A stretch of DNA of 64,000 bases. Origin: Thermodesulfobacteriota bacterium (lineage in GTDB: Bacteria > Desulfobacterota > QYQD01). Shown here in pieces: positions 1 to 64,000 of this stretch. Under the pieces are notes generated by a model that worked only from the letters and a program-made list of their open reading frames with translations, was not told the DNA's origin and did no database searches. The stretch spans positions 3,121 to 67,120 of the forward strand of contig JBFMFO010000007.1 in assembly GCA_040754095.1 (NCBI GenBank), read 5' to 3'. Position 1 is the stretch's first letter. Every line of letters begins with the position of its first letter. A program made the translations under genes and the position numbers.

Positions 1-646
1 AACGCACGCCCATGATACCGTTGATGTCATCTATGGTATGGAGCGTTGCCATCACGCCGATAATGGTCCCTCCCTCGTCGCGCAAAGGAGCGGCAAGAAA
101 TGAAACAAGCTCATTTCCATGTAGGGGATAGAGGCTGAAGTCATCAAATGCAACCCGTCCTTCCAGGGCTTTTTTAAATGCGCGGGCCAAACCGGTATCT
201 TTATGCTTTCCGGTTACCAGATTGGAGGCAAAATCCGCATTCCGTTTAACGGAATAGACCACATCCCCTTTTTTAGAAATCAGGAAGAGGTCCTCAAAGC
301 CCCGGGCATACACCTTCAGAATAGGGTCGTAGTCACTGAGGGCCCCCTTATAGTCTTCCGCATCAAAACCCTGCGTCAAGCCGATATTTTCAAATTCGAC
401 AAAGAAATCTCTCACATTGTCCAATCCAGCGATCTGTTTTACCTCTTCGGAATGCTCGGAAAACATTTTTTCGAGTTGCGCTTTCTTGATCTCACGAGCT
501 ACTCTTAGTTGGCTGAACGCTTGCTCCTTGAGCGCACTGCTCGCCTTCCAGAGAGAAATCATGCTGGCCACAAGAAAGGGAATGACCCCAACGATAAGGA
601 AGGCCACCGTAAGCTTGGTACCAAGTTTTCCGCTTGTTATTTTCAT
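1..646 (-). CDS. N-terminal part of a membrane chemoreceptor/sensor (probable methyl-accepting chemotaxis protein with periplasmic Cache-type domain); runs off the window edge
   Basis: ATG at 646 preceded by AAGGAG. It translates as MKITSGKLGTKLTVAFLIVGVIPFLVASMISLWKASSALKEQAFSQLRVAREIKK..., a TM helix followed by a typical Cache-receptor helix. Absent from the ORF track because it is truncated. Confidence 0.7.
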   Translation of the reverse strand, partial: MKITSGKLGTKLTVAFLIVGVIPFLVASMISLWKASSALKEQAFSQLRVAREIKKAQLEKMFSEHSEEVKQIAGLDNVRDFFVEFENIGLTQGFDAEDYKGALSDYDPILKVYARGFEDLFLISKKGDVVYSVKRNADFASNLVTGKHKDTGLARAFKKALEGRVAFDDFSLYPLHGNELVSFLAAPLRDEGGTIIGVMATLHTIDDINGIMGVR

Positions 647-738
647 TGCCGTGCTCCTTAAAAGTGAAACAACCTTATTCTGATTGCTCACAAGGGGGCC
701 GGCCGGGCGCACCTGCTTGGTTACGCCCGGCCACAACC

Positions 739-1440
739 CTATCTTTTGAAGGACATGACTACTTTTTTGTAGACTTCTTCGATTTGATCCAATTGTTTTT
801 TTGCCGTGTTCCAGTCACCTTTATCCACGGACGCCTGGAACTCATCACCCAAAATATGCATCCTACGGGCGTCCTTGATCCAACGGGTGTTGGCAAACAT
901 ATGTTCCATTATCTGTCCCGAAAGCGATAGCTCGTGCGCTGCCAGGTGGATCTCTTCACCTGCATCAAGGGCCATGCCCTTATCCTTTTTTGCAACTCCA
1001 TTGGTGGCCTGTTTTACCATCTCGCCAAGATGGTCTCTCAGCCAGTAAGGGGTGGAGGCTGTAACGTGGTTCAGATGAAGGAAGAGCGCTGCGCTTACAA
1101 AGTACGCGTCGTTGCTTGCCTTTTCATCGCATAACTCGACCAACTCTTCCGAGTGATTGATCATCCCTTGGGTTTCCCAGCCCCACTCTGTCTCGTATTC
1201 TTTATTTGCCATGTTGTTAAAGACCTTGGACCTTTTAACCAGGTCTTCTGCTATTGTCTTCCCCTTTTCCCAGTTATTGGCATAAAGCGCGTCTGCAAAA
1301 TTAGATATTGCGCCTTTATAACCGTGAAACATTTTCGTGAGTGTCGCATAATCCGCCGCGTAAAGCACGCCGGATGACAACCCAAAAACAAGGATTGTGC
1401 ATGTCACCACGACGCCTGCCAATCTTCTTGTCCTTTTCAT
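739..1440 (-). CDS. secreted all-alpha hypothetical protein, His/Met-rich
   Basis: AGGAGG RBS before ATG 1440. Signal peptide MKRTRRLAGVVVTCTILVFGLSSGVLYA, followed by amphipathic helices. No CXXCH. Confidence 0.75.
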   Translation of the reverse strand: MKRTRRLAGVVVTCTILVFGLSSGVLYAADYATLTKMFHGYKGAISNFADALYANNWEKGKTIAEDLVKRSKVFNNMANKEYETEWGWETQGMINHSEELVELCDEKASNDAYFVSAALFLHLNHVTASTPYWLRDHLGEMVKQATNGVAKKDKGMALDAGEEIHLAAHELSLSGQIMEHMFANTRWIKDARRMHILGDEFQASVDKGDWNTAKKQLDQIEEVYKKVVMSFKR

Positions 1441-1722
1441 AATGTGCCTCCTTTTAATGTGTTTCGTACTGTCAAAACTTTTGCCACAGAGCACAGAGAA
1501 CACACAGGTATCAGTACGTTAAAGCATAATTTGGTTCCTCCCCAACTTCTCCAACCTTTTTGTTGTCCCCCCAGAAAATGGCTCAACCACAGCCCTGGAG
1601 GGTACACAGGTCACAGAAGTGCCCATAAAACTGCTTCTCTCTTGGCTGCTCTGTTTTTTTCTTTTGATTTCTTTACGTTGCTCTGTGCGTTCTGTGTCCT
1701 CTGTGGCTTAGTGTTTTTTATA

Positions 1723-1749
1723 TGATCGGCACAAAAAAAGTTTTCTTAA
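1723..1749 (-). promoter_or_regulatory. sigma-28 (FliA)-type promoter
   Basis: Minus strand reads TTAA-N15-GCCGATCA, upstream of the secreted protein and chemoreceptor genes. Confidence 0.6.
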
Positions 1750-1845
1750 ATGATTTTTTAAACGTTCATTATCAGGCCATATATATTCCCGTGAGAGATG
1801 AAGCTACATATCCTTCTGAGGGCTTCAAAAGGGGAATAGAGTCAT

Positions 1846-1912
1846 GTAGGGTGGGCTCCGCCCACCGAAACCACGCTGCGCCGCCGATGATGGTAGGCAA
1901 GGTCCACCCTAC
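1846..1912. repeat. GTAG-family REP doublet (REPIN-like)
   Basis: GTAGGGTGGGCTCCGCCCACC...GGTAGGCAAGGTCCACCCTAC inverted pair. Confidence 0.85.
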
Positions 1913-2043
1913 GGCTGCTTTATGGAAATCATTTAACCTTAAAACCGCAGGCGCCGAAAAGTAACACAACATAATGTCCTTAATCCACCATCAAACTATT
2001 GACAGAGAAACGGGTGATCTCCGATGGCCAGGCAGCCGGGTTC

Positions 2044-2190
2044 AAATCCGAATATCGAATATCGAAATCCGAAACAAATTCAAATGTTCAAATTCCCAAT
2101 GTCCCAAACGACAGCAGCGCTGATTATTTTGGATTTGAATTTTGGTGATTGGATATTGTTTCGAGATTCGTGCTTCGGATTTCGAATTTG
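2044..2190. repeat. AAATCCG/AATATCG heptamer-array inverted repeat element
   Basis: AAATCCGAATATCGAATATCGAAATCCGAAAC ... GTTTCGAGATTCGTGCTTCGGATTTCGAATTT. About nine copies in the window. Confidence 0.85.
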
Positions 2191-2346
2191 AAATAATGCT
2201 GCACAGCAACCATAGTGTGTTTACGGTCAGGAGCTAACTCGTACGAAAATAGGCAGTGGATTTAGGATGTACATTTCTGTTGTCATCCGCATTTGTTTTG
2301 TGATAAGAGACCGTCGCAGGAAAGGGGGTGAAAGTTGGTCAGTCAT

Positions 2347-2411
2347 GTAGGGTGGGCTCCGCCCACCAAAACTACAACGCCGTCAACGATGGTGGGCCAT
2401 GCCCACCCTAC
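2347..2411. repeat. GTAG-family REP doublet
   Basis: GTAGGGTGGGCTCCGCCCACC...GGTGGGCCATGCCCACCCTAC. Confidence 0.85.
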
Positions 2412-2541
2412 GGCTGCTGTCAGAAGGCTTTTAGCTACAAGGACACAAAGGGCACAGAAAAAAAATAATTGTAAAAATTTCCTGGTGTCTCCGTGCCTTT
2501 GTGGCGAACAAACAAAAACGGATAAAGGAGAAGGGAAAGAT

Positions 2542-3975
2542 ATGAAGAAAGGTCTAATTATTTTAGCTACAGCCCTGTTTGTGGCCGCCATGGCGCTCCC
2601 GGCCATGGCCGTGGATGTAAGCATCAGCGGTTACTACCAGGTGCGGGGTTTCTATCAGAGCAATGCCGACCGGGGTACGATAACCCCATGGGATAATCCC
2701 ACGCCCGGTGATATACCGACCATCGGCGCTACAGACTTCAGTTACGGCAGCCCGGAGGCCTGGTGGGATCATTTCCTGTGCATCGAGCCGGTGTTCAAGA
2801 TAACCGACAACCTGAAACTCCATACCGCCATCGGCATTTTTAACAACCAGATGTGGGGAAGCAGTAAGACCAGCGGTGCTTGTTCCTATGCCGGTGAGGT
2901 AGGAGTGGACGCCTTTGGCGCTGACGCTACCAACATCAGTTGGGATGCCGCCTATATGGAATGGGCCACCCCGAAAGGGACACTTATGGTGGGCCGCATG
3001 GCCGGCAACTACATCTATTTTACGGGCTGGGCCAACACCGAGATGTGCCTGGACCGCATCGAATATACCTCGCCGCTGTGGAACGGCTTCGGCCTGAACG
3101 CCTTCATGGAGAAACGGCAGGAAAACAGCACCACCTCCGGCAACAACGCTGCAGATGAGGACATCGACCGCTATTCGCTGGTTCTCAGCTATGCCCAGCC
3201 CTGCTACTCCATCGGCGCGGGCATTAACTACGTCCGTGACCGGAGCGGGTCTGCCACCGGCACTACCTGGAAGGCTGATCAGTATGACTACGTCTTAGGC
3301 CTGACGGCCAATGATCCGACAAACACTTGGTTCTTCGAAGGCGAACTCATGATCAACGACGGCGACTATACAGATTACTACGGCACCACGCAGGACATCG
3401 ACCGGGGTGGCTGGGGTTACTATGTCAACCTTGGCATGAAGAAGGATGCCCTCACGGTCGGTGTGGCCACGGCCTTCACCTCCGGCGATGACAACGCCAG
3501 TGACAGCGACTATGACGTGGGTCCGGCCTCCGGCCTGGACTTCCAGCCGCTTTACATTGTCTATGGTCCATACGGCAACATCCTGAATTCCTCGCTCATG
3601 GATACGACGAGGAAGGCCGGCTATTCCAATGTCACTAAGTTTGGCACCCCGGAAATTGACGGTGGTGCAAACGATACCGCAACCGGTTCACAGGTCTATT
3701 GGTTCTATGCCGACTATCAGGTCAACCCCCAGTTGGCCGTACATGGCGCCCTGGGCGTGGCTTATGCGGACAAGATCAGCAACAGCCTCTATCAGGACGA
3801 TGAGTTCGGCACCGAGTTTGACCTTGGACTGAAGTACCAGCTTATGAGCAATCTGGCCTATGAGCTGCACTTCGGCTACCTGTGGACGGGCGACTTCTTC
3901 AAGGGTGCGGCGGCTGATAACTACACCACTGATGATGTCTATCAGATCGACCACAGCCTGACGCTGAGTTTCTAG
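2542..3975 (+). CDS. outer-membrane beta-barrel porin (deltaproteobacterial type)
   Basis: Signal peptide MKKGLIILATALFVAAMALPAMA, then VDVSISGYYQVRG. Alternating aromatic beta-strands, GTEFDLGLKYQL motif and C-terminal Phe (LTLSF). Confidence 0.85.
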   Translation: MKKGLIILATALFVAAMALPAMAVDVSISGYYQVRGFYQSNADRGTITPWDNPTPGDIPTIGATDFSYGSPEAWWDHFLCIEPVFKITDNLKLHTAIGIFNNQMWGSSKTSGACSYAGEVGVDAFGADATNISWDAAYMEWATPKGTLMVGRMAGNYIYFTGWANTEMCLDRIEYTSPLWNGFGLNAFMEKRQENSTTSGNNAADEDIDRYSLVLSYAQPCYSIGAGINYVRDRSGSATGTTWKADQYDYVLGLTANDPTNTWFFEGELMINDGDYTDYYGTTQDIDRGGWGYYVNLGMKKDALTVGVATAFTSGDDNASDSDYDVGPASGLDFQPLYIVYGPYGNILNSSLMDTTRKAGYSNVTKFGTPEIDGGANDTATGSQVYWFYADYQVNPQLAVHGALGVAYADKISNSLYQDDEFGTEFDLGLKYQLMSNLAYELHFGYLWTGDFFKGAAADNYTTDDVYQIDHSLTLSF

Positions 3976-4022
3976 GAAAATCCCCCCATCCCCCCTTTAT
4001 CAAAGGGGGGTTAAGGGGATTT
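3976..4022. repeat. CCCCCTTTnnnAAAGGGGG palindromic element, intergenic copy; may act as a terminator
   Basis: AAAATCCCCCCATCCCCCCTTTATCAAAGGGGGGTTAAGGGGATTT immediately after the porin stop. Confidence 0.8.
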
Positions 4023-4028
4023 AGCCAT

Positions 4029-4095
4029 GTAGGGTGGGCTCCGCCCACCAAAACTACGCTATGCCGCCAATGATGGTGGGCAAAGCCCGCCCTAC
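4029..4095. repeat. GTAG-family REP doublet
   Basis: GTAGGGTGGGCTCCGCCCACC...GGTGGGCAAAGCCCGCCCTAC. Confidence 0.85.
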
Positions 4096-4302
4096 GTCTG
4101 AGTTTCTAGGAAGACAGAAGTCAGGAGTCAGAAGACAGAATAGGAATTTTTGCCGCAGAGCGCGCGGAGAACGCAGAGAAAAAAATGAGAATCTGGAAAT
4201 CAAGAAATCAGGAATAAAAGATCTTTTCATGAGTTCCTGAGTTCCAAATTTTCTTCTTCTTTGCGTTCTTTGCGTCTTTGCGGTAAAATTTTTATAACGA
4301 CC

Positions 4303-4632
4303 ATGTCAAAGCGTCTTTATATAGACCCGAAGGAATGCAAGGCCTGCGGCGCATGTGAGGAGATATGCCCGGAGGTCTTCAGGGTTGATGAAAATCTCGG
4401 GCATGCCCGGATATTGGATTTAGAGACGTATCCGGAAGACAAGATCAACGAGGCCATTGTTGCCTGCCCGGGCCGCTGTATTGACTGGGATGAATCAAAG
4501 GATGACGAATATTTTTGTCAGAAATACCGGGAACCCATCAAGACAAAGCCGCCAGCCTGTCCCCATCCCCTGGATTACTGCCAGTTCAGGTCTTCCTGCC
4601 CGGTGCATTTTTTAGAGAAGGAGAGGGAATAA
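4303..4632 (+). CDS. single-cluster [4Fe-4S]/[3Fe-4S] ferredoxin with a Cys-rich C-terminal extension
   Basis: CKACGACEEICPEVF...ACPGRCI. Extra tail FCQKY...CPHPLDYCQFRSSC. Confidence 0.85.
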   Translation: MSKRLYIDPKECKACGACEEICPEVFRVDENLGHARILDLETYPEDKINEAIVACPGRCIDWDESKDDEYFCQKYREPIKTKPPACPHPLDYCQFRSSCPVHFLEKERE

Positions 4633-4647
4633 AACCACAGAGATGGA

Positions 4648-4808
4648 AAATTCGAAATCCGAAGCACGAAACTCGAAACAAACTCAAATGACCAAATGAG
4701 AGCACTGACCAAAACGAAAAATCGAAGGAGTTGTTGATGGACGTTTCGAACATTCGATATTTGGATTTCGGATTTGTTTCGGATTTCGTATTTCGATATT
4801 CGGATTTG
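4648..4808. repeat. AAATCCG heptamer-array element (reverse orientation of the 21388 copy)
   Basis: Near-identical reverse complement of 21388-21548. Confidence 0.85.
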
Positions 4809-4840
4809 GTTGGAGCTTTGCCGCTCTGTGTTCTCTGTGG

Positions 4841-5299
4841 TTAATCCTCACCCACGCCGGTCCCGAATTTTTTCCTCAATTGCCGGTCCGCATCTATTAT
4901 TTGCCTTACATCATCACCGGTTATCTCCCAGGAATACTTTGCCTTCGCATCGCGCTTCAGACGTATGCGGAGTTTGCTGTTAGCCTTGGATTGTTTTCCG
5001 TCAGGTTTGGCTATTTCACTTGAAAATCCCCCTGTATCCCCCTTTTCCAAAGGGGGGATCGATGGGGACCCGTCTTCCCCCAAATGGGGATTTTGGCTTT
5101 CCCCCTTTCCCAAAGGGGAACTTAACATATCCCCCCCTTTACTAAAGGGGGGCAAGGGGGGATTATTTTCATCGGCCTTCGCTGGCGGCCCTGCAATAGG
5201 CCCATCCCTATCGTCTGAAGGGCTGCAACCAAGGTAGGCCAACGCTAAGAAAACAACTAAAGTTATATGTAACAATAATCTCAACATATTCCTGTCCAT
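4841..5299 (-). CDS. hypothetical lipoprotein with an in-frame palindromic repeat insertion
   Basis: Lipobox AYLGC. Compact C-terminal domain KLRIRLKRDAKAKYSWEITGDDV. The middle is encoded by the palindrome array at 5021-5171. Confidence 0.7.
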   Translation of the reverse strand: MDRNMLRLLLHITLVVFLALAYLGCSPSDDRDGPIAGPPAKADENNPPLPPFSKGGDMLSSPLGKGESQNPHLGEDGSPSIPPLEKGDTGGFSSEIAKPDGKQSKANSKLRIRLKRDAKAKYSWEITGDDVRQIIDADRQLRKKFGTGVGED

Positions 5300-5458
5300 C
5301 AATCCTCGTCTCTTATCGTAAAATACGCCGGTAAGCTAAAATAACAATTTCTTATTGGCAAAAAGGGAAGTTAGGGCTATCTTGACCGGCAACGAGCGGG
5401 TAATGGATTCCGTAGCCTGCTCCGCACTTGATACGGGGACAAGTACGGAATGACAGAC

Positions 5459-5524
5459 GTAGGGTGGGCTTTGCCCACCGTTATTGCGGCATAGCGTAGT
5501 TCTGGTGGGCGGAGCCCACCCTAC
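5459..5524. repeat. GTAG-family REP doublet
   Basis: GTAGGGTGGGCTTTGCCCACC...GGTGGGCGGAGCCCACCCTAC. Confidence 0.85.
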
Positions 5525-5566
5525 ATAGCTGACTGCTGAAAGCTGAAAAAAGGAGGTTGATACCGC

Positions 5567-7321
5567 GTGAACATCCTCTTTTATCTTCTCGTTAGTCTTG
5601 TCGCATTTTTTCTGGCTTACAGGTTCTATGCCGGACGCATTGAACGCATTCTTGGCGCCGGCGATGAAAATGAGGCGCCAGCAGTTACCTATTATAATGG
5701 CATAGACTATGTGCCTGCAAAATCTTCCGTTGTATTCTCCCATCATTTCGCCTCCATAGCCGGGGCCGGCCCTGTTATCGGCCCGGTAGTGGCCTTAGTT
5801 TATGGTTTTGCCCCGGCCTGGGTGTGGATCGTGGCCGGTACCGTTTTCTTCGGCGCCGTGCATGACTATACGGCCCTCTTTGTCAGTATGCGCGAAAAGG
5901 GGCGATCTATGGCGGAAGTAGCCCGCATATCCATGGGTAAGGCCGGTTTTGTGCTGTTTATTCTTTTTACCCTTACTATGGTCTTCCTGGTGACCGGCGC
6001 CTTTCTCAGACTCACGGCCACGGCCTTGACCTCAGTGGTTGACCTTGATGTTATTGGGTTGGATAAAGACCAGACCATTCTGCGCACGGTGACGGATGCA
6101 GGAACAGGGGCGGTGCAAGGTGCTATTGGGGGGATTGCCTCTACTTCAGTTATCGTTATTACCCTTATGGCCCCTGTAATCGGGTATCTGCTTTATAAGA
6201 AAAAGGTTAAAACGAGTCTGGCCGCTCTACTGGCCTCTTCCGTATGCCTTTTTTCCGTGCTGACAGGCTTTAAATATCCTTTGAGCCTTTCGCCTGACCA
6301 CTGGATGCTCATCCTTTCCTTTTATGCCCTGTTGGCCGCCGGAATCCCGGTCTGGATCGTGCTTCAGCCACGGGACTACATTAACTCATTCATCCTCTAT
6401 GCCGGGATCGTGCTTCTTACCGCGGCTATCGCCATAGGAGGGTTTTCAGGCCTGGCGGTCGGTGCGCCGTTAATAAACGTGGAGACGGGCGCAGCAAAAC
6501 TTGGTTTGATGTGGCCGGTTCTTTTCATCACCGTGGCCTGCGGGGCCATATCCGGGTTTCATGCCCTGGTGTGCGGCGGCACCACTTCCAAACAGTGCGC
6601 CTCTGAGAGTGACGCTAAAAAGATAGGCTATGGCGCTATGCTGCTGGAGGGGCTTCTGGCGGTTATTGTCCTGGTGGTGGTAGCCAGCAGCCTGACCCAT
6701 AGTGATTATTTACGCATCGTCTTCCCGGATGACCCCGCCGCGCGCAGCAACCCCGTGCTGGCCTTTGCCCTGGCCACCGGCCGGATCATGCATGGTTCTC
6801 TAAACATGCCGGTTTATCTGGGGACTATTTTCGGTATCCTCCTGGTAGAAGGATTCCTGGCCACTACCCTGGATACGGCGGTGCGGTTGAACCGCTATCT
6901 TTTCGAGGAGTTATGGGGGGTTATATTCAAGCAAGTCCCCCGGCTTTTAAGGTCGTATCTATTTAATGCCGGGTTGTCCGTGGTCATAATGTACGCCCTG
7001 GCCTATAAACAGGCGTTTTTTATCCTGTGGCCGGTTTTTGGCACGGCCAACCAGCTCCTGGCCGGGCTGACGCTTATAGCGGTCAGTATCTGGTTTATGC
7101 GTCAGGGTACAAAAGTCGGCCTTATCACCCTGATCCCGGCCTCATTCATGATGATTACCACCATCTTTTCGCTTTTTTATCTTTTAGTTAAGAAGGACGG
7201 TTACCTGGCCACAGGAAACTATGTGCTGGCCCTTGCCGATCTTTGTCTTATAGCGCTGGCCATAGGCGTGGTATTTGTGGCCCTAAGGACAATTAGGAAT
7301 GGGTTACGGGTTCAGTTATGA
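5567..7321 (+). CDS. cstA: carbon starvation protein A (peptide/pyruvate transporter)
   Basis: GIDYVPA, HHFASIAGAGPVIGP, GAVHDY, ITVACGAISGFH and LDTAVRL motifs. Multiple TM helices. AGGAGG RBS. Confidence 0.95.
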   Translation: MNILFYLLVSLVAFFLAYRFYAGRIERILGAGDENEAPAVTYYNGIDYVPAKSSVVFSHHFASIAGAGPVIGPVVALVYGFAPAWVWIVAGTVFFGAVHDYTALFVSMREKGRSMAEVARISMGKAGFVLFILFTLTMVFLVTGAFLRLTATALTSVVDLDVIGLDKDQTILRTVTDAGTGAVQGAIGGIASTSVIVITLMAPVIGYLLYKKKVKTSLAALLASSVCLFSVLTGFKYPLSLSPDHWMLILSFYALLAAGIPVWIVLQPRDYINSFILYAGIVLLTAAIAIGGFSGLAVGAPLINVETGAAKLGLMWPVLFITVACGAISGFHALVCGGTTSKQCASESDAKKIGYGAMLLEGLLAVIVLVVVASSLTHSDYLRIVFPDDPAARSNPVLAFALATGRIMHGSLNMPVYLGTIFGILLVEGFLATTLDTAVRLNRYLFEELWGVIFKQVPRLLRSYLFNAGLSVVIMYALAYKQAFFILWPVFGTANQLLAGLTLIAVSIWFMRQGTKVGLITLIPASFMMITTIFSLFYLLVKKDGYLATGNYVLALADLCLIALAIGVVFVALRTIRNGLRVQL

Positions 7322-7428
7322 TGGGCGGGGGAAGGCCTGTAAGTGACCGCAAAAGCTTGACACGGCATTAAAAAAAAAGTATTCAGAATCAATACTAAAC
7401 GATCGGCGGTCGGGTATCAGTTTTAGCC

Positions 7429-7495
7429 GTAGGGTGGGCTCCGCCCACCAAAACCACGCTACGCCGCCAATGATGGTGGGCCATGCCCACCCTAC
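7429..7495. repeat. GTAG-family REP doublet
   Basis: GTAGGGTGGGCTCCGCCCACC...GGTGGGCCATGCCCACCCTAC. A second GTAG-REP type (GTAGTCGCAGGCTTAAGCCTGCG) follows at about 7530. Confidence 0.85.
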
Positions 7496-7585
7496 GTCGC
7501 TTTCAAAAATCTAAATTGCTGTCAGTTCTGTAGTCGCAGGCTTAAGCCTGCGTTCCGTGCGCGAGGACACAAAGGCATAGACAAA

Positions 7586-8812
7586 ATGGCCATTTCTAGA
7601 AAAAAGAAAAAAGTTTTATCCCTTTGTGCCTTTGTGTCTTTGTGGCTGAGTATCCTATCTTTTATCCCTCATTTTTCTTCCTCTCTTAGTTACGCCCAAG
7701 CCGGACCTTTTCCAAAGGACAAGATAGCCTATGTAGGCCAGATTACACAGGACGAAGAAGGTAAATCTATCTCCTATCCGGCCTATGTCTATGTGGACCC
7801 TGTTAAGCACGAGATTTATATTATTGAAGGCCGGGGCCGCATTTTGATCTACAATGCCGGTTTTTTCCCTTTATTTACATTAGATAAGAACTACGGCATT
7901 GAGAGCCCGCAGGGGGTGATGATAGACGCCCGCGGCTATCTATGGGTAGCGCAGGGGACGGGGCCGAATAACCGGCGCGGCCGTATCTCGCTCTTTGACC
8001 CTTGTCTTAAATGGATGCGGGACATATATTTTAGCGGGTTTATAGGGGCGGAGGAATTTATCCCGTATCGATTGGCTGAAAATAGCCGCGGGGAGATATT
8101 TGTCATCGGCACTTACAGCCCGGCAGTCGTCATCCTGGACAGTTTCGGTAATTTTCAGGGAACTTTTTTTCAGGAGGAAGAGGGAGAAGACCAGAAGAAG
8201 AGAGTGGCGGTTAATGATGTCCTGATCGGCCCGGACGACCGCTTATATCTGTTAAGTGAAGAGACCAGCCATGTCTATGTCTATGACGCCGACCGTAATT
8301 TTCTCTTTAAGTTCGGCCAGAAGGGCGGCAGCACGGGAAAAATGAGCCGGCCGCAGGGCATCGGGCTCGACAAACGGACCGGGATTTTTTTTATCGTTGA
8401 TTACATGCGCCATGTGGTGACGGCTTATGACCGCAAAGGCGGGTTTATATTTGAATTTGGCGGCCTGGGATGGGGAGAGGGATGGCTGCAATATCCCAAG
8501 GACATCACCGTAGATGAAACCGGCCGGGTTTTTATAGCCGATCTTTTTAATAACCGTGTGCAGGTGTTACAGGTTATAGCACAGGTTTTACCGGTCGCGC
8601 CTGAGGTCGTGCCTCAGGCAGATTCGCCCGGGCGAACAGATTCGGCGGGTCAAGAAAAAATGGGAGAGGGAGAGAAGGCGGAGCCGGCAGGGCCGGAAGG
8701 GGTCGAGGCCTCCGGAGAACAGGTTAAGGCACCGGAGCCGGCCGCAGCCGTAGAAAGTAAGGGCGTAACATCCATACCGCCGGTGCCGATAAGGGAGACA
8801 GGGCCAAAATAA
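7586..8812 (+). CDS. exported NHL-repeat (six-bladed beta-propeller) protein
   Basis: Repeats such as FGQKGGSTGKMSRPQGIGLD and FGGLGWGEGWLQYPKDITVDETGRVFIADLFNNRVQVL. Hydrophobic N-terminus. Start codon uncertain. Confidence 0.88.
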   Translation: MAISRKKKKVLSLCAFVSLWLSILSFIPHFSSSLSYAQAGPFPKDKIAYVGQITQDEEGKSISYPAYVYVDPVKHEIYIIEGRGRILIYNAGFFPLFTLDKNYGIESPQGVMIDARGYLWVAQGTGPNNRRGRISLFDPCLKWMRDIYFSGFIGAEEFIPYRLAENSRGEIFVIGTYSPAVVILDSFGNFQGTFFQEEEGEDQKKRVAVNDVLIGPDDRLYLLSEETSHVYVYDADRNFLFKFGQKGGSTGKMSRPQGIGLDKRTGIFFIVDYMRHVVTAYDRKGGFIFEFGGLGWGEGWLQYPKDITVDETGRVFIADLFNNRVQVLQVIAQVLPVAPEVVPQADSPGRTDSAGQEKMGEGEKAEPAGPEGVEASGEQVKAPEPAAAVESKGVTSIPPVPIRETGPK

Positions 8813-8888
8813 GAAAAAAAGTAACAGGTTAGGTTTCTGAAACGCTATTGGCACAAAATGCGCTAGCTTCCCAGATACAGGGGGATTC

Positions 8889-9084
8889 AAATTCGAAATT
8901 CGAAGCACGAATCTCGAAACAATTTCGAATGCTCAAAATTGAAGCTCCCCGCTGCTTGCAGCGGGGAATGCGCTCGCTATGCATGTTCAAATTATCAAAA
9001 CGAATCGGCTCCGCTGCGGTTTTGAACATTGAGACATTAGGAATTTGAATTTGCTTCGGATTTCGATATTCGGATTTCGGATTT
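8889..9084. repeat. AAATCCG heptamer-array element carrying a short nested PATE
   Basis: AAATTCGAAATTCGAAGCACGAATCTCGAAAC...TTCGGATTTCGATATTCGGATTTCGGATTT. Confidence 0.8.
8940..8986 (-). mobile_element. internally deleted copy of the IS200/IS605-like palindromic element (PATE)
   Basis: Minus strand TTGA|ACATGCATAGCGAGCGCATTCCCCGCTGCAAGCAGCGGGGAGCTTCA. Same ends as the 22197 and 33050 copies but only one hairpin. Confidence 0.7.
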
Positions 9085-9156
9085 AGCTCCGGTTCCGAAG
9101 TAATCGGCGTTTTCGGGTTCAATAGCCGTTTCAAAGAACTAATCTGTTATAAAAAA

Positions 9157-9184
9157 TAATGTTATGGTCACAATATGCCGATAA
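9157..9184 (+). promoter_or_regulatory. possible sigma-28 promoter of the cytochrome pair
   Basis: TAATGTTA...GCCGATAA. Perfect -10; the -35 is imperfect with a spacer 1 nt long. Ends 44 bp before the ATG. Confidence 0.45.
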
Positions 9185-9228
9185 AATAAATGGTAAGGTT
9201 CAAACTCTGAGGGACTCTATCTAATCAG

Positions 9229-10560
9229 ATGAAAGATACCTTAATCACACTTGCAATATGTATCTTTTTGACCACAAATCCAGTATATGCCGGGACTTAT
9301 CTTGATTCAGCCCATGGGAATACCTCTTACGGTGTAAACCGAAGCAGCACGTCCGGATATACAAAAGGAAGTTGCGGCCATTGCCATGAGATGCACGCCA
9401 GTATCGAGGGGAGTGAACCGGCCCCGGTGGGCGGTTCACCCTCAAAGTTTACCCTATTTTATACCAACCATACCAGCCAGACGGATAATTTCTGTTTTAA
9501 ATGCCACGACAATACTATTACCGTGGCGGCAACTGCCATAATGAACAGGAGCTACAGTTTCCGTGCCGGCGGCTGGACCAGTGATACCCTGAACGACGTC
9601 CTTGAAGCTTTTACAACCGGCGGGCCTACCAGCATACTTTCCGTACACAATCTTGACGATATAAGTACTTTCATCACCAGCAAGGCGTGGGGCTATACGG
9701 CCGACTCCAACCCCTGCTGCGCCTGTCACAACCCGCACGCCGTCCAGGGAGACCCGGCGAACTCAGGGAGTACTGCCAAGAGCGCCGCGACCCGCGGGTA
9801 TCCGGTCGCCCGGCCAAGCCAGCATGCCACCCTCTTTACCTGGGCACTGTGGGGGGATGGAGCGGGTGAAAAGATGAGCGACTACACTGCCTCCTACCAA
9901 GCTCCTTATCGCTTTGGTTCTACCACAACGTATGAGCCGGATGGTTCTTCTACCACTAATGGGTCCAATTTGACCGATTTCAATACATTTTGCACCGATT
10001 GTCACAACGCCACCAACACGATTTACAGCACTGCCTTGGGGCGGAATCTAAAGACTATAGACTGGGATAACGAGAAACACGGCAAAGGGAATGCCGATGA
10101 GGCAGTTAGTTTAAACAACCCATACAATGCTACTTTAGGCAAGGTGCTTGCCTGTACAGATTGCCACGAACCTCACGGTTCAGCGCATAAGGTCTTGATA
10201 AGAAATGAAGTTAATGGTGGGACGCTGGGCGGCGTCATCAACACTATTACATCGACGGATTGTACACCTTCATATTCAGATACAAACAAGGAAATAGCAT
10301 ACCTCTGTGACCGGTGCCACAACGACGACTACGAGTTCAGTACGTCCTGCCAGCAAGATCATTATTATTATATCCATCACAGTTCTTCGGCAACGGATGA
10401 GCCTTATAACGACATGGGTTGTGATAGCTGTCATACCTCTGGAATGGGTTCAGGCTGTACGAGTACCCGGAGCGCTATTAATTGCAACTGTTGCCATTAT
10501 CACGGGTCAGTTGTAAGTAGCGGGATTGATTATGCGCCTACCACCAGGCGTACATTTTGA
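9229..10560 (+). CDS. exported octaheme c-type cytochrome
   Basis: Signal peptide and eight CXXCH motifs: CGHCH, CFKCH, CCACH, CTDCH, CTDCH, CDRCH, CDSCH, CNCCH. Ser/Thr-rich. Confidence 0.92.
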   Translation: MKDTLITLAICIFLTTNPVYAGTYLDSAHGNTSYGVNRSSTSGYTKGSCGHCHEMHASIEGSEPAPVGGSPSKFTLFYTNHTSQTDNFCFKCHDNTITVAATAIMNRSYSFRAGGWTSDTLNDVLEAFTTGGPTSILSVHNLDDISTFITSKAWGYTADSNPCCACHNPHAVQGDPANSGSTAKSAATRGYPVARPSQHATLFTWALWGDGAGEKMSDYTASYQAPYRFGSTTTYEPDGSSTTNGSNLTDFNTFCTDCHNATNTIYSTALGRNLKTIDWDNEKHGKGNADEAVSLNNPYNATLGKVLACTDCHEPHGSAHKVLIRNEVNGGTLGGVINTITSTDCTPSYSDTNKEIAYLCDRCHNDDYEFSTSCQQDHYYYIHHSSSATDEPYNDMGCDSCHTSGMGSGCTSTRSAINCNCCHYHGSVVSSGIDYAPTTRRTF

Positions 10561-10586
10561 AGCTATTTCATATAAAAGTAGATAAT

Positions 10587-11705
10587 ATGAAAAAAATACC
10601 CTTAATATCATTCACCATAGCATACGTTATCTTGATAATAAGTATGTCCGGCCTTTGCCACGCCAAGGTCACGGGCGTTTGTTACAACTGTCATACCATG
10701 CACAATAGCCAGGGCGGCGCGGCCATGGCCCAGGAATATTCTTCCGGGAGCGGCGGGTTGACAGGGGATACCACTCCCAATCCGTGTCTGCTGTCCTATG
10801 ACTGCGTTGGTTGTCATTTTTCCAGTACGGCCAATACCATTGTAAGCGTAGGTTCAAGCAATATCCCCATAGTCTTGAACAGTACTGCCCCTGCCTCCCC
10901 CCTTGCGGGTGGTAATTTTTACTGGTTGGTGAACACGGGCGATAAATATGGTCACAATGTGTATGGAATTAAGACTCAGGAAGGCTCGCCGATGGATGCA
11001 CCGCCGGGTTTCACGGCCGGTGCCGGCACGCCCAGTGGCTACGGAAGCGGGCCGGCCTCATGGGCCACCCAGCTTAACTGCGCCGGGGTGTATGGATGTC
11101 ACGGCGATCGTACTCAAGGCGCGACGGCTGCCACTGTGGTTGAGGCCATGAAGGGGGGCCATCATGCTGATGACAGCGCCATAGATGGCACCAGTACAGG
11201 CAAAAGTTACCGGTTTCTAAGGGGCGTAAACGGTGTAGAGTTAAATGCTGCCGGTTATAAATGGGAACAGACGGCCGATTCCACCCATCACAATGGATAC
11301 AAGGGCGGAGCCACACCCGGAACCACGACGGACGGCATCAGTTACTTATGCGGCAGTTGCCACGGCAACTTTCACGGGCACGCAAATCTCGGAGGTTCCA
11401 CACAGGTTGGTTCTTCTTCGCCGTGGTTCAGGCACCCTACGGATTTTGCATTTAGTGGGGTAGAAGGCGGCTACGCCGGATCAGAATACGATGATTATAC
11501 AAGTTACTCGACTACAACGCCGGTAGCACTGTCCACGCCGTCCACATCAACTTCGACCGTTGACAGCACAAGCATGGTTATATGCCTTTCCTGCCACCGT
11601 GCCCATGGATCGCCGAATTACAAGATGATCCGCTGGGATTATAAAAGCGCCACCCTTTCTACGGCCCTGAGCGGCTGTAACGTCTGCCACACGTCGAAAA
11701 ATTAA
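10587..11705 (+). CDS. exported hexaheme c-type cytochrome, OmcS-like
   Basis: Signal peptide. Motifs CYNCHTMHNSQGG, CVGCH, GGNFYW, GHNV, CAGVYGCH (CX5CH), CGSCH, RHP, CLSCHRAH and CNVCH are collinear with Geobacter OmcS as I recall it. Confidence 0.88.
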   Translation: MKKIPLISFTIAYVILIISMSGLCHAKVTGVCYNCHTMHNSQGGAAMAQEYSSGSGGLTGDTTPNPCLLSYDCVGCHFSSTANTIVSVGSSNIPIVLNSTAPASPLAGGNFYWLVNTGDKYGHNVYGIKTQEGSPMDAPPGFTAGAGTPSGYGSGPASWATQLNCAGVYGCHGDRTQGATAATVVEAMKGGHHADDSAIDGTSTGKSYRFLRGVNGVELNAAGYKWEQTADSTHHNGYKGGATPGTTTDGISYLCGSCHGNFHGHANLGGSTQVGSSSPWFRHPTDFAFSGVEGGYAGSEYDDYTSYSTTTPVALSTPSTSTSTVDSTSMVICLSCHRAHGSPNYKMIRWDYKSATLSTALSGCNVCHTSKN

Positions 11706-11754
11706 CGGCCGGCTTTTCTCACCGCAAAGACGCAAAGGACGCAAAAGATGCAAG

Positions 11755-11885
11755 AAATCCGAAGCACAAAATTCGAAATACGAAACAAATTCAAATGACC
11801 AAAATTCTAAACAATTATGTTTCGGTCATTTGAGCATTTTGATTTCGGATTTGTTTCGGGTTTCGATATTAGGATTTCGGATTTA
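11755..11885. repeat. AAATCCG heptamer-array element
   Basis: AAATCCGAAGCACAAAATTCGAAATACGAAAC...GTTTCGATATTAGGATTTCGGATTT. Confidence 0.8.
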
Positions 11886-11908
11886 TAGCTTTGCGCCTTT
11901 GCAGCTAT

Positions 11909-11976
11909 GTAGGGTGGGCTCCGCCCACCAGACCTATACGCTATGCCGCAATAACGGTGGGCAAAGCCCACCCTAC
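11909..11976. repeat. GTAG-family REP doublet
   Basis: GTAGGGTGGGCTCCGCCCACC...GGTGGGCAAAGCCCACCCTAC. Confidence 0.85.
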
Positions 11977-12104
11977 GTCTAACCCGTCCGCGGGCAGCCA
12001 TCAGCTTTCAGCAACCCCACCGCTGGCCTTCAGTGCATTTTGTTGCGAAACCGGCCATTTTCTGATACGTTATCACAACATTCACTGCAAAGGTGCAAAG
12101 TAGG

Positions 12105-12244
12105 GCTGTCAGCGGTCAGCTATCAGCATGAAGCTGGTTCACCGTTCACTGTTGACCGTTTTACCGAAAGAAAATGTCGGACAACGGTTAACGGATAACG
12201 GATAATAAACATACTGACTGCTGACCGCTGATTGCTGATAGCTA
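12105..12244. repeat. GCTATCA/GCTGATA heptamer inverted array with internal CGGATAA/CGGTTAA repeats
   Basis: GCTGTCAGCGGTCAGCTATCAGC...GCTGACCGCTGATTGCTGATAGC. Near-identical reverse copies at about 28250-28380 and 42970-43105. Confidence 0.8.
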
Positions 12245-12262
12245 TTAAAAAGGAATCCCGAT

Positions 12263-14779
12263 TTGTCCTACCCCTTCCTGACACAGGTGAGAAAACCCGG
12301 CCGTTACCTGGGCACTGAAATAAATGCCGTTCGCAAAGACTGGCAGAAGGCCAGGGTGCGCATGGCTCTTATCTTCCCGGATTTGTATGAAATAGGCATG
12401 TCCCACTTGGGATTATCCATCCTTTATCATATTGTAAACAACCATGCGGACTTCCTGGCCGAACGGGCCTTCGCCCCGGACCTTGATCTGGAGGAATTGC
12501 TCCGCCGCGAGGATTATCCGTTACTTTCTCTTGAATCACAAAAGCCGCTCCGGGAATTCGACATCTTAGGGTTCACGCTGCCCTATGAGCTTTGTTATAC
12601 GAATGTGCTTACCGTATTAGACACAGCCGGCATCCCCTTCTATGCCCGGGAGAGAGATGAAAATTATCCACTGGTCATCGCCGGCGGGTCATGCGCGGCG
12701 AATCCCGAACCGGTGGCCGATTTCTTTGATGCCATCCTGATCGGTGATGGTGAGGAGGCCATAGTTGAAATAGCAAATGCTTATTCCCGCTGGAAAGAAG
12801 GCGCAGATGGCAAAGATGAGCTTTTAGAATTACTGGCCAGGATTGAAGGCGTATATATACCGTCTTACTTCAAGATGTCCTATGTCCCGGAAGGAAATAT
12901 CTGTGCTATCGAATCACTCAGGGCGGACTATACAAAGGTCTCACGCCGGGTAGTGAGCGACCTCGATCAGGCCCGGTATCCTGTGAGACCCGTGATCCCG
13001 CATACAAAACCGGTCCATGACCGTATCAGCCTGGAGATATCACGCGGCTGTGCGCGCGGCTGCCGTTTCTGCCAGGCGGGCATTACCTACCGCCCGGTCC
13101 GCGAAAGGGATCCCAGCACTATTCTCCAGATCGCCGAAGAGTCCCTGGCTGCCACCGGCCATGAGGAGCTTTCCCTTCTCTCGCTCAGCACGGGAGACTA
13201 TGTAAATCTGGAGGCGCTTATAAAGGCCCTTATGAATCGCTATTCCAGCGAACAGGTGGCTATATCTCTTCCCTCCCTGCGCGTGGGGACCCTGACCCCT
13301 GAGATCATGGCCGAGATAAAGCGGGTTCGTAAAACAGGCTTTACACTTGCCCCGGAGTCCGGCACCGCCAGGCTTAGGGCCGTAATTAATAAGGATATCT
13401 CGGAAGAAGACCTCCTGGCCACGGCTAAGGAGGCGTTTGAGGCCGGGTGGAACCTTTTGAAACTCTATTTCATGATCGGGCTACCGACCGAGACTTATGA
13501 AGATCTGGATGGCATAGCTGACCTGGCCAAACGGGTGTTGGCCTGCGGTCGTCACACCGGCAGACGCTGCCAAGTCAACGTAGCCATCTCTACCTTTGTC
13601 CCCAAGGCACATACCCCGTTCCAATGGGAGCCCCAGATAAGTATCGAAGAGAGCCGGCAGCGCCTGGATTATATCAAAAATGCCTTGTATAACCGGAGAA
13701 TCCAGGTCAAGTGGCATGACCCGCGGCAAAGTTTGCTGGAGGGCGTCTTCTCCAGGGGTGACCGCCGGTTGGCAGCCCTTATAGAACGCGCATACCGGCT
13801 TGGTTGCCGACTCGACGGCTGGGGAGATCAATTCCGGTTTTCTCTCTGGCAACAGGCCGCAACCGAAACCGGCCTGGAGCTGGAATCTTATATAAGAAAA
13901 CGGGACATTAACGAAATATTGCCTTGGGAACATATAGACTCTCTCGTAGATAAAAAATTCCTGATAAAAGAAAAAGAGAAGGCTGTCCATGGTGAGGCAA
14001 CAGCGGATTGCCGGAAGGGTGGGTGTGTCCTTTGCGGCGTCTGCGACGGGAAAGGGAGAGTTCTCCGGCTTGCAGAGCCGTTTCAGGATAGTTTCACCCC
14101 ATCAAAACGTCTGGAATCTACAGAGACAACGCGCATAAGGATTTACTATGGTAAACTGGAACTGGCGCGGTTCCTTAGCCACCTGGAAATAACGCGCATT
14201 TTCAGCCGGGCGCTGAAGAGAGCCGGCATTAATCTGGCCTATTCTAAAGGATTTCATCCCATGCCGAAGATGTCTTTCAGCTCTGCCCTGCCGGTTGGGA
14301 CGGAGAGTGTAGCTGAATATGCGGACTTAACGACGGTGGGGCCGATTAGACCGGACGATCTGGCTTCCCGTCTGCAAAAAGAGATGCCGGAGGGGTTTAT
14401 TATCTACGGCGCGGGAAAGGCGCTTACAACTGCCGTTGCCGAAACAAGCTATTACCGGATACGGTCAGATAATGCCGTCTTTACGGCCGGTCCGATACAG
14501 CGCTTCCTCTCAGCGGAAAGCTTTCCGATAGAACAGAAAAGAAAGGATAGCATACGGCGGGTGGATATAAAACCGCTGGTGAAGGCCCTGCAGTATATCG
14601 ATGCCCGGACTATTGCCCTATCCTTGGCGAACCGGCAAAAAGTCGGGGCTAAGCCTGCAGAAATAGTGGAGTCTATCTTCAATCTTTCCGAAGAAGAACT
14701 AAAGAATCTTCATATACTGAAATTGCCTGATAATCCCGTAGCGGAAGGAAATTCTTTATGCCTGCAGAACTCATTATAA
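12263..14779 (+). CDS. B12-binding radical SAM protein (TIGR03960-like) fused to a C-terminal TIGR03936/DUF2344-like domain
   Basis: KPGRYLGTE, PDLYEIGMSHLG, CARGCRFC. C-terminal FLSHLE...YSKGFHPMPKMSF. Confidence 0.92.
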   Translation: MSYPFLTQVRKPGRYLGTEINAVRKDWQKARVRMALIFPDLYEIGMSHLGLSILYHIVNNHADFLAERAFAPDLDLEELLRREDYPLLSLESQKPLREFDILGFTLPYELCYTNVLTVLDTAGIPFYARERDENYPLVIAGGSCAANPEPVADFFDAILIGDGEEAIVEIANAYSRWKEGADGKDELLELLARIEGVYIPSYFKMSYVPEGNICAIESLRADYTKVSRRVVSDLDQARYPVRPVIPHTKPVHDRISLEISRGCARGCRFCQAGITYRPVRERDPSTILQIAEESLAATGHEELSLLSLSTGDYVNLEALIKALMNRYSSEQVAISLPSLRVGTLTPEIMAEIKRVRKTGFTLAPESGTARLRAVINKDISEEDLLATAKEAFEAGWNLLKLYFMIGLPTETYEDLDGIADLAKRVLACGRHTGRRCQVNVAISTFVPKAHTPFQWEPQISIEESRQRLDYIKNALYNRRIQVKWHDPRQSLLEGVFSRGDRRLAALIERAYRLGCRLDGWGDQFRFSLWQQAATETGLELESYIRKRDINEILPWEHIDSLVDKKFLIKEKEKAVHGEATADCRKGGCVLCGVCDGKGRVLRLAEPFQDSFTPSKRLESTETTRIRIYYGKLELARFLSHLEITRIFSRALKRAGINLAYSKGFHPMPKMSFSSALPVGTESVAEYADLTTVGPIRPDDLASRLQKEMPEGFIIYGAGKALTTAVAETSYYRIRSDNAVFTAGPIQRFLSAESFPIEQKRKDSIRRVDIKPLVKALQYIDARTIALSLANRQKVGAKPAEIVESIFNLSEEELKNLHILKLPDNPVAEGNSLCLQNSL

Positions 14780-16284
14780 ATGCTTCACCTTATGAGACCC
14801 GCGTTGCCCTGTTGGAAGGCGGCTTAGTTGTCGAATTCTATGTAGAACGCAGCCTGGAAAAAAGTATTATCGGCAACATATATAAAGGACGGGTTACCCG
14901 GGTTCTGCCGGGGATGCAGGCTGCCTTTGTGGATATAGGGCTGGAGCGGACGGCCTTTATCCATGCCGCCGATATCTATAATCAAGTAACCGAGTATGAA
15001 ATGATGATGCTTTCTCGAGATACAGAGAGTGAGGCGGCGGAAGAATTGCCGGAAAAAGACGCAGAATACTACCCCTCGGCCTCGTTAAACATCGAAGACC
15101 TGTTACACGAAGGTCAGGATATAATAGTCCAGGCATCCAAAGAGCCTTTAGGGACTAAAGGGGCCCGGCTGACTTCCTATGTTACCCTGGCCGGCCGTAA
15201 TTTAGTGCTCATGCCCATGACCGAGCATGTCGGCGTATCCCGTCGTATCGAAGACGAGGAGGAACGAAGACGCCTCAAAGACATCATTGAGGCCGTTAAG
15301 CCGGCCGGCGTCGGGTTTATAGCCCGTACAGCCAGCGAGGGTGTGGATGTCGCCAAGCTGCAGGTCGAGATGGATTTTCTAATTAGAATGTGGGGTAATC
15401 TCCAGAAAAGGGCCGCTTCCGCACCGGTTCCCTCGCTTATATACGAAGATCTGGATATTACCCTGAGGGCCGCACGTGATCTCTTCGCAAAGGAAGTAGA
15501 TCGCTTGATTATTGATTCACCGGAAGAGCACCAGAGAGTGCTTACTTTCATGGAAACATTCGCTCCCCATCTGAAACCCTCTATAGAGCTATATACAAAC
15601 ATCACGCCCATCTTCGATGCCTATGGTATTGAAGTAGAAATGGCCCGTGCTCTGGAAAAAAAGGTCTGGCTGAAATCCGGCGGTTATATAGTAATCGAAA
15701 TGACTGAGGCCCTGACGGCTATCGACATTAACACCGGACGTTTTGTGGGAAAAAGAAACCTGGAAGAAACCATCCTCAAAACCAATCTGGAGGCGGTAAA
15801 AGAGATCGCCTATCAACTTCGGCTGCGTAATATAGGAGGTTTAATCATTATTGATTTTATTGATATGAAAAGGGAAAAGCATCGTGAAGAGGTCTTTAAC
15901 GCCCTGCGTGAAGCCCTACGCAAAGACAAGAGCAAGACCACCATATTGAAAATGTCCGAGCTGGGATTGATTGAAATGACACGCAAAAGGACACGGGAAA
16001 GCCTGGGCAGGCTTCTTTGCGAACCTTGCTTCTACTGTGACGGTGAGGGATTTCTGAAATCAAGACGAACTATCTGTTATGAGATATTCAGAAAGATTGA
16101 AAGAGAATCCGCTGATGTAATAGCCCCGGGTGTCACTATCTCCGTTCATCCGGACATAAGTGAGATGTTTCTAAACGAAGAAGCGAGACAGATCGAACTT
16201 CTTGAGCGGAAAATAAAGAAGCAAATTACTATTCAGTCCCACTCAGACCTGCATCTGGAGCAATACAAGATATCCTATAATTAG
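14758..16284 (+). CDS. rng: ribonuclease G (Rne/Rng family)
   Basis: GNIYKGRVTRVLPGMQAAFVDIG, AIDINTG, LRLRNIGGLIIIDFIDM and CFYCDGEG. Confidence 0.95.
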   Translation: MPAELIINASPYETRVALLEGGLVVEFYVERSLEKSIIGNIYKGRVTRVLPGMQAAFVDIGLERTAFIHAADIYNQVTEYEMMMLSRDTESEAAEELPEKDAEYYPSASLNIEDLLHEGQDIIVQASKEPLGTKGARLTSYVTLAGRNLVLMPMTEHVGVSRRIEDEEERRRLKDIIEAVKPAGVGFIARTASEGVDVAKLQVEMDFLIRMWGNLQKRAASAPVPSLIYEDLDITLRAARDLFAKEVDRLIIDSPEEHQRVLTFMETFAPHLKPSIELYTNITPIFDAYGIEVEMARALEKKVWLKSGGYIVIEMTEALTAIDINTGRFVGKRNLEETILKTNLEAVKEIAYQLRLRNIGGLIIIDFIDMKREKHREEVFNALREALRKDKSKTTILKMSELGLIEMTRKRTRESLGRLLCEPCFYCDGEGFLKSRRTICYEIFRKIERESADVIAPGVTISVHPDISEMFLNEEARQIELLERKIKKQITIQSHSDLHLEQYKISYN

Positions 16285-16356
16285 GCTATGTTGTATCACT
16301 TCAGCGCTTTGAAATAGTTCGACCTCTAAGGTTCCAGTTGCAGAGTGCCGTGGCTT

Positions 16357-16506
16357 AAATCCGAAATTCGAATATCGAAACTCGAAACAAATTCTAATTT
16401 TCAAATTTAAGAATGTCTCAAACTGCGGCGGGGCTAATTCGCTTTTGAATTTCTCATTTCGGTGATTCGATATTATTTCGGATTTCGTGCTTCGAATTTA
16501 GAATTT
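16357..16506. repeat. AAATCCG heptamer-array element between convergent genes
   Basis: AAATCCGAAATTCGAATATCGAAACTCGAAAC...TTCGGATTTCGTGCTTCGAATTT. Confidence 0.8.
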
Positions 16507-16512
16507 ATCCCT

Positions 16513-17019
16513 TTAGGATATCTTAAATTTCTCCTTCAACCGGCGGCAAGCCACATCCGGGACCAACCCTTCTACCGATCCCCCCAGGCTCGCTACTTCC
16601 CTGATCATGGTAGAGCTGATAAATATCCAGCGGAAGCCGGTCATGAGAAAAACCGTTTCAATATTACGGTTGAGCCGGCGATTCATCAGGGCCATCTGAA
16701 ATTCATAATCGAAATCCGAGACAGCCCGCAGCCCGCGCACAATAACATTGGCCTGACAGTTGGCTACATAATCTACGAGGAGACCGGTAAAGGTATCGAT
16801 CTCTATCCGTGGATTTTCATTAATAGTCTCCCGGATTATCTCCACACGTTCTTCAATTGTAAAGAGGGGCTTTTTAGCCGGGTTTACGGCTACGGCAATA
16901 ACAACCCGGTCAAACATATTGAGCGCCCGGTTGACTACATCAATGTGACCGTTAGTTATAGGATCAAACGTCCCGGGATAGACAGCAACGACCTCTCCCA
17001 CGATTCTATGCCTACTCAC
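16513..17019 (-). CDS. coaD: pantetheine-phosphate adenylyltransferase
   Basis: YPGTFDPITNGH and RGLRAVSDFDYE. GTG start at 17019 chosen from a GGAGG RBS; 17001 is an alternative. Confidence 0.96.
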   Translation of the reverse strand: MSRHRIVGEVVAVYPGTFDPITNGHIDVVNRALNMFDRVVIAVAVNPAKKPLFTIEERVEIIRETINENPRIEIDTFTGLLVDYVANCQANVIVRGLRAVSDFDYEFQMALMNRRLNRNIETVFLMTGFRWIFISSTMIREVASLGGSVEGLVPDVACRRLKEKFKIS

Positions 17020-17300
17020 CTGCTTCCTCCCGTCCACATAAAAAAATTAGCCACAGAGCACACAGAAATTTTAAATCTTGCCGCAGAGACCGCCGAGAAC
17101 GCCGAGATAACATATTAAAGGAATTTGTAACTATTCAGCCACTAAGACACCAAGCCACTAAGACTAAGATTATTCCTTTGTGTCTTGGTGCCTTGGTGGC
17201 AAAATTTTTTCTCTGCGGGCTCTGCGTACTCAGCGGTGAAAAGGCTTTTATGAATTATCATAAATTCTTTTTCTCCGTGTTCTCTGTGGTGAAATTCTTT

Positions 17301-17852
17301 TCATTCTTTCTCAAAAAAATAGACCGTGGTCCGGCCATAAACTCGCTTTTCACCCTGCGCCCGAAAACCGGCAGGAGAAGATAAATCCTCTGCCTTATCG
17401 CATTCCACTACCACCACTCCATCCGGTTTTATTAAATTATACCGGGCCAGCAACTCCAGCGTCTTCAGGGCCATGCCCTGGCCGTAAGGGGGGTCCATAA
17501 AGATTACATCAAAAAGGAGTCCGGGCTTTTCCAGAAATCCCAGTCCGTGCAGCGGATTTTTCTGAAAGACGCGTCCTTTTTCGGAAAAACCGCAGAGCGA
17601 GAGATTCTTTTTGATGGTCTCAACGGCATAGGGATGGTGGTCAATAAAGACTGACTCTGACGCCCCGCGGCTCAGGGCCTCAATACCCAGGGCGCCCGTG
17701 CCGGCAAAAAGGTCCAGTACCCTGGACCCATCCCAGTCCAGGTTCAGGATATTAAAGATAGCCTGCCGAATCTTGTCGCTGGTAGGCCGGATCCCTTTTC
17801 CTTTTATCGGCGCCAGGTTCCGCCCTTTAGCCGTACCGGCAATAATACGCAA
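17301..17852 (-). CDS. rsmD: 16S rRNA m2G966 methyltransferase
   Basis: MRIIAGTAKGR, RPTSD, LDLFAGTGALGIEALSRG, DPPY. Confidence 0.96.
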   Translation of the reverse strand: MRIIAGTAKGRNLAPIKGKGIRPTSDKIRQAIFNILNLDWDGSRVLDLFAGTGALGIEALSRGASESVFIDHHPYAVETIKKNLSLCGFSEKGRVFQKNPLHGLGFLEKPGLLFDVIFMDPPYGQGMALKTLELLARYNLIKPDGVVVVECDKAEDLSSPAGFRAQGEKRVYGRTTVYFFEKE

Positions 17853-17861
17853 TTATGCCCC

Positions 17862-18953
17862 TTATGAAAGCCCTTCTATGACCATGGAGGCCGTGCCTGC
17901 CGCCCGGAATGCCTTTATCAATTCCTTGGCCTCTTGATAAGCCATGTCTTCGATTATCTTCTTATTTTCGGACGGTATATTATCTATCTTCTGTTTAAAT
18001 GGCTTGGTGGCCATCTTTATATCTTTGTTATTCTCTCCGGCCCAGGTCCTCATTTCCTCCATCAGACCGGCCGGCAGCCCCTTATGGGCGACATTCTGCC
18101 ACTGGGTGCCCACGTTGCCCTTGCGAATACCATAATCAGCAAAACGGCCCACCAGATGCAGCGGAGTGCCGGTAATCCCATGCTGGGCAATTACTATCCC
18201 GTCCCCTCTAACGGCCTCGTAGATCTGACCGGTGCGCTCCAGATCGATAAATATCTTCTCTCCTTCCAGATAATTACCATGCTTGGAGCCATTGTTAATA
18301 GCCAGCATATCCGGGCGCACACCATTGGCCTTAAGGCCGGAAATAAAGGCCACGGCTTCCTCCACCGTAGTCAACATGGACTCCTGGCCGGCAGACTTTA
18401 TCTCCCCTACCTCCACCTCAAGGCCAATGCCCTGTTCAATAATGGGCCGGGCCAGTTCGGCAGTAATACGTATGTTATCCGGCAATTCATTAAAAGAGGC
18501 ATCTACAGCAAATGAGGTGTATCCGGCGGCCAGTTCGGCAGTAATGAGTTGACGAGCCGATTCGATCTCTTTATCCGAGGTGTTTTTGACGGTGATATGG
18601 TCGCCATGGATGAAAAAAGGCCGGGTAAAATTTCTCTCTTCCGCATAGCCCGTAACCGTCGCAAAATAGGTCTCAGGGGCCTGACCGGTATAGCCGCCAT
18701 CTATATGGCCCTCGCTCTTGGCCAGCTCAAAAGCCACCACAGCGTCCAACTCTTCGGCCGCCCGCATAATACCGGGAATGACATGTTTAATGCGCGTGTT
18801 ACAGGCCATAACAATAGCCTTTTTATCTTTAAGTACCCTTAAGATATCCTTGGAATTTAACAGGCATACCTTGCTTCCCTTGCCGAGTCTCCCGATCACA
18901 TAAGACGGCCTTTGAGCCAAAACTTTGTCCGTAACTGGAAGTGCCATAACCAT
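17862..18953 (-). CDS. fba: class II fructose-bisphosphate aldolase
   Basis: HGDH, EVEVGEI, AINNGSKHG, QHGITG and KGNVGT motifs. Confidence 0.9.
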   Translation of the reverse strand: MVMALPVTDKVLAQRPSYVIGRLGKGSKVCLLNSKDILRVLKDKKAIVMACNTRIKHVIPGIMRAAEELDAVVAFELAKSEGHIDGGYTGQAPETYFATVTGYAEERNFTRPFFIHGDHITVKNTSDKEIESARQLITAELAAGYTSFAVDASFNELPDNIRITAELARPIIEQGIGLEVEVGEIKSAGQESMLTTVEEAVAFISGLKANGVRPDMLAINNGSKHGNYLEGEKIFIDLERTGQIYEAVRGDGIVIAQHGITGTPLHLVGRFADYGIRKGNVGTQWQNVAHKGLPAGLMEEMRTWAGENNKDIKMATKPFKQKIDNIPSENKKIIEDMAYQEAKELIKAFRAAGTASMVIEGLS

Positions 18954-18982
18954 GCCTCCTTTGGCGTTTTAGGGGTACCAAC

Positions 18983-19140
18983 TAGTTTCCATCCGGAAAC
19001 CTAAGATTCCCGGATGGAGCGGTCAGCTTTCAGCTATCAGCATTCAGCTTACTATGTTGTTTATCTTAGATTTTGCTGAGAGCTGATCGCTGATGGCTGA
19101 AGGCTTGAATCTGAAAACGGTACTTTCCGGATGAGCACTA
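18983..19140. mobile_element. MITE with TAGTnnnCATCCGGAAA terminal inverted repeats enclosing a TCAGC/GCTGA array
   Basis: TAGTTTCCATCCGGAAA...TTTCCGGATGAGCACTA. Same TIR at 28212-28412, 42910 and 44343-44372. Confidence 0.7.
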
Positions 19141-19180
19141 ATTAACACAGGCTAAATTGAAAACTAAAGTTACCGTCCTC

Positions 19181-20206
19181 CTACAAATATTTTTCAATCA
19201 ATATCTCGGCTATCTGCACTGCATTTGTAGCCGCCCCCTTACGGATGTTGTCAGCGACAACCCATATATTAATTCCATTGGCAATCGACTCGTCCTCGCG
19301 AACCCGGCCTACAAAGGTCTCATCACGCCCGGCAGCATATATAGCCAAAGGATACAGATTTTGGGCAGGATCGTCAATTACTACTACACCAGGGGTTTTT
19401 TTCAGAAGCTCTTTGACATTGTCCGCCGTGATCTTTTTTTCCGTCTCGATATTTACAGACTCTGAATGTCCCCAGAAGACAGGTACGCGAACTGTAGTGG
19501 CCGTCACCTGGATGGAATCATCACCCATGATCTTTCTGGTCTCGTTGACCATCTTCATCTCTTCTTTGGTATAGCCGTTGGGCAGGAAAGAGTCGATATG
19601 CGGAAGACAGTTAAAGGCGATCCGGTGCGGATATACCGACCGGGGCATTTCCTTTCCGGCTACATAGGCGCGCACCTGTTCTTCCAGCTCCGCAATAGCC
19701 TTCTGCCCGGTCCCGGATACCGCCTGGTAGGTTGACACTACGATACGTTTAATCCCGGCTGCATCATGGATTGGCTTAAGGGCCACCACCATCTGGATGG
19801 TCGAACAATTTGGATTGGCAATAATGCCTTTTTTCGTGTACAGGCCGACATCGCCGGGATTGACTTCCGGTACCACCAGGGGAACATCCGGGTCCATGCG
19901 AAAGGCGCTTGAGTTATCCACTACTACCGCCCCGGACGCCGCAGCCGCCGGAGCAAATTCTAAACTTCGTGCCGCCCCTGCGGAAAAGAGGGCAATATCT
20001 ATCCCTTTAAAGGAATCCTTGGTCAATTGAGCCACCGCTACCTTGTTCCCCCGGAAAGACAACTCCTTACCCGCGGACCGTTCCGAAGCCAGGAGACGAA
20101 CTTCATCCACCGGGAATTTTCTCTCCTCCAGCACCTTAATCATGCACTGACCAACCGCCCCGGTGGCCCCAGCCACCGCTACGTTGTATTTAGCCTTTTT
20201 GCCCAT
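19181..20206 (-). CDS. asd: aspartate-semialdehyde dehydrogenase
   Basis: GATGAVG, DNSSAFRM, IIANPNCST, DNIRKGAA. Confidence 0.97.
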   Translation of the reverse strand: MGKKAKYNVAVAGATGAVGQCMIKVLEERKFPVDEVRLLASERSAGKELSFRGNKVAVAQLTKDSFKGIDIALFSAGAARSLEFAPAAAASGAVVVDNSSAFRMDPDVPLVVPEVNPGDVGLYTKKGIIANPNCSTIQMVVALKPIHDAAGIKRIVVSTYQAVSGTGQKAIAELEEQVRAYVAGKEMPRSVYPHRIAFNCLPHIDSFLPNGYTKEEMKMVNETRKIMGDDSIQVTATTVRVPVFWGHSESVNIETEKKITADNVKELLKKTPGVVVIDDPAQNLYPLAIYAAGRDETFVGRVREDESIANGINIWVVADNIRKGAATNAVQIAEILIEKYL

Positions 20207-20258
20207 GGTAGTTACTCCTTTATCCTGCTGATCGCTGACTGCTGAGGACTGAACGCAC

Positions 20259-21326
20259 TTATGGCCTCGGCAACGCCGAAATCACCAGATCGCCCACCTC
20301 AGCGGTTGTATAACCCATCTTGCCCGCCGCCAAACTTTTCAGCTTTGTCACGGTCTCCTTAATGCCGACTTCCATAGCCCGTGCCGCCTTCTCTTCGCCC
20401 AGATTATCCGCCATCATCTGCCCGGCCGCTATAGCCGCCAATGGATTAATGACATTCTTCCCGGTATATTTGGGCGCTGAACCGCCGATAGGCTCAAACA
20501 TGGACACGCCGCCGGGATTTATATTCCCGCCCGCGGCGATGCCCATGCCGCCCTGGATCATGGCCCCCAGATCAGTAATTATATCGCCGAACATATTATC
20601 AGTGACAATGACGTCAAACCAATCCGGGTTTTTGACCATCCACATACAGATGGCATCTACGTGGGCGTAATCTGTCTGGATATCCGGATACTCTTTAGCT
20701 ACCTCATGGAAAGTCCGCTCCCATAAATCGAAGGCAAAGGTAAGCACGTTTGTCTTGCCGCACAGGGTCAATTTGCGGCGCTTGTTGCGACGCCGGCAAG
20801 CGTCAAAGGCAAAGCGTATGCAGCGTTCCACGCCTTTCCTGGTATTTATGGATTCCTGTACGGCCACCTCGTCCGGCGTCCCCTTTCTCAGCACCCCGCC
20901 GGCGCCGGCATAAAGCCCCTCCGTATTTTCGCGCACCACCAGGAAATCAATATCCTCCGGTCTCTTATCCTTAAGAGGCGTATCCACACCCGGATAGAGG
21001 ATAACCGGCCTGAGATTTATGTACTGATCTAGGGCAAAACGGAGTTTAAGCAGGATGCCTTTTTCCAGGATGCCGGGCTTGACCCCCGGGTGCCCGATAG
21101 CGCCCAGATAGATGGCCTGAAAGCCTTTTAACTCCTCAATAGCCGTATCCGGCAGGGTCTCGCCGGTACGCAGATAACGCTCTCCACCAAAATCAAACTC
21201 CGTAAAATGGAACGCCATGCCATACAAGTCCCCAGCCGCCTTAAGGACCTTGATCCCTTGGGCAATAACCTCAGGGCCGGTGCCATCCCCCGGAATAACC
21301 GCAATGTTGTAATTTCTAGTTCCCAT
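20259..21326 (-). CDS. leuB: 3-isopropylmalate dehydrogenase
   Basis: IPGDGTGPEV, NLRP, RENTEG, NMFGDIITD, EPIGGSAP. Leu operon context. Confidence 0.93.
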   Translation of the reverse strand: MGTRNYNIAVIPGDGTGPEVIAQGIKVLKAAGDLYGMAFHFTEFDFGGERYLRTGETLPDTAIEELKGFQAIYLGAIGHPGVKPGILEKGILLKLRFALDQYINLRPVILYPGVDTPLKDKRPEDIDFLVVRENTEGLYAGAGGVLRKGTPDEVAVQESINTRKGVERCIRFAFDACRRRNKRRKLTLCGKTNVLTFAFDLWERTFHEVAKEYPDIQTDYAHVDAICMWMVKNPDWFDVIVTDNMFGDIITDLGAMIQGGMGIAAGGNINPGGVSMFEPIGGSAPKYTGKNVINPLAAIAAGQMMADNLGEEKAARAMEVGIKETVTKLKSLAAGKMGYTTAEVGDLVISALPRP

Positions 21327-21387
21327 AATGTCTATCTATCTCCTTTTGATTTAGCTGCAGAGGACACAGCGCGGCAAAGCCGCAACC

Positions 21388-21548
21388 AAATCCGAATATC
21401 GAAATACGAAATCCGAAACAAATCCGAAATCCAAATATCGAATGTTCGAAACGTCCATCAGCAACTCCTCCGATTTTTCGTTTTGGTCATTGCTCTCATT
21501 TGGTCATTTGAGTTTGTTTCGAGTTTCGTGCTTCGGATTTCGAATTTT
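21388..21548. repeat. AAATCCG heptamer-array element (empty PATE target site at TTGA 21508-21511)
   Basis: Near-identical to the 22111, 32927 and 37989 copies. Confidence 0.85.
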
Positions 21549-21576
21549 CAGGATGCGTGTGCTCTGCGGTGAAAAA

Positions 21577-22074
21577 TCAAGCTGTTTTCACCTTCTTCAT
21601 AATATGCGGAATGAGACCGCCATCTCTCAGCAATTCCTGCATAAAGGGAGGAATGGGCTGAGCCGCGAATGAAAGCCCCTTCCCCGCGATAGAGATTTTA
21701 CCCGAAGCCACATCTATCTCCAGGGTATCGCCTTCCTCCGCGGCGTCAACCACTTCCGGACACTCGAAAATTAGAAGTCCCATATTGAATGCGTTCCGGA
21801 AAAAGATGCGGGCAAAGCTCCTGGCCACCACACAGCTCAGGCCGCAACCTTTAAGGGCGATGGGGGCGTGCTCCCGCGAAGACCCGCAGCCGAAGTTTCT
21901 TCCGGCTACTATAATATCACCGGTCTTTACTTTCTGCGCAAACGATGGGTCTGCGTCTTCCATGCAGTGCCTAGCCAATTCTTTAGGATCAAACGTAGTC
22001 AGATGTCTGGCCGGTATAATCACATCAGTGTCAATATTATCGCCGAATTTCCAGACCTTGCCTGTAAGTTTCAT
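21577..22074 (-). CDS. leuD: 3-isopropylmalate dehydratase small subunit
   Basis: DNIDTDVIIP, NFGCGSSREHAP. Confidence 0.96.
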   Translation of the reverse strand: MKLTGKVWKFGDNIDTDVIIPARHLTTFDPKELARHCMEDADPSFAQKVKTGDIIVAGRNFGCGSSREHAPIALKGCGLSCVVARSFARIFFRNAFNMGLLIFECPEVVDAAEEGDTLEIDVASGKISIAGKGLSFAAQPIPPFMQELLRDGGLIPHIMKKVKTA

Positions 22075-22110
22075 TTTTTCTCCTCAACCACGGCGCGGCA
22101 TAGCCGCAAC

Positions 22111-22341
22111 CAAATCCGAATATCGAATGTTCGAAACGTCCATCAGCAACTCCTTCGATTCTTCGTTTTGGTCATTGCTCTCATTTGGTCATTTGAACAT
22201 GCATAGCGAGCGCATTCCCCGCTGCTTGCAGCGGGGTTAGCGAGCGAATATGATGCATTTTACCTTGCATACGGAGATTCCCGCAGCTTGCTGCGGGGAG
22301 CTTCAATTTGTTTTGAATTTCGTGCTTCGGATTTCGAATTT
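22111..22341. repeat. AAATCCG heptamer-array element with nested PATE
   Basis: Same body as the 21388 copy plus a 109-bp insertion. Confidence 0.85.
22197..22305 (+). mobile_element. non-autonomous IS200/IS605-like palindromic element (PATE)
   Basis: Inserted 3' of TTGA and ends ...GGGGAGCTTCA. Two subterminal hairpins CCCGCwGCTTGCwGCGGGG. No target duplication versus the empty site. Confidence 0.8.
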
Positions 22342-22354
22342 TCCATCTCTGTGG

Positions 22355-23632
22355 TTAATCTTTTGGTATTATCCCGAGTTCCTCCGGCCCGCCTATGCGG
22401 CCCAAAACAGCCGATGCCGCGGTTACCGCCGGATTGGCCAGATAGACCTCGCTCTCCGGATGGCCCATACGGCCGACGAAATTCCGGTTAGTTGTGGCTA
22501 TGGCCCGTTCACCCTTAGCCAGAATGCCCATGTGCCCGCCTAAGCAAGGACCACAAGTAGGCGGACTTATGATGCCACCCGCCTCCAGGAAGATATCGAA
22601 AAGCCCTTGATGCATGGCCTGCCGGTAAATCCAGGGCGTAGCCGGAATAACGATCAGGCGTACATGCGGGGCAACCTTCCGCCCTCGAAGAACATGGGCT
22701 GCAATCTCCAGATCCTCCAGACGGCCATTGGTACAAGAACCGATTACCGCCTGATCAATGGACACATCTCCCACCACGGAAATGCCCCTGGTATTTGACG
22801 GCAGGTGCGGGAAAGCTACCTGCGGCTCAATCTTTGAGACGTCATACTCAATAGTCTCGACATACGTGGCATCTTTATCACTGGCATAAAACCGGTGCTT
22901 TCTCTGGCTGCGGCCACGCACGTATGCCTCTGTGGCCTTATCCGGCGCTATGATCCCGTTTTTACCGCCCGCCTCAATGGCCATGTTCGCCATAGTAAAA
23001 CGGTCGGCCATGGGCAGGTTGTCTATGGCTTCTCCGGTAAATTCCATGGCGCGGTATAGGGCGCCATCCACGCCGATCTGGCCGATGGTATATAAGATAA
23101 GGTCCTTGCCACAGACAAAAGGCGAACGGTTACCATAGAAAATGAATTTCATGGACTCAGGAACCTTGAGCCAGACCTTGCCGGTAATCATCGCAGCCGC
23201 CAGATCGGTGCTTCCCACGCCCGTGGCAAAGGCCCCCAGTGCGCCATAGGTGCAGGTATGGCTGTCCGCACCGATAACGATATCCCCGGGCAAAACCAGC
23301 CCTTTTTCCGGCAAAAGGGCGTGCTCAACCCCCATCTCGCCCAGCTCAAAGTAATTCACTATGCCGAACTCCTTGGCAAAATCGCGCAGGATTTTGACCT
23401 GAGTGGCGGCCTTTATATCCTTGTTCGGCACAAAGTGATCGGGAACCAGGGCTACCTTCTCCCGGTCAAATACGGATTTAATCCCGGCTGATCGCACTAT
23501 ATCAATAGCCAGAGGGGCCGTAATGTCATTACCCAGGGCCATATCGATTTGGACCTCAATGAGCTGGCCTGATTTGACCTCAGCCAGTCCCGCCCCCCGG
23601 GCTAATATCTTTTCTGTAATAGTCATACCCAT
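22355..23632 (-). CDS. leuC: 3-isopropylmalate dehydratase large subunit
   Basis: [30 protein letters not shown]. Confidence 0.96.
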
Positions 23633-23719
23633 ATTCCTATACCGCCTTCCTTTAATAAAAAGGACAGATCAAGTTATGACCTGCCCTTTGTAGCCACTAA
23701 GACACCAAGGCACTAAGAT

Positions 23720-23913
23720 TGATGATTTCGTAAAAAGCCAATTTATACCGCTAACAGCATCCTATGTAGAACGAACTTCCTTGAGTTCGTTGGAAGTCTG
23801 AAAAGGCTATTTTCTGTCATTCCGGCGAAAGCCGGAATCCAGTATTTTCAGATAGTTTAACATTTTCTGGATTCCCGTTTTCATGAGAGTGACGACTTTT
23901 TACGAATTCATTA
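23720..23913. mobile_element. MITE with 18-bp imperfect TIRs and a 4-bp AGAT target duplication
   Basis: TGATGATTTCGTAAAAAG...CTTTTTACGAATTCATTA, flanked by AGAT at 23716-19 and 23914-17. Contains a GTCATTCCGGCGAAAGCCGGAATCCAG palindrome. Confidence 0.75.
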
Positions 23914-23968
23914 AGATTAGAGAATTATACTTTTTTATCCTTTGTGTCTTGGTGCCTTGGTGGCTATA

Positions 23969-25501
23969 TTAATAAAGCACCTTGACCGGATTTCTCTTGA
24001 GATATTCCAGTCTGTTTAAGGCGTTCAAATAGGCCTTGGCGCTGGCTATAATAATGTCTGCATCCGCCCCCTGGCCGATAACAACCTGACCATCTTCCTC
24101 CAGTCGCACGGTAACCTCTCCCTGGGCATCCGTGCCTCCGGTGATGGAGTTCACCGAGAAACGGAGCAGCTTTGCTTTAACCCTGGTTATCTTGGTAATG
24201 GCATTAAAAGTCGCATCGATCGGGCCGACCCCGAAATCAGCCTCCTGCTGAAGCTCCCCGTCAATGTCAATCTGAACTGTAGCCGTAGGAACAGCCTCAG
24301 TCCCGGTAACTACTCCCAGATAGACCAACCGGTACTTATCCTTTCCCCGAAAGATCTCATCCGTAATCAGGGCCTCGATATCGTCATCAAAGACCGTCTT
24401 CTTCTTATCTGACAAGTCCTTAAATCTCTCAAAAACCCGGTCTATGTCGGCTTCTCCCAGCTTATAGCCGAGCTCTTTCAGTTTCTGCTTAAAGGCATGC
24501 CGGCCGGAGTGTTTCCCCATCACCAGGCTGCTCTTGGCCAGGCCAATGGCACAGGGATTCATAATCTCGTAGGTGGTCCGTTCCTTTAGCACACCGTCCT
24601 GATGTATCCCGGCCTCGTGCGCAAAGGCATTCGCCCCCACTATGGCCTTGTTGGGCTGAACGGGTATGCCGGTAATCATGGTAACGAGCCGGCTGGAGGC
24701 ACAGATGTGCTCGGTAACTATATCCGTTTGCACTTTCAGGGCATCCGCCCGCGTCCGGATAGCCATGACCACTTCTTCTAAAGCGGCATTGCCGGCCCTC
24801 TCGCCTATGCCGTTTATGGTCACCTCTACCTGACGCGCCCCATGTGCTATGGCGGACAGGGAATTGGCTACCGCCAGACCAAGATCATTATGACAATGCA
24901 CACTTAACCGGGCCTTCTCTATACCCGGAGTATGCTCCATGACATATTTAATCTTTTGCCCGAATTCATCCGGCACGGCATATCCGACGGTGTCCGGAAA
25001 ATTGAGAACCGTGGCCCCTGCCTTTATCACCGAGGCAAAGACCTTGCAGACAAAGTCCAGGTCGCTACGAGAGGCATCTTCGGCGGAAAACTCCACGCTG
25101 TCCGTAAAACGCCGGGCGTACTTTACAGCCTCTGCCGCCATCTTTAAGATTTCTTCCCGGCTCTTTTTCAGCTTATACTTGAGATGGATATCCGAAGTGG
25201 CAAGAAATATATGGATACATGGGTGCTTAGCTGCTTTAAGGGCCTCTGCAGCCCGGTCGATGTCTTTGGTGTTGGACCGGGCCAGGGCCGCCACCTGAAT
25301 ATTTTTTATCTCCCTGGCCACGGCCTTTACGGCTTCAAAATCACCCCTGGAAGCCACAGGAAATCCCGCCTCTATGATGTCCACATTTAATTTTTCCAGT
25401 TGATGCGCTACGCGCACCTTTTCGCTGATATTCATGCTGGCACCGGGCGATTGCTCACCGTCCCGCAAGGTCGTGTCAAAAATAAAAATCTTATCCTTCA
25501 T
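23969..25501 (-). CDS. leuA: 2-isopropylmalate synthase
   Basis: DTTLRDGEQ, HCHNDLG, GERAGN, HEAGIHQDG and a C-terminal regulatory domain. Confidence 0.97.
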   Translation of the reverse strand: MKDKIFIFDTTLRDGEQSPGASMNISEKVRVAHQLEKLNVDIIEAGFPVASRGDFEAVKAVAREIKNIQVAALARSNTKDIDRAAEALKAAKHPCIHIFLATSDIHLKYKLKKSREEILKMAAEAVKYARRFTDSVEFSAEDASRSDLDFVCKVFASVIKAGATVLNFPDTVGYAVPDEFGQKIKYVMEHTPGIEKARLSVHCHNDLGLAVANSLSAIAHGARQVEVTINGIGERAGNAALEEVVMAIRTRADALKVQTDIVTEHICASSRLVTMITGIPVQPNKAIVGANAFAHEAGIHQDGVLKERTTYEIMNPCAIGLAKSSLVMGKHSGRHAFKQKLKELGYKLGEADIDRVFERFKDLSDKKKTVFDDDIEALITDEIFRGKDKYRLVYLGVVTGTEAVPTATVQIDIDGELQQEADFGVGPIDATFNAITKITRVKAKLLRFSVNSITGGTDAQGEVTVRLEEDGQVVIGQGADADIIIASAKAYLNALNRLEYLKRNPVKVLY

Positions 25502-25757
25502 GATCTTACCGTATTGCCAAAATTAGCTATCAGCCTTCAGATCTCAGTTATTTATTCACCGCAAAGCACGCAAAGTTAGAAAAATCAAAATTAACCTAAC
25601 CTCTTGTAGTTTGCTATTGACCAATGACTAATGACTTTCAGCCATCATCTGCGTTCGAACTGCGAGTCATCCGGTTGTTTGAACATTTCGAACGCCGAAC
25701 GTCCTGACGTCTTCTGTGCTGTCTTCTGAATGTTGCCTCGTGCCCCATCACTATTAT

Positions 25758-26540
25758 CTACCCTGCCTGGTGGGGTTGGCCTTGTTCGGCCAGGAGCTTT
25801 TCTGCTTTCCGGCGGCGGTAAAGGGCTACAAAAAGGACAGGCCCGGAAGCAACATAGAGCGCCGTCAATATAAACAGGGTTATATGGGGCTCCATAGCTA
25901 TAACCATGATGAGCAGGATGGCCGCTACCAGGACATGAAAAGGTTTCCTCTGAAAAAGCTGTGAACTTTTAAGACTATGATAAGGTACCGTGCTGACCAT
26001 AAGATAAGAAAGGATATATATCATTATGAGCACGCCCGGATGTTGAAACGTTCCCGTACTACCTGATAATTCGTGATGCAGTAAAACACTCGTAGCTACC
26101 AGGCCGGCGGCGCTCGGACAGGGAAGGCCGTTAAAATAGCGGCTGTCAATGTTGTTAACCTGGGTGTTAAACCGGGCCAGCCGCAATGCGCACGTTGCCA
26201 CATAAAGAAAGGCCGCCAGCCAACCCAGGCGTCGATAAGGCTGCAACGCCCAGAGAAATGCCAGAATGGCCGGGGCTACACCAAAGGCCACGAGATCCGA
26301 AAGGGAATCATACTCCAGCCCAAACCGGCTGGTTGTTCTGGTCAAACGGGCAATTCTGCCGTCCAGCATGTCAAAGACACAGGAGATAAGAATGGCCACG
26401 GCGGCCGTGTAATAATGGCCTCCAATAGCGGAAATAATGCTATAAAACCCGCTAAACAGGCTGGCCGTCGTAAAAAGATTGGGCAGGATATAGATGCCCC
26501 GTCTCCTCTTATCCCTCTTCTTTTTTCTTCTCCTAATCAT
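25758..26540 (-). CDS. pssA: CDP-diacylglycerol--serine O-phosphatidyltransferase
   Basis: LPNLFT, DGRIAR...FGLEYDSLSDLVAFGVAP, LRLARFN. Confidence 0.95.
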   Translation of the reverse strand: MIRRRKKKRDKRRRGIYILPNLFTTASLFSGFYSIISAIGGHYYTAAVAILISCVFDMLDGRIARLTRTTSRFGLEYDSLSDLVAFGVAPAILAFLWALQPYRRLGWLAAFLYVATCALRLARFNTQVNNIDSRYFNGLPCPSAAGLVATSVLLHHELSGSTGTFQHPGVLIMIYILSYLMVSTVPYHSLKSSQLFQRKPFHVLVAAILLIMVIAMEPHITLFILTALYVASGPVLFVALYRRRKAEKLLAEQGQPHQAG

Positions 26541-27181
26541 GTCAAATACCCCAAAACAGTCTGACCGGCCGTAACGCGCTGGTCTATCTCCACTTCTACC
26601 TGGGCACTTAAAGGTAAATAAACATCAAGGCGCGACCCAAAACGGATCATGCCAAACCGTTGCCCTTTTTGTACCTTATCGCCATTTTCCGCCCAGCAGA
26701 CAATGCGCCGGGCCAGCACACCGGCCACCTGAACGACGACCATACGCCGGTCATCCTCTACCTCGAGAAAAACAGCGTTATTTTCATTCTCGAAACTGGC
26801 CCGTTCCTGATCAGCGGCCAGAAATTGCCCGGCCTGATACCGTATCTCCTTTACCACGCCGTCGTACGGTATGCGATTGACATGGACGTTGAAGATATTC
26901 ATAAAAATACTGATCTTCAAAACCTGTCCATGTAAGAAACGTTCATCGATCACTTTTTCAATCAGTATGACCTTGCCGTCTGCCGGAGAGACCACGGCGC
27001 GCGGATCGTCCGGGACCACTCGTTCCGGATCCCGGAAAAAATACAGGATAAAAATGCCTGCCGCCCAAAAAAATACCGAGACGATAACCCAATTTAACAG
27101 CGCTGCCAGCAGCGCCGTAAGGGTGGCGATAAAAATGAACGGGTAACCTTCTTTGGCCACAGGTATTCCAGGCTGCAACAT
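26537..27181 (-). CDS. psd: phosphatidylserine decarboxylase
   Basis: FFRDPER, SPADG, HVNRIP, GMIRFGSRLD. Confidence 0.95.
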   Translation of the reverse strand: MLQPGIPVAKEGYPFIFIATLTALLAALLNWVIVSVFFWAAGIFILYFFRDPERVVPDDPRAVVSPADGKVILIEKVIDERFLHGQVLKISIFMNIFNVHVNRIPYDGVVKEIRYQAGQFLAADQERASFENENNAVFLEVEDDRRMVVVQVAGVLARRIVCWAENGDKVQKGQRFGMIRFGSRLDVYLPLSAQVEVEIDQRVTAGQTVLGYLT

Positions 27182-27191
27182 CAGCTAATGC

Positions 27192-28193
27192 CTATTTTTT
27201 CTTCTTTTCCTGCAGCCAGCTCATCATGGCCCGCAATCGTTCGCCGACCTCTTCTATCGGATGTTCTGCCTCCCTGCGCCGTAAGGCATTGAATACCGGC
27301 CGGTTGGCATTGTTCTCCAGTATCCAGTCCCGGGCAAAGGCGCCGCTCTGAATCTCCTCAAGGATGCGTTTCATTTCCCTCCGCGTCTCAGCAGTAACGA
27401 TTCTTTTACCGCGGGTCAGGTCGCCATATTCAGCAGTGTCACTGATCGAATAGCGCATGTAGCGGATACCTCCCTTATAAAAGAGGTCAACGATTAATTT
27501 TAACTCGTGCAGACACTCAAAATAGGCAATCTCCGGCTGATAACCGGCCTCGACCAAGGTCTCAAATCCGGCTTTTACGAGTTCTGTTACTCCGCCACAG
27601 AGAACGACCTGCTCCCCAAAAAGATCGGTCTCTGTCTCTTCTTTAAAGGTGGTCTCGATAACGCCAGCCCGCGTGGCCCCGATACCTCTGGCGTAAGCCA
27701 AGGCTGTTTCCATTGCTTTACCGCTGACGTCCTGATGAATAGCCACCAGAGCAGGAACGCCGGCTCCTTTTTCATACTCCGAGCGGACGAGATGTCCCGG
27801 GCCCTTAGGCGCGACCATAACCACATCGATATCCCTGGAAGGCGTAATCTGCCCGTAGTGGATATTAAACCCATGAGAAAAAACCAGGGTTTTCCCCTTC
27901 TTAAGGTGAGGCAGGACATCCTTTTCGTAAAGCATGGCCTGGATGTGGTCCTGGGTTAATATCTGAATAACATCCGCCTCTTTACTGGCCTCGGAAGCGC
28001 TAACCGGTTTAAATCCATGGCTTACCGCCAGATTGTAATTAGCCGAACCCGGCCTTTGCCCCACTATAACGTTAAGCCCGCTATCGCGCAGGTTTTGGGC
28101 CTGGGCGTGCCCCTGGCTGCCATAGCCAATGACGGCTATTTTTTTGTTTTTAAACTTTTTCAGATCCGCATCTTTGTCATAATAAATCCGCAT
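27192..28193 (-). CDS. ilvC: ketol-acid reductoisomerase
   Basis: [26 protein letters not shown]. Confidence 0.97.
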
Positions 28194-28211
28194 CCAACTT
28201 CCTCCCTTATC

Positions 28212-28412
28212 TAGTGTTCATCCGGAAACTAACGTTTCCGGCTTCACGCTTTCAGCGATCAGCTGTCAGCATGTTTGTTATCCGTTATCCGTTATCCGTT
28301 AACCGATATTTTCTTTCGGTAAACGGTCAACAGTGAACGGTGGACCGGCTTCATGCCGATAGCTGAGTGCTGATAGCTCATCCGGAATTTTCGGGTTTTC
28401 GGATGAAAACTA
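28212..28412. mobile_element. MITE of the CATCCGGAAA TIR family
   Basis: TAGTGTTCATCCGGAAA...TTTTCGGATGAAAACTA enclosing TCAGC and CCGTTAT arrays. Confidence 0.7.
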
Positions 28413-28428
28413 ATGACGTTCAGTATAA

Positions 28429-28914
28429 CTACGGCGTCTTTTTGCTGCGTGGCATGGCAATGGTTCCGGTACGGGCCACCTCTTTTATCCCCAGCGGTCT
28501 TAACAATTCCAGTACCGCCCTTATCTTCTTTTCGTCACCGGTGAGTTCAATAGTATATTCCCTCGGGCTGACATCCACAATCTTGCCCCGAAATATATCC
28601 GCCATGCGCAGAACTTCGGCACGAGTATTCCCTTCCGCCTTAACTTTAACTAGAGCCATCTCCCGTTCTACAAAATCCCCTTCACTTACGTCCACTACCT
28701 TGAGCACATTGATCAATTTATTCAACTGCTTGTTGATCTGCTCAATAATTTGTTCATCACCCCGGGTCACTAAAGTTATAAGGGATAACTCCGAGTCCAG
28801 GGTTTCAGCCACGCAAAGGCTCTCGATGTTAAAACCCCGGCCGCTAAAGAGCCCTGCCACTCGCGAAAGAACGCCGGGCTTATTTTCAACCAGAACTGAA
28901 AATGTATGTTTCAT
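28429..28914 (-). CDS. ilvN: acetolactate synthase small subunit
   Basis: [31 protein letters not shown]. Confidence 0.96.
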
Positions 28915-29035
28915 GAGCAATCTCCCGTTGTTAAACTATTCGACCACTAAGACACTAAGATTAGAAATTTATCCTTTCAAAACATCTAAGCGCAGGCCTT
29001 TGTGCCTTTGTGGCTATCTGAACAGTCCCCCGTTC

Positions 29036-30724
29036 TCAAACTAAGAGCATTTCAGTAGTTGCCTTACCGGCCGGCACCATGGGATAAACCTTTTCTTCAT
29101 GGGCGATGATGAACTCCATAATCACAAGATTCGGGGTCTTCAGGGCCTTTTTAATAACCGGCACCACCTCTTCGGGTTTGGTGGCCCGGAGCCCCACCGC
29201 GCCATATGCCTCAGCCAATTTAACGAAATCAGGTGCGGTAGCCAGTGAGGTAGCGGCATACCTCTTTCCGTAAAAGAGCTCTTGCCATTGGCGCACCATA
29301 CCAAGATACTGATTATTCAGGATGGCAATTTTTACCGGTAACCGCTGCTCCATGGCCGTGGCCAGTTCCTGGATGTTCATCTGAATACTGCCGTCTCCGG
29401 CTATGTCTATGACTGTCCGATCCGGCGCTGCCAACTGGGCCCCAATGGCAGCCGGAAATCCATATCCCATAACTCCCAGACCGCCCGACGTCATAAGTGA
29501 ACGCGGCTCGGCAAACTTATAAAATTGCGCAGCCCACATCTGATTTTGACCGACTTCGGTGGTAATAATCGCCTTACCCTTCGTGAGTTCATAAAGTTTC
29601 TCTACTACATACTGCGGCTTTATTACTCCCTTTTCTTCTTTGTAGGAAAGCGGGTGTTTTTTATCCCAGTCGCGCACCTGAGCCAGCCACTCTTCATGTT
29701 TTTCTTTCCAGTTTATCCCTTTTTCCCCCTTGAGAAAAGTGACGAGCTTTCCAAGGGCGTTTTTGCAGTCAGCCACTATCGGGACATCTACCCTGACATT
29801 TTTACTGATGGACGTAGGATCAATATCGACATGAATAATCTTGGCATGGGAAGCAAAGGCATCCAGCTTACCGGTAACCCGGTCGTCAAAGCGAGCTCCT
29901 ACTGCGATAAGGAGGTCACAATTTGCCACAGCCATATTCGAACAATAGGTGCCATGCATTCCCAGCATTCCCATCCAAAGCGGATGCGTGCCCGGAAACC
30001 CACCCAAACCCATCAAAGTAGCAGTAGTCGGTATCTGTGCGAGGGTGGCCAGCCCGGTCAACTCGGCTGCCGCATTGGAGGCTATGATCCCGCCGCCGAC
30101 GTAAAGCACAGGGCGCCTGGATTGGATGATTAACTTGCCGGCCTTTTCTATCTGGCCCACATGTGCCCCATAGGTTGGATTATAGGTACGCATATTGATT
30201 GTTTCCGGATACTTAAATTCAGTCCTATCAACCATTACGTCCTTTGGCAAATCCATTAACACCGGGCCGGGCCGTCCTGATCTGGCTAGGTGAAAGGCCT
30301 CTCTCACGGTCTGGGCCACATCCTTAACACTCTTCACCAAATAATTGTGTTTAGTGCATGGCCGGGTAATTCCGACGATATCCACCTCTTGAAAGGCATC
30401 ATTACCAATAAGCTTGGTAGGCACCTGACCGGTCATAACCACCACGGGGATGGAGTCCCCATAAGCTGACGCAATGCCGGTAACCGTGTTTGTAGCTCCC
30501 GGCCCGGAGGTGACAAGAACTACACCCACCTTGCCTGTTACACGGGCATAGGCATCAGCGGCATGCACCGCAGCCTGCTCATGCCTTACCAGTACGTGAC
30601 GGATGGGAGACTTCATGAGTTCGTCATAGATGTCTATTACCGCCCCGCCCGGAAATCCAAAAATCAGATCCACGCCTTCCTTTTTCAAACATTCGATCAA
30701 AATCTGTGCGCCTGTCAGTTTCAT
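29036..30724 (-). CDS. ilvB: acetolactate synthase large subunit (biosynthetic)
   Basis: GFPGG, RHEQ, TSGPGATN, GDGSIQMNIQEL...NN TPP motif. Confidence 0.97.
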   Translation of the reverse strand: MKLTGAQILIECLKKEGVDLIFGFPGGAVIDIYDELMKSPIRHVLVRHEQAAVHAADAYARVTGKVGVVLVTSGPGATNTVTGIASAYGDSIPVVVMTGQVPTKLIGNDAFQEVDIVGITRPCTKHNYLVKSVKDVAQTVREAFHLARSGRPGPVLMDLPKDVMVDRTEFKYPETINMRTYNPTYGAHVGQIEKAGKLIIQSRRPVLYVGGGIIASNAAAELTGLATLAQIPTTATLMGLGGFPGTHPLWMGMLGMHGTYCSNMAVANCDLLIAVGARFDDRVTGKLDAFASHAKIIHVDIDPTSISKNVRVDVPIVADCKNALGKLVTFLKGEKGINWKEKHEEWLAQVRDWDKKHPLSYKEEKGVIKPQYVVEKLYELTKGKAIITTEVGQNQMWAAQFYKFAEPRSLMTSGGLGVMGYGFPAAIGAQLAAPDRTVIDIAGDGSIQMNIQELATAMEQRLPVKIAILNNQYLGMVRQWQELFYGKRYAATSLATAPDFVKLAEAYGAVGLRATKPEEVVPVIKKALKTPNLVIMEFIIAHEEKVYPMVPAGKATTEMLLV

Positions 30725-30733
30725 AGTAATCAC

Positions 30734-30952
30734 CTACCGATACTTGGCCAATATGGCCATTATTTTATCCTTCTCGGCCAGTTTCAACTTCTGAATACGC
30801 CTCTTCTCCATGGTTTCTTCTGTGGTTAGATATGGCCTTTGGTTAAACTCCTCCAGTTTTCTCTCCAGAGATTGATGTTCTTTTGCCGCCCTTTTAAGCT
30901 CTTCATCTTTGTCTATCCAAAGGGCCATCAACGCCTTGTCTTTTTCTTCCAT
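30734..30952 (-). CDS. small coiled-coil protein (DUF465/YdcH-like)
   Basis: EHQSLERKL...YLTTEE...QKLKLAEKDKI. Commonly found upstream of ilvB in deltaproteobacteria. Confidence 0.8.
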   Translation of the reverse strand: MEEKDKALMALWIDKDEELKRAAKEHQSLERKLEEFNQRPYLTTEETMEKRRIQKLKLAEKDKIMAILAKYR

Positions 30953-30988
30953 ACCTTATCCCCATCCCTTGCGCGTCAGACTTTGTTC

Positions 30989-31018
30989 ACTATAAGAAAT
31001 AACCATCTGATTTGTCAA
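30989..31018 (-). promoter_or_regulatory. sigma-70 promoter for the DUF465-ilv operon
   Basis: TTGACA-N18-TATAGT on the minus strand. Confidence 0.55.
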
Positions 31019-31065
31019 CTGATTATCATCAATTTTAGCATATTTGTCTTACGCCTTAAAGCTAA

Positions 31066-31770
31066 TCAGGATATGTACCCATCTTTTCCGGCCCATTTTA
31101 GCTCGGCTTCGGATGGCCGGATATATGCAGGAACCATGGTAACAATATCGGCCAGCTCTCCGGCCTTAAACTTCTCTGCCGCCAGGAAAGCCACATTAGA
31201 AGCCCGGATATAAGAAAAGGGGCCGGTAGCAAAGAACACCTTGTCACCAAGCTCCTTTTCAAAGAATTCGCCGTAAGACCAGACTCCATCTCCAGCCAGT
31301 ATCACCCGTTCTTTTATCCGTGTGACAAGGTCCCGCGGCGAAAGGGCTAACTCAGGAGAGGTCTTTATCAGCCGGCCATACTCATTTGGATAATAAGCAG
31401 CCGTAAAGACCTCTCCCTTTCGGGCATCAATAACGGGAAACACCGGGCGGTCGGCCACGGGAAAGTTTGCGGCCAGCGCATCCAGGGTTGATATGCCCAC
31501 GACCGGTTTCCCGGTGGCCAGGGCCAATCCCTTGAAAGTAGCCAGGCCGATCCTAATACCTGTAAAGCTGCCCGGCCCTATAGTCACGGCTAGGCCATCA
31601 ATATCGTTAAGGGCTAATCCGGTTTGGGCCAAAAGATACTCTACCGCCTGCAATAAACGCCGGCTGTGTGTCTCTTTGCTGAAAAGGCTGTATTCAGCCA
31701 GCACCGCTCCGTTATCCGTGAGGGCTGCGCTACCGGTATGAGTAGATGTATCGACGGCCAGAATCTTCAA
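31066..31770 (-). CDS. tsaB: tRNA threonylcarbamoyladenosine biosynthesis protein
   Basis: ILAVDTS, HSRRL, GPGSFTGIRIG, DARKGEVF. Confidence 0.95.
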   Translation of the reverse strand: MKILAVDTSTHTGSAALTDNGAVLAEYSLFSKETHSRRLLQAVEYLLAQTGLALNDIDGLAVTIGPGSFTGIRIGLATFKGLALATGKPVVGISTLDALAANFPVADRPVFPVIDARKGEVFTAAYYPNEYGRLIKTSPELALSPRDLVTRIKERVILAGDGVWSYGEFFEKELGDKVFFATGPFSYIRASNVAFLAAEKFKAGELADIVTMVPAYIRPSEAELKWAGKDGYIS

Positions 31771-31786
31771 ATATTACCTGCCCTAT

Positions 31787-32854
31787 TCATCCTTTTACCA
31801 GTAGCCGAAGGATATCATTGTAAAAGACCACAGCCATGAGGGAAATAAGAATAACCAGCCCGACTTGCTGGGCAATCTCTCTTTTTTTGAGGCTGACCGG
31901 ACGCCCCAGGATCAGCTCAATGCCCAGAAAAAGAAGATGTCCACCATCCAGGATAGGTATAGGCAATAAGTTTAGAACACCCAGATTGATGCTCAATAAG
32001 GCCACAAAGAAGAGAAGAGGAACCACCCCTGCCTGTGCCTGCTCACCGGCTAATTGAGCAATAAGAATAGGTCCCCCCAGGGTGGATATGGGCACAATCC
32101 GCTGTATCAGTTTTACTATACTTAGATATGTTATATAGACAATTTTCCCGGTCCGGTCGATTCCGGCTACGAACGCTTCGAGGGGATTCATCCTGTCCAT
32201 AATAATGTGATCAGAGGCCGATATCCCGATCACCGGAACCGTAACTTCCTCACCAAATATGTTGCGATGCGCAGTTATAACCGGCGTTATCTGTACCCTG
32301 AAGGCATTGCCGTCGCGCACCGCATAAATATCCAGCGGCTGTTTACCGCCCTTGCGTACCATCCCGGCAAGTTCATCCCACTCTTTTACGTGACGGCCAT
32401 TGATGTGGGTGATCCGGTCGCCGGGCCTAAGGCCGGCCTCTTGTGCCGGCAGCCCGTCTTGTACGCCACCTATAGTCGCCGGTAGTGTGGGTTGCCCAAA
32501 GACCATGAAGGTGACAAAAAATATGAAAAAGGCAAAAATAAGATTGGAAAAAGGCCCTGCCGCTACAATAAGGCCCCGTTGCCACAATTTTTTATGGATA
32601 AAAGACCTGGCCTCTTCATCGGCTTCAACGGTTTCCCCCGGGTTTTCGCCAAAAAGTTTGACATAACCACCGAGGGGCACGGCTGATATACGATATTCCG
32701 TTTCACCAACTACCTTGCCCCATATCCTGGGGCCAAAACCCAAAGAAAATTTTTCCACCCTTACCTTACAGGCTTTGGCCACTAAAAAATGTCCCAGTTC
32801 ATGCACCAGGATTAATACGCCCAGGACTATTATCACGGTAAAAACAGTCGTCAT
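31787..32854 (-). CDS. rseP: RIP metalloprotease
   Basis: HELGH, PDZ region, NLLPIPILDGG. Confidence 0.95.
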   Translation of the reverse strand: MTTVFTVIIVLGVLILVHELGHFLVAKACKVRVEKFSLGFGPRIWGKVVGETEYRISAVPLGGYVKLFGENPGETVEADEEARSFIHKKLWQRGLIVAAGPFSNLIFAFFIFFVTFMVFGQPTLPATIGGVQDGLPAQEAGLRPGDRITHINGRHVKEWDELAGMVRKGGKQPLDIYAVRDGNAFRVQITPVITAHRNIFGEEVTVPVIGISASDHIIMDRMNPLEAFVAGIDRTGKIVYITYLSIVKLIQRIVPISTLGGPILIAQLAGEQAQAGVVPLLFFVALLSINLGVLNLLPIPILDGGHLLFLGIELILGRPVSLKKREIAQQVGLVILISLMAVVFYNDILRLLVKG

Positions 32855-32926
32855 CTATCTTCTTTCCCTACGTACGGTATCTCAAAGCCTAACCACAGAG
32901 CGCACAGAGCGGCAAAGCCGCAACCA

Positions 32927-33196
32927 AATCCGAATATCGAAATACGAAATCCGAAACAAATCCGAAATCCAAATATCGAATGTTCGAAACGTCCATCAGC
33001 AACTCCTTCGATTTTTCGTTTTGGTCATTGCTCTCATTTGGTCATTTGAACATGCATAGCGAGCGCATTCCCCGCTGCTTGCAGCGGGGTTAGCGAGCGA
33101 ATATGATGCATTTTACCTTGCATACGGAGATTCCTCGCAGCTTGCTGCGGGGAGCTTCAGTTTGTTTCGAGTTTCGTGCTTCGGATTTCGAATTTT
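32927..33196. repeat. AAATCCG heptamer-array element with nested PATE
   Basis: Same body as the 21388 copy plus a 110-bp insertion. Confidence 0.85.
33050..33159 (+). mobile_element. non-autonomous IS200/IS605-like PATE (second full copy)
   Basis: TTGA|ACATGCATAGC...GGGGAGCTTCA|GTTTG, versus the empty site TTGA|GTTTG at 21508. Confidence 0.8.
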
Positions 33197-33202
33197 CCAT
33201 CT

Positions 33203-34366
33203 CTACGGTGAATAAGTTTTAACCTCATCCCCGGCCCGGATTCTGGCCAAATGATCCGCTGCCATGACGTCTTCCAGTGAATTAACTGCTGAGGCTTCAG
33301 AACCATACATCGTGCCTTCCACGACACGGGCAATATCCGTGAATCTTATGCGGCCTTCGAGAAAGGCATCTACCGCTACCTCATTGGCCGCATTAAGGAC
33401 AACGGGAAGGGTCCCTCCCTGCTTACAAGCCGCATACGCCAGCCGCAGGCATGGAAATTTGTCCATATCCGGTTCTAAAAAAGTCAGGTTATTTACTGAC
33501 GGGAGATCCAACCGGGGAAGTCCCATATCGATCCGCTCCGGGGCGGAAAGGGCATAAGCAATCGGAATACGCATGTCCGGTATGCCCAGTTGAGCAATTA
33601 TAGAACCATCTATGTACTCCACCATAGAATGTACTATACTCTGCGGGTGTATTTGCACGACTATCTGCTCGACTGAGAAATCAAAAAGCCATTTAGCCTC
33701 TATAACCTCCAATCCCTTGTTCATTAAGGAGGCTGAGTCAATCGTTATCTTCCTGCCCATTTGCCAGTTGGGATGTTTTAAGGCCTCGACCGGCGTTATA
33801 TTATGCAACATCTCATAAGTATAATGCAAGAACGGTCCGCCTGAAGCTGTGAGTATGATCCTCCTGACATCTTCTTTTCGATGTCCTAACAGGGACTGAA
33901 AAATGGCGCCATGCTCACTATCAACAGGGTTAATGGAGACGCCCTTATCCCTGGCTGTTTTCATAATCAGCGAACCGGCGGTAACCAGGACCTCTTTATT
34001 GGCCAGAGCAATATCCTTCCCTGCACAAATGGCCTCATAAGTGGGCACGAGACCGGCTGCACCCACCATTGCCGAGACAACCATATCAACTTCCGGCAGC
34101 GTAGCCACCTCTCTATGCCCGTTTATACCGGAAGCAACCTCCACGCCCAGCCCCGCTGGCATCTGGGCCTTTAACTCCACAGCCAATCTCTCATCCTGGA
34201 CAGATACAAGACGCGGCCTAAAGCGTTCAATCTGTTCTATCAACAATCCGATGTTCTTGCCGGCAGAAAGTCCGGCTACCTGGAAGCGTTCCGGAAAACG
34301 CGCTGCCACTTCCAACACGTTGCGCCCAATAGACCCGGTAGAACCCAGGATAGATAATCTTTTCAC
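33203..34366 (-). CDS. dxr: 1-deoxy-D-xylulose-5-phosphate reductoisomerase
   Basis: LGSTGSIG, LANKE, PVDSEH, TASGGPF, NKGLEVIEA. Confidence 0.97.
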   Translation of the reverse strand: MKRLSILGSTGSIGRNVLEVAARFPERFQVAGLSAGKNIGLLIEQIERFRPRLVSVQDERLAVELKAQMPAGLGVEVASGINGHREVATLPEVDMVVSAMVGAAGLVPTYEAICAGKDIALANKEVLVTAGSLIMKTARDKGVSINPVDSEHGAIFQSLLGHRKEDVRRIILTASGGPFLHYTYEMLHNITPVEALKHPNWQMGRKITIDSASLMNKGLEVIEAKWLFDFSVEQIVVQIHPQSIVHSMVEYIDGSIIAQLGIPDMRIPIAYALSAPERIDMGLPRLDLPSVNNLTFLEPDMDKFPCLRLAYAACKQGGTLPVVLNAANEVAVDAFLEGRIRFTDIARVVEGTMYGSEASAVNSLEDVMAADHLARIRAGDEVKTYSP

Positions 34367-34388
34367 TGTGGCATACCTTTATTGCAAG

Positions 34389-35195
34389 TTAGGGCCGGAT
34401 GAAAAACACCAGCTCATAAAACAGGACGGGTGCGGCCAGGATAACCCCATCTATACGATCCAGCATCCCTCCATGCCCTGGAAAGAGTTTGCCGGAATCT
34501 TTCACCTGGGCAGAACGTTTAAACATGGACTCCACAAGGTCTCCAATTTGAGCGGTAATTCCCAGGGAAAGGGCCAGAAAAACAACCTGTCTCACCGTTA
34601 TCCAGGGGAAAAAATGGCTGCTCATGAGCCAAGCCGCTCCGATACTGGCCGCCAGCCCACCGATAGCCCCTTCCATGGTCTTTCCCGGACTTACACGCGG
34701 ATAAAGCTTATGACGTCCCAGGGGAACTCCTACGCAGTAAGCGCCGGCGTCACCCGCAAAGACTACGGCCAAAAGAAATAAAATCCAGATACGTCCCATG
34801 GCCAGATGTCTTATAAGAACCAGGTGGGATAGAAAAAAGGCCACATACACCAGACCAGCAATGAAGACGCCCATTGAATAAATGACCTTGGGATGAGGCT
34901 CATAAGTAAATAAATAATATGCAAGGCTCAGGGCCGTGACTAAAAAAAGCACGGCCAGGGTGCAGGGGAAGGAAAAATTATAACTGGAAAGGACAATGAG
35001 GCTGCCTAACAAGATGCCGAAATAAACCGGGGGAGAGAGATCGATTCTCCGGGCCAGGGCGTAGTACTCCAGCAAACTAATCGCCACAGTAGCCAGAATC
35101 ACCAACAAAAAAACAGACCTAGGCCCATACCATATAATGGCTATTAGAAGGGGCGTAGCAATCAGGGCGGTTATTATGCGTTTAAGGTGCTGCAT
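34389..35195 (-). CDS. cdsA: phosphatidate cytidylyltransferase
   Basis: SPGKTMEG, KDSGKLFPGHGGMLDRID. Confidence 0.95.
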   Translation of the reverse strand: MQHLKRIITALIATPLLIAIIWYGPRSVFLLVILATVAISLLEYYALARRIDLSPPVYFGILLGSLIVLSSYNFSFPCTLAVLFLVTALSLAYYLFTYEPHPKVIYSMGVFIAGLVYVAFFLSHLVLIRHLAMGRIWILFLLAVVFAGDAGAYCVGVPLGRHKLYPRVSPGKTMEGAIGGLAASIGAAWLMSSHFFPWITVRQVVFLALSLGITAQIGDLVESMFKRSAQVKDSGKLFPGHGGMLDRIDGVILAAPVLFYELVFFIRP

Positions 35196-35952
35196 AGCCA
35201 CCCTTAATCTGTTCACTGGTCAGGCCAAAACGCCTCTCTCTTTCCTGGTAATCCAGAAGGGCCCTTATGAGGTCCTCTCTACGAAAGTCCGGCCATAAGA
35301 CGTCGGTGATATAATTTTCCGTATAGGCCATTTGCCAGAGGAGAAAATTGCTTAAGCGATATTCTCCGCTGGTTCTTATAAGGAAGTCCGGATCAGGCAG
35401 TCCGGCGGCGGCGGTATCCAAGGTCCGGCTTATATATCCTTCGCTTATTTCATCCGGCAGCAGGGCGCCCTGGGTTACCCTGCGAGCGATCTCCCGCACG
35501 GCACGCACGATCTCATCACGACCGCTGTAACTTAATGCCAGGGTGAGAACCATATCCTGATTAGACTCTGTTTGTTTAACCGTACGCAACAAAACCTCAT
35601 AAACAGGCCGTGGGAGTCTTTTTATCTCCCCGATAGCCCTTAGCGATATCCCGTTGGCGAGCATCTCCGCCAGTTCTTTTTCTAAGTAATCGGAAAGGAG
35701 ACCCATAAGGGCATTGACTTCACTTGGCGGGCGTTGCCAGTTTTCCTGAGAAAAGGCATATAGGGTAAGAAACTTAATCCCTATCTCCCGACAAGTCCGG
35801 ACTACCTCGCGTACAGATTCAACACCTTGCCGGTGACCGGCAATACGGGGCAAAGAACGCGATTTCGCCCAGCGTCCATTTCCATCCATGATTATAGCTA
35901 AGTGCCGGGGCAACTTTTTTGGATCTAACAACGGACTATCTGAATGAGGCAA
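35182..35952 (-). CDS. uppS: undecaprenyl diphosphate synthase
   Basis: HLAIIMDGNGRWA, YAFSQENW, IRTSGEYRLSNFLLWQ. Confidence 0.97.
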   Translation of the reverse strand: MPHSDSPLLDPKKLPRHLAIIMDGNGRWAKSRSLPRIAGHRQGVESVREVVRTCREIGIKFLTLYAFSQENWQRPPSEVNALMGLLSDYLEKELAEMLANGISLRAIGEIKRLPRPVYEVLLRTVKQTESNQDMVLTLALSYSGRDEIVRAVREIARRVTQGALLPDEISEGYISRTLDTAAAGLPDPDFLIRTSGEYRLSNFLLWQMAYTENYITDVLWPDFRREDLIRALLDYQERERRFGLTSEQIKGGYAAP

Positions 35953-36037
35953 AGTCTGCGACCCCTACATCGAGAGATAACTTAGGGAATGACCGGATAA
36001 TTTCCAGGGAGAGAAAATACATTTAAATGGCTATTTA

Positions 36038-36595
36038 TTAAAACGCCAATATCTCTTTCTCCTTTTCAGCGTAAAGCTGCTCCACTTTTTTAATATAATT
36101 ATCTGTTATCTTTTGCACTTCTTCCTGCACGGCAAAGGCTTCATCCTCAGAAATTATCTTTTCTTTTTTTAAACCCTTAAGTTCTTCATTAGCATCACGG
36201 CGTATATTCCGAAGGATAACCCGGTATTCCTCGGTAGTTTTTTTAACCAATTTAACAATCTCTTTCCGCCGTTCTTCTGTAAGAGGCGGTATGGCTATCC
36301 GTATAATTTTCCCGTCATTTGCCGGTGTCAACCCCAGTTCTGATTTAAGTATGGCCCGCTCAATATTGGCCAGGGCATTGGTATCCCAGGGCTGAATAGT
36401 AATAAGCCTGGGTTCCGGCACAGTAAGAGAGGCCACCTGGTTAAGCGGCAACATGGAGCCATAATAGTCCACCTTAATACCGTCAAACAGGGAAACAGAT
36501 GCCCTTCCGGTACGCACCCTGGCCAGCTCATGTTTAAAGACCTCAATGGTCTTTTCCATTTTAGCCTTTAAATCTTTTAAGACTTCGTCCTTCAT
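36038..36595 (-). CDS. frr: ribosome recycling factor
   Basis: [20 protein letters not shown]. Confidence 0.97.
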
Positions 36596-37329
36596 GGTTC
36601 GGCGCCCTGCACTATTGTTCCGACTAGTTTTCCAAGAATAGCTTTTTTAATATTTCCCCTTTTTTGAATATTAAAAATTATTATAGGCTTTTGATGATCC
36701 ATAGCTAAAGAAATAGCCGTGGCATCCATAACGCGTAAATTTTTCTGCAATACATCCAGGTAGCTCAGGTTGCGAAACATCCTGGCCTTGTTATCTTTAA
36801 GAGGGTCCCGGTCATAGACCCCGTCCACTCGCGTGGCCTTAAGAATAACATCGGCGTGGATCTCCATGGCGCGGAGGGCGGCGGTGGTGTCCGTGGTAAA
36901 ATAGGGGTTACCGGTGCCGGCTCCAAATATAACCACCCTTCCTTTTTCCAGATGCCGAATCGAGCGCCGTCTTATGTAGGGTTCGGCTACTTCCCGCATC
37001 TCAATAGCGGTCTGCACCCGGGTCTGGACGCCCTTTTTTTCCAGGGCATCCTGCAGGGCCAGGGCATTTATCACCGTAGCCAACATGCCCATATAGTCGG
37101 CAGAAGCCCTATCCATACCCTGGGAAGCGCCGGCTATGCCCCGAAAGATATTGCCGCCGCCGATGACCACCGCCAGTTGTACGCCCAGGCTCATTATCTC
37201 TTTAATCTCTTCGGAGATAAAAGTCAGGACATCGTGGCTTATACCAAATGATTGACCGCCCAACAGGGCCTCACCGCTTAATTTTAGCAAGACTCGTTTA
37301 TATTTAGGGGGTACAGGCCTATTCACCAT
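36592..37329 (-). CDS. pyrH: UMP kinase
   Basis: [22 protein letters not shown]. Start set at Met 37329. Confidence 0.97.
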
Positions 37330-37921
37330 TTTCACCGAGCTGATACCGCGTAAAACGCCGAACATATACGTTTTCTCCGGTCTTGGTTATCAACTCATTT
37401 AAGACATCCTGAATAGTAAGATCAGGATCGCGTACATATTTCTGCTCCAAGAGACAGATTTCACCATAATATTTTTCTAGTCGCCCTTCAACTATCTTGT
37501 CCAGGATCTTCTCCGGCTTTCCGGTTTCAACAGCCTGGGCGCGGTAAATCTCCTTCTCTTTTTCTATTACCGCAGCATGGACATCCTCTCTGCGTAGATA
37601 AATAGGATTGGCCGCAGCGATATGCATGGCTATGTTCTTAACAAATTCCTGGAATTGGTCTGTCTTGGCCACAAAATCTGTTTCACAGTTGACCTCTACC
37701 AACACCCCTATCTTGCCGCCGGCATGGATATACGCCCGAACAGCTCCTTCGGTCATCGCCCGGCCCGCGCGTTTAACCGCCACGGCCAATCCCTTCTTGC
37801 GAAGGTAGGCAATTGCCTTTTCCATATCTCCCTGACATTCCTTAAGGGCTAACTTACAATCCATAATGCCCGCGTTGGTCTTATCACGTAATTCCTTTAT
37901 AGTACCTGCCGAAATTTCCAC
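37319..37921 (-). CDS. tsf: elongation factor Ts
   Basis: [28 protein letters not shown] start after AAGGGGG. Confidence 0.97.
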
Positions 37922-37988
37922 TATTCTTACCCCCTTAAAACTAGACATATTATCAAAAGATTAACCACAGCGCAGCATAGCCGGAACC

Positions 37989-38141
37989 AAATCCGAATAT
38001 CGAAATACGAAACAAATCCGAAATCCAAATATCGAATGTTCGAAAGGTCCATCAGCAACTTCTTCGATTTTTCGTTTTGGTCATTGTTCTCATTTGGTCA
38101 TTTGATATTGTTTCGAGTTTCGTACTTCGGATTTAGAATTT
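37989..38141. repeat. AAATCCG heptamer-array element between rpsB and tsf
   Basis: Close copy of the 21388 element with no PATE. Confidence 0.85.
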
Positions 38142-38180
38142 CCCAATTGTCGCTTCCTTCTCAACTTGACATCGCAAGGG

Positions 38181-38984
38181 TTAACCTTCATCCTCTGCCG
38201 AGGCCGGTATCAATTCTTCTTGTGGCGCAGAATCTCCTGTCAACCCTACCGGCTCAGTCTCCGCCGCAGTCTTATCAGTTACGGCCTGAAGGGCCTCCTC
38301 TAAACGCCCCTTGCCTTCTAAGCAGGCATCAGCCATTCGTGAGGTGAGAAGTCTGATAGCCCTTATCGCATCATCATTTCCGGGTATCAGGTAATCAATC
38401 CCGTCGGGATCACAATTAGTATCAACTATAGCAACAACAGGAATGCCCAGCTTTCGGGCCTCGGTTATGGCGATATACTCCTTCCTGGGATCAACCACAA
38501 AGAGGGCCCCGGGCAATTTTTCCATCTCTTTGATACCACCCAGTGATTTTTCTAATTTAACAATCTCCTTCTCCATTTGAAGGATTTCCTTCTTTTTAAA
38601 ACGATGGATGCTTCCATCCTCTTTCATGGCTTCCAGGGTCTTAAGGCGGTCGATGCTTTTACGGATAGTCTGGAAATTAGTCAGGGTGCCGCCCAACCAG
38701 CGATTGTTCACATAAAACATACTGCAGCGGTTGGCCTCTTCTGCAATAGACTCCTGGGCCTGTTTTTTGGTCCCCACGAATAAAACAGGTTTTCCCCCGG
38801 TCGCCACCTGCACAATAAAATCGTAAGCAGTCTTGAATAATTGCACAGTCTTTTGCAGGTCAATAATATAAATGCCGTTTCTAGTGCCAAAAATGTAAGG
38901 CTTCATCTTGGGATTCCACCGCCTGGTCTGGTGACCAAAGTGGACCCCGGCTTCTAATAATTGTTTCATGGTAACATAAGACAT
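38181..38984 (-). CDS. rpsB: 30S ribosomal protein S2
   Basis: [37 protein letters not shown]. Confidence 0.98.
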
Positions 38985-38989
38985 AATAT

Positions 38990-39083
38990 TCCTCCTGTTC
39001 CTTGGTTAGTTCCACCACCCTCCGCATCTCACCGTTAACCCCGCCCGAGGCGGACACCAAGGCTAATCAGAGGGTGTGTGTAT
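38990..39083 (-). promoter_or_regulatory. rpsB 5' leader (S2 autoregulatory, t44-like RNA)
   Basis: ACACACACCCTCTG...GGTGTCC...CGGAGGGTGGTGGA stem layout upstream of rpsB, preceded by an extended -10-like TGTGTTAAAA and TTGCAA. Confidence 0.6.
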
Positions 39084-39163
39084 TTAAAACGTTGCTTTTT
39101 AACACAAAAATAGCGCCTTTGCAATTAAAATCAAATAGTTCTCAAAAAGGGAGTATATACCGA

Positions 39164-40363
39164 TCAGCTGCGATATGAGGCATTTATACGCACATAATCC
39201 GCTGACAGGTCGCATGTCCAGACGTTAAAATCACAAGGACCTCTGTCCAGGTCTATGCGAAGGATAAATTCTTCCTGACGCATAGCCCCGGTAGCCGCTA
39301 TTTCTGCCTCCGGTCCGCAGCCCAAGCCGTTTTTAACCAATGGGAACGTATTTATGGCAACGCTCACCCTCCCCGGATCCATGGGGACACCGGACCTTCC
39401 CAGAGCGGCCATAATTCGCCCCCAGTTAGCGTCTTCCCCAAACAGCGCTGTCTTTACCAGGCTGGAATTAGCCACGGCGTAAGCGGCCTTACGGGCCTCG
39501 CCAACAGTGCCGGCGCCGGTGACACGAACCTCCACCAGCTTTGTGGCCCCCTCGCCATCCCGTACGATCATCCTGGCCAAGTCTATAAGAAGCTCGCCCA
39601 GCAGCTTTTCAAAGACGCTTCTGCCCACAATATCGTCAATATCTATACGCTTATTATTGGCTTCGCCACTGGCCAGGATTATCACCGAATCGTTAGTGCT
39701 CATATCTCCATCTACCGTGATCCGGTTAAAAGACAGCGAAACCGCACGACGCAAAGACGCCCTCAGGGCATCAGCCTTTATGGCGGCGTCGGTCATGACA
39801 AAACAGAGCATGGTGGCCATCTGCGGCATAATCATCCCCGCCCCCTTGGCTATAGCCGCCATACGGATGGGAGTACCGCCGACATTACCTTCGCGAAAGG
39901 CTGTCTTAGGCATCTTATCTGTAGTCAGGATAGCCTGGCCGACCTCAGACAGTCTGTTCGGCGCAAGGGACTGTGCCAGGCGGGGAATGGCCTCTTTAAT
40001 CCTATCCATAGGCAGGAACTGACCGATAACGCCGGTCGAGGCCACCAGCCCCAACCCTTCTTTTATCTTCAATTGCTCGGCCAGAACGCGCGCCGACTCC
40101 CTGGCATCCTCCAGCCCCTGCTCTCCGGTACAGGCATTAGCGTTCCCGCTGTTTACAAGGATGGCTTGGGCCGCTCCCCGACGCAGACGCTCCCGGCTTA
40201 TAATGACCGGCGCAGCCTTGACGCGATTTCTGGTAAATACGCCCGCCGCCACGGCCGGCTTCTCGGCATAAATAAGCCCTACGTCCAAGCGCCCCGGCTT
40301 TTTTATGGAGGCCCCGGTAGCCGAAAATAAAAAACCCTTTATCTGCTGGTTATTTTTTTCCAC
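39164..40363 (-). CDS. argJ: bifunctional ornithine acetyltransferase / N-acetylglutamate synthase
   Basis: [46 protein letters not shown] start overlaps the secA stop. Confidence 0.96.
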
Positions 40364-42878
40364 AGCACTTTTTATATTTTTTGCCGCTGCCGCACGGGCA
40401 GGGTTGATTGCGCCCAATTTTTTCGGTCTCCCGCCGTACAGGTTCTTTCTCTTCTTCACCTTCGCCGCCACGGGTTAAAGAGAACTTCTGCCTTTTGGGA
40501 CGCTGATAAGTCTCTAAATCCGCCTCCCTGGCCAACTGAACGCGGAAGAGGGTAGAGACCGCTTCTTCTTTGATGCGTTCCACCATGGACATAAACATCT
40601 CGTACCCTTCCTTCTTATATTCCTGTAACGGGTCTTTCTGTCCGTAACCACGGAGCCCTATCCCCTCTTTCAGGTGATCCATATTAAGCAGGTGATCTTT
40701 CCAGAGACTATCTACGGTCTGTAAGGTAATAAAACGCTCCAGGGATCGAAATGCTTCCGTACCGAACTCTCTTTCCCTGGCTGCATACGCCTCTTTTACT
40801 CTGGCCAGCAGCGAATCTTCCAGGCTGTCCCGGTTAAAATTACGGACTTCTTCAGGGGCAAAGGATAGGTGAATAGAAAACTGGCTGTAACACCGGTCGG
40901 CCAATCCCTTTAAATCCCACTCTTCCGGCAGACTCTTTTCGTCCGCCACGGCATCCACCATAACTGAAACAATATCTTCGATCATTTCTCCGATATATTC
41001 CTGCAGGTTATCGCTGCCCAAAATCTCGCGCCTCTGTCTGTATATAACCTCTCTTTGCTGGTTCATGACGTCGTCATATTCCAGAAGACGTTTTCTGATC
41101 TCGAAATTCTGCGCCTCTACCCTCTTTTGCGCATTTTCGATGGCCTTGGAAACCAGGGTGTGTTCAATGGGCTGGTCTTCTTCCATACCCAGTTTGTCCA
41201 TGATGGAGGAGATACGTTCCGAACCGAATATGCGCAACAGGTCATCTTCTAAGGAAAGATAAAACCGCGAAGAGCCCGGATCGCCCTGACGTCCGGCCCG
41301 GCCGCGAAGCTGATTATCGATACGCCTGGCCTCGTGTCTCTCGGTGCCCACAATATGCAACCCGCCGAGATCAGGCACACCCTCGCCGAGGACAATATCC
41401 GTACCCCGGCCGGCCATATTCGTGGAAAGGGTTACGGCCCCTTGCTGCCCGGCCCGGGACACGATCTCCGCCTCCTTTTCATGGTGTTTGGCGTTGAGCA
41501 CGGAATGCCTGATGCCTTCCTTGCGTAAGAGGCTGCTCAAGCGTTCTGATTTCTCAATCGATATAGTTCCCACCAGCACCGGCTGCCCCTTGGCATGGAG
41601 TTCTTTCATTTCCCGTGCGACAGCCTTGAATTTTTCATTTTCTGTCTTATAGATAGCATCTGGATAATCGGTGCGGATCATGGGCTTATTGGAAGGAATA
41701 ATGACTACCTCAAGATTGTAGATCTTCTGAAACTCCACCGCTTCAGTATCTGCCGTACCGGTCATGCCGGCCAGTTTCTCATACATGCGGAAATAGTTCT
41801 GAAAGGTAACGGAGGCCAGGGTCTGGTTCTCACTCTCAATTTTAACTTCTTCCTTGGCTTCCAGGGCCTGGTGCAGCCCTTCACTATATCGGCGACCGGG
41901 CATGAGTCGGCCCGTAAACTCATCCACAATAATAACTTCGCCATCTTTGACTATATAATCAACGTCTTTCTTGAAAAGGGTATGGGCCCGCAGGGCCTGG
42001 TTCACATGGTGCAATGTCTCTATGTTTTTAGGATCGTAAAGATTGTCTGTCTTGAGCAATTTTTCCGCCCTGGCCACACCCTCCTCGGTCAGGACCACGG
42101 TGCGTGTCTTTTCCTCAACCACGTAGTCTTGTTCTGATCGTAATTTTGGTATAAGCTTATCTATACGATAATAAAGCTCTGTGGACTCCTCCGCCGGTCC
42201 GGAAATGATAAGCGGAGTACGGGCCTCATCTATAAGGATGCTATCGACCTCGTCCACCAGGGCGTAATAAAAATCACGCTGCACAAAATCATCGACGCTA
42301 AACTTCATGTTATCGCGGAGATAGTCAAATCCGAATTCATTGTTAGTGCCATAAGTAATGTCCGAAAAATAGGCCTGTTTGCGTTCGGCATCGTTCAGCC
42401 CGTGTACTATTACCCCGACCGAAAGTCCCAGAAATTTATAAATCCCACCCATCCATTCGGCGTCGCGTCTGGCCAGATAATCATTCACGGTCACCACGTG
42501 CACGCCCCTTTCGGTAAGGGCGTTGAGATAGACCGGTAAGGTAGCCACCAAAGTCTTCCCTTCTCCCGTTTTCATCTCGGCAATCTTGCCCTGGTGTAGG
42601 ACCATGCCGCCCATAATCTGTACATCAAAGTGGCGCTGCCCCAGGACCCGCCTGGAAGCTTCCCGGACCACTGCAAAGGCCTCCGGCAGGAGATCATCGA
42701 GAGATTCCCCGTTTGCCAGGCGACTTTTGAATTCTTCCGTCTTCCCCCGAAGTACATCGTCGCTCAAGACCTGCATGGATGGCTCAAGACTGTTTATATT
42801 GCTGAGCGTTAAGCTTAATCTATTTACTTCCCGCTCATTTTTAGTGCCGAATACCCTGGCTAATAGACTGCCTATCAT
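40350..42878 (-). CDS. secA: preprotein translocase ATPase
   Basis: [37 protein letters not shown]-terminal [13 protein letters not shown]. Confidence 0.98.
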
Positions 42879-42909
42879 CTTTACACCAAACAAATAATCA
42901 ATTTCTATT

Positions 42910-43104
42910 TAGTTTTCATCCGGAAACCACCGTTTCCGGCCTACGGTCGGCCTAAGGCCGGATTCAGGCTTTCAGCTATCAGTCATCAGCCGTCAGCATG
43001 TTTGTTATCCGTTATCCGTTAACCGTTGTCCGACATTTTCTTTCGGTAAACGGTCAACAGTGAACGGTGTACCGGCTTCATGCTGATAGCTGACTGCTGA
43101 CAGC
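42910..43104. repeat. CATCCGGAAA-TIR / TCAGC composite repeat (one TIR visible)
   Basis: Near-identical to 28212-28380. Confidence 0.7.
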
Positions 43105-43560
43105 TCATACCTGCAACAGTAACGCCACCTCATCACATTGAGGGAATTTGTAACATTTTATGCAATCGCTCCAGATCTTTTGCGGCAAGGTCGCTTTATC
43201 AATCTTTATAAATCCAAGGCGCATAAAGAAATCCGGCCGGTTTGTCAGGGTAAATATCCTGTAAATACCCAGGGTAATGGCCTCGCTGATACAGGCCTCC
43301 ACCAGACTTCTCCCTATTCCACGCCTCTGGAAATCCTCAACTACGGCCAGAGATCTGATCTCTGCAAGGTCTTCCCAGCAGATATGCAAAGCACAGGTAG
43401 CTATGACCGGCCCATGGTCGCCATCCTGATAAACATAGAAATCGCGCAGGTTATCGTAAAGCTCGCTTAACGATCGACCCAATAGATCGCCTTGTTTGGC
43501 AAACGTGCTAAGCAATTGATGGATATTGGCGACATCAGATATGCGGGCTTTGCGGATCAT
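43105..43560 (-). CDS. argA: short GNAT N-acetylglutamate synthase
   Basis: MIRKARISD, WEDLAEIRSLAV, LPQKIWSDCIKC...CDEVAL. Confidence 0.85.
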   Translation of the reverse strand: MIRKARISDVANIHQLLSTFAKQGDLLGRSLSELYDNLRDFYVYQDGDHGPVIATCALHICWEDLAEIRSLAVVEDFQRRGIGRSLVEACISEAITLGIYRIFTLTNRPDFFMRLGFIKIDKATLPQKIWSDCIKCYKFPQCDEVALLLQV

Positions 43561-43563
43561 TTA

Positions 43564-44211
43564 TTATTCCTTTGCTGCTTTGGCAGCCTCACCAGAGGGA
43601 ACCGGAATGGAAACTGTGGTTATGAACAGCCTGGTGTTTTCCTTCTCTGCTATACGGTCGGCAGCGCTATTGGCATCGCTTACGGCACTAAACCGCCCGA
43701 TCTGCACACGGTACCATACACCGGCCCGTGGTATCTCACCCTTGATAATAAAGACCTCATACCCTTTCTTTTCCCACACGGCCTTCAATTCTTCGGCCTT
43801 AGCTGCGTCGCGAAGAGAGGCCACCTGTAACGTATAAAAAACATTAGGAGCCGGCCTTGTTTTTCCAGCGCTTGTTGCCTCTTCTGCCTGAAAGTCGCCA
43901 AGCTCCTCAGGGACCGGCACAATTTGACCGCCCTGGTTCATCTCCTGCCCTAAAAGATCCTCTCCTTGTTGAGTGGTAACCGGCGTCAGGGGTTTATTTT
44001 CCTCAGGTTGCTGTCCGCTTTGAGTCGCAGGTGGCGAGGTCATAGTCTCAAGTTCTTTGTTAACACTGCTGAACATATCCCGGCCTACCCATATGCCGAA
44101 TATAAACATCCAGAGAAGGACGCCAAGAGTAGCTATACCTATGGTTACCAACCCGCCCCGGCTGATCTCAAACTGATATATACGTCGGTCTTTCTTCCCT
44201 TTAGAAGCCAT
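43564..44211 (-). CDS. SPOR-domain cell-division protein (FtsN/DamX-like)
   Basis: Single N-terminal TM, disordered linker, C-terminal YTLQVAS...WYRVQIGRF. Downstream of argS. Confidence 0.88.
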   Translation of the reverse strand: MASKGKKDRRIYQFEISRGGLVTIGIATLGVLLWMFIFGIWVGRDMFSSVNKELETMTSPPATQSGQQPEENKPLTPVTTQQGEDLLGQEMNQGGQIVPVPEELGDFQAEEATSAGKTRPAPNVFYTLQVASLRDAAKAEELKAVWEKKGYEVFIIKGEIPRAGVWYRVQIGRFSAVSDANSAADRIAEKENTRLFITTVSIPVPSGEAAKAAKE

Positions 44212-44377
44212 ATTTACTCCCACCTAACCTACAGGGGCACACAGAGAAAATAAGCTTTCAGCGATCAGTTGTCAGCCGTCAGCAAGAATCTGAGATAAAC
44301 AACAAATTAAGCTGAATGCTGATTGCTGAGTGCTGATTGCCCCATCCGGAAACCTTGCGTTTCCGGATGAAACCCCA

Positions 44378-46042
44378 TCACATCTTGTCCGGCGCCGAGA
44401 CGCCCAGCATCCTGAGGCCGTTTTTCAATACTTGCCGTACTCCCTGGATCAAGGCTAAGCGCGCCTGCGTAAGCGGCTCGGTTTCGCTTACGATGCGGTG
44501 TTTATTATAAAAATTATGCAGAGCAGCGGCCAGATCGCCCAGATAAAAGGCTATACGGTGCGGCTCAAGAGTTGTAGCGCTGTCCTCGATTACTTCAGGA
44601 TAAAAAGAGAGTAGTTTCAGCAAGCGAAGCTCTTCCGGAGCAGTCAAAAGCGACGTATCCACTTTAGCTACAGGCCATATCTCAATACTTTTCTCTGCCG
44701 CCATCTCAAAAACGCTGGATATGCGAGCATGGGCATATTGCACATAATAAACCGGGTTTTCCTGGCTCTGGCTCTTGGCCAGATCAAGGTCGAAATCCAG
44801 GTGACTGTTTGACCGCCGGGTCAGGAATATAAAGCGGGCTGCGTCCTTGCCCACCTCATCTATGACTTCCCGCAGCGTAACAAATTCACCCGAGCGGGTG
44901 GACATTGCCACCGGGCTGCCGCCGCGCATCAGGTTTACCAACTGCACCAGGATAATATGCACCTTTTCCTTGGGCTGGCCGAGGGCCTCCACCGCGGCCT
45001 TAAGCCGCGGGACATAACCGTGGTGATCAGCCCCCCATATATCGATTATGAGGTCGAAACCCCTCTCAAATTTATTGAGATGATAGGCGATATCCGAGGC
45101 AAAATAAGTAGTGGCCCCCTTCCCGCGCACCACTACCCGGTCTTTTTCATCACCGAAGGCCGAGGCTTTAAACCATAACGCCCCCTCCGCTTCATAAATA
45201 AAGTCTCTCTCTCTGAGCATATCTATGGCCCTATCCACTGTGCCGGTGTCAAAAAGGCTCTTCTCACTAAACCAGTGATCGTGAAGGACGTTGAAATCCG
45301 TAAGATCCCGCTTGATACCCTCCAGAATAACCTGTTGTGCCTCCCGGGTAAAATATGGTATGGCCGGCTCCGTAGATTCGTTTAGAAAACGTTGCCCTTC
45401 CCGCTCAATAATGTCCTGAGCGATATCCTTTATATAATCGCCTTGATAATGGTTGGCCGGGAATTCGATTTTCTCCCCTAAAAGCTCCCGGTAACGCAGA
45501 TAGGTAGAAGCCCCTAAGGTCTCCATCTGGGTACCGATATCATTTATGTAATATTCCCTTTCCACCTGGAATCCGGCCGCATCCAGGAGATTGGCCAGGC
45601 TGTCTCCTACGGCTGCTCCTCGTCCGTGCCCTATATGCAGAGGGCCGGTAGGGTTGGCGCTGACAAATTCCACCTGTACTTTTCGTCCCTGGCCTATTTT
45701 AGATCGCCCATAATTTTTACGCTCCCGGTCAATCTCCGCTAATGCCTCCCGCCAGCAGCTATCTTTTACGAAAAAATTAATGAACCCCGGGCCCGCTACC
45801 TCTACTTTCGACAAAAAATCGACGCTTTTTCCTATCTCTTCAGACAGCGCCCGAGCAACGTCGCGCGGGCTCTTTTTGAGAGAACCGGCCATTACTAAGG
45901 CTACATTCGACGAATAATCGCCGTGGGTCTCTGTTTTGGGCCTTTCGAGCTGAAAGCCGGGAACATCTTTATATTCTATTCCCTGCCGGTCAAAAAAGGC
46001 CTTTATACTATCCAAAACAACTAACTGCAGTTTTTTTCGCAT
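44378..46042 (-). CDS. argS: arginine--tRNA ligase
   Basis: EFVSANPTGPLHIGH, WGADHHGY, MSTRSG, YVQYAHAR. Confidence 0.98.
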   Translation of the reverse strand: MRKKLQLVVLDSIKAFFDRQGIEYKDVPGFQLERPKTETHGDYSSNVALVMAGSLKKSPRDVARALSEEIGKSVDFLSKVEVAGPGFINFFVKDSCWREALAEIDRERKNYGRSKIGQGRKVQVEFVSANPTGPLHIGHGRGAAVGDSLANLLDAAGFQVEREYYINDIGTQMETLGASTYLRYRELLGEKIEFPANHYQGDYIKDIAQDIIEREGQRFLNESTEPAIPYFTREAQQVILEGIKRDLTDFNVLHDHWFSEKSLFDTGTVDRAIDMLRERDFIYEAEGALWFKASAFGDEKDRVVVRGKGATTYFASDIAYHLNKFERGFDLIIDIWGADHHGYVPRLKAAVEALGQPKEKVHIILVQLVNLMRGGSPVAMSTRSGEFVTLREVIDEVGKDAARFIFLTRRSNSHLDFDLDLAKSQSQENPVYYVQYAHARISSVFEMAAEKSIEIWPVAKVDTSLLTAPEELRLLKLLSFYPEVIEDSATTLEPHRIAFYLGDLAAALHNFYNKHRIVSETEPLTQARLALIQGVRQVLKNGLRMLGVSAPDKM

Positions 46043-46093
46043 CTGGTCTAATCCATTAATGTCTTTAAATTTATAAACCGTTTGGTTGTGTTG

Positions 46094-47233
46094 TCAAGGA
46101 TTGACTGTAACGCGCGGATTACGGCTGCCTACGGCACAGAGAAGGTCATAGCTGATAGTCCCGGCCCGATCCGCCACCTCATCTACAGAGATAACCTGAT
46201 CACCCTGTCTTCCAAAAATGACCACCTCATCATCTACGGCTGCGCCTTCAATGTGGCTCACATCAATCATGGTCAGACACATACACACCGTACCCAGCAC
46301 GGGCGCCCGTTTCTGACGTATCAGCACCTCTCCCCGGTTGGAAATAGAGCGGCTGTATCCGGCATCATAGCCTACCGGCACTACAGCAATAGTCTTTGCC
46401 TCGGGTGTAACGTACCTCCGGCCATAACTGATCGAGGCGCCTGCCGGTACTTTTTTAACCTGGATCACCTTACTTTTAAAGGTCATTACCGGCCTTAGCG
46501 CCGCTACGCCTTGCATGTCCTTACCGGGATATGCGCCATAGATCATGATACCCGGTCGTACCAGGTTCATCCGTGCCGCCGGGTGGGCCATCAGCCCTGC
46601 CGAATTGGCAATATGATTTTGGGGAAGCTCAAACCCTAACCCCCTGCCGATATTAATAGCCTCATTAAAGTGTTCTAATTGACTCAAAGTGTAATCCCTA
46701 TCATTACTGCTGTCCGCACAGGATAGATGCGACATAAGCCCTAAGACCTTGATGCCTTCCTTCCCACGAACGTAAGAAAGGATAGCTGGCAAATCAGTTA
46801 TGCCTACACCCAGACGCCCCATGCCCGTATCAACCTTTATGTAAATGCCTGCTACCCTGTCTCTATTTTGGGATTCTCTGGAAAGGGCATCTATAAGCTC
46901 AAAGTTATAGACCACAGGAGAGATATTGAACTCAACAATCTCAAATACGTCCCGCTTTGATTCCGGCAGGTGCAGGATAACAGGAGTCCAGACGCCGGCT
47001 TGCCTTAAAGTTACGGCCTCCTCCATTATGGATACGAAGAAGCCGTCAGCGCCTTGCTCTTGAAGGGCCTGTGCAACCGGAATAAGACCATGTCCATAGG
47101 CATCTGATTTTATTACAGGGAAAACTGCCGTTTCACGCCACGGCGCATCTTCGACCGGTTTGACCAGCCGTTTTGCCTCGCTGAAGTTATGCCTTACGGC
47201 CGAAAGGTCAATTTCAACCCTGTTTAATGCCAT
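46094..47233 (-). CDS. alr: alanine racemase
   Basis: VIKSDAYGHG, KVDTGMGRLG, SHLSCAD, ANSAG, VRPG. Confidence 0.96.
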   Translation of the reverse strand: MALNRVEIDLSAVRHNFSEAKRLVKPVEDAPWRETAVFPVIKSDAYGHGLIPVAQALQEQGADGFFVSIMEEAVTLRQAGVWTPVILHLPESKRDVFEIVEFNISPVVYNFELIDALSRESQNRDRVAGIYIKVDTGMGRLGVGITDLPAILSYVRGKEGIKVLGLMSHLSCADSSNDRDYTLSQLEHFNEAINIGRGLGFELPQNHIANSAGLMAHPAARMNLVRPGIMIYGAYPGKDMQGVAALRPVMTFKSKVIQVKKVPAGASISYGRRYVTPEAKTIAVVPVGYDAGYSRSISNRGEVLIRQKRAPVLGTVCMCLTMIDVSHIEGAAVDDEVVIFGRQGDQVISVDEVADRAGTISYDLLCAVGSRNPRVTVNP

Positions 47234-47487
47234 TTTATGCAGAACAAGCCCGTGCTATCGCCCTATAGAAATAAGTTTCGAATCTTGCGTAACTTACCAG
47301 ATTGCATCCCGTGTTACAAGGGCTTTATGGCACCGGTTTTCTCCCATTTTTTTATGGAACCCCTCTATTCCTTTGCTCCACGGTCTTCGCAGTGACCCTA
47401 CCGAGGTTCGCAGGTTGGGAATACTTGCCCCTTTCCGCCTAAGGCGGACTGCTCCAGCAAGTTTCTCAGGGATAAAGGGTTCCTTTC

Positions 47488-48273
47488 TCACCAAGGCCAC
47501 AGGGCGTCAAGGGCTTCTACACTCTTAAAAACATCTTCCTCGCGATGGGGCTCAAGAGTAATTATCGGCCTGGGGGAGCAATTCTTCAGGCAGGAAAAAA
47601 CTGATCCGAAATCTATATTGCCACGCCCGAGGGCCAGATGGGAATCAGTGTCCCCTAAATTGTCGTGCAGGTGGAGCTGTCCCAGATAAGGGCGCATTTT
47701 TTCCAGCCACTCGCCCATATCCGCGCGGCCAAACACATGCCAGTGCCCTATATCAAAGCAAAAGCCGGCGTGGGACGAGTTAAGCTGCGACAACAGGGCT
47801 ACGTGGAGGTCTGGAGTCTCTTCATAAACATTTTCCAGCATCACCTTTGTACCCGCTCCCTGGGCCAGAGTTATCAGTGGCAACCAGGTCTCAACACTCC
47901 TTTCCAGCCAGGAATCTACCTGATTTTGATAGATTTGACTGATAAAGCCGGTGTGGCAGACCACACTGAGCGGCTCAAAAACCGGCAGCAGTTCAAATGC
48001 CTGCCGCAGCCGCTTCATCGTCGCCTTTCGCATAAGTGGGTCAGGTGACCCCGGCACCATATCCATAAAAGGGGCGTGCAGGGTAACAGAAAGGCCTTCC
48101 TGGCGCAGGATTCGTGCTATCTCTGTAAACTGAACCAGGGAAAATTCATCCAGCGCCTGACTATCTATGCCGATCTCCGGATTGATACGGTTCCTTAAGA
48201 TCACCGGCAGGTATTTGTTCTTGAGCAGGACAAAAGGAACGTTTATCTGGATCCGGCTAATCAAATTATTCAT
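47488..48273 (-). CDS. sugar phosphate isomerase/epimerase (xylose-isomerase-like TIM barrel)
   Basis: HAPF, LENVYE, CFDIGH, HLHDN...DSHL, TLE metal-binding motifs. Confidence 0.88.
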   Translation of the reverse strand: MNNLISRIQINVPFVLLKNKYLPVILRNRINPEIGIDSQALDEFSLVQFTEIARILRQEGLSVTLHAPFMDMVPGSPDPLMRKATMKRLRQAFELLPVFEPLSVVCHTGFISQIYQNQVDSWLERSVETWLPLITLAQGAGTKVMLENVYEETPDLHVALLSQLNSSHAGFCFDIGHWHVFGRADMGEWLEKMRPYLGQLHLHDNLGDTDSHLALGRGNIDFGSVFSCLKNCSPRPIITLEPHREEDVFKSVEALDALWPW

Positions 48274-48355
48274 TGTTGATTGTATGCCTTTCTTAGGCTC
48301 ATGATTATGAGATTGATTTAACGGTGGAGGGGCCGCTTTCTTCTGTTGTGTTTAC

Positions 48356-51178
48356 TTAGAACAAAAATAGTTGGCTTTTTGCCTTGGCAATAATATTATC
48401 CCTAAGCCCTTTACAGAAAGGCACAAGCGCTTCAAACGAAAGTCCCTTATTACTTTTATACAGGCTTTCTGAAAGAATCAGATATTCCCATTTTTGAGGT
48501 TGAGTTATACCTTCTGGTGGCGGCACCAATGACGCCTGTTCACACCAGGCAGTAGCAGCCTGCACCTTGACGGCGACATTAGGGTTGTCAATATCTTTGT
48601 CCGCCTTTGTTTCAACGAGGTATATTTTGTCTGGTGCTTTAACTATAAAGTCAACCTCGTAATTTCTCAATATGCCTGTCTCATCTCTATATGTAATTTT
48701 AAGTTTGTGCCTTCTATCCAACTTCGCAAAGGCAAGTACATCAGCGGAGTTGTTCAGCATCTTCTGCATAAAATCTCTTTCAAATCCCCCACCTTTTGGT
48801 TGATAGCCGTTTTTCGGGTAAATGCTTCTTTCGGTATCAACAGATTTACTTTCTCTCACCATAATGCGCGGGACATCGGACAGCCTTCCCCATGTACCCT
48901 TCTTGACTTCAAATTTATAGCCTGCGATGAGTTTGATAATAGACTTGCTTGTCGTTTCCACAACATGGTCGAAAACAGGCTGATAGTTGAGTACCGGATA
49001 GTTTTCAGGAGAGGAAAAATCTATGGGTTCGCCAAAACAATATTCTGACACATACTCATCAATGGTCTCGGCAATCTGTGCCTGTTTTGCTGAAAGGATC
49101 GATGTCTTTCCCCTTGTAGCCACGGACTTTGACGCCTGTCTTAAGAAAAATGAGTAGTCAAAGTACTCATTATCCAATTTCCAGGCCCTTGTCTTTACTC
49201 CGGTTTGCACGTGAGTTTCCTGAATAATGAGCTTCGAGAGGTATTTTTTTAGTTGATTAAAGTCAACCCGGTATTTAGGAAGGCTTTTAATATCAATCTG
49301 CGAAAGTTCGGGCATCTTTCCTTCATCAAAGACCTGTATGGGCCACGCGATATCAAAAAGAGGAATTCTCTCTGTTACGGCATCGACAGGGATAATATCG
49401 CCGGTTGATGTCTCTTTGCTCGTGTCACCCACTCCGAATACATATCCCTGCTCTCTAAGTTTATTGTAAAATTCTATAAATCTCGGGTGCTCTACGACAA
49501 AAAGAAAATCAAAGGAATTGGAGGGATTTTTCTTTCTTTTTATTTGGTGATAAGCTTCTACTTTAGCGTCCTGTAATTCCGGATATTCATAAGACGGAAA
49601 CATCAGCCTCAACCCTCTGCCGACTATCTGCTCAAGCAATAAGTCGGCCTCTGTTGCCCTAAGAACTACTGTAACGCATATATTGTTTTTATCAAAACCT
49701 TCTCTTAGCATAAGAACGGAAATAACAATCCTTAACGGATCATCATCTATATCTATTCTGTCGAGATTCTTTCTCGCCGTTTCAATTTCCTTACCAGGGA
49801 GGTCGGAATGGATAACGAGGACCTTGGCGTCATCGTAATACTGACTGTTTTCATCCGTAAGCCTCGCAAAATGCTCCGCTGTGAGGTCAGCAACCGTTGT
49901 GTCTTCACACAGGACCATCATAACGGGCTTTTTGGTTATGCCCTTCTTTTTAAATTCAACAGCAAGCTGCTCCAGCTTTTTCCTGCCGATGTCAAGCAGC
50001 AATTTCTGTCCTGTTGAAAGGGCTTTTATTTCACCCCTCTTATGCCCGCCTTCTGCCTCATACCTTTCAGCCCTGAACTCAAGCTCTTCTAAAGATTCCC
50101 CGGCAATAGCCTGTCGCTGCTCAAGGAAAAGCTGTTTTACCAGCATGTTCTGCATGGCGCTTAACAGGTCGTAGTCATAGATAATATGCGGGAAATATTC
50201 CCTCTTTTCTGCGCTTCCATAAAATGGAGTAGCCGAGTAATCAATCTGTAAAAATACACCCTGTTCTTTTTTGTGGTTTTCCTTCAACCCCGCATAAAGC
50301 ACATTCATAAACTGTCGCCAGACAAGTTCCTCGCCTTTTGCAGACTTCTTCCCATGCACATGGTGGGCCTCATCATTCATTATTACAAGGTCGGGATACT
50401 CAGACAGAAAATCGGCTATTACCTGACCCCTCGGCATTTCTTCAACATCAGCCCCTGTAAATTTATCCCATAAGCTGGATACAGAGGACTTAAGCCTGAA
50501 CTGTTGCCAGTTCGTTATAAAGACAAAGGGACCGTCAGGTGGTGTTGTGTTAGGCTTAACATCATCAGGCTCAAGAATATCCATATGAAATCTATCACGC
50601 CAGTGTGACCCTTCCGGCATGAACAGGGAGCGTTTATAATCTGATGTCTCAGGCAATCTATTACCTGTTTTTAAATCCCTTTTCCCTTTAAAGGAATCGA
50701 GAAGCCTGTTCAAGACCTCATGTCCAGGGGTCACAACCAGAAAACGGTAAGAATAATTTCCAGGCCGCTCATCATTAAGTCTATTAAAATACTGCCATAC
50801 AAGAAGGGCAGCCAGTACCCATGTCTTCCCGGAGCCGGTTGCCATCTTCAGGGCATATTTAGAGAAGGGGATTGTCTCTACTTCCTGTTTCAATGGAAGG
50901 TGTTGATAAATAGACTCCGGGGCTACCCTCTCAAAGACCTCCTGCAGGGTCTTGGCTTGAAGGATTTCATGGCAGTATACGACGGTCTCAATCGCCCTCT
51001 GCTGGCACAGGTGAAACCTTTCCGTGGCATCTTCATCCCTTTTAAACCAGTAATTGAAAAGCTCCAAGGTGGTCTGAGTAACCCCAGGCCAGCCCTGCTC
51101 TACCCATGCATGGACTTCACCTTCCAAGGCATTGGCGAGGTACATTTGGGAGAAGGGTTGATTATTCTTTTTTGCCAT
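48356..51178 (-). CDS. Type III-like restriction subunit (SF2 helicase plus PD-(D/E)xK nuclease)
   Basis: MATGSGKT, NDEAHH, SATP, LREGFD, EQIVGRGLR. C-terminal YEVDFIV...YLVETK. Confidence 0.9.
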   Translation of the reverse strand: MAKKNNQPFSQMYLANALEGEVHAWVEQGWPGVTQTTLELFNYWFKRDEDATERFHLCQQRAIETVVYCHEILQAKTLQEVFERVAPESIYQHLPLKQEVETIPFSKYALKMATGSGKTWVLAALLVWQYFNRLNDERPGNYSYRFLVVTPGHEVLNRLLDSFKGKRDLKTGNRLPETSDYKRSLFMPEGSHWRDRFHMDILEPDDVKPNTTPPDGPFVFITNWQQFRLKSSVSSLWDKFTGADVEEMPRGQVIADFLSEYPDLVIMNDEAHHVHGKKSAKGEELVWRQFMNVLYAGLKENHKKEQGVFLQIDYSATPFYGSAEKREYFPHIIYDYDLLSAMQNMLVKQLFLEQRQAIAGESLEELEFRAERYEAEGGHKRGEIKALSTGQKLLLDIGRKKLEQLAVEFKKKGITKKPVMMVLCEDTTVADLTAEHFARLTDENSQYYDDAKVLVIHSDLPGKEIETARKNLDRIDIDDDPLRIVISVLMLREGFDKNNICVTVVLRATEADLLLEQIVGRGLRLMFPSYEYPELQDAKVEAYHQIKRKKNPSNSFDFLFVVEHPRFIEFYNKLREQGYVFGVGDTSKETSTGDIIPVDAVTERIPLFDIAWPIQVFDEGKMPELSQIDIKSLPKYRVDFNQLKKYLSKLIIQETHVQTGVKTRAWKLDNEYFDYSFFLRQASKSVATRGKTSILSAKQAQIAETIDEYVSEYCFGEPIDFSSPENYPVLNYQPVFDHVVETTSKSIIKLIAGYKFEVKKGTWGRLSDVPRIMVRESKSVDTERSIYPKNGYQPKGGGFERDFMQKMLNNSADVLAFAKLDRRHKLKITYRDETGILRNYEVDFIVKAPDKIYLVETKADKDIDNPNVAVKVQAATAWCEQASLVPPPEGITQPQKWEYLILSESLYKSNKGLSFEALVPFCKGLRDNIIAKAKSQLFLF

Positions 51179-51184
51179 TGAGAC

Positions 51185-51553
51185 TTATCTATTCCGCTTT
51201 ACAGCCAATTTAAATCTGCCCTTCGGCGTTTGCTCTAACAGATTACGTTCCCTAATCCTTGCCATAACGAGATCATTAAGCAATGCTCTATCAAAATCGG
51301 TCATATTCACAAAGGAAAGTTTACTTTTAACCGCATCTAAAGAATATTTAAGCAACAGCTTAGCAAACGCCTCGTCAATAAAAGAAGGGGATGCTATTGA
51401 AAGATTTGAAAAATCAACAATAATTCTATCTTTCGCTTTCCAAAAAAGCTCTATAACTTTCCGAATTTTTTTGCCATGCTCCCTGGAAACAGTATCGACC
51501 CCTGCTATTTTTTTAATATCTATATAGGTCTCTCTTAATCCCGCAGCAAACAT
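51185..51553 (-). CDS. STAS-like domain protein (DUF4325-like)
   Basis: VSREHGKKIR, IIVDFSNLSIASPSFIDEAFAKL. Confidence 0.85.
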   Translation of the reverse strand: MFAAGLRETYIDIKKIAGVDTVSREHGKKIRKVIELFWKAKDRIIVDFSNLSIASPSFIDEAFAKLLLKYSLDAVKSKLSFVNMTDFDRALLNDLVMARIRERNLLEQTPKGRFKLAVKRNR

Positions 51554-51567
51554 ATTGCTTCACCTCT

Positions 51568-52413
51568 TCAAAATATATAGTCTTCTTCGCCTGTTAAAAA
51601 GTATAAACTCTTTTTGTTAGTATTTATTTCTAAGTTGACTATAGTGCCTTCAAAAGCTCCCGCCATATTATACTCCGCAACTCTGTTACTATAGAAATCA
51701 ACCTTTCCCCTACCGGAAATAATAGTAAGGACGCCCTTGTTGATTTTCAAAAACTTGCGGATATGCGTTAGACCAAAACCGGCACTCTGAGGACGGCTTG
51801 TAACCCCTTCTTCAACAGATAGTTTTATCGCCTTGATGTCACTTGTAATTTTATACTTCTTTTTTAAAGTTGATAAAATTCCCACTCCAAAATCTGTTAT
51901 ACAAAGCCTTATTAGCATCTTATTTGGATAATATTGTGCACATACAAAACACCCGCTATTTGACCTGCTATGGTCAAATACATTGATTAAAAGTTCTTGT
52001 AAACTCATCTTTAGAGAGTCTTTCATCCCCTTAGACAAACTCATCTTAGACTCAATTAAAATTATAAGTTTTTCAATATAAAGAGGACGTAATGCCATTA
52101 ACTGGGTTAGTTCCACACTGGTATCTTTATGAATATTCTTCCCGTTAATATGAAAAAATGAGTTAAATCCTATCTGAGATAGGTAATCTTTTAGCTTTCT
52201 ATCTTTTGGGGGAATATATGCTATTTTTCTATTCTTTGTTCGCAAACAGCCCTGAATAGCCCCTGCTATGATAGTTATTGCAAATGGATCAATGAATGTG
52301 GTTTTTTCAAAAACAAAAGTCGATATATCTCTAGTTTTTTGTACATTGGCACAGTTTTTAATTATTGTATCTGCATAAGCTATGGTGGAAAGTTTTGGGA
52401 AAATTACCTGCAT
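51568..52413 (-). CDS. GHKL/HATPase kinase-like protein with a degenerate N-terminal STAS-like region
   Basis: N-box ELLINVFDHS, G1 ITDFGVGI, G2 GVTSRPQSAGFGL. N-terminal TFIDPF...YLSQIGF. AGGAGG RBS. Confidence 0.85.
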   Translation of the reverse strand: MQVIFPKLSTIAYADTIIKNCANVQKTRDISTFVFEKTTFIDPFAITIIAGAIQGCLRTKNRKIAYIPPKDRKLKDYLSQIGFNSFFHINGKNIHKDTSVELTQLMALRPLYIEKLIILIESKMSLSKGMKDSLKMSLQELLINVFDHSRSNSGCFVCAQYYPNKMLIRLCITDFGVGILSTLKKKYKITSDIKAIKLSVEEGVTSRPQSAGFGLTHIRKFLKINKGVLTIISGRGKVDFYSNRVAEYNMAGAFEGTIVNLEINTNKKSLYFLTGEEDYIF

Positions 52414-52478
52414 TTAAACCTCATACCTCCTGTTATTGCAGGATTATGGTCTATTCTGCAATAACACTATTTATTATT

Positions 52479-54440
52479 TCAGGATTGTAAATCAACCGTA
52501 GCCCCGGCATCATTCCCGAATATATCCACCACCCTCACAGCAATCGTCCGTTTTTTCTTTTCGAGTATCTCTTTAGCTTCTGTGGCAACGGTCTTCGCCT
52601 TTTTGCCGTTGCCCCGGAATGCCTGCCACTGGCTTTTGAAGGTAAAACCGTCATAGTTCCAGTCAACGGCCCAGTAATCTATAAGCACCGCAAAGTTGTC
52701 TTTTGCTATCTTCATCAGGGCGGCATAATCTTCCTGTCCCTTCTTTGAGGTCTGGCTTATGGGGATGTCCATCAGGACGTAGCGTTTGATGGAGAGGCTG
52801 ATCTCAACCTTACCGTCTTTTAAATCCCTTATCCCTGGTTCATCCATCTTCAGGTATGGTCTTTCATAGAAGGTAACTTTCTCTGAAAGGGCTTCGATGT
52901 CTTCCTCGGTCTTTGCCTTTTTCAAATAGTCGTATATATCCGGTGGGATGTCCCGGCTTATAACCTCAACAAAATCCCCCCTTCCCCCCTTTGGTAAAGG
53001 GGGGATTGCCTTCTTTCTTGATTCCAGCGCCTGGTGATAATTGTATTCATAATCCCAGCCCAGAATTATCAGTCTCTTATAACCCCGTCCGTCAAGCTTC
53101 TGTGCCTGGAGGGCCAGTTCCTCGGCCTTGCCTGCGGTAACCGGCCGGTCAGGATAGCCGACATAAACAAGCTCTTCAACGTTGTCTTCTGCCCTGCGAA
53201 TGCCAAGTCCGCTTAATTTATCACGGGGAGTTGCGCCGTAAAGCTTGAGGATGAGATGTTGCATCTCATAAATCCTGCCGCCGGTGAGATAGATCATCTC
53301 CCTTTGATAGTTGCCTATGTTCTCAATAAGGAATGGCTTGGCCTGCTGGTCCACTAGTCTTGCACGGGTGACCTGTATGCCCACCTTCCCAAGCTCACAG
53401 CCAATCCAGCGACGGTTAAGTTTTTCCGCAACGGCAAGTGCTGTGCCTGAGCCGCAGAAGAAATCAGCTACTAAGGCTTCTGGGTCACTAGCCATTTCGA
53501 TCACACGTGAAAGCAGGTCTTCATGCTTTTCGGTATCGTAATCAGATGAGTAAGAATAGGATTGGATGTCAGTCCAGACATCACCAATAAGGCCCTCATC
53601 CTTCGGCGGTATCCAATATTGCGGATATGCTCGGCCAGGAAACTTTGCAATAAACTCAAGTTTTCTTCCCGTTTTCTTCCAATAACCAACCAAGTCAGCC
53701 TCACCGCTTTTTATGAACTCCTGGTAATTTTTTACCGCACGCTCGGCACGCTCTTTCGCCCATAGAAACTGACCATGGGTAGGCTTGAAACCAAGGAGTT
53801 CATATTGCATCGTCGGACGTTCCACATTTCCCCGCCAAAAAGATTGCCACTGCTCCCCTTTTGCGCGAATTTGTGATTTAACATGCCGATATTGTGCGTT
53901 TGTAGTTTTAGAGTACAGCAAGATCATGTCATGCTCGCTACCGAGCCCAGACATATATTCAAATTGGCTTTGTAGACTCTTGCGACGTCCTCTATTTATA
54001 ATGATCTCATTCCTAAAATTCTCTTTCCCAAACACCTCATCCATCATCACCTTCACATAATGCCCCACATGCCAGTCCAAATGTACATATATACTCCCAT
54101 CCTCTGCCAATAACCTTTTCATCAACTGCAATCTGGGATAGAGCATATCAAGGTAAGAATCCGTGCCTCCGGCCCAGGTGTCTTTGTAGGCAAGACGTTC
54201 GATGACCGAGGGTTCCTTGGTGAATTCTAACCCCTCACCCTGCCCTCTCCCAGAGGGAGAGGGATTAGTGGGAATGGTCATCTTGTGGGAATAATCAGCC
54301 TTGGAATCAAAGGGCGGGTCGATGTAGATAAGGTTTATCTTGCCCTCGTATCCCTGGGCAAGCAGGGCCTGCATGGCCAGGAGGTTGTCGCCCCAGATGA
54401 GACGGTTCATCTTCTGTTTATCTATGTCCGCCTCGCCCAA
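52479..54440 (-). CDS. Type III-like N6-adenine DNA methyltransferase (Mod), main frame
   Basis: LIWGDNL, IYIDPPF (motif IV), DFFCGSGT (motif I), beta-class order. The probable true N-terminus lies in another frame (54518-54604). Confidence 0.9.
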   Translation of the reverse strand: MGEADIDKQKMNRLIWGDNLLAMQALLAQGYEGKINLIYIDPPFDSKADYSHKMTIPTNPSPSGRGQGEGLEFTKEPSVIERLAYKDTWAGGTDSYLDMLYPRLQLMKRLLAEDGSIYVHLDWHVGHYVKVMMDEVFGKENFRNEIIINRGRRKSLQSQFEYMSGLGSEHDMILLYSKTTNAQYRHVKSQIRAKGEQWQSFWRGNVERPTMQYELLGFKPTHGQFLWAKERAERAVKNYQEFIKSGEADLVGYWKKTGRKLEFIAKFPGRAYPQYWIPPKDEGLIGDVWTDIQSYSYSSDYDTEKHEDLLSRVIEMASDPEALVADFFCGSGTALAVAEKLNRRWIGCELGKVGIQVTRARLVDQQAKPFLIENIGNYQREMIYLTGGRIYEMQHLILKLYGATPRDKLSGLGIRRAEDNVEELVYVGYPDRPVTAGKAEELALQAQKLDGRGYKRLIILGWDYEYNYHQALESRKKAIPPLPKGGRGDFVEVISRDIPPDIYDYLKKAKTEEDIEALSEKVTFYERPYLKMDEPGIRDLKDGKVEISLSIKRYVLMDIPISQTSKKGQEDYAALMKIAKDNFAVLIDYWAVDWNYDGFTFKSQWQAFRGNGKKAKTVATEAKEILEKKKRTIAVRVVDIFGNDAGATVDLQS

Positions 54441-54517
54441 AATTCCATCTTTGAACGACAGAGGAAGTTGTTCTCTATGGACAGGGTTAGGAATAACGAC
54501 CTCTGCGGTCTGAAACT

Positions 54518-54604
54518 CTATATCTTGGGATTGGGCGCACGGCGGGGCTTACTATCCCACACCAGCCTTGCCGAATCTCTTTTGCGAATCCTGCCATTGT
54601 TCAT
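54518..54604 (-). pseudogene. frameshifted N-terminal segment of mod
   Basis: MNNGRIRKRDSARLVWDSKPRRAPNPK then I-stop. Adding one base at about 54525 joins it to DIEFQTAEVVIPNP in the main frame. Confidence 0.65.
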
Positions 54605-54848
54605 TGTCAAACGATCCCTTTTGTCTAATATGCCATGTAGCGCGGTATCCTGCCATCTTCCATCCCGCCAGAGGCGGATCTAATCGACATATCCTAGCAG
54701 AATTTACAATCAAATTCTATAGCATATCAACTGGAACACGAAATACAGGCTATAGGTCATCCCTCTGGCACTTCTTGCATGGCTTCAATAATGCTAAGGC
54801 CTTGAGAGATAGATTATGCCTTCCGGCAATCATCAAAGCGATAACATC

Positions 54849-54877
54849 TTGACATACCTATGTAAAATGAGTAACGT
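54849..54877 (+). promoter_or_regulatory. sigma-70 promoter
   Basis: TTGACA-N17-TAACGT upstream of the cNMP-PilZ gene. Confidence 0.55.
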
Positions 54878-54982
54878 ACCAATTCAACGAAGAAATATTC
54901 CCATTTATAGGGCTACTAAATAATCTTTTACGTTAAGGATAGGTGCCTTGGCCTTTAATCCTCAAAGGAGCAAAAGAAGCCA

Positions 54983-55678
54983 ATGCTTTCCATTGTGAAT
55001 GAAATGCAGTTTAAAGACGGAGACTATATATTCAAAGAAGGAAGTTACGGGGATTGGATCTATGTGATTTTATCCGGCCAGGTTGAAATCTCAAAATATT
55101 GCCGGGGGCAAAAGGTTATCGTAGAGACCCTAAAAGAAGGCGACGTCTTTGGAGAAATGAGTTTTGTCGATAAAACGCCGCGCTCCGCCTCGGCCATAGC
55201 CAGGGGTAACGTATCTCTGGGTATCGTGGACCGTGATCTCCTGGACCATGAATATAATAAACTGTCGCAGGATATGCGCATGGTATTCAGGGCCTTGGTA
55301 AAACGCCTGCGCGAAACGACTGCTAGAATTAGCGCATTTTCCGGCCGCCAGGATCAACGGGCGGAGAGGCCCTTGGACATTCAATTCAAATCCGGCCGGG
55401 ATTTCACCAAGGCTTATGCCGTCAACATAGGAGGCGGGGGGTTACTGGTAAGAGTCGATGAACCGGTGTCTGTGGGGACAAGATGCGCGGTACGTTTCAA
55501 TCTTCCGGGCGAAAGCCTTCCTATTGAAACGGATTGCCAGGTGGTATGGTCAAGCCTGGGGACGGAAAAGGATAAAAAGATAGTAATGGCCGGATTACAA
55601 TTTATAGACCTGAAAGCCGAAGATCGAGACAGGATAAGCTCTTATGTTAATAAGGTCGGCCAGCTTGAACAGAAATAA
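54983..55678 (+). CDS. cyclic-nucleotide-binding domain plus PilZ domain protein
   Basis: cNMP: IFKEGSYGD..., FGEMSFVDKTPRSASA. PilZ: RQDQR...NIGGGG...CQVVW...GLQF. Confidence 0.88.
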   Translation: MLSIVNEMQFKDGDYIFKEGSYGDWIYVILSGQVEISKYCRGQKVIVETLKEGDVFGEMSFVDKTPRSASAIARGNVSLGIVDRDLLDHEYNKLSQDMRMVFRALVKRLRETTARISAFSGRQDQRAERPLDIQFKSGRDFTKAYAVNIGGGGLLVRVDEPVSVGTRCAVRFNLPGESLPIETDCQVVWSSLGTEKDKKIVMAGLQFIDLKAEDRDRISSYVNKVGQLEQK

Positions 55679-55717
55679 GAATATTAAACATGCGATGTAA
55701 GCCTATTCTATTAAAAC

Positions 55718-57136
55718 ATGCCATCCAGGGAAGATACAAATAATCTGCTGCGCAACATCCCCTCCGTGGATGAAATATTATCTCTTCCAGAGACACAATC
55801 ATTGCTTGAAAAATATCCCCGCCGCCTGGTGGTATCGACTATCCGCCAGGTATTGGAAGGGATACGCGGCCAACTCCTGGCCGCGAACAGTCAATCATCC
55901 CATGTGGATACCTCTCTGGACAATATCACGGAATCGTTGAAGAAATTTTTAGGCCATGCTGGCCGGCCCAGTCTCCGCCCTCTTATAAACGCCACGGGAG
56001 TGGTCATCCATACCAACATCGGGCGGTCATTATTAGCGGGCGTAGCGGTTGGCCAGATGAACGCCATCGCTGCCGGTTATTCAAATCTGGAATTTGACCT
56101 GTCTGCCGGGCAGCGTGGCAGCCGGTATGTGCATGTGGAAGAGATACTGCGTCAGTTGACCGGCGCTGAGGCCGCCCTCGTGGTCAATAATAACGCGGCG
56201 GCCGTGCTTCTGGTGCTGGATACCCTGGCCAGAGGCAAGGAGGTTATTGTCTCCCGCGGGCAGTTGGTAGAGATAGGGGGCTCTTTCCGCATACCGGATA
56301 TAATGGCCCGAAGCGGGGCATATCTGGTCGAAGTGGGCACGACCAACCGAACCCATCCGGCAGACTATGAACGGGCTATAACTGAGAGTACGGCCTTTCT
56401 AATGAAGGTCCACACCAGTAACTTCCACATAATGGGTTTTACTTCTGAAGTTCCATTAGCGGATATGGTCGCGCTGGGTAAAAAACATGACCTTCCAGTG
56501 GTGGAGGACCTGGGGAGCGGATGTTTTGTTGATCTTTCCCGCTACGGGCTGCTTAAAGAGCCCACCGTACAGGAGGCACTCCAGGCTGGGGCAGATATAG
56601 TGACCTTTAGCGGGGATAAGTTACTGGGAGGGCCCCAGGCCGGTATCATCCTGGGCCGGGATAACTTTGTCAGGCAGATCCGAAGCAATCCCCTGAATAG
56701 GGCGCTGAGGATCGACAAGTTGACGCTGGCCGGTCTGGAGGCCACGTTAAGGCTGTACCTTGACGAGGAAGAGTCCGTCAAGCAGATCCCGACACTGCGC
56801 TTATTGACCGTGCCCATCGCCGAGATCAACAAAAAGGCATTACAGCTTTACCGCCGCCTGACAAAGGTAGCCGTGGATCATCTTTCGTTGCAGGTTATAG
56901 ATGTTGACTCCCAGGTAGGCGGGGGGGCCCTGCCGCTTCAGAAATTGCCGAGCCGGGCCGTAGCCGTCAGGCCGAGGAGATTCTCCGTAACAGAACTGGA
57001 GGCCAGGATGCGAGGCCTTTCCCGCCCGGTCATCGGCCGCATTGAACACGATCAATTTATCATGGACATGCGGACAGTGAGCACGGGAGAAATTCCCCAT
57101 ATTGTCGAAGCCGTTAAAACAGTCCTTTCGGAGTAA
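55718..57136 (+). CDS. selA: L-seryl-tRNA(Sec) selenium transferase
   Basis: INATGVVIHTNIGRS, VNNNAAA, VEIGGSFRIP, FSGDKLLGGPQAG. Confidence 0.97.
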   Translation: MPSREDTNNLLRNIPSVDEILSLPETQSLLEKYPRRLVVSTIRQVLEGIRGQLLAANSQSSHVDTSLDNITESLKKFLGHAGRPSLRPLINATGVVIHTNIGRSLLAGVAVGQMNAIAAGYSNLEFDLSAGQRGSRYVHVEEILRQLTGAEAALVVNNNAAAVLLVLDTLARGKEVIVSRGQLVEIGGSFRIPDIMARSGAYLVEVGTTNRTHPADYERAITESTAFLMKVHTSNFHIMGFTSEVPLADMVALGKKHDLPVVEDLGSGCFVDLSRYGLLKEPTVQEALQAGADIVTFSGDKLLGGPQAGIILGRDNFVRQIRSNPLNRALRIDKLTLAGLEATLRLYLDEEESVKQIPTLRLLTVPIAEINKKALQLYRRLTKVAVDHLSLQVIDVDSQVGGGALPLQKLPSRAVAVRPRRFSVTELEARMRGLSRPVIGRIEHDQFIMDMRTVSTGEIPHIVEAVKTVLSE

Positions 57137-57142
57137 GCCAAC

Positions 57143-59518
57143 ATGGTAAAAAGGCTCTCCATAACTTCATTGGAACCACAGGATATATTCCTTTTCCAGG
57201 AGTATATAAAGAAAGATTTAAGCCTTCTCTTTCAGACCCAAGATGTACTCCTTTGGCCTGCGAACTGTGCGCCGGATATTCTTAGCCCCCTGATTACCGA
57301 AAACAAAATGAAAATAATCCCCCCTCACCCCCCTTTGCTAAAGGGGGGATGGGGGGATTTTCAGATAAAAGAGGTCTTTTCAAATAGTGTCCCTGTCGTT
57401 GAAAAAAACACCGACTCAGTATCCTTGCCTTTTATGTGGGAAAATGAGCCTCTCGGCATAGCTGTACTTAAAGATACGGCCGGGACATTTAAAAAAAATA
57501 TACTATCCGGCCAATGGCCGAAACTCAGCCAGTTAATCCTGGAAAAAATCCGGGTATATAAGGCCTATTATACAGATACGGAAAGCGGCGCACTAGCTCT
57601 GGAACTTTTTAAAGATACCCTTATCCGGCTTATTAGTACAGACCTGAAAGGCAGGGATACCAACCCTGTCTCCGAACCGGAAAGTCTTCCGGATCTGCTT
57701 GGTTCTCCGCCCCATTTTGTGATAATTTTTATAAAAATACTCTCCAGTCGACCACTAAATCGCCGCCCTGACATGAGCCTTAAGCCAGGCCGTCAAAGGG
57801 GATTCTGGGTGGATATTATCCCGGCTATAAAAAATGAGCTGAAGAGCATTGATCTTTCGTGCCTGTTTCGCAGAGACAAATCGGCCTTAGCCCTGATCGT
57901 GCCTTTTTGTGATGAGGAAAGAGGCCATAATATAAGTCTGGCCATATTTGAACTCTTTAATAAAAGACGCTTTAAGGATGGGATTAAAACAGCGATAGGG
58001 CTTTTATCTTATCCGATAAGCAGCAACGAAACACACAAGTCGTGTAGTGACACAAAGGACAATAAAAATAATCCCCCCTCACCCCCCTTTACTAAAGGGG
58101 GGTTGGGGGGATTTTCAGGCGAAACATGTCGTAATCTGCCGCCAGGGAAATTATATGATCTTATTATCGGGAAGGGTAAAGAGATTTTAGCCGTGGCCCA
58201 AAGCAGGTTCGATTATCCTCTTTGTTTTTCCCGGGAGCTTGAAGAGACCCCTAGCCTTAAAATAGCGGCAAATATTCATCGGGTTACGGATAAACTGAGA
58301 AGGAACTGGGAAAAAACGAAGAGATTTTCCCTGATATTGGCAAGATATGAGGACCAAAACGGCAAAGAGGACCATGCTCAGCTTGTGGAGAAGGTAGCCT
58401 CCGGCTTATCGCCGGGGCAGTCAATCCTGCCGTGTACCGAGAACTCCTTCTTTGTTTACCTCCCGGATATCAGCCCGGAAGAGGCCCTTCTTACAGGACA
58501 GAATTTAAAATCTCAGATAAAGGAAGACTGCGGCAAGACCGTGACTATGGGCCTGGCCGGTTATCCGTTACTTGACTATGAAAAAGAGGAAATCGCTTTT
58601 AACGCCTACAAGGCGCTTGTACATACTGATTTCTTTGGCCCGGACACCATTACCGCCTTTGATGCCGTAAGTCTCAATATAAGCGGGGATACGCTCTTCA
58701 ACGCAGGACATATCCACGGCGCCATAATGGAATATAAAAAGGGACTATCCCTCGATCCGCAAGACGTCAATCTTTTAAATAGCCTGGGCGTTTGCTATGC
58801 CCGGCTTAAATGGTATAAAAAGGCCATTTCCTGTTTTGAGAAGACCTTATCCCTGGAAAAAGATAATTTTATGGCCCAATACAACCTGGGGTTGGCCTAT
58901 CTCAAAACCGGCATACCGGATAAGGCCTTTTTGGCCCTGCAACAGGCGACTTCATTGAACGGAAATCATTTTGACATCCTTTTTCAGATGGGGAAGTTAT
59001 TACAAGAACAAAAAAGAGGGGCGGAGGCCGTTGGTTATTTTCAAAAGGCAGCGCAATGCCCGGATGCCAAGGGGTATATATACCGATACCTGGGAGAAGC
59101 TTATCTCGGCTTGAATCTAAAAAAAGACGCCATGACTGCATTTAAAAAGGCGGTCAAGAGCAACCCTGCTGACGCCTTCTCCTTCAGTTGGTTGGGTCTG
59201 CTTTATGCTGAACTGAAAAACGACCTGGAAATCGCCCATACATTATGCCAAAAGGCGCTCGAACTCGATCAGCAAAACAACCTTCATTGGAAGACAGTAG
59301 GGCGGATTTATTATCTAAAAAATGATTATCCTCAGGCCATCCACCATCTTAGAGAAGCCCAGCGCCGGATGAAAAAAGACCACGAAATATACTATCATTT
59401 GGGCCTGGTTTATGAAAAAATGGGCAACATAGCTGAGGCCAGAAGAAAATGGCAAAAGGCGCTTAAGGTTAATCCCCTTTTTAAAGAAGCCCGGATTGCA
59501 CTTCAGTCGTACGATTGA
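57143..59518 (+). CDS. degenerate GGDEF-like domains plus multiple C-terminal TPR repeats; two in-frame palindrome insertions
   Basis: TDTESG..., FFVYLPDISPEEA...TVTMGLAGYP. TPRs such as LNSLGVCY, QYNLGLAY, YRYLGEAY and YYHLGLVY. Confidence 0.8.
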   Translation: MVKRLSITSLEPQDIFLFQEYIKKDLSLLFQTQDVLLWPANCAPDILSPLITENKMKIIPPHPPLLKGGWGDFQIKEVFSNSVPVVEKNTDSVSLPFMWENEPLGIAVLKDTAGTFKKNILSGQWPKLSQLILEKIRVYKAYYTDTESGALALELFKDTLIRLISTDLKGRDTNPVSEPESLPDLLGSPPHFVIIFIKILSSRPLNRRPDMSLKPGRQRGFWVDIIPAIKNELKSIDLSCLFRRDKSALALIVPFCDEERGHNISLAIFELFNKRRFKDGIKTAIGLLSYPISSNETHKSCSDTKDNKNNPPSPPFTKGGLGGFSGETCRNLPPGKLYDLIIGKGKEILAVAQSRFDYPLCFSRELEETPSLKIAANIHRVTDKLRRNWEKTKRFSLILARYEDQNGKEDHAQLVEKVASGLSPGQSILPCTENSFFVYLPDISPEEALLTGQNLKSQIKEDCGKTVTMGLAGYPLLDYEKEEIAFNAYKALVHTDFFGPDTITAFDAVSLNISGDTLFNAGHIHGAIMEYKKGLSLDPQDVNLLNSLGVCYARLKWYKKAISCFEKTLSLEKDNFMAQYNLGLAYLKTGIPDKAFLALQQATSLNGNHFDILFQMGKLLQEQKRGAEAVGYFQKAAQCPDAKGYIYRYLGEAYLGLNLKKDAMTAFKKAVKSNPADAFSFSWLGLLYAELKNDLEIAHTLCQKALELDQQNNLHWKTVGRIYYLKNDYPQAIHHLREAQRRMKKDHEIYYHLGLVYEKMGNIAEARRKWQKALKVNPLFKEARIALQSYD

Positions 59519-59701
59519 GGAATAAGTAAGAAACCTGTCCTTTTTAAGATCATAGTCCTCACGTCTTAAACAACAAGACGCACGTTGCAAGATTCTTATC
59601 TCAAATCTTTACATTTACAAAAAGATATTTTTCCCCGATAATACAAAATTATAGGACATTTCTATGGGAAAAAAGCTCACTAAGAGGAGGGAGGCATTTT
59701 T

Positions 59702-60265
59702 ATGAAAAGCAAAGAAAAGGACTATTACCGGTCCCTGTACGAGGTGGCCATGGTAATAAATTCCAGCCTGGATCCGGCTACGGTCCTGGCAAAGATAGCG
59801 GAACAAGTCACTTTGGCCATAGAAGCCAAGGCCTGTTCTATAAGACTCCTTGATAAGCAAGGTAAACGGCTGCTTTTAGGGACCTCTTATGGGTTGAGCA
59901 AGGGATATCTACGTAAGGGTGCAGTAGAAATAGAAAAAAGTGGCCTTGACCAGGAAGCCCTGGCCGGCAAGAGCGTTACTATCCGTGATGCGCGCACCGA
60001 TCCACGATTCCAATATCCGGAAAAAGCAAGGGAAGAAGGCATTGCCTCGGTAATGGTAATACCCCTTATGATTGAAGATCGAGCTATAGGCGTACTACGT
60101 GTCTATTCCGCTACGTGCAGGGATTTTGCCCCTGAGGAAGCAGAATTTTTAACGGTCATCGCTAACCTCAGCGCCATCGCCATTGAGAATGCCCGTTTAC
60201 ATCAGGCCCTTAAAGCAGATTACGAACTTCTGGCTGCTTATGAATACAGACTTTTTGACGATTAA
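59702..60265 (+). CDS. stand-alone GAF domain protein
   Basis: INSSLD, CSIRLLD, DARTDPRFQY, SVMVIPL...IGVLRVY, AIAIENARL. Confidence 0.9.
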   Translation: MKSKEKDYYRSLYEVAMVINSSLDPATVLAKIAEQVTLAIEAKACSIRLLDKQGKRLLLGTSYGLSKGYLRKGAVEIEKSGLDQEALAGKSVTIRDARTDPRFQYPEKAREEGIASVMVIPLMIEDRAIGVLRVYSATCRDFAPEEAEFLTVIANLSAIAIENARLHQALKADYELLAAYEYRLFDD

Positions 60266-60405
60266 GGTAATGTTTAAAGTTTTATAAAAAACAACCACAG
60301 GGAGAGTAAACAAGTCTTATCTTAATTTATTGATATTCTCATTTTTTCTGTGTTCTCTGTGGTTAATCTTTTGACGGTATGATGATTAAAGAGGGGAGAA
60401 GATAT

Positions 60406-61422
60406 ATGAGAAAAGCAAAAATAGGTATAAACGGGTTTGGCCGCATTGGCCGCCAGGCTTTAAAGGCTATACTGGAAAGACACCCGGAAAATCTGCAGGT
60501 AGTGGCTATTAACGATCTGTTTGATGCGCCCACCAACGTCCACCTGCTCAAATATGATACCAATTATGGAATATTTAATATGCCAGCAGAAATCCGTGAC
60601 GGAGAAATGGTCGTTGGTGACTGGAGAATTCGTAATTTTTCAGAACGAGATCCCGCCCAGATACCATGGCATGAGGTCGAGGTTGACATCGTTATAGAAT
60701 GCACCGGCCTCTTTCGCACCGGGCCCAGGGCCAATATGCACAGGGAAGCAGGGGCCAAAAAAGTAATCATAAGCGCTCCGGCCAAGGAAGAAGATATCAC
60801 CATTGTTATGGGGGTTAACGAGGAGGGTTACGACCCGGTCCGCCACCATATTATCTCCAATGCCTCCTGTACTACTAACTGTCTCGCTCCCCCGGCAAGG
60901 GTCGTCAACGATCAATTTGGCATTGTGAAAGGTTTTATGACCACCGTACATGCCTATACCAACGATCAACGCATCCTCGATCTGCCACATAAAGACCTGC
61001 GAAGGGCGCGCGCTGCGGCCTGCAATATAATTCCCACCTCAACTGGAGCAGCAAAAGCCGTAGCGCTTGTAATACCGGAACTCAAAGGCAAATTCGACGG
61101 ATATTCCTTAAGGGTCCCTACGCCTACCGTATCCGTGGTAGATTTCGTAGCGCTACTGGGAAAAAACATCACTACAGATGACCTGAGGAAGGCCCTAAAA
61201 GACGCGGCTAACGGTCCGTTAAAGGGCATCATGTCTTATTCGGAGGATTTCCTGGTTTCCTCTGATTTTAAGGGTGATTTCCACTCAAGCATAATCGATG
61301 CCGAATTCACACAGGTGCTGGGAGGCAACATGGCTAAAGTCGTCTGCTGGTACGACAACGAATGGGGTTATTCCTGCCGTCTTGCAGACTTAGCTAACCT
61401 TATAGCCGAAAAGGGAATTTAA
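60406..61422 (+). CDS. gap: type I glyceraldehyde-3-phosphate dehydrogenase
   Basis: [26 protein letters not shown]. Confidence 0.97.
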
Positions 61423-61431
61423 GCCATGCGC

Positions 61432-61458
61432 TAAAGAAAAACAGCGGAATGCCGATAA
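61432..61458 (+). promoter_or_regulatory. sigma-28 (FliA) promoter
   Basis: Exact TAAA-N15-GCCGATAA, 48 bp upstream of the cytochrome start. Confidence 0.7.
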
Positions 61459-61506
61459 GAAAATAGAATCGTTAATCAACAGTCTAATCCATAAATAAGG
61501 ACAATA

Positions 61507-62511
61507 GTGAAAACGGCATCCCGCTGGTTGATAATACCTGCGCTATGGACTTATTTCACATGGGTAAGTCCCGGTGCAATGGCTTTAGATACCAATTGTG
61601 ACAACTGCCATGCCTCTTACAAGGCCGTAGTTATGAAAGGCACACAGGATCAAGGTGCAGGGCATTGTACCCGGTGCCACACGGCCATACAGACAGGCAA
61701 TACCGGCAAGGCCGGATCAACCCCTTATGTTTATCATAATACCGGGACAGACTTAGCCGGCGGCAATTTCTATCATGTCGGCCTCCACGGCAACCGTCAT
61801 GGCCATAACGTGGATGGGTTTACGGATATAGGGCCTGATACTATTAATGCGCCGGGACTAAACAACCCCTCCTTAAATTTCACTGGCGTCCGGCTTACAT
61901 GCGCCGGTAAATATGGCTGCCATGGCGACCGTACCAATATCTCTCCACGCGAAGCCATGAAGGGGGCCCACCATGCCTACAACCCTGCCAAACCGTCCGA
62001 TGGAAAGACGGTAGCGACAAGTTACCGGTTTCTGTTTGGAGTTACCGGAAGGGAAATGAACGAAGACGGCTACAAATGGGAATACAAGCCTGCCGCTGAT
62101 AAGCATAACGAATACCAAGGATCTGATAACTGGCGTGATCCAAAGAGCATAAGTTATTTATGCAGTCAATGCCATGGCAGCGATGCCCTGGGCGAGAGTA
62201 GTGGCAACTTTCACGGTGCGGCCGGCACCGGGGGCAAGGGCCCCTGGTTAAGACACCCGACAGACGTCCCCATCCCGGACGGGGAATTCTCCGGTTATAC
62301 GGAATATAACCCGGTTGTGCCCGTTGCCAGACTGGATCTCGATCGTGCAAGAAATCCGTCAGAAGTGAACGTCTCGTCAGGCAATGAGGTGGTGATGTGC
62401 CTGTCCTGTCACCGTGCCCACGGTTCGCCCTATCCGAGTATCCTCCGCTTCGCTTACGACGAAAACATGTCCGCTTCAGGCTCTTGTCGCACCTGTCACC
62501 GCAATCACTAA
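61507..62511 (+). CDS. second OmcS-like exported hexaheme cytochrome c
   Basis: CDNCH, CTRCH, GGNFY, GHNV, CAGKYGCH, SYRFL, CSQCH, RHPTD, CLSCHRAHGS, CRTCH. Clear paralog of 10587-11705. Confidence 0.88.
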   Translation: MKTASRWLIIPALWTYFTWVSPGAMALDTNCDNCHASYKAVVMKGTQDQGAGHCTRCHTAIQTGNTGKAGSTPYVYHNTGTDLAGGNFYHVGLHGNRHGHNVDGFTDIGPDTINAPGLNNPSLNFTGVRLTCAGKYGCHGDRTNISPREAMKGAHHAYNPAKPSDGKTVATSYRFLFGVTGREMNEDGYKWEYKPAADKHNEYQGSDNWRDPKSISYLCSQCHGSDALGESSGNFHGAAGTGGKGPWLRHPTDVPIPDGEFSGYTEYNPVVPVARLDLDRARNPSEVNVSSGNEVVMCLSCHRAHGSPYPSILRFAYDENMSASGSCRTCHRNH

Positions 62512-62636
62512 GAACTGCTTGCCACGAATTGACACGAATAAACTCGAATAGATAGAAGCCCTTTTATAGCATCTTCATCGCGTCTGTTTTATTTGTATAA
62601 TTTGTGTACATTCGTGTGTATTCGTGGCTAACACAT

Positions 62637-63257
62637 CTAAATCGGTATTTGATTCTTCAGCACGATGGCATATACCCTGTGTTGGAAAGGATGTACCTGG
62701 GGAAACTTTTCAAACAGCCAGCCCTCAAAAACGTTCTTATTGTCTTCGTAAATGATTATCTGCGCAGCCGGGTTTTTGGATTCATTAGAAAGTGATGTTA
62801 TACCCTGAGGAGACATGGAAAAATCAGGCAGAAAATTTAACACCTTAATTTTTATCTTACTATTAGGAAGTGTGAAATCCTTGTCAATCCCCACCACATA
62901 ATCCTTTTTTTCGTTCGTCTGTTTGTTGACCACGGCTATCACAACCGCTTTCCATCTGCCCTGTACCTCCCGGGGGACAATCACCGGTGCGTGGCCCTTC
63001 ATAACCGGCTTTGTCTCAGGTTTTTGCTCGCCTCTCTGGATGGCTTCAAGCATCTCCTTCGGGAACTGTTTTCCCATGTCCGGGGGCATCTGCCCTTGCC
63101 CGTCTGGAGCAGGTTCGGGCATAGACGGTTCAAACGGCATTGCGGACTTCTCTTGCGCCGTTTTCATATCTTCCTTTTTCTGACACCCGCCGACCACCAA
63201 AATCCCTCCAGCAATGAGTGGAACTGCAAGCATCCCGATTTTTTTAAACGTTTTCAT
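62637..63257 (-). CDS. lipoprotein, DUF2155-like
   Basis: Lipobox VGGC, Pro/Met linker, C-terminal FLPDF...NPAA...FEGWLF...HPFQH. Confidence 0.75.
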   Translation of the reverse strand: MKTFKKIGMLAVPLIAGGILVVGGCQKKEDMKTAQEKSAMPFEPSMPEPAPDGQGQMPPDMGKQFPKEMLEAIQRGEQKPETKPVMKGHAPVIVPREVQGRWKAVVIAVVNKQTNEKKDYVVGIDKDFTLPNSKIKIKVLNFLPDFSMSPQGITSLSNESKNPAAQIIIYEDNKNVFEGWLFEKFPQVHPFQHRVYAIVLKNQIPI

Positions 63258-63283
63258 TATCCTGTGCCCTCCGCATTAGTATA

Positions 63284-63324
63284 AAACCCCTCCCGCGGCT
63301 TAACTAGAACTACGGGAGGGGTTT
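63284..63324 (-). terminator. stem-loop, possible intrinsic terminator
   Basis: AAACCCCTCCCG / CGGGAGGGGTTT 12-bp stem. Confidence 0.45.
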
Positions 63325-63478
63325 AAAATTTATTTGCCACGAAGACACGAAGCCACCACGAAGGAATTCGTGAATGGCTTTGTGGTTACTAATTCAATTT
63401 GATCTTTTTGTGTCTTGGTGCCTTTGTGGCTAAAATTTCCTTGCCGTCTTGGCAAGAATTTAACTCTTAAGTTACTAA

Positions 63479-64000
63479 CTATTGCTCCAACCGGCCAGCC
63501 GGGATAAAAACCTGCAGGCGATTATTATCGGCGTCAACTATAAACAGGCGGTAATCAGAAGCCACTTCTATCCGGTAGGGGAATATGAACTTCCCCTCCT
63601 TCCAGCCTTTTTCGCCTATCTCCCCCTGCCAGGTTCCGTTTCGGTCCAGGAGTACGATTTGATGCCGGTGAGAATCCAGGAGGTAAATGCGCCCCTGTCC
63701 ATCCACAGCTATGTCCACCGGAAATTCGGTTTCTCCGCGAAGATCCCCGCGCTTGCTAAATTTGCTGATAATCTTCCCTTCTTTATCAAAGAAATAGACT
63801 ATACCACGCTGGGCCTCAAGCGCGACTATGTTACCCTCCTTAGCAACTGCTACCGCTGAAAATCCCGTGAACGTCGGTTCAGGAGGATTTATGTGGAGCT
63901 TATACGTTAGATTGCCATCAAAAATGTAAATTCTCTGGTTCCCTTGATCCACGACATAGAGATTGTCCTTATCATCTAAGGCCAGGCTAGTAGGCCAAAA
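63479..64000 (-). CDS. NHL-repeat protein, 3' part (runs off the window)
   Basis: FPVDIAVDGQGRIYLLD, GKFIFPYRIEV...VDADNNRLQVF. The frame stays open to the window edge. Confidence 0.85.
   Translation of the reverse strand, partial: FWPTSLALDDKDNLYVVDQGNQRIYIFDGNLTYKLHINPPEPTFTGFSAVAVAKEGNIVALEAQRGIVYFFDKEGKIISKFSKRGDLRGETEFPVDIAVDGQGRIYLLDSHRHQIVLLDRNGTWQGEIGEKGWKEGKFIFPYRIEVASDYRLFIVDADNNRLQVFIPAGRLEQ

Follow-up and report, generated by a model that had tools for sequence, protein, structure and literature searches.

The window, the whole stretch of 64,000 nucleotides that was analysed, carries near one end the three same-strand reading frames that the earlier note had described as an NHL propeller gene followed by an 8-heme and an OmcS-like cytochrome gene (Table 1). 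The hexaheme reading frame begins at a TTG and shares 4 nt with the end of the octaheme frame. By inspection, all three proteins have a signal-like hydrophobic N-terminus, and this apparent Sec-type signal, read by eye, is the sole pointer to their export. The propeller matches Pfam NHL (E 4.5e-7; 30 bits, cut-off 20) and, below cut-off, an NCBIfam ScyF-like NHL model (E 1.4e-19); from about residue 330 it runs into a low-complexity tail of Pro, Glu and Ala.

Table 1. Features of the module, its flanks and the companion cluster (positions in the window unless a contig is named)
Feature	Position	Strand	Remarks
Palindromic repeat pair (GTAGGGTGGGC...GCCCACCCTAC), upstream flank of module	7423..7501	.	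repeat search (I5, D3, D4)
NHL-repeat beta-propeller gene	7586..8812	+	408 aa ORF
Dispersed repeats between NHL and octaheme genes	8888..9085	.	repeat search (D1, D5, I1)
Octaheme cytochrome c gene	9229..10560	+	443 aa ORF, 8 CxxCH
OmcS-homologous hexaheme cytochrome c gene	10557..11705	+	382 aa ORF; five CxxCH + CX5CH
Downstream repeats: TTCGGATTTCG-type element and second palindromic pair	11750..11982	.	repeat search (I2, I6, D3, D4)
OmcS-like paralogue, 334 aa, five CxxCH + CX5CH	61507..62511	+	edge of osc-like cluster
DUF2155 lipoprotein-like protein, 206 aa	62637..63257	-	Pfam DUF2155 E 7.9e-8
Second NHL propeller, 319 aa	63479..64000	-	ORF extends past window end to 64438 equivalent
Past window, in map order: 16-heme, 26-heme, PPIase, three lipoproteins, 782-aa barrel, 528-aa propeller	G000:C7:67571-79255	-	

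Dispersed repeats flank and interrupt this module. An 11-mer of the palindromic repeat occurs in 64 copies genome-wide, 10 of these between 1846 and 11966 of the window; those in the intergenic stretch from the NHL gene to the octaheme gene contain 16-mers common to dozens of contigs, and the 3' end of the NHL gene, from about 8604, likewise has 16-mers in common with other contigs. A translocated, repeat-flanked duplicate that has fallen out of use could look like this, and such a reading could also draw on the eight OmcS-like paralogues in this 2.66-Mb genome and on the gene order, with the octaheme first, the reverse of that in 15 other loci. However, the three reading frames are unbroken and lack none of the heme motifs, four of six same-genus genomes have kept orthologues at 81-91% identity, and locus L010 retains the order NHL, octaheme, hexaheme at 71-82% protein identity, so that we regard decay as very improbable.

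As had been proposed, the 382-aa protein is genuinely homologous to OmcS and has the N-terminal histidine. A phmmer search of the PDB matched it significantly to OmcS (6ef8/6nef) at E 4.7e-10, over residues 39-375 of the query and 6-361 of the chain, and a profile built from 26 family sequences matched 6ef8 at E 3e-13; at 42-53 bits, the similarity is a distant one. The motif-by-motif likeness claimed in the earlier note is genuine and above chance: CHTMHNS.GGA.M, GG.F.W, YR.L and CLSCHRAH align column for column, whereas GHN and RHP occur in both proteins yet are offset in the alignment. The description as a hexaheme stands as to the six heme sites but not as to their form, since only five are canonical CxxCH and the sixth is C175-x5-C181-H182 (CAGVYGCH). 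All 26 aligned relatives keep these three residues unchanged, and CX5CH recurs in 111 of 122 hexaheme-like ORFs; it aligns with the third CxxCH of OmcS and with a canonical CxxCH in the octaheme family. About 30 residues separate the heme-5 motif from the heme-6 motif, against about 70 in OmcS, and the portion of the OmcS fold between these motifs is missing here.

The CHTMH histidine said to be retained from OmcS is H49, within the N-terminal CYNCHTMH, and it is the same in all 26 aligned relatives. We take H49 to be the counterpart of OmcS His16, the inter-subunit heme ligand. In OmcS the neighbouring subunit supplies one of the 12 His ligands, the one on heme 505, as described in the available text of Filman et al. 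2019 (PMC6584659). The hexaheme family has 14 invariant histidines across its 26 sequences, above the need of six bis-His hemes, and because of this surplus an in-chain role of H49 is possible.

The octaheme had been viewed as a partner or anchor; it is not an unrelated protein but belongs to the OmcS superfamily itself. It consists of a six-heme OmcS-like core with an N-terminal CGHCHEMH, followed by a C-terminal extension of about 80 residues that bears two more CxxCH and ends in a conserved Phe. The hexaheme and octaheme families align in hhalign at 98.35% (E 1.1e-14, 266 columns), the six hexaheme sites pairing with the first six octaheme sites, CxxCHxxH and CX5CH/CxxCH included, and the octaheme family profile matches 6ef8 at E 1.1e-5 over residues 8-406, nearly the whole chain. 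To judge from these alignments, the octaheme is an OmcS-superfamily paralogue of the hexaheme, a finding that is new here. Also new is a Rosetta-stone fusion of the two: in two MAGs (loci L035 and L036, 95.6% mutual identity) they form a single protein of 720-721 aa, joined at the octaheme mature N-terminus with loss of the octaheme signal peptide.

In other genomes, the hexaheme-octaheme pair and the NHL gene are embedded in a single conserved cluster, which holds a YncE-like propeller, a large outer-membrane beta-barrel, three lipoproteins, a PPIase, 26-heme and 16-heme cytochromes, an NHL protein and OmcS-like proteins. The association of NHL with OmcS-like genes proposed in the earlier note extends to 33 of 79 related loci, among them Malonomonas rubra (Desulfuromonadales), whose cluster comprises NHL, lipoproteins, PPIase, 26-heme, 16-heme, NHL and three OmcS-like genes. 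Across the same 79 loci, the 26-heme and 16-heme genes were each found in 40, the propeller in 24, the octaheme and the PPIase in 22 each, the lipoproteins in 16-24 and the barrel in 15. Examples of gene order are L2-L3-P-26-16-S-O, P-26-16-n-S-O, S-S-S-N-D-B and N-S-D-B-L1-L2-L3 (S, OmcS-like; O, octaheme; N and n, two NHL types; D, 528-aa propeller; B, barrel; L1-L3, lipoproteins; P, PPIase). The hexaheme precedes the octaheme in 15 of the 79.

The cluster is divided in this genus, and its other part lies about 50 kb downstream of the module, at and past the window end, with the companion genes together at G000:C7:64.6-79.3 kb and the second NHL gene the most downstream of the minus-strand run from the 16-heme gene to the propeller. 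Two same-genus genomes compared, G001 and G005, resemble this one in having the hexaheme orthologue about 43 kb away from a paralogue of the osc-adjacent type. The 334-aa paralogue at the cluster edge is without the N-terminal CxxCHxxH histidine, and the DUF2155 protein had no homologue in the 79 loci. The earlier note had suggested looking for a porin-cytochrome conduit in the genome, and a matching assembly and conduit cluster is present: the 782-aa barrel model (mean pLDDT 80.6) has MtrB (6r2q_B, E 3.8e-10) as its best PDB match, a weak one at TM 0.37/0.43, and Pfam MtrB_PioB gave zero matches genome-wide. The genome also encodes dsrA (605 bits, over cut-off), suggesting that the host is a bacterium of the sulfite/sulfate-reducing type.

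We are confident that the module belongs to the OmcS superfamily and to an osc-type system, and it appears to be a fragment split off from a widespread cluster for electron export, of a kind already described in other bacteria. On balance we lean towards a fuller proposal, in which the products of the three genes are exported components of a system for extracellular electron transfer of the OmcS type ("osc-like"). We envision a scenario in which the cytochromes would be exported by Sec and acquire their hemes, fold with the aid of the PPIase and the propellers, and exit through the barrel/lipoprotein machinery. The extracellular hexaheme would then stack head to tail like OmcS, with H49 ligating heme 5 of the preceding subunit. 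The octaheme would dock in the same heme-6-to-heme-1 geometry as in hexaheme stacking, as implied by the natural hexaheme-to-octaheme fusions, and could be either a co-polymer or a unit that forms an end or an adaptor. Within the barrel, the 16- and 26-heme cytochromes would connect this assembly to the periplasm, allowing the cell to exchange electrons with a mineral or a partner cell, the likely direction for a sulfate reducer being inward.

That the hexaheme forms a true filament is a narrower claim, which we hold to be plausible at slightly less than even odds; the AlphaFold2 model was of poor quality. The hexaheme-octaheme fusion, the eight paralogues per genome and the surplus of invariant histidines all sit uneasily with a simple homopolymer. 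A 14-heme unit resembling the natural fusion could instead be formed by the hexaheme and octaheme, as a discrete heterodimer or a short hetero-oligomer that occupies the outer side of the barrel-cytochrome conduit much as MtrC does on MtrAB, with the NHL protein as scaffold and no micrometre-long polymer. The single-chain fusions, the hexaheme-octaheme order elsewhere, the pairing of a large barrel, with MtrB as its best PDB match, with 16- and 26-heme cytochromes and a hexaheme C-terminal region shorter than that of OmcS are consistent with such a surface complex, and the available text of Deng 2018 (PMC5815863) proposes that NHL propellers stabilise a cytochrome complex integral to the outer membrane. 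However, homologous Geobacter companion genes are reported to act in filament assembly (summary in PMC13194489, citing Shen 2025). The invariance of the CxxCHxxH histidine in the close hexaheme family, and its presence in hexaheme and octaheme alike, as expected of repeated head-to-tail contacts, further argue against a discrete complex. In OmcS this histidine serves subunit-subunit contact. We consider the discrete complex rather unlikely.

MtrCAB (PDB 6r2q) resembles the companion cluster in that the 782-aa protein is modelled as a very large beta-barrel with MtrB as best match, and its gene lies beside those for long periplasmic multiheme cytochromes. It differs in the low TM-score and missing Pfam family match described above, in the beta-rich domain inserted at residues ~300-460 of the barrel here, and in its MtrC-type decaheme, which is absent here.

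A parallel in a sulfate reducer is found in Desulfovibrio ferrophilus IS5, in which multiheme cytochromes, large ones too, adjoin NHL beta-propeller genes (DFE_0448-0451 and DFE_0461-0465; available text of Deng 2018, PMC5815863, and PMC9769857), with homologues reported widely among sulfur-compound reducers. Likened by gene order, its cytochrome-cytochrome-NHL-cytochrome-cytochrome arrangement equals the 26-16-n-S-O of loci such as L013 and L046. The accessible text of those papers states no homology to Geobacter cytochromes, whereas the hexaheme family here matches OmcS. Fe(III) oxide reduction was unimpaired when DFE_0464-0465, 0461-0462 or 0448-0450 were deleted, and the counterparts, for which an extracellular location had been predicted, went undetected in the outer-membrane fraction, as reported in the available part of PMC9769857; judged by gene order, the deleted genes look equivalent to those of the module. 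These data would fit periplasmic electron carriers or a redox enzyme pair with OmcS ancestry only and no extracellular role, as would the Sec-type signal, the only one visible, and the separation of the module from the barrel and lipoprotein genes. We find this improbable: elsewhere the pair is contiguous with the outer-membrane barrel, lipoproteins and giant cytochromes, family searches gave neither a catalytic-type motif (e.g. CxxCK) nor an enzyme-family match, and among solved structures the nearest relative is a filament outside the cell.

For an extracellular system, the SRB that live as syntrophic partners with ANME offer a parallel, with multi-copy OmcS homologues proposed to form interspecies electron-transfer filaments (available text of Murali 2023, PMC10553843) and, in SEEP-SRB1, a 26-heme gene adjoining a 16-heme gene (Skennerton 2017, PMC5539420, as far as available). 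Both the multiple copies and the 26-heme beside 16-heme operon recur here. There, the OmcS-like genes accompany OetABI/OmcKL conduits and OmcX in methane seeps; here, they accompany an NHL gene and an octaheme paralogue, possibly in groundwater. Both the proposal that sulfate reducers make OmcS-like filaments and the description of NHL/cytochrome clusters are already in print (accessible portions of PMC10553843, PMC5815863 and PMC13194489).

Also close is the osc (omcS-companion) operon of Geobacter sulfurreducens (Shen et al. 2025, as summarised in PMC13194489), which comprises OmcS-like paralogues, the periplasmic cytochromes OscI and OscJ, OscH for folding, OscEFG for secretion and OscD for morphology; the physiological role of OmcS filaments is disputed, according to the available text of PMC11077965. 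Full-length similarity to OmcS is significant, with six heme sites in the same order and shared CHTMH, YRxL, RHP and CLSCHRAH motifs. OscH is presumably the PPIase and OscEFG the lipoproteins. Matched by gene content with the operon as summarised there, this genome likewise has a PPIase, three lipoproteins, 26- and 16-heme cytochromes and propellers. Unlike OmcS, the hexaheme has CX5CH in place of CxxCH at heme site 3 and a C-terminal segment about 40 residues shorter. Unlike in the osc operon, it is paired with an octaheme paralogue, fused to it in some genomes, which to our knowledge has no precedent in Geobacter, and it belongs to a cluster that includes a 782-aa barrel, lies in two parts 50 kb apart and resides in a dsrA-carrying host.

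On the evidence of its sequence, the 382-aa cytochrome of the three-gene module is a true homolog of OmcS, and we consider it very probable that the module belongs to the OmcS superfamily and represents an osc-type system, osc being the omcS-companion gene cluster of Geobacter. In a phmmer search of all PDB chains, this hexaheme matched OmcS (6ef8/6nef) at E 4.7e-10 over query residues 39–375 and chain residues 6–361, and a profile of 26 relatives matched OmcS at E 3e-13. The homology proposed in the earlier note is borne out by both searches, and the OmcS motifs it had listed are visible in the alignments. Pfam and NCBIfam searches with the two cytochromes of the module returned only generic Paired_CXXCH and c7/c3-type matches. 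Among 7506 candidates, 2990 proteins qualified as family members at E <= 0.001; the nearest named relatives of the hexaheme come from MAGs labelled Thermodesulfobacteriota or Desulfovibrionales. An AlphaFold2 model of the hexaheme monomer (26-row alignment; mean pLDDT 45.7, pTM 0.40) was too poor for a fold search, and a complex prediction of two mature hexahemes with four hemes in total, where six are needed per subunit, scored 0.00 and gave no answer.

The designation hexaheme stands in that six predicted attachment sites follow the same order as in OmcS, but only five of them are canonical CxxCH; the sixth is C175-x5-C181-H182 (CAGVYGCH). This CX5CH is unchanged in all 26 aligned relatives and was found in 111 of 122 hexaheme-like ORFs of at least 300 aa from 79 related loci. 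Its column coincides with the third CxxCH of OmcS in the phmmer alignment, and the octaheme family has a canonical CxxCH at the equivalent place in the profile-profile alignment. Because of this invariance, prevalence and alignment to CxxCH sites, we read CX5CH as a putative non-canonical heme site; most family members carry it at what aligns as heme site 3. The second His of the N-terminal CYNCHTMH (H49) aligns to OmcS and is likewise invariant (26/26), so that the claim of a conserved CHTMH His holds. An N-terminal CxxCHxxH motif recurs in 102 of the 122 ORFs, a count that is perhaps slightly high, as matches anywhere in the sequence were included. In OmcS, the second His of this motif, the counterpart of H49, presumably ligates heme 5 of the adjacent subunit; Wang and colleagues reportedly identified the donated ligand in 2019 as His16 of CHTMH. 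According to passages of Filman et al. 2019 (PMC6584659), 11 of the 12 His ligands in OmcS come from the subunit itself and one, that of heme 505, from its neighbor.

By profile comparison, the octaheme is an OmcS-superfamily protein too. Alone, it found nothing significant in the PDB (phmmer); a profile of its family (19 sequences) reached OmcS at E 1.1e-5 over chain residues 8–406, and hhalign matched the hexaheme and octaheme families with 98.35% probability (E 1.1e-14, 266 columns). This alignment pairs the six hexaheme sites with the first six octaheme sites and sets H49 opposite octaheme H56 in the N-terminal CxxCHxxH. Beyond the six-heme part, the octaheme has ~80 extra residues with two more CxxCH. 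A Protein Atlas search with it returned generic multiheme-cytochrome clusters only. An identification as OmcX was rejected because OmcX relatives are described with 11–12 hemes in parts of Skennerton 2017 (PMC5539420). The last residue of the octaheme is Phe, as it is in 12 of the 18 relatives aligned with it (...RRTF, ...QLF, ...PLF). Such an ending is reminiscent of an outer-membrane targeting signal, but the octaheme is no barrel protein.

In two MAGs, an OmcS-like hexaheme and an octaheme form single ORFs (L035:7010-9175, 721 aa; L036:3285-5447, 720 aa) that contain 12 CxxCH plus the CX5CH and share 95.6% identity. The hexaheme comes first, the junction falls at the mature N-terminus of the octaheme, and the signal peptide is absent there. 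In the OmcS filament, heme 6 meets heme 1 of the next subunit, whose N-terminal His reaches back. By analogy, the order of the fusion would be that of subunit contact in the filament.

Within the module, the hexaheme gene begins with a TTG and overlaps the end of the octaheme gene by 4 nt, which makes co-translation of the two almost certain. The 408-aa NHL protein scores above the gathering cut-off of PF01436 (30 bits against 20), and its gene is separated from the cytochromes by a 416-bp spacer packed with dispersed repeats. Read by eye, the N-termini of all three proteins are hydrophobic and signal-like. The neighbors are unrelated: CstA lies upstream, and a radical-SAM protein and RNase E/G lie downstream.

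Features of the three-gene module and of the distal cluster (G000, this genome; C7, contig)
Feature	Position	Strand	Remarks
NHL-repeat protein, 408 aa	window 7586-8812	+	ORF; Pfam NHL, E 4.5e-7
Cytochrome c with eight CxxCH, 443 aa	window 9229-10560	+	ORF
Cytochrome c, 382 aa	window 10557-11705	+	ORF; TTG start
OmcS-like protein, 334 aa	window 61507-62511		without N-terminal ligating His; faces minus-strand genes
YncE-like propeller (D), 528 aa	G000:C7:64.6-79.3 kb	-
782-aa protein (B)	G000:C7:64.6-79.3 kb	-
Lipoproteins L1, L2 (LpoB-like) and L3	G000:C7:64.6-79.3 kb	-
PPIase, 559 aa	G000:C7:64.6-79.3 kb	-
26-heme cytochrome, 680 aa	G000:C7:64.6-79.3 kb	-
16-heme cytochrome, 427 aa	G000:C7:64.6-79.3 kb	-
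NHL paralog, 319 aa	G000:C7:64.6-79.3 kb	-	PF01436, 64 bits
DUF2155 protein	G000:C7:64.6-79.3 kb	-

The putative companion genes of an osc-type system lie in a distal cluster (G000:C7:64627-79255, equivalent to L089:627-15255), in a region that begins at window 61507 and continues beyond the window end; 50 kb of housekeeping genes separate it from the module. Orthologs with 81–91% identity occur in four of six same-genus genomes, and in two of these the ortholog lies ~43 kb from an osc-adjacent-type paralog on the same contig. The split of module from cluster is also seen elsewhere in the genus. Two hexaheme matches in the genus (G003:C111:226-1338 and G004:C127:9402-10514) contain one in-frame TGA each, which may reflect a sequencing error, a pseudogene or selenocysteine; SelA is encoded at window 55718-57136.

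In window 8604-9085, both the 3' end of the NHL ORF and the spacer that follows it have 16-mers in common with dozens of other contigs and therefore contain dispersed short repeats; the low-complexity C-terminal tail of the NHL protein may be partly repeat-encoded. The palindromic repeat core GTAGGGTGGGC has 64 copies in the genome, 10 of them within the 10 kb of window 1846-11966, where they are paired around single genes or blocks of genes. One pair lies on each side of the module, at 7429/7485 and 11909/11966, and these two pairs may mark the site of its move out of the main cluster. Among sequencing runs searched with 7586-11705, two groundwater DNA metagenomes contain the stretch, pointing to a possible source habitat; other runs have only small shares of it, and no RNA run was among those listed.

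At least 543 relatives were found in species-representative genomes, from which the 79 loci were retained. An NHL homolog is present in 33 of these loci and an octaheme homolog in 22, with both together in 4. The 26-heme and 16-heme cytochromes each occur in 40, a YncE-like propeller in 24, a PPIC-type PPIase in 22, the three small lipoproteins in 16–24 and the 782-aa protein in 15. In many loci, these companions form one continuous stretch with genes of the hexaheme, octaheme or NHL kind. Cultured bacteria with this cluster include Thermodesulfobacterium hydrogeniphilum DSM 14290 (L058/L064), Malonomonas rubra DSM 5091 (L077) and, judging by gene order, D. ferrophilus IS5. Gene-order strings, built from matches spanning at least half of the query, include L2-L3-P-26-16-S-O, P-26-16-n-S-O, S-S-S-N-D-B and N-S-D-B-L1-L2-L3 (S, OmcS-like; O, octaheme; N and n, two NHL types; P, PPIase). 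The hexaheme precedes the octaheme in 15 of 79 loci, and the reverse order was seen once, in a close relative (L010). The proposed linkage of OmcS loci with NHL genes gains support from Malonomonas rubra (Desulfuromonadales), a relative of Geobacter, in which a single stretch encodes NHL, lipoproteins, PPIase, 26-heme, 16-heme, NHL and three OmcS-like genes; the NHL annotation of GSU2505 was not confirmed in PMC10599522. Two loci with a bacterial-type cluster (26-16-n-S...; L044 and L076) come from MAGs labelled Heimdallarchaeota and Promethearchaeota and are likely mis-binned bacterial contigs.

A search for a porin-cytochrome conduit, as the earlier note had suggested, yielded a large barrel candidate with MtrB as its best match, but Pfam MtrB_PioB (PF11854) has no match in the genome (98.96% complete). 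The candidate is the 782-aa protein, for which profile searches found no family match. Its AlphaFold2 model (11-row alignment, mean pLDDT 80.6) is all-beta, with ~28 long strands and an inserted beta domain. The top Foldseek match in the PDB is MtrB (6r2q_B, E 3.8e-10), but with TM scores of 0.37/0.43; TonB-dependent receptors follow at TM ~0.2–0.3. The protein ends in ...GRF. Of 13 homologous ORFs listed, 12 are full-length and have RF, RFW or SF at the C-terminus; the remaining one, a 177-aa partial ORF, ends differently. The model makes this protein a candidate for a large barrel of the outer membrane, which might enclose one of the long cytochromes.

The genome (2.66 Mb, 62 contigs) encodes dsrA (605 bits, above cut-off) and has 26 ORFs with at least three CxxCH, eight of which are OmcS-like. 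In a midpoint-rooted FastTree tree of 132 sequences, read for groupings only, the module hexaheme groups with octaheme-adjacent hexahemes and the middle copy of Nitrospirota triple tandems. The 334-aa paralog falls in a clade without the N-terminal second His, that of the first tandem copy, and a third paralog, on contig C22, groups with the third copies. The OmcS-like proteins fall into three recurrent types, one of which lacks the ligating His. Contig C22 also carries two adjacent cytochromes of 307 and 273 aa with 12 CxxCH each (2742-4565), which may be the OmcX-like pair described in SEEP-SRB1 (Skennerton 2017). Elsewhere, window 48356-54440 has a low GC content (0.42–0.44 against ~0.50) and resembles an acquired type III restriction-modification island, with genes for a ResIII-type helicase/restriction subunit, an N6/N4 DNA methylase and a DUF4325 protein.

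How these components would work together can be sketched from OmcS. We envision a scenario in which the cytochromes are exported by Sec, the only type of signal visible on inspection of the hexaheme, and then receive their hemes, with the PPIase and the propellers assisting folding. The barrel and lipoprotein machinery would provide the exit route; that the cytochromes instead serve a purely periplasmic role strikes us as improbable. At the surface, the hexaheme would stack head to tail with H49 on heme 5 of its neighbor, the octaheme would attach in the same geometry, and the 16- and 26-heme cytochromes would connect the assembly with the periplasm. That the hexaheme forms a true filament is possible, and we put it just short of an even chance. 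The cytochromes could instead build a discrete surface complex, which we regard as rather unlikely but worth serious attention: the fusions and many paralogs suit a hetero-complex at least as well as a filament, and the segment between the heme-5 and heme-6 motifs is ~40 residues shorter than in OmcS. Further points against a filament come from two papers, in which D. ferrophilus mutants without apparent equivalents, as judged by gene order, keep Fe(III) oxide reduction (PMC9769857) and the role of OmcS filaments themselves is disputed (PMC11077965).

A filament, if formed, might also be a multi-component wire of specialized OmcS-superfamily subunits rather than a homopolymer, an idea we consider improbable. 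The module hexaheme, with its ligating His, would be the elongating unit, and the octaheme a covalent-like partner or end adaptor through the heme-6-to-heme-1 contact, which the 14-heme fusion of some lineages would hard-wire. The His-less type, represented by the 334-aa paralog and the first Nitrospirota tandem copy, would be an initiating or terminal subunit, because it could not add onto a preceding one. CX5CH would then be a lineage-wide non-canonical heme attachment inside the wire.

If these proteins polymerize, OmcS-type wiring would reach a groundwater dsrA-bearing lineage, as well as the many Nitrospirota, Thermodesulfobacteriota and Aquificota with the same cluster. Were this true, it would bear on electron exchange between sulfate reducers and minerals, steel or partner cells. 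The octaheme kinship and fusion, CX5CH at heme site 3, the three types and the large barrel offer concrete constructs for structural work. Our literature search did not find the octaheme–OmcS kinship, the fusion, the prevalence of CX5CH or the His-less type, which Shen 2025 or its supplements may contain.

Much of this architecture has precedents. Cytochrome/NHL clusters are described as common across sulfur-compound reducers in parts of Deng 2018 (PMC5815863), a 26-heme/16-heme operon appears in Skennerton 2017, and passages of Murali 2023 (PMC10553843) propose OmcS-like filaments for syntrophic SRB. The osc operon and its roles were the subject of Shen 2025, as relayed in part by PMC13194489, and its title calls the machinery widespread and ancient. 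In Geobacter, osc combines OmcS-like genes with large periplasmic multiheme cytochromes and folding and secretion factors, and the set in this genome matches it by gene content. The module is a further example of the OmcS/osc-type clusters already described.
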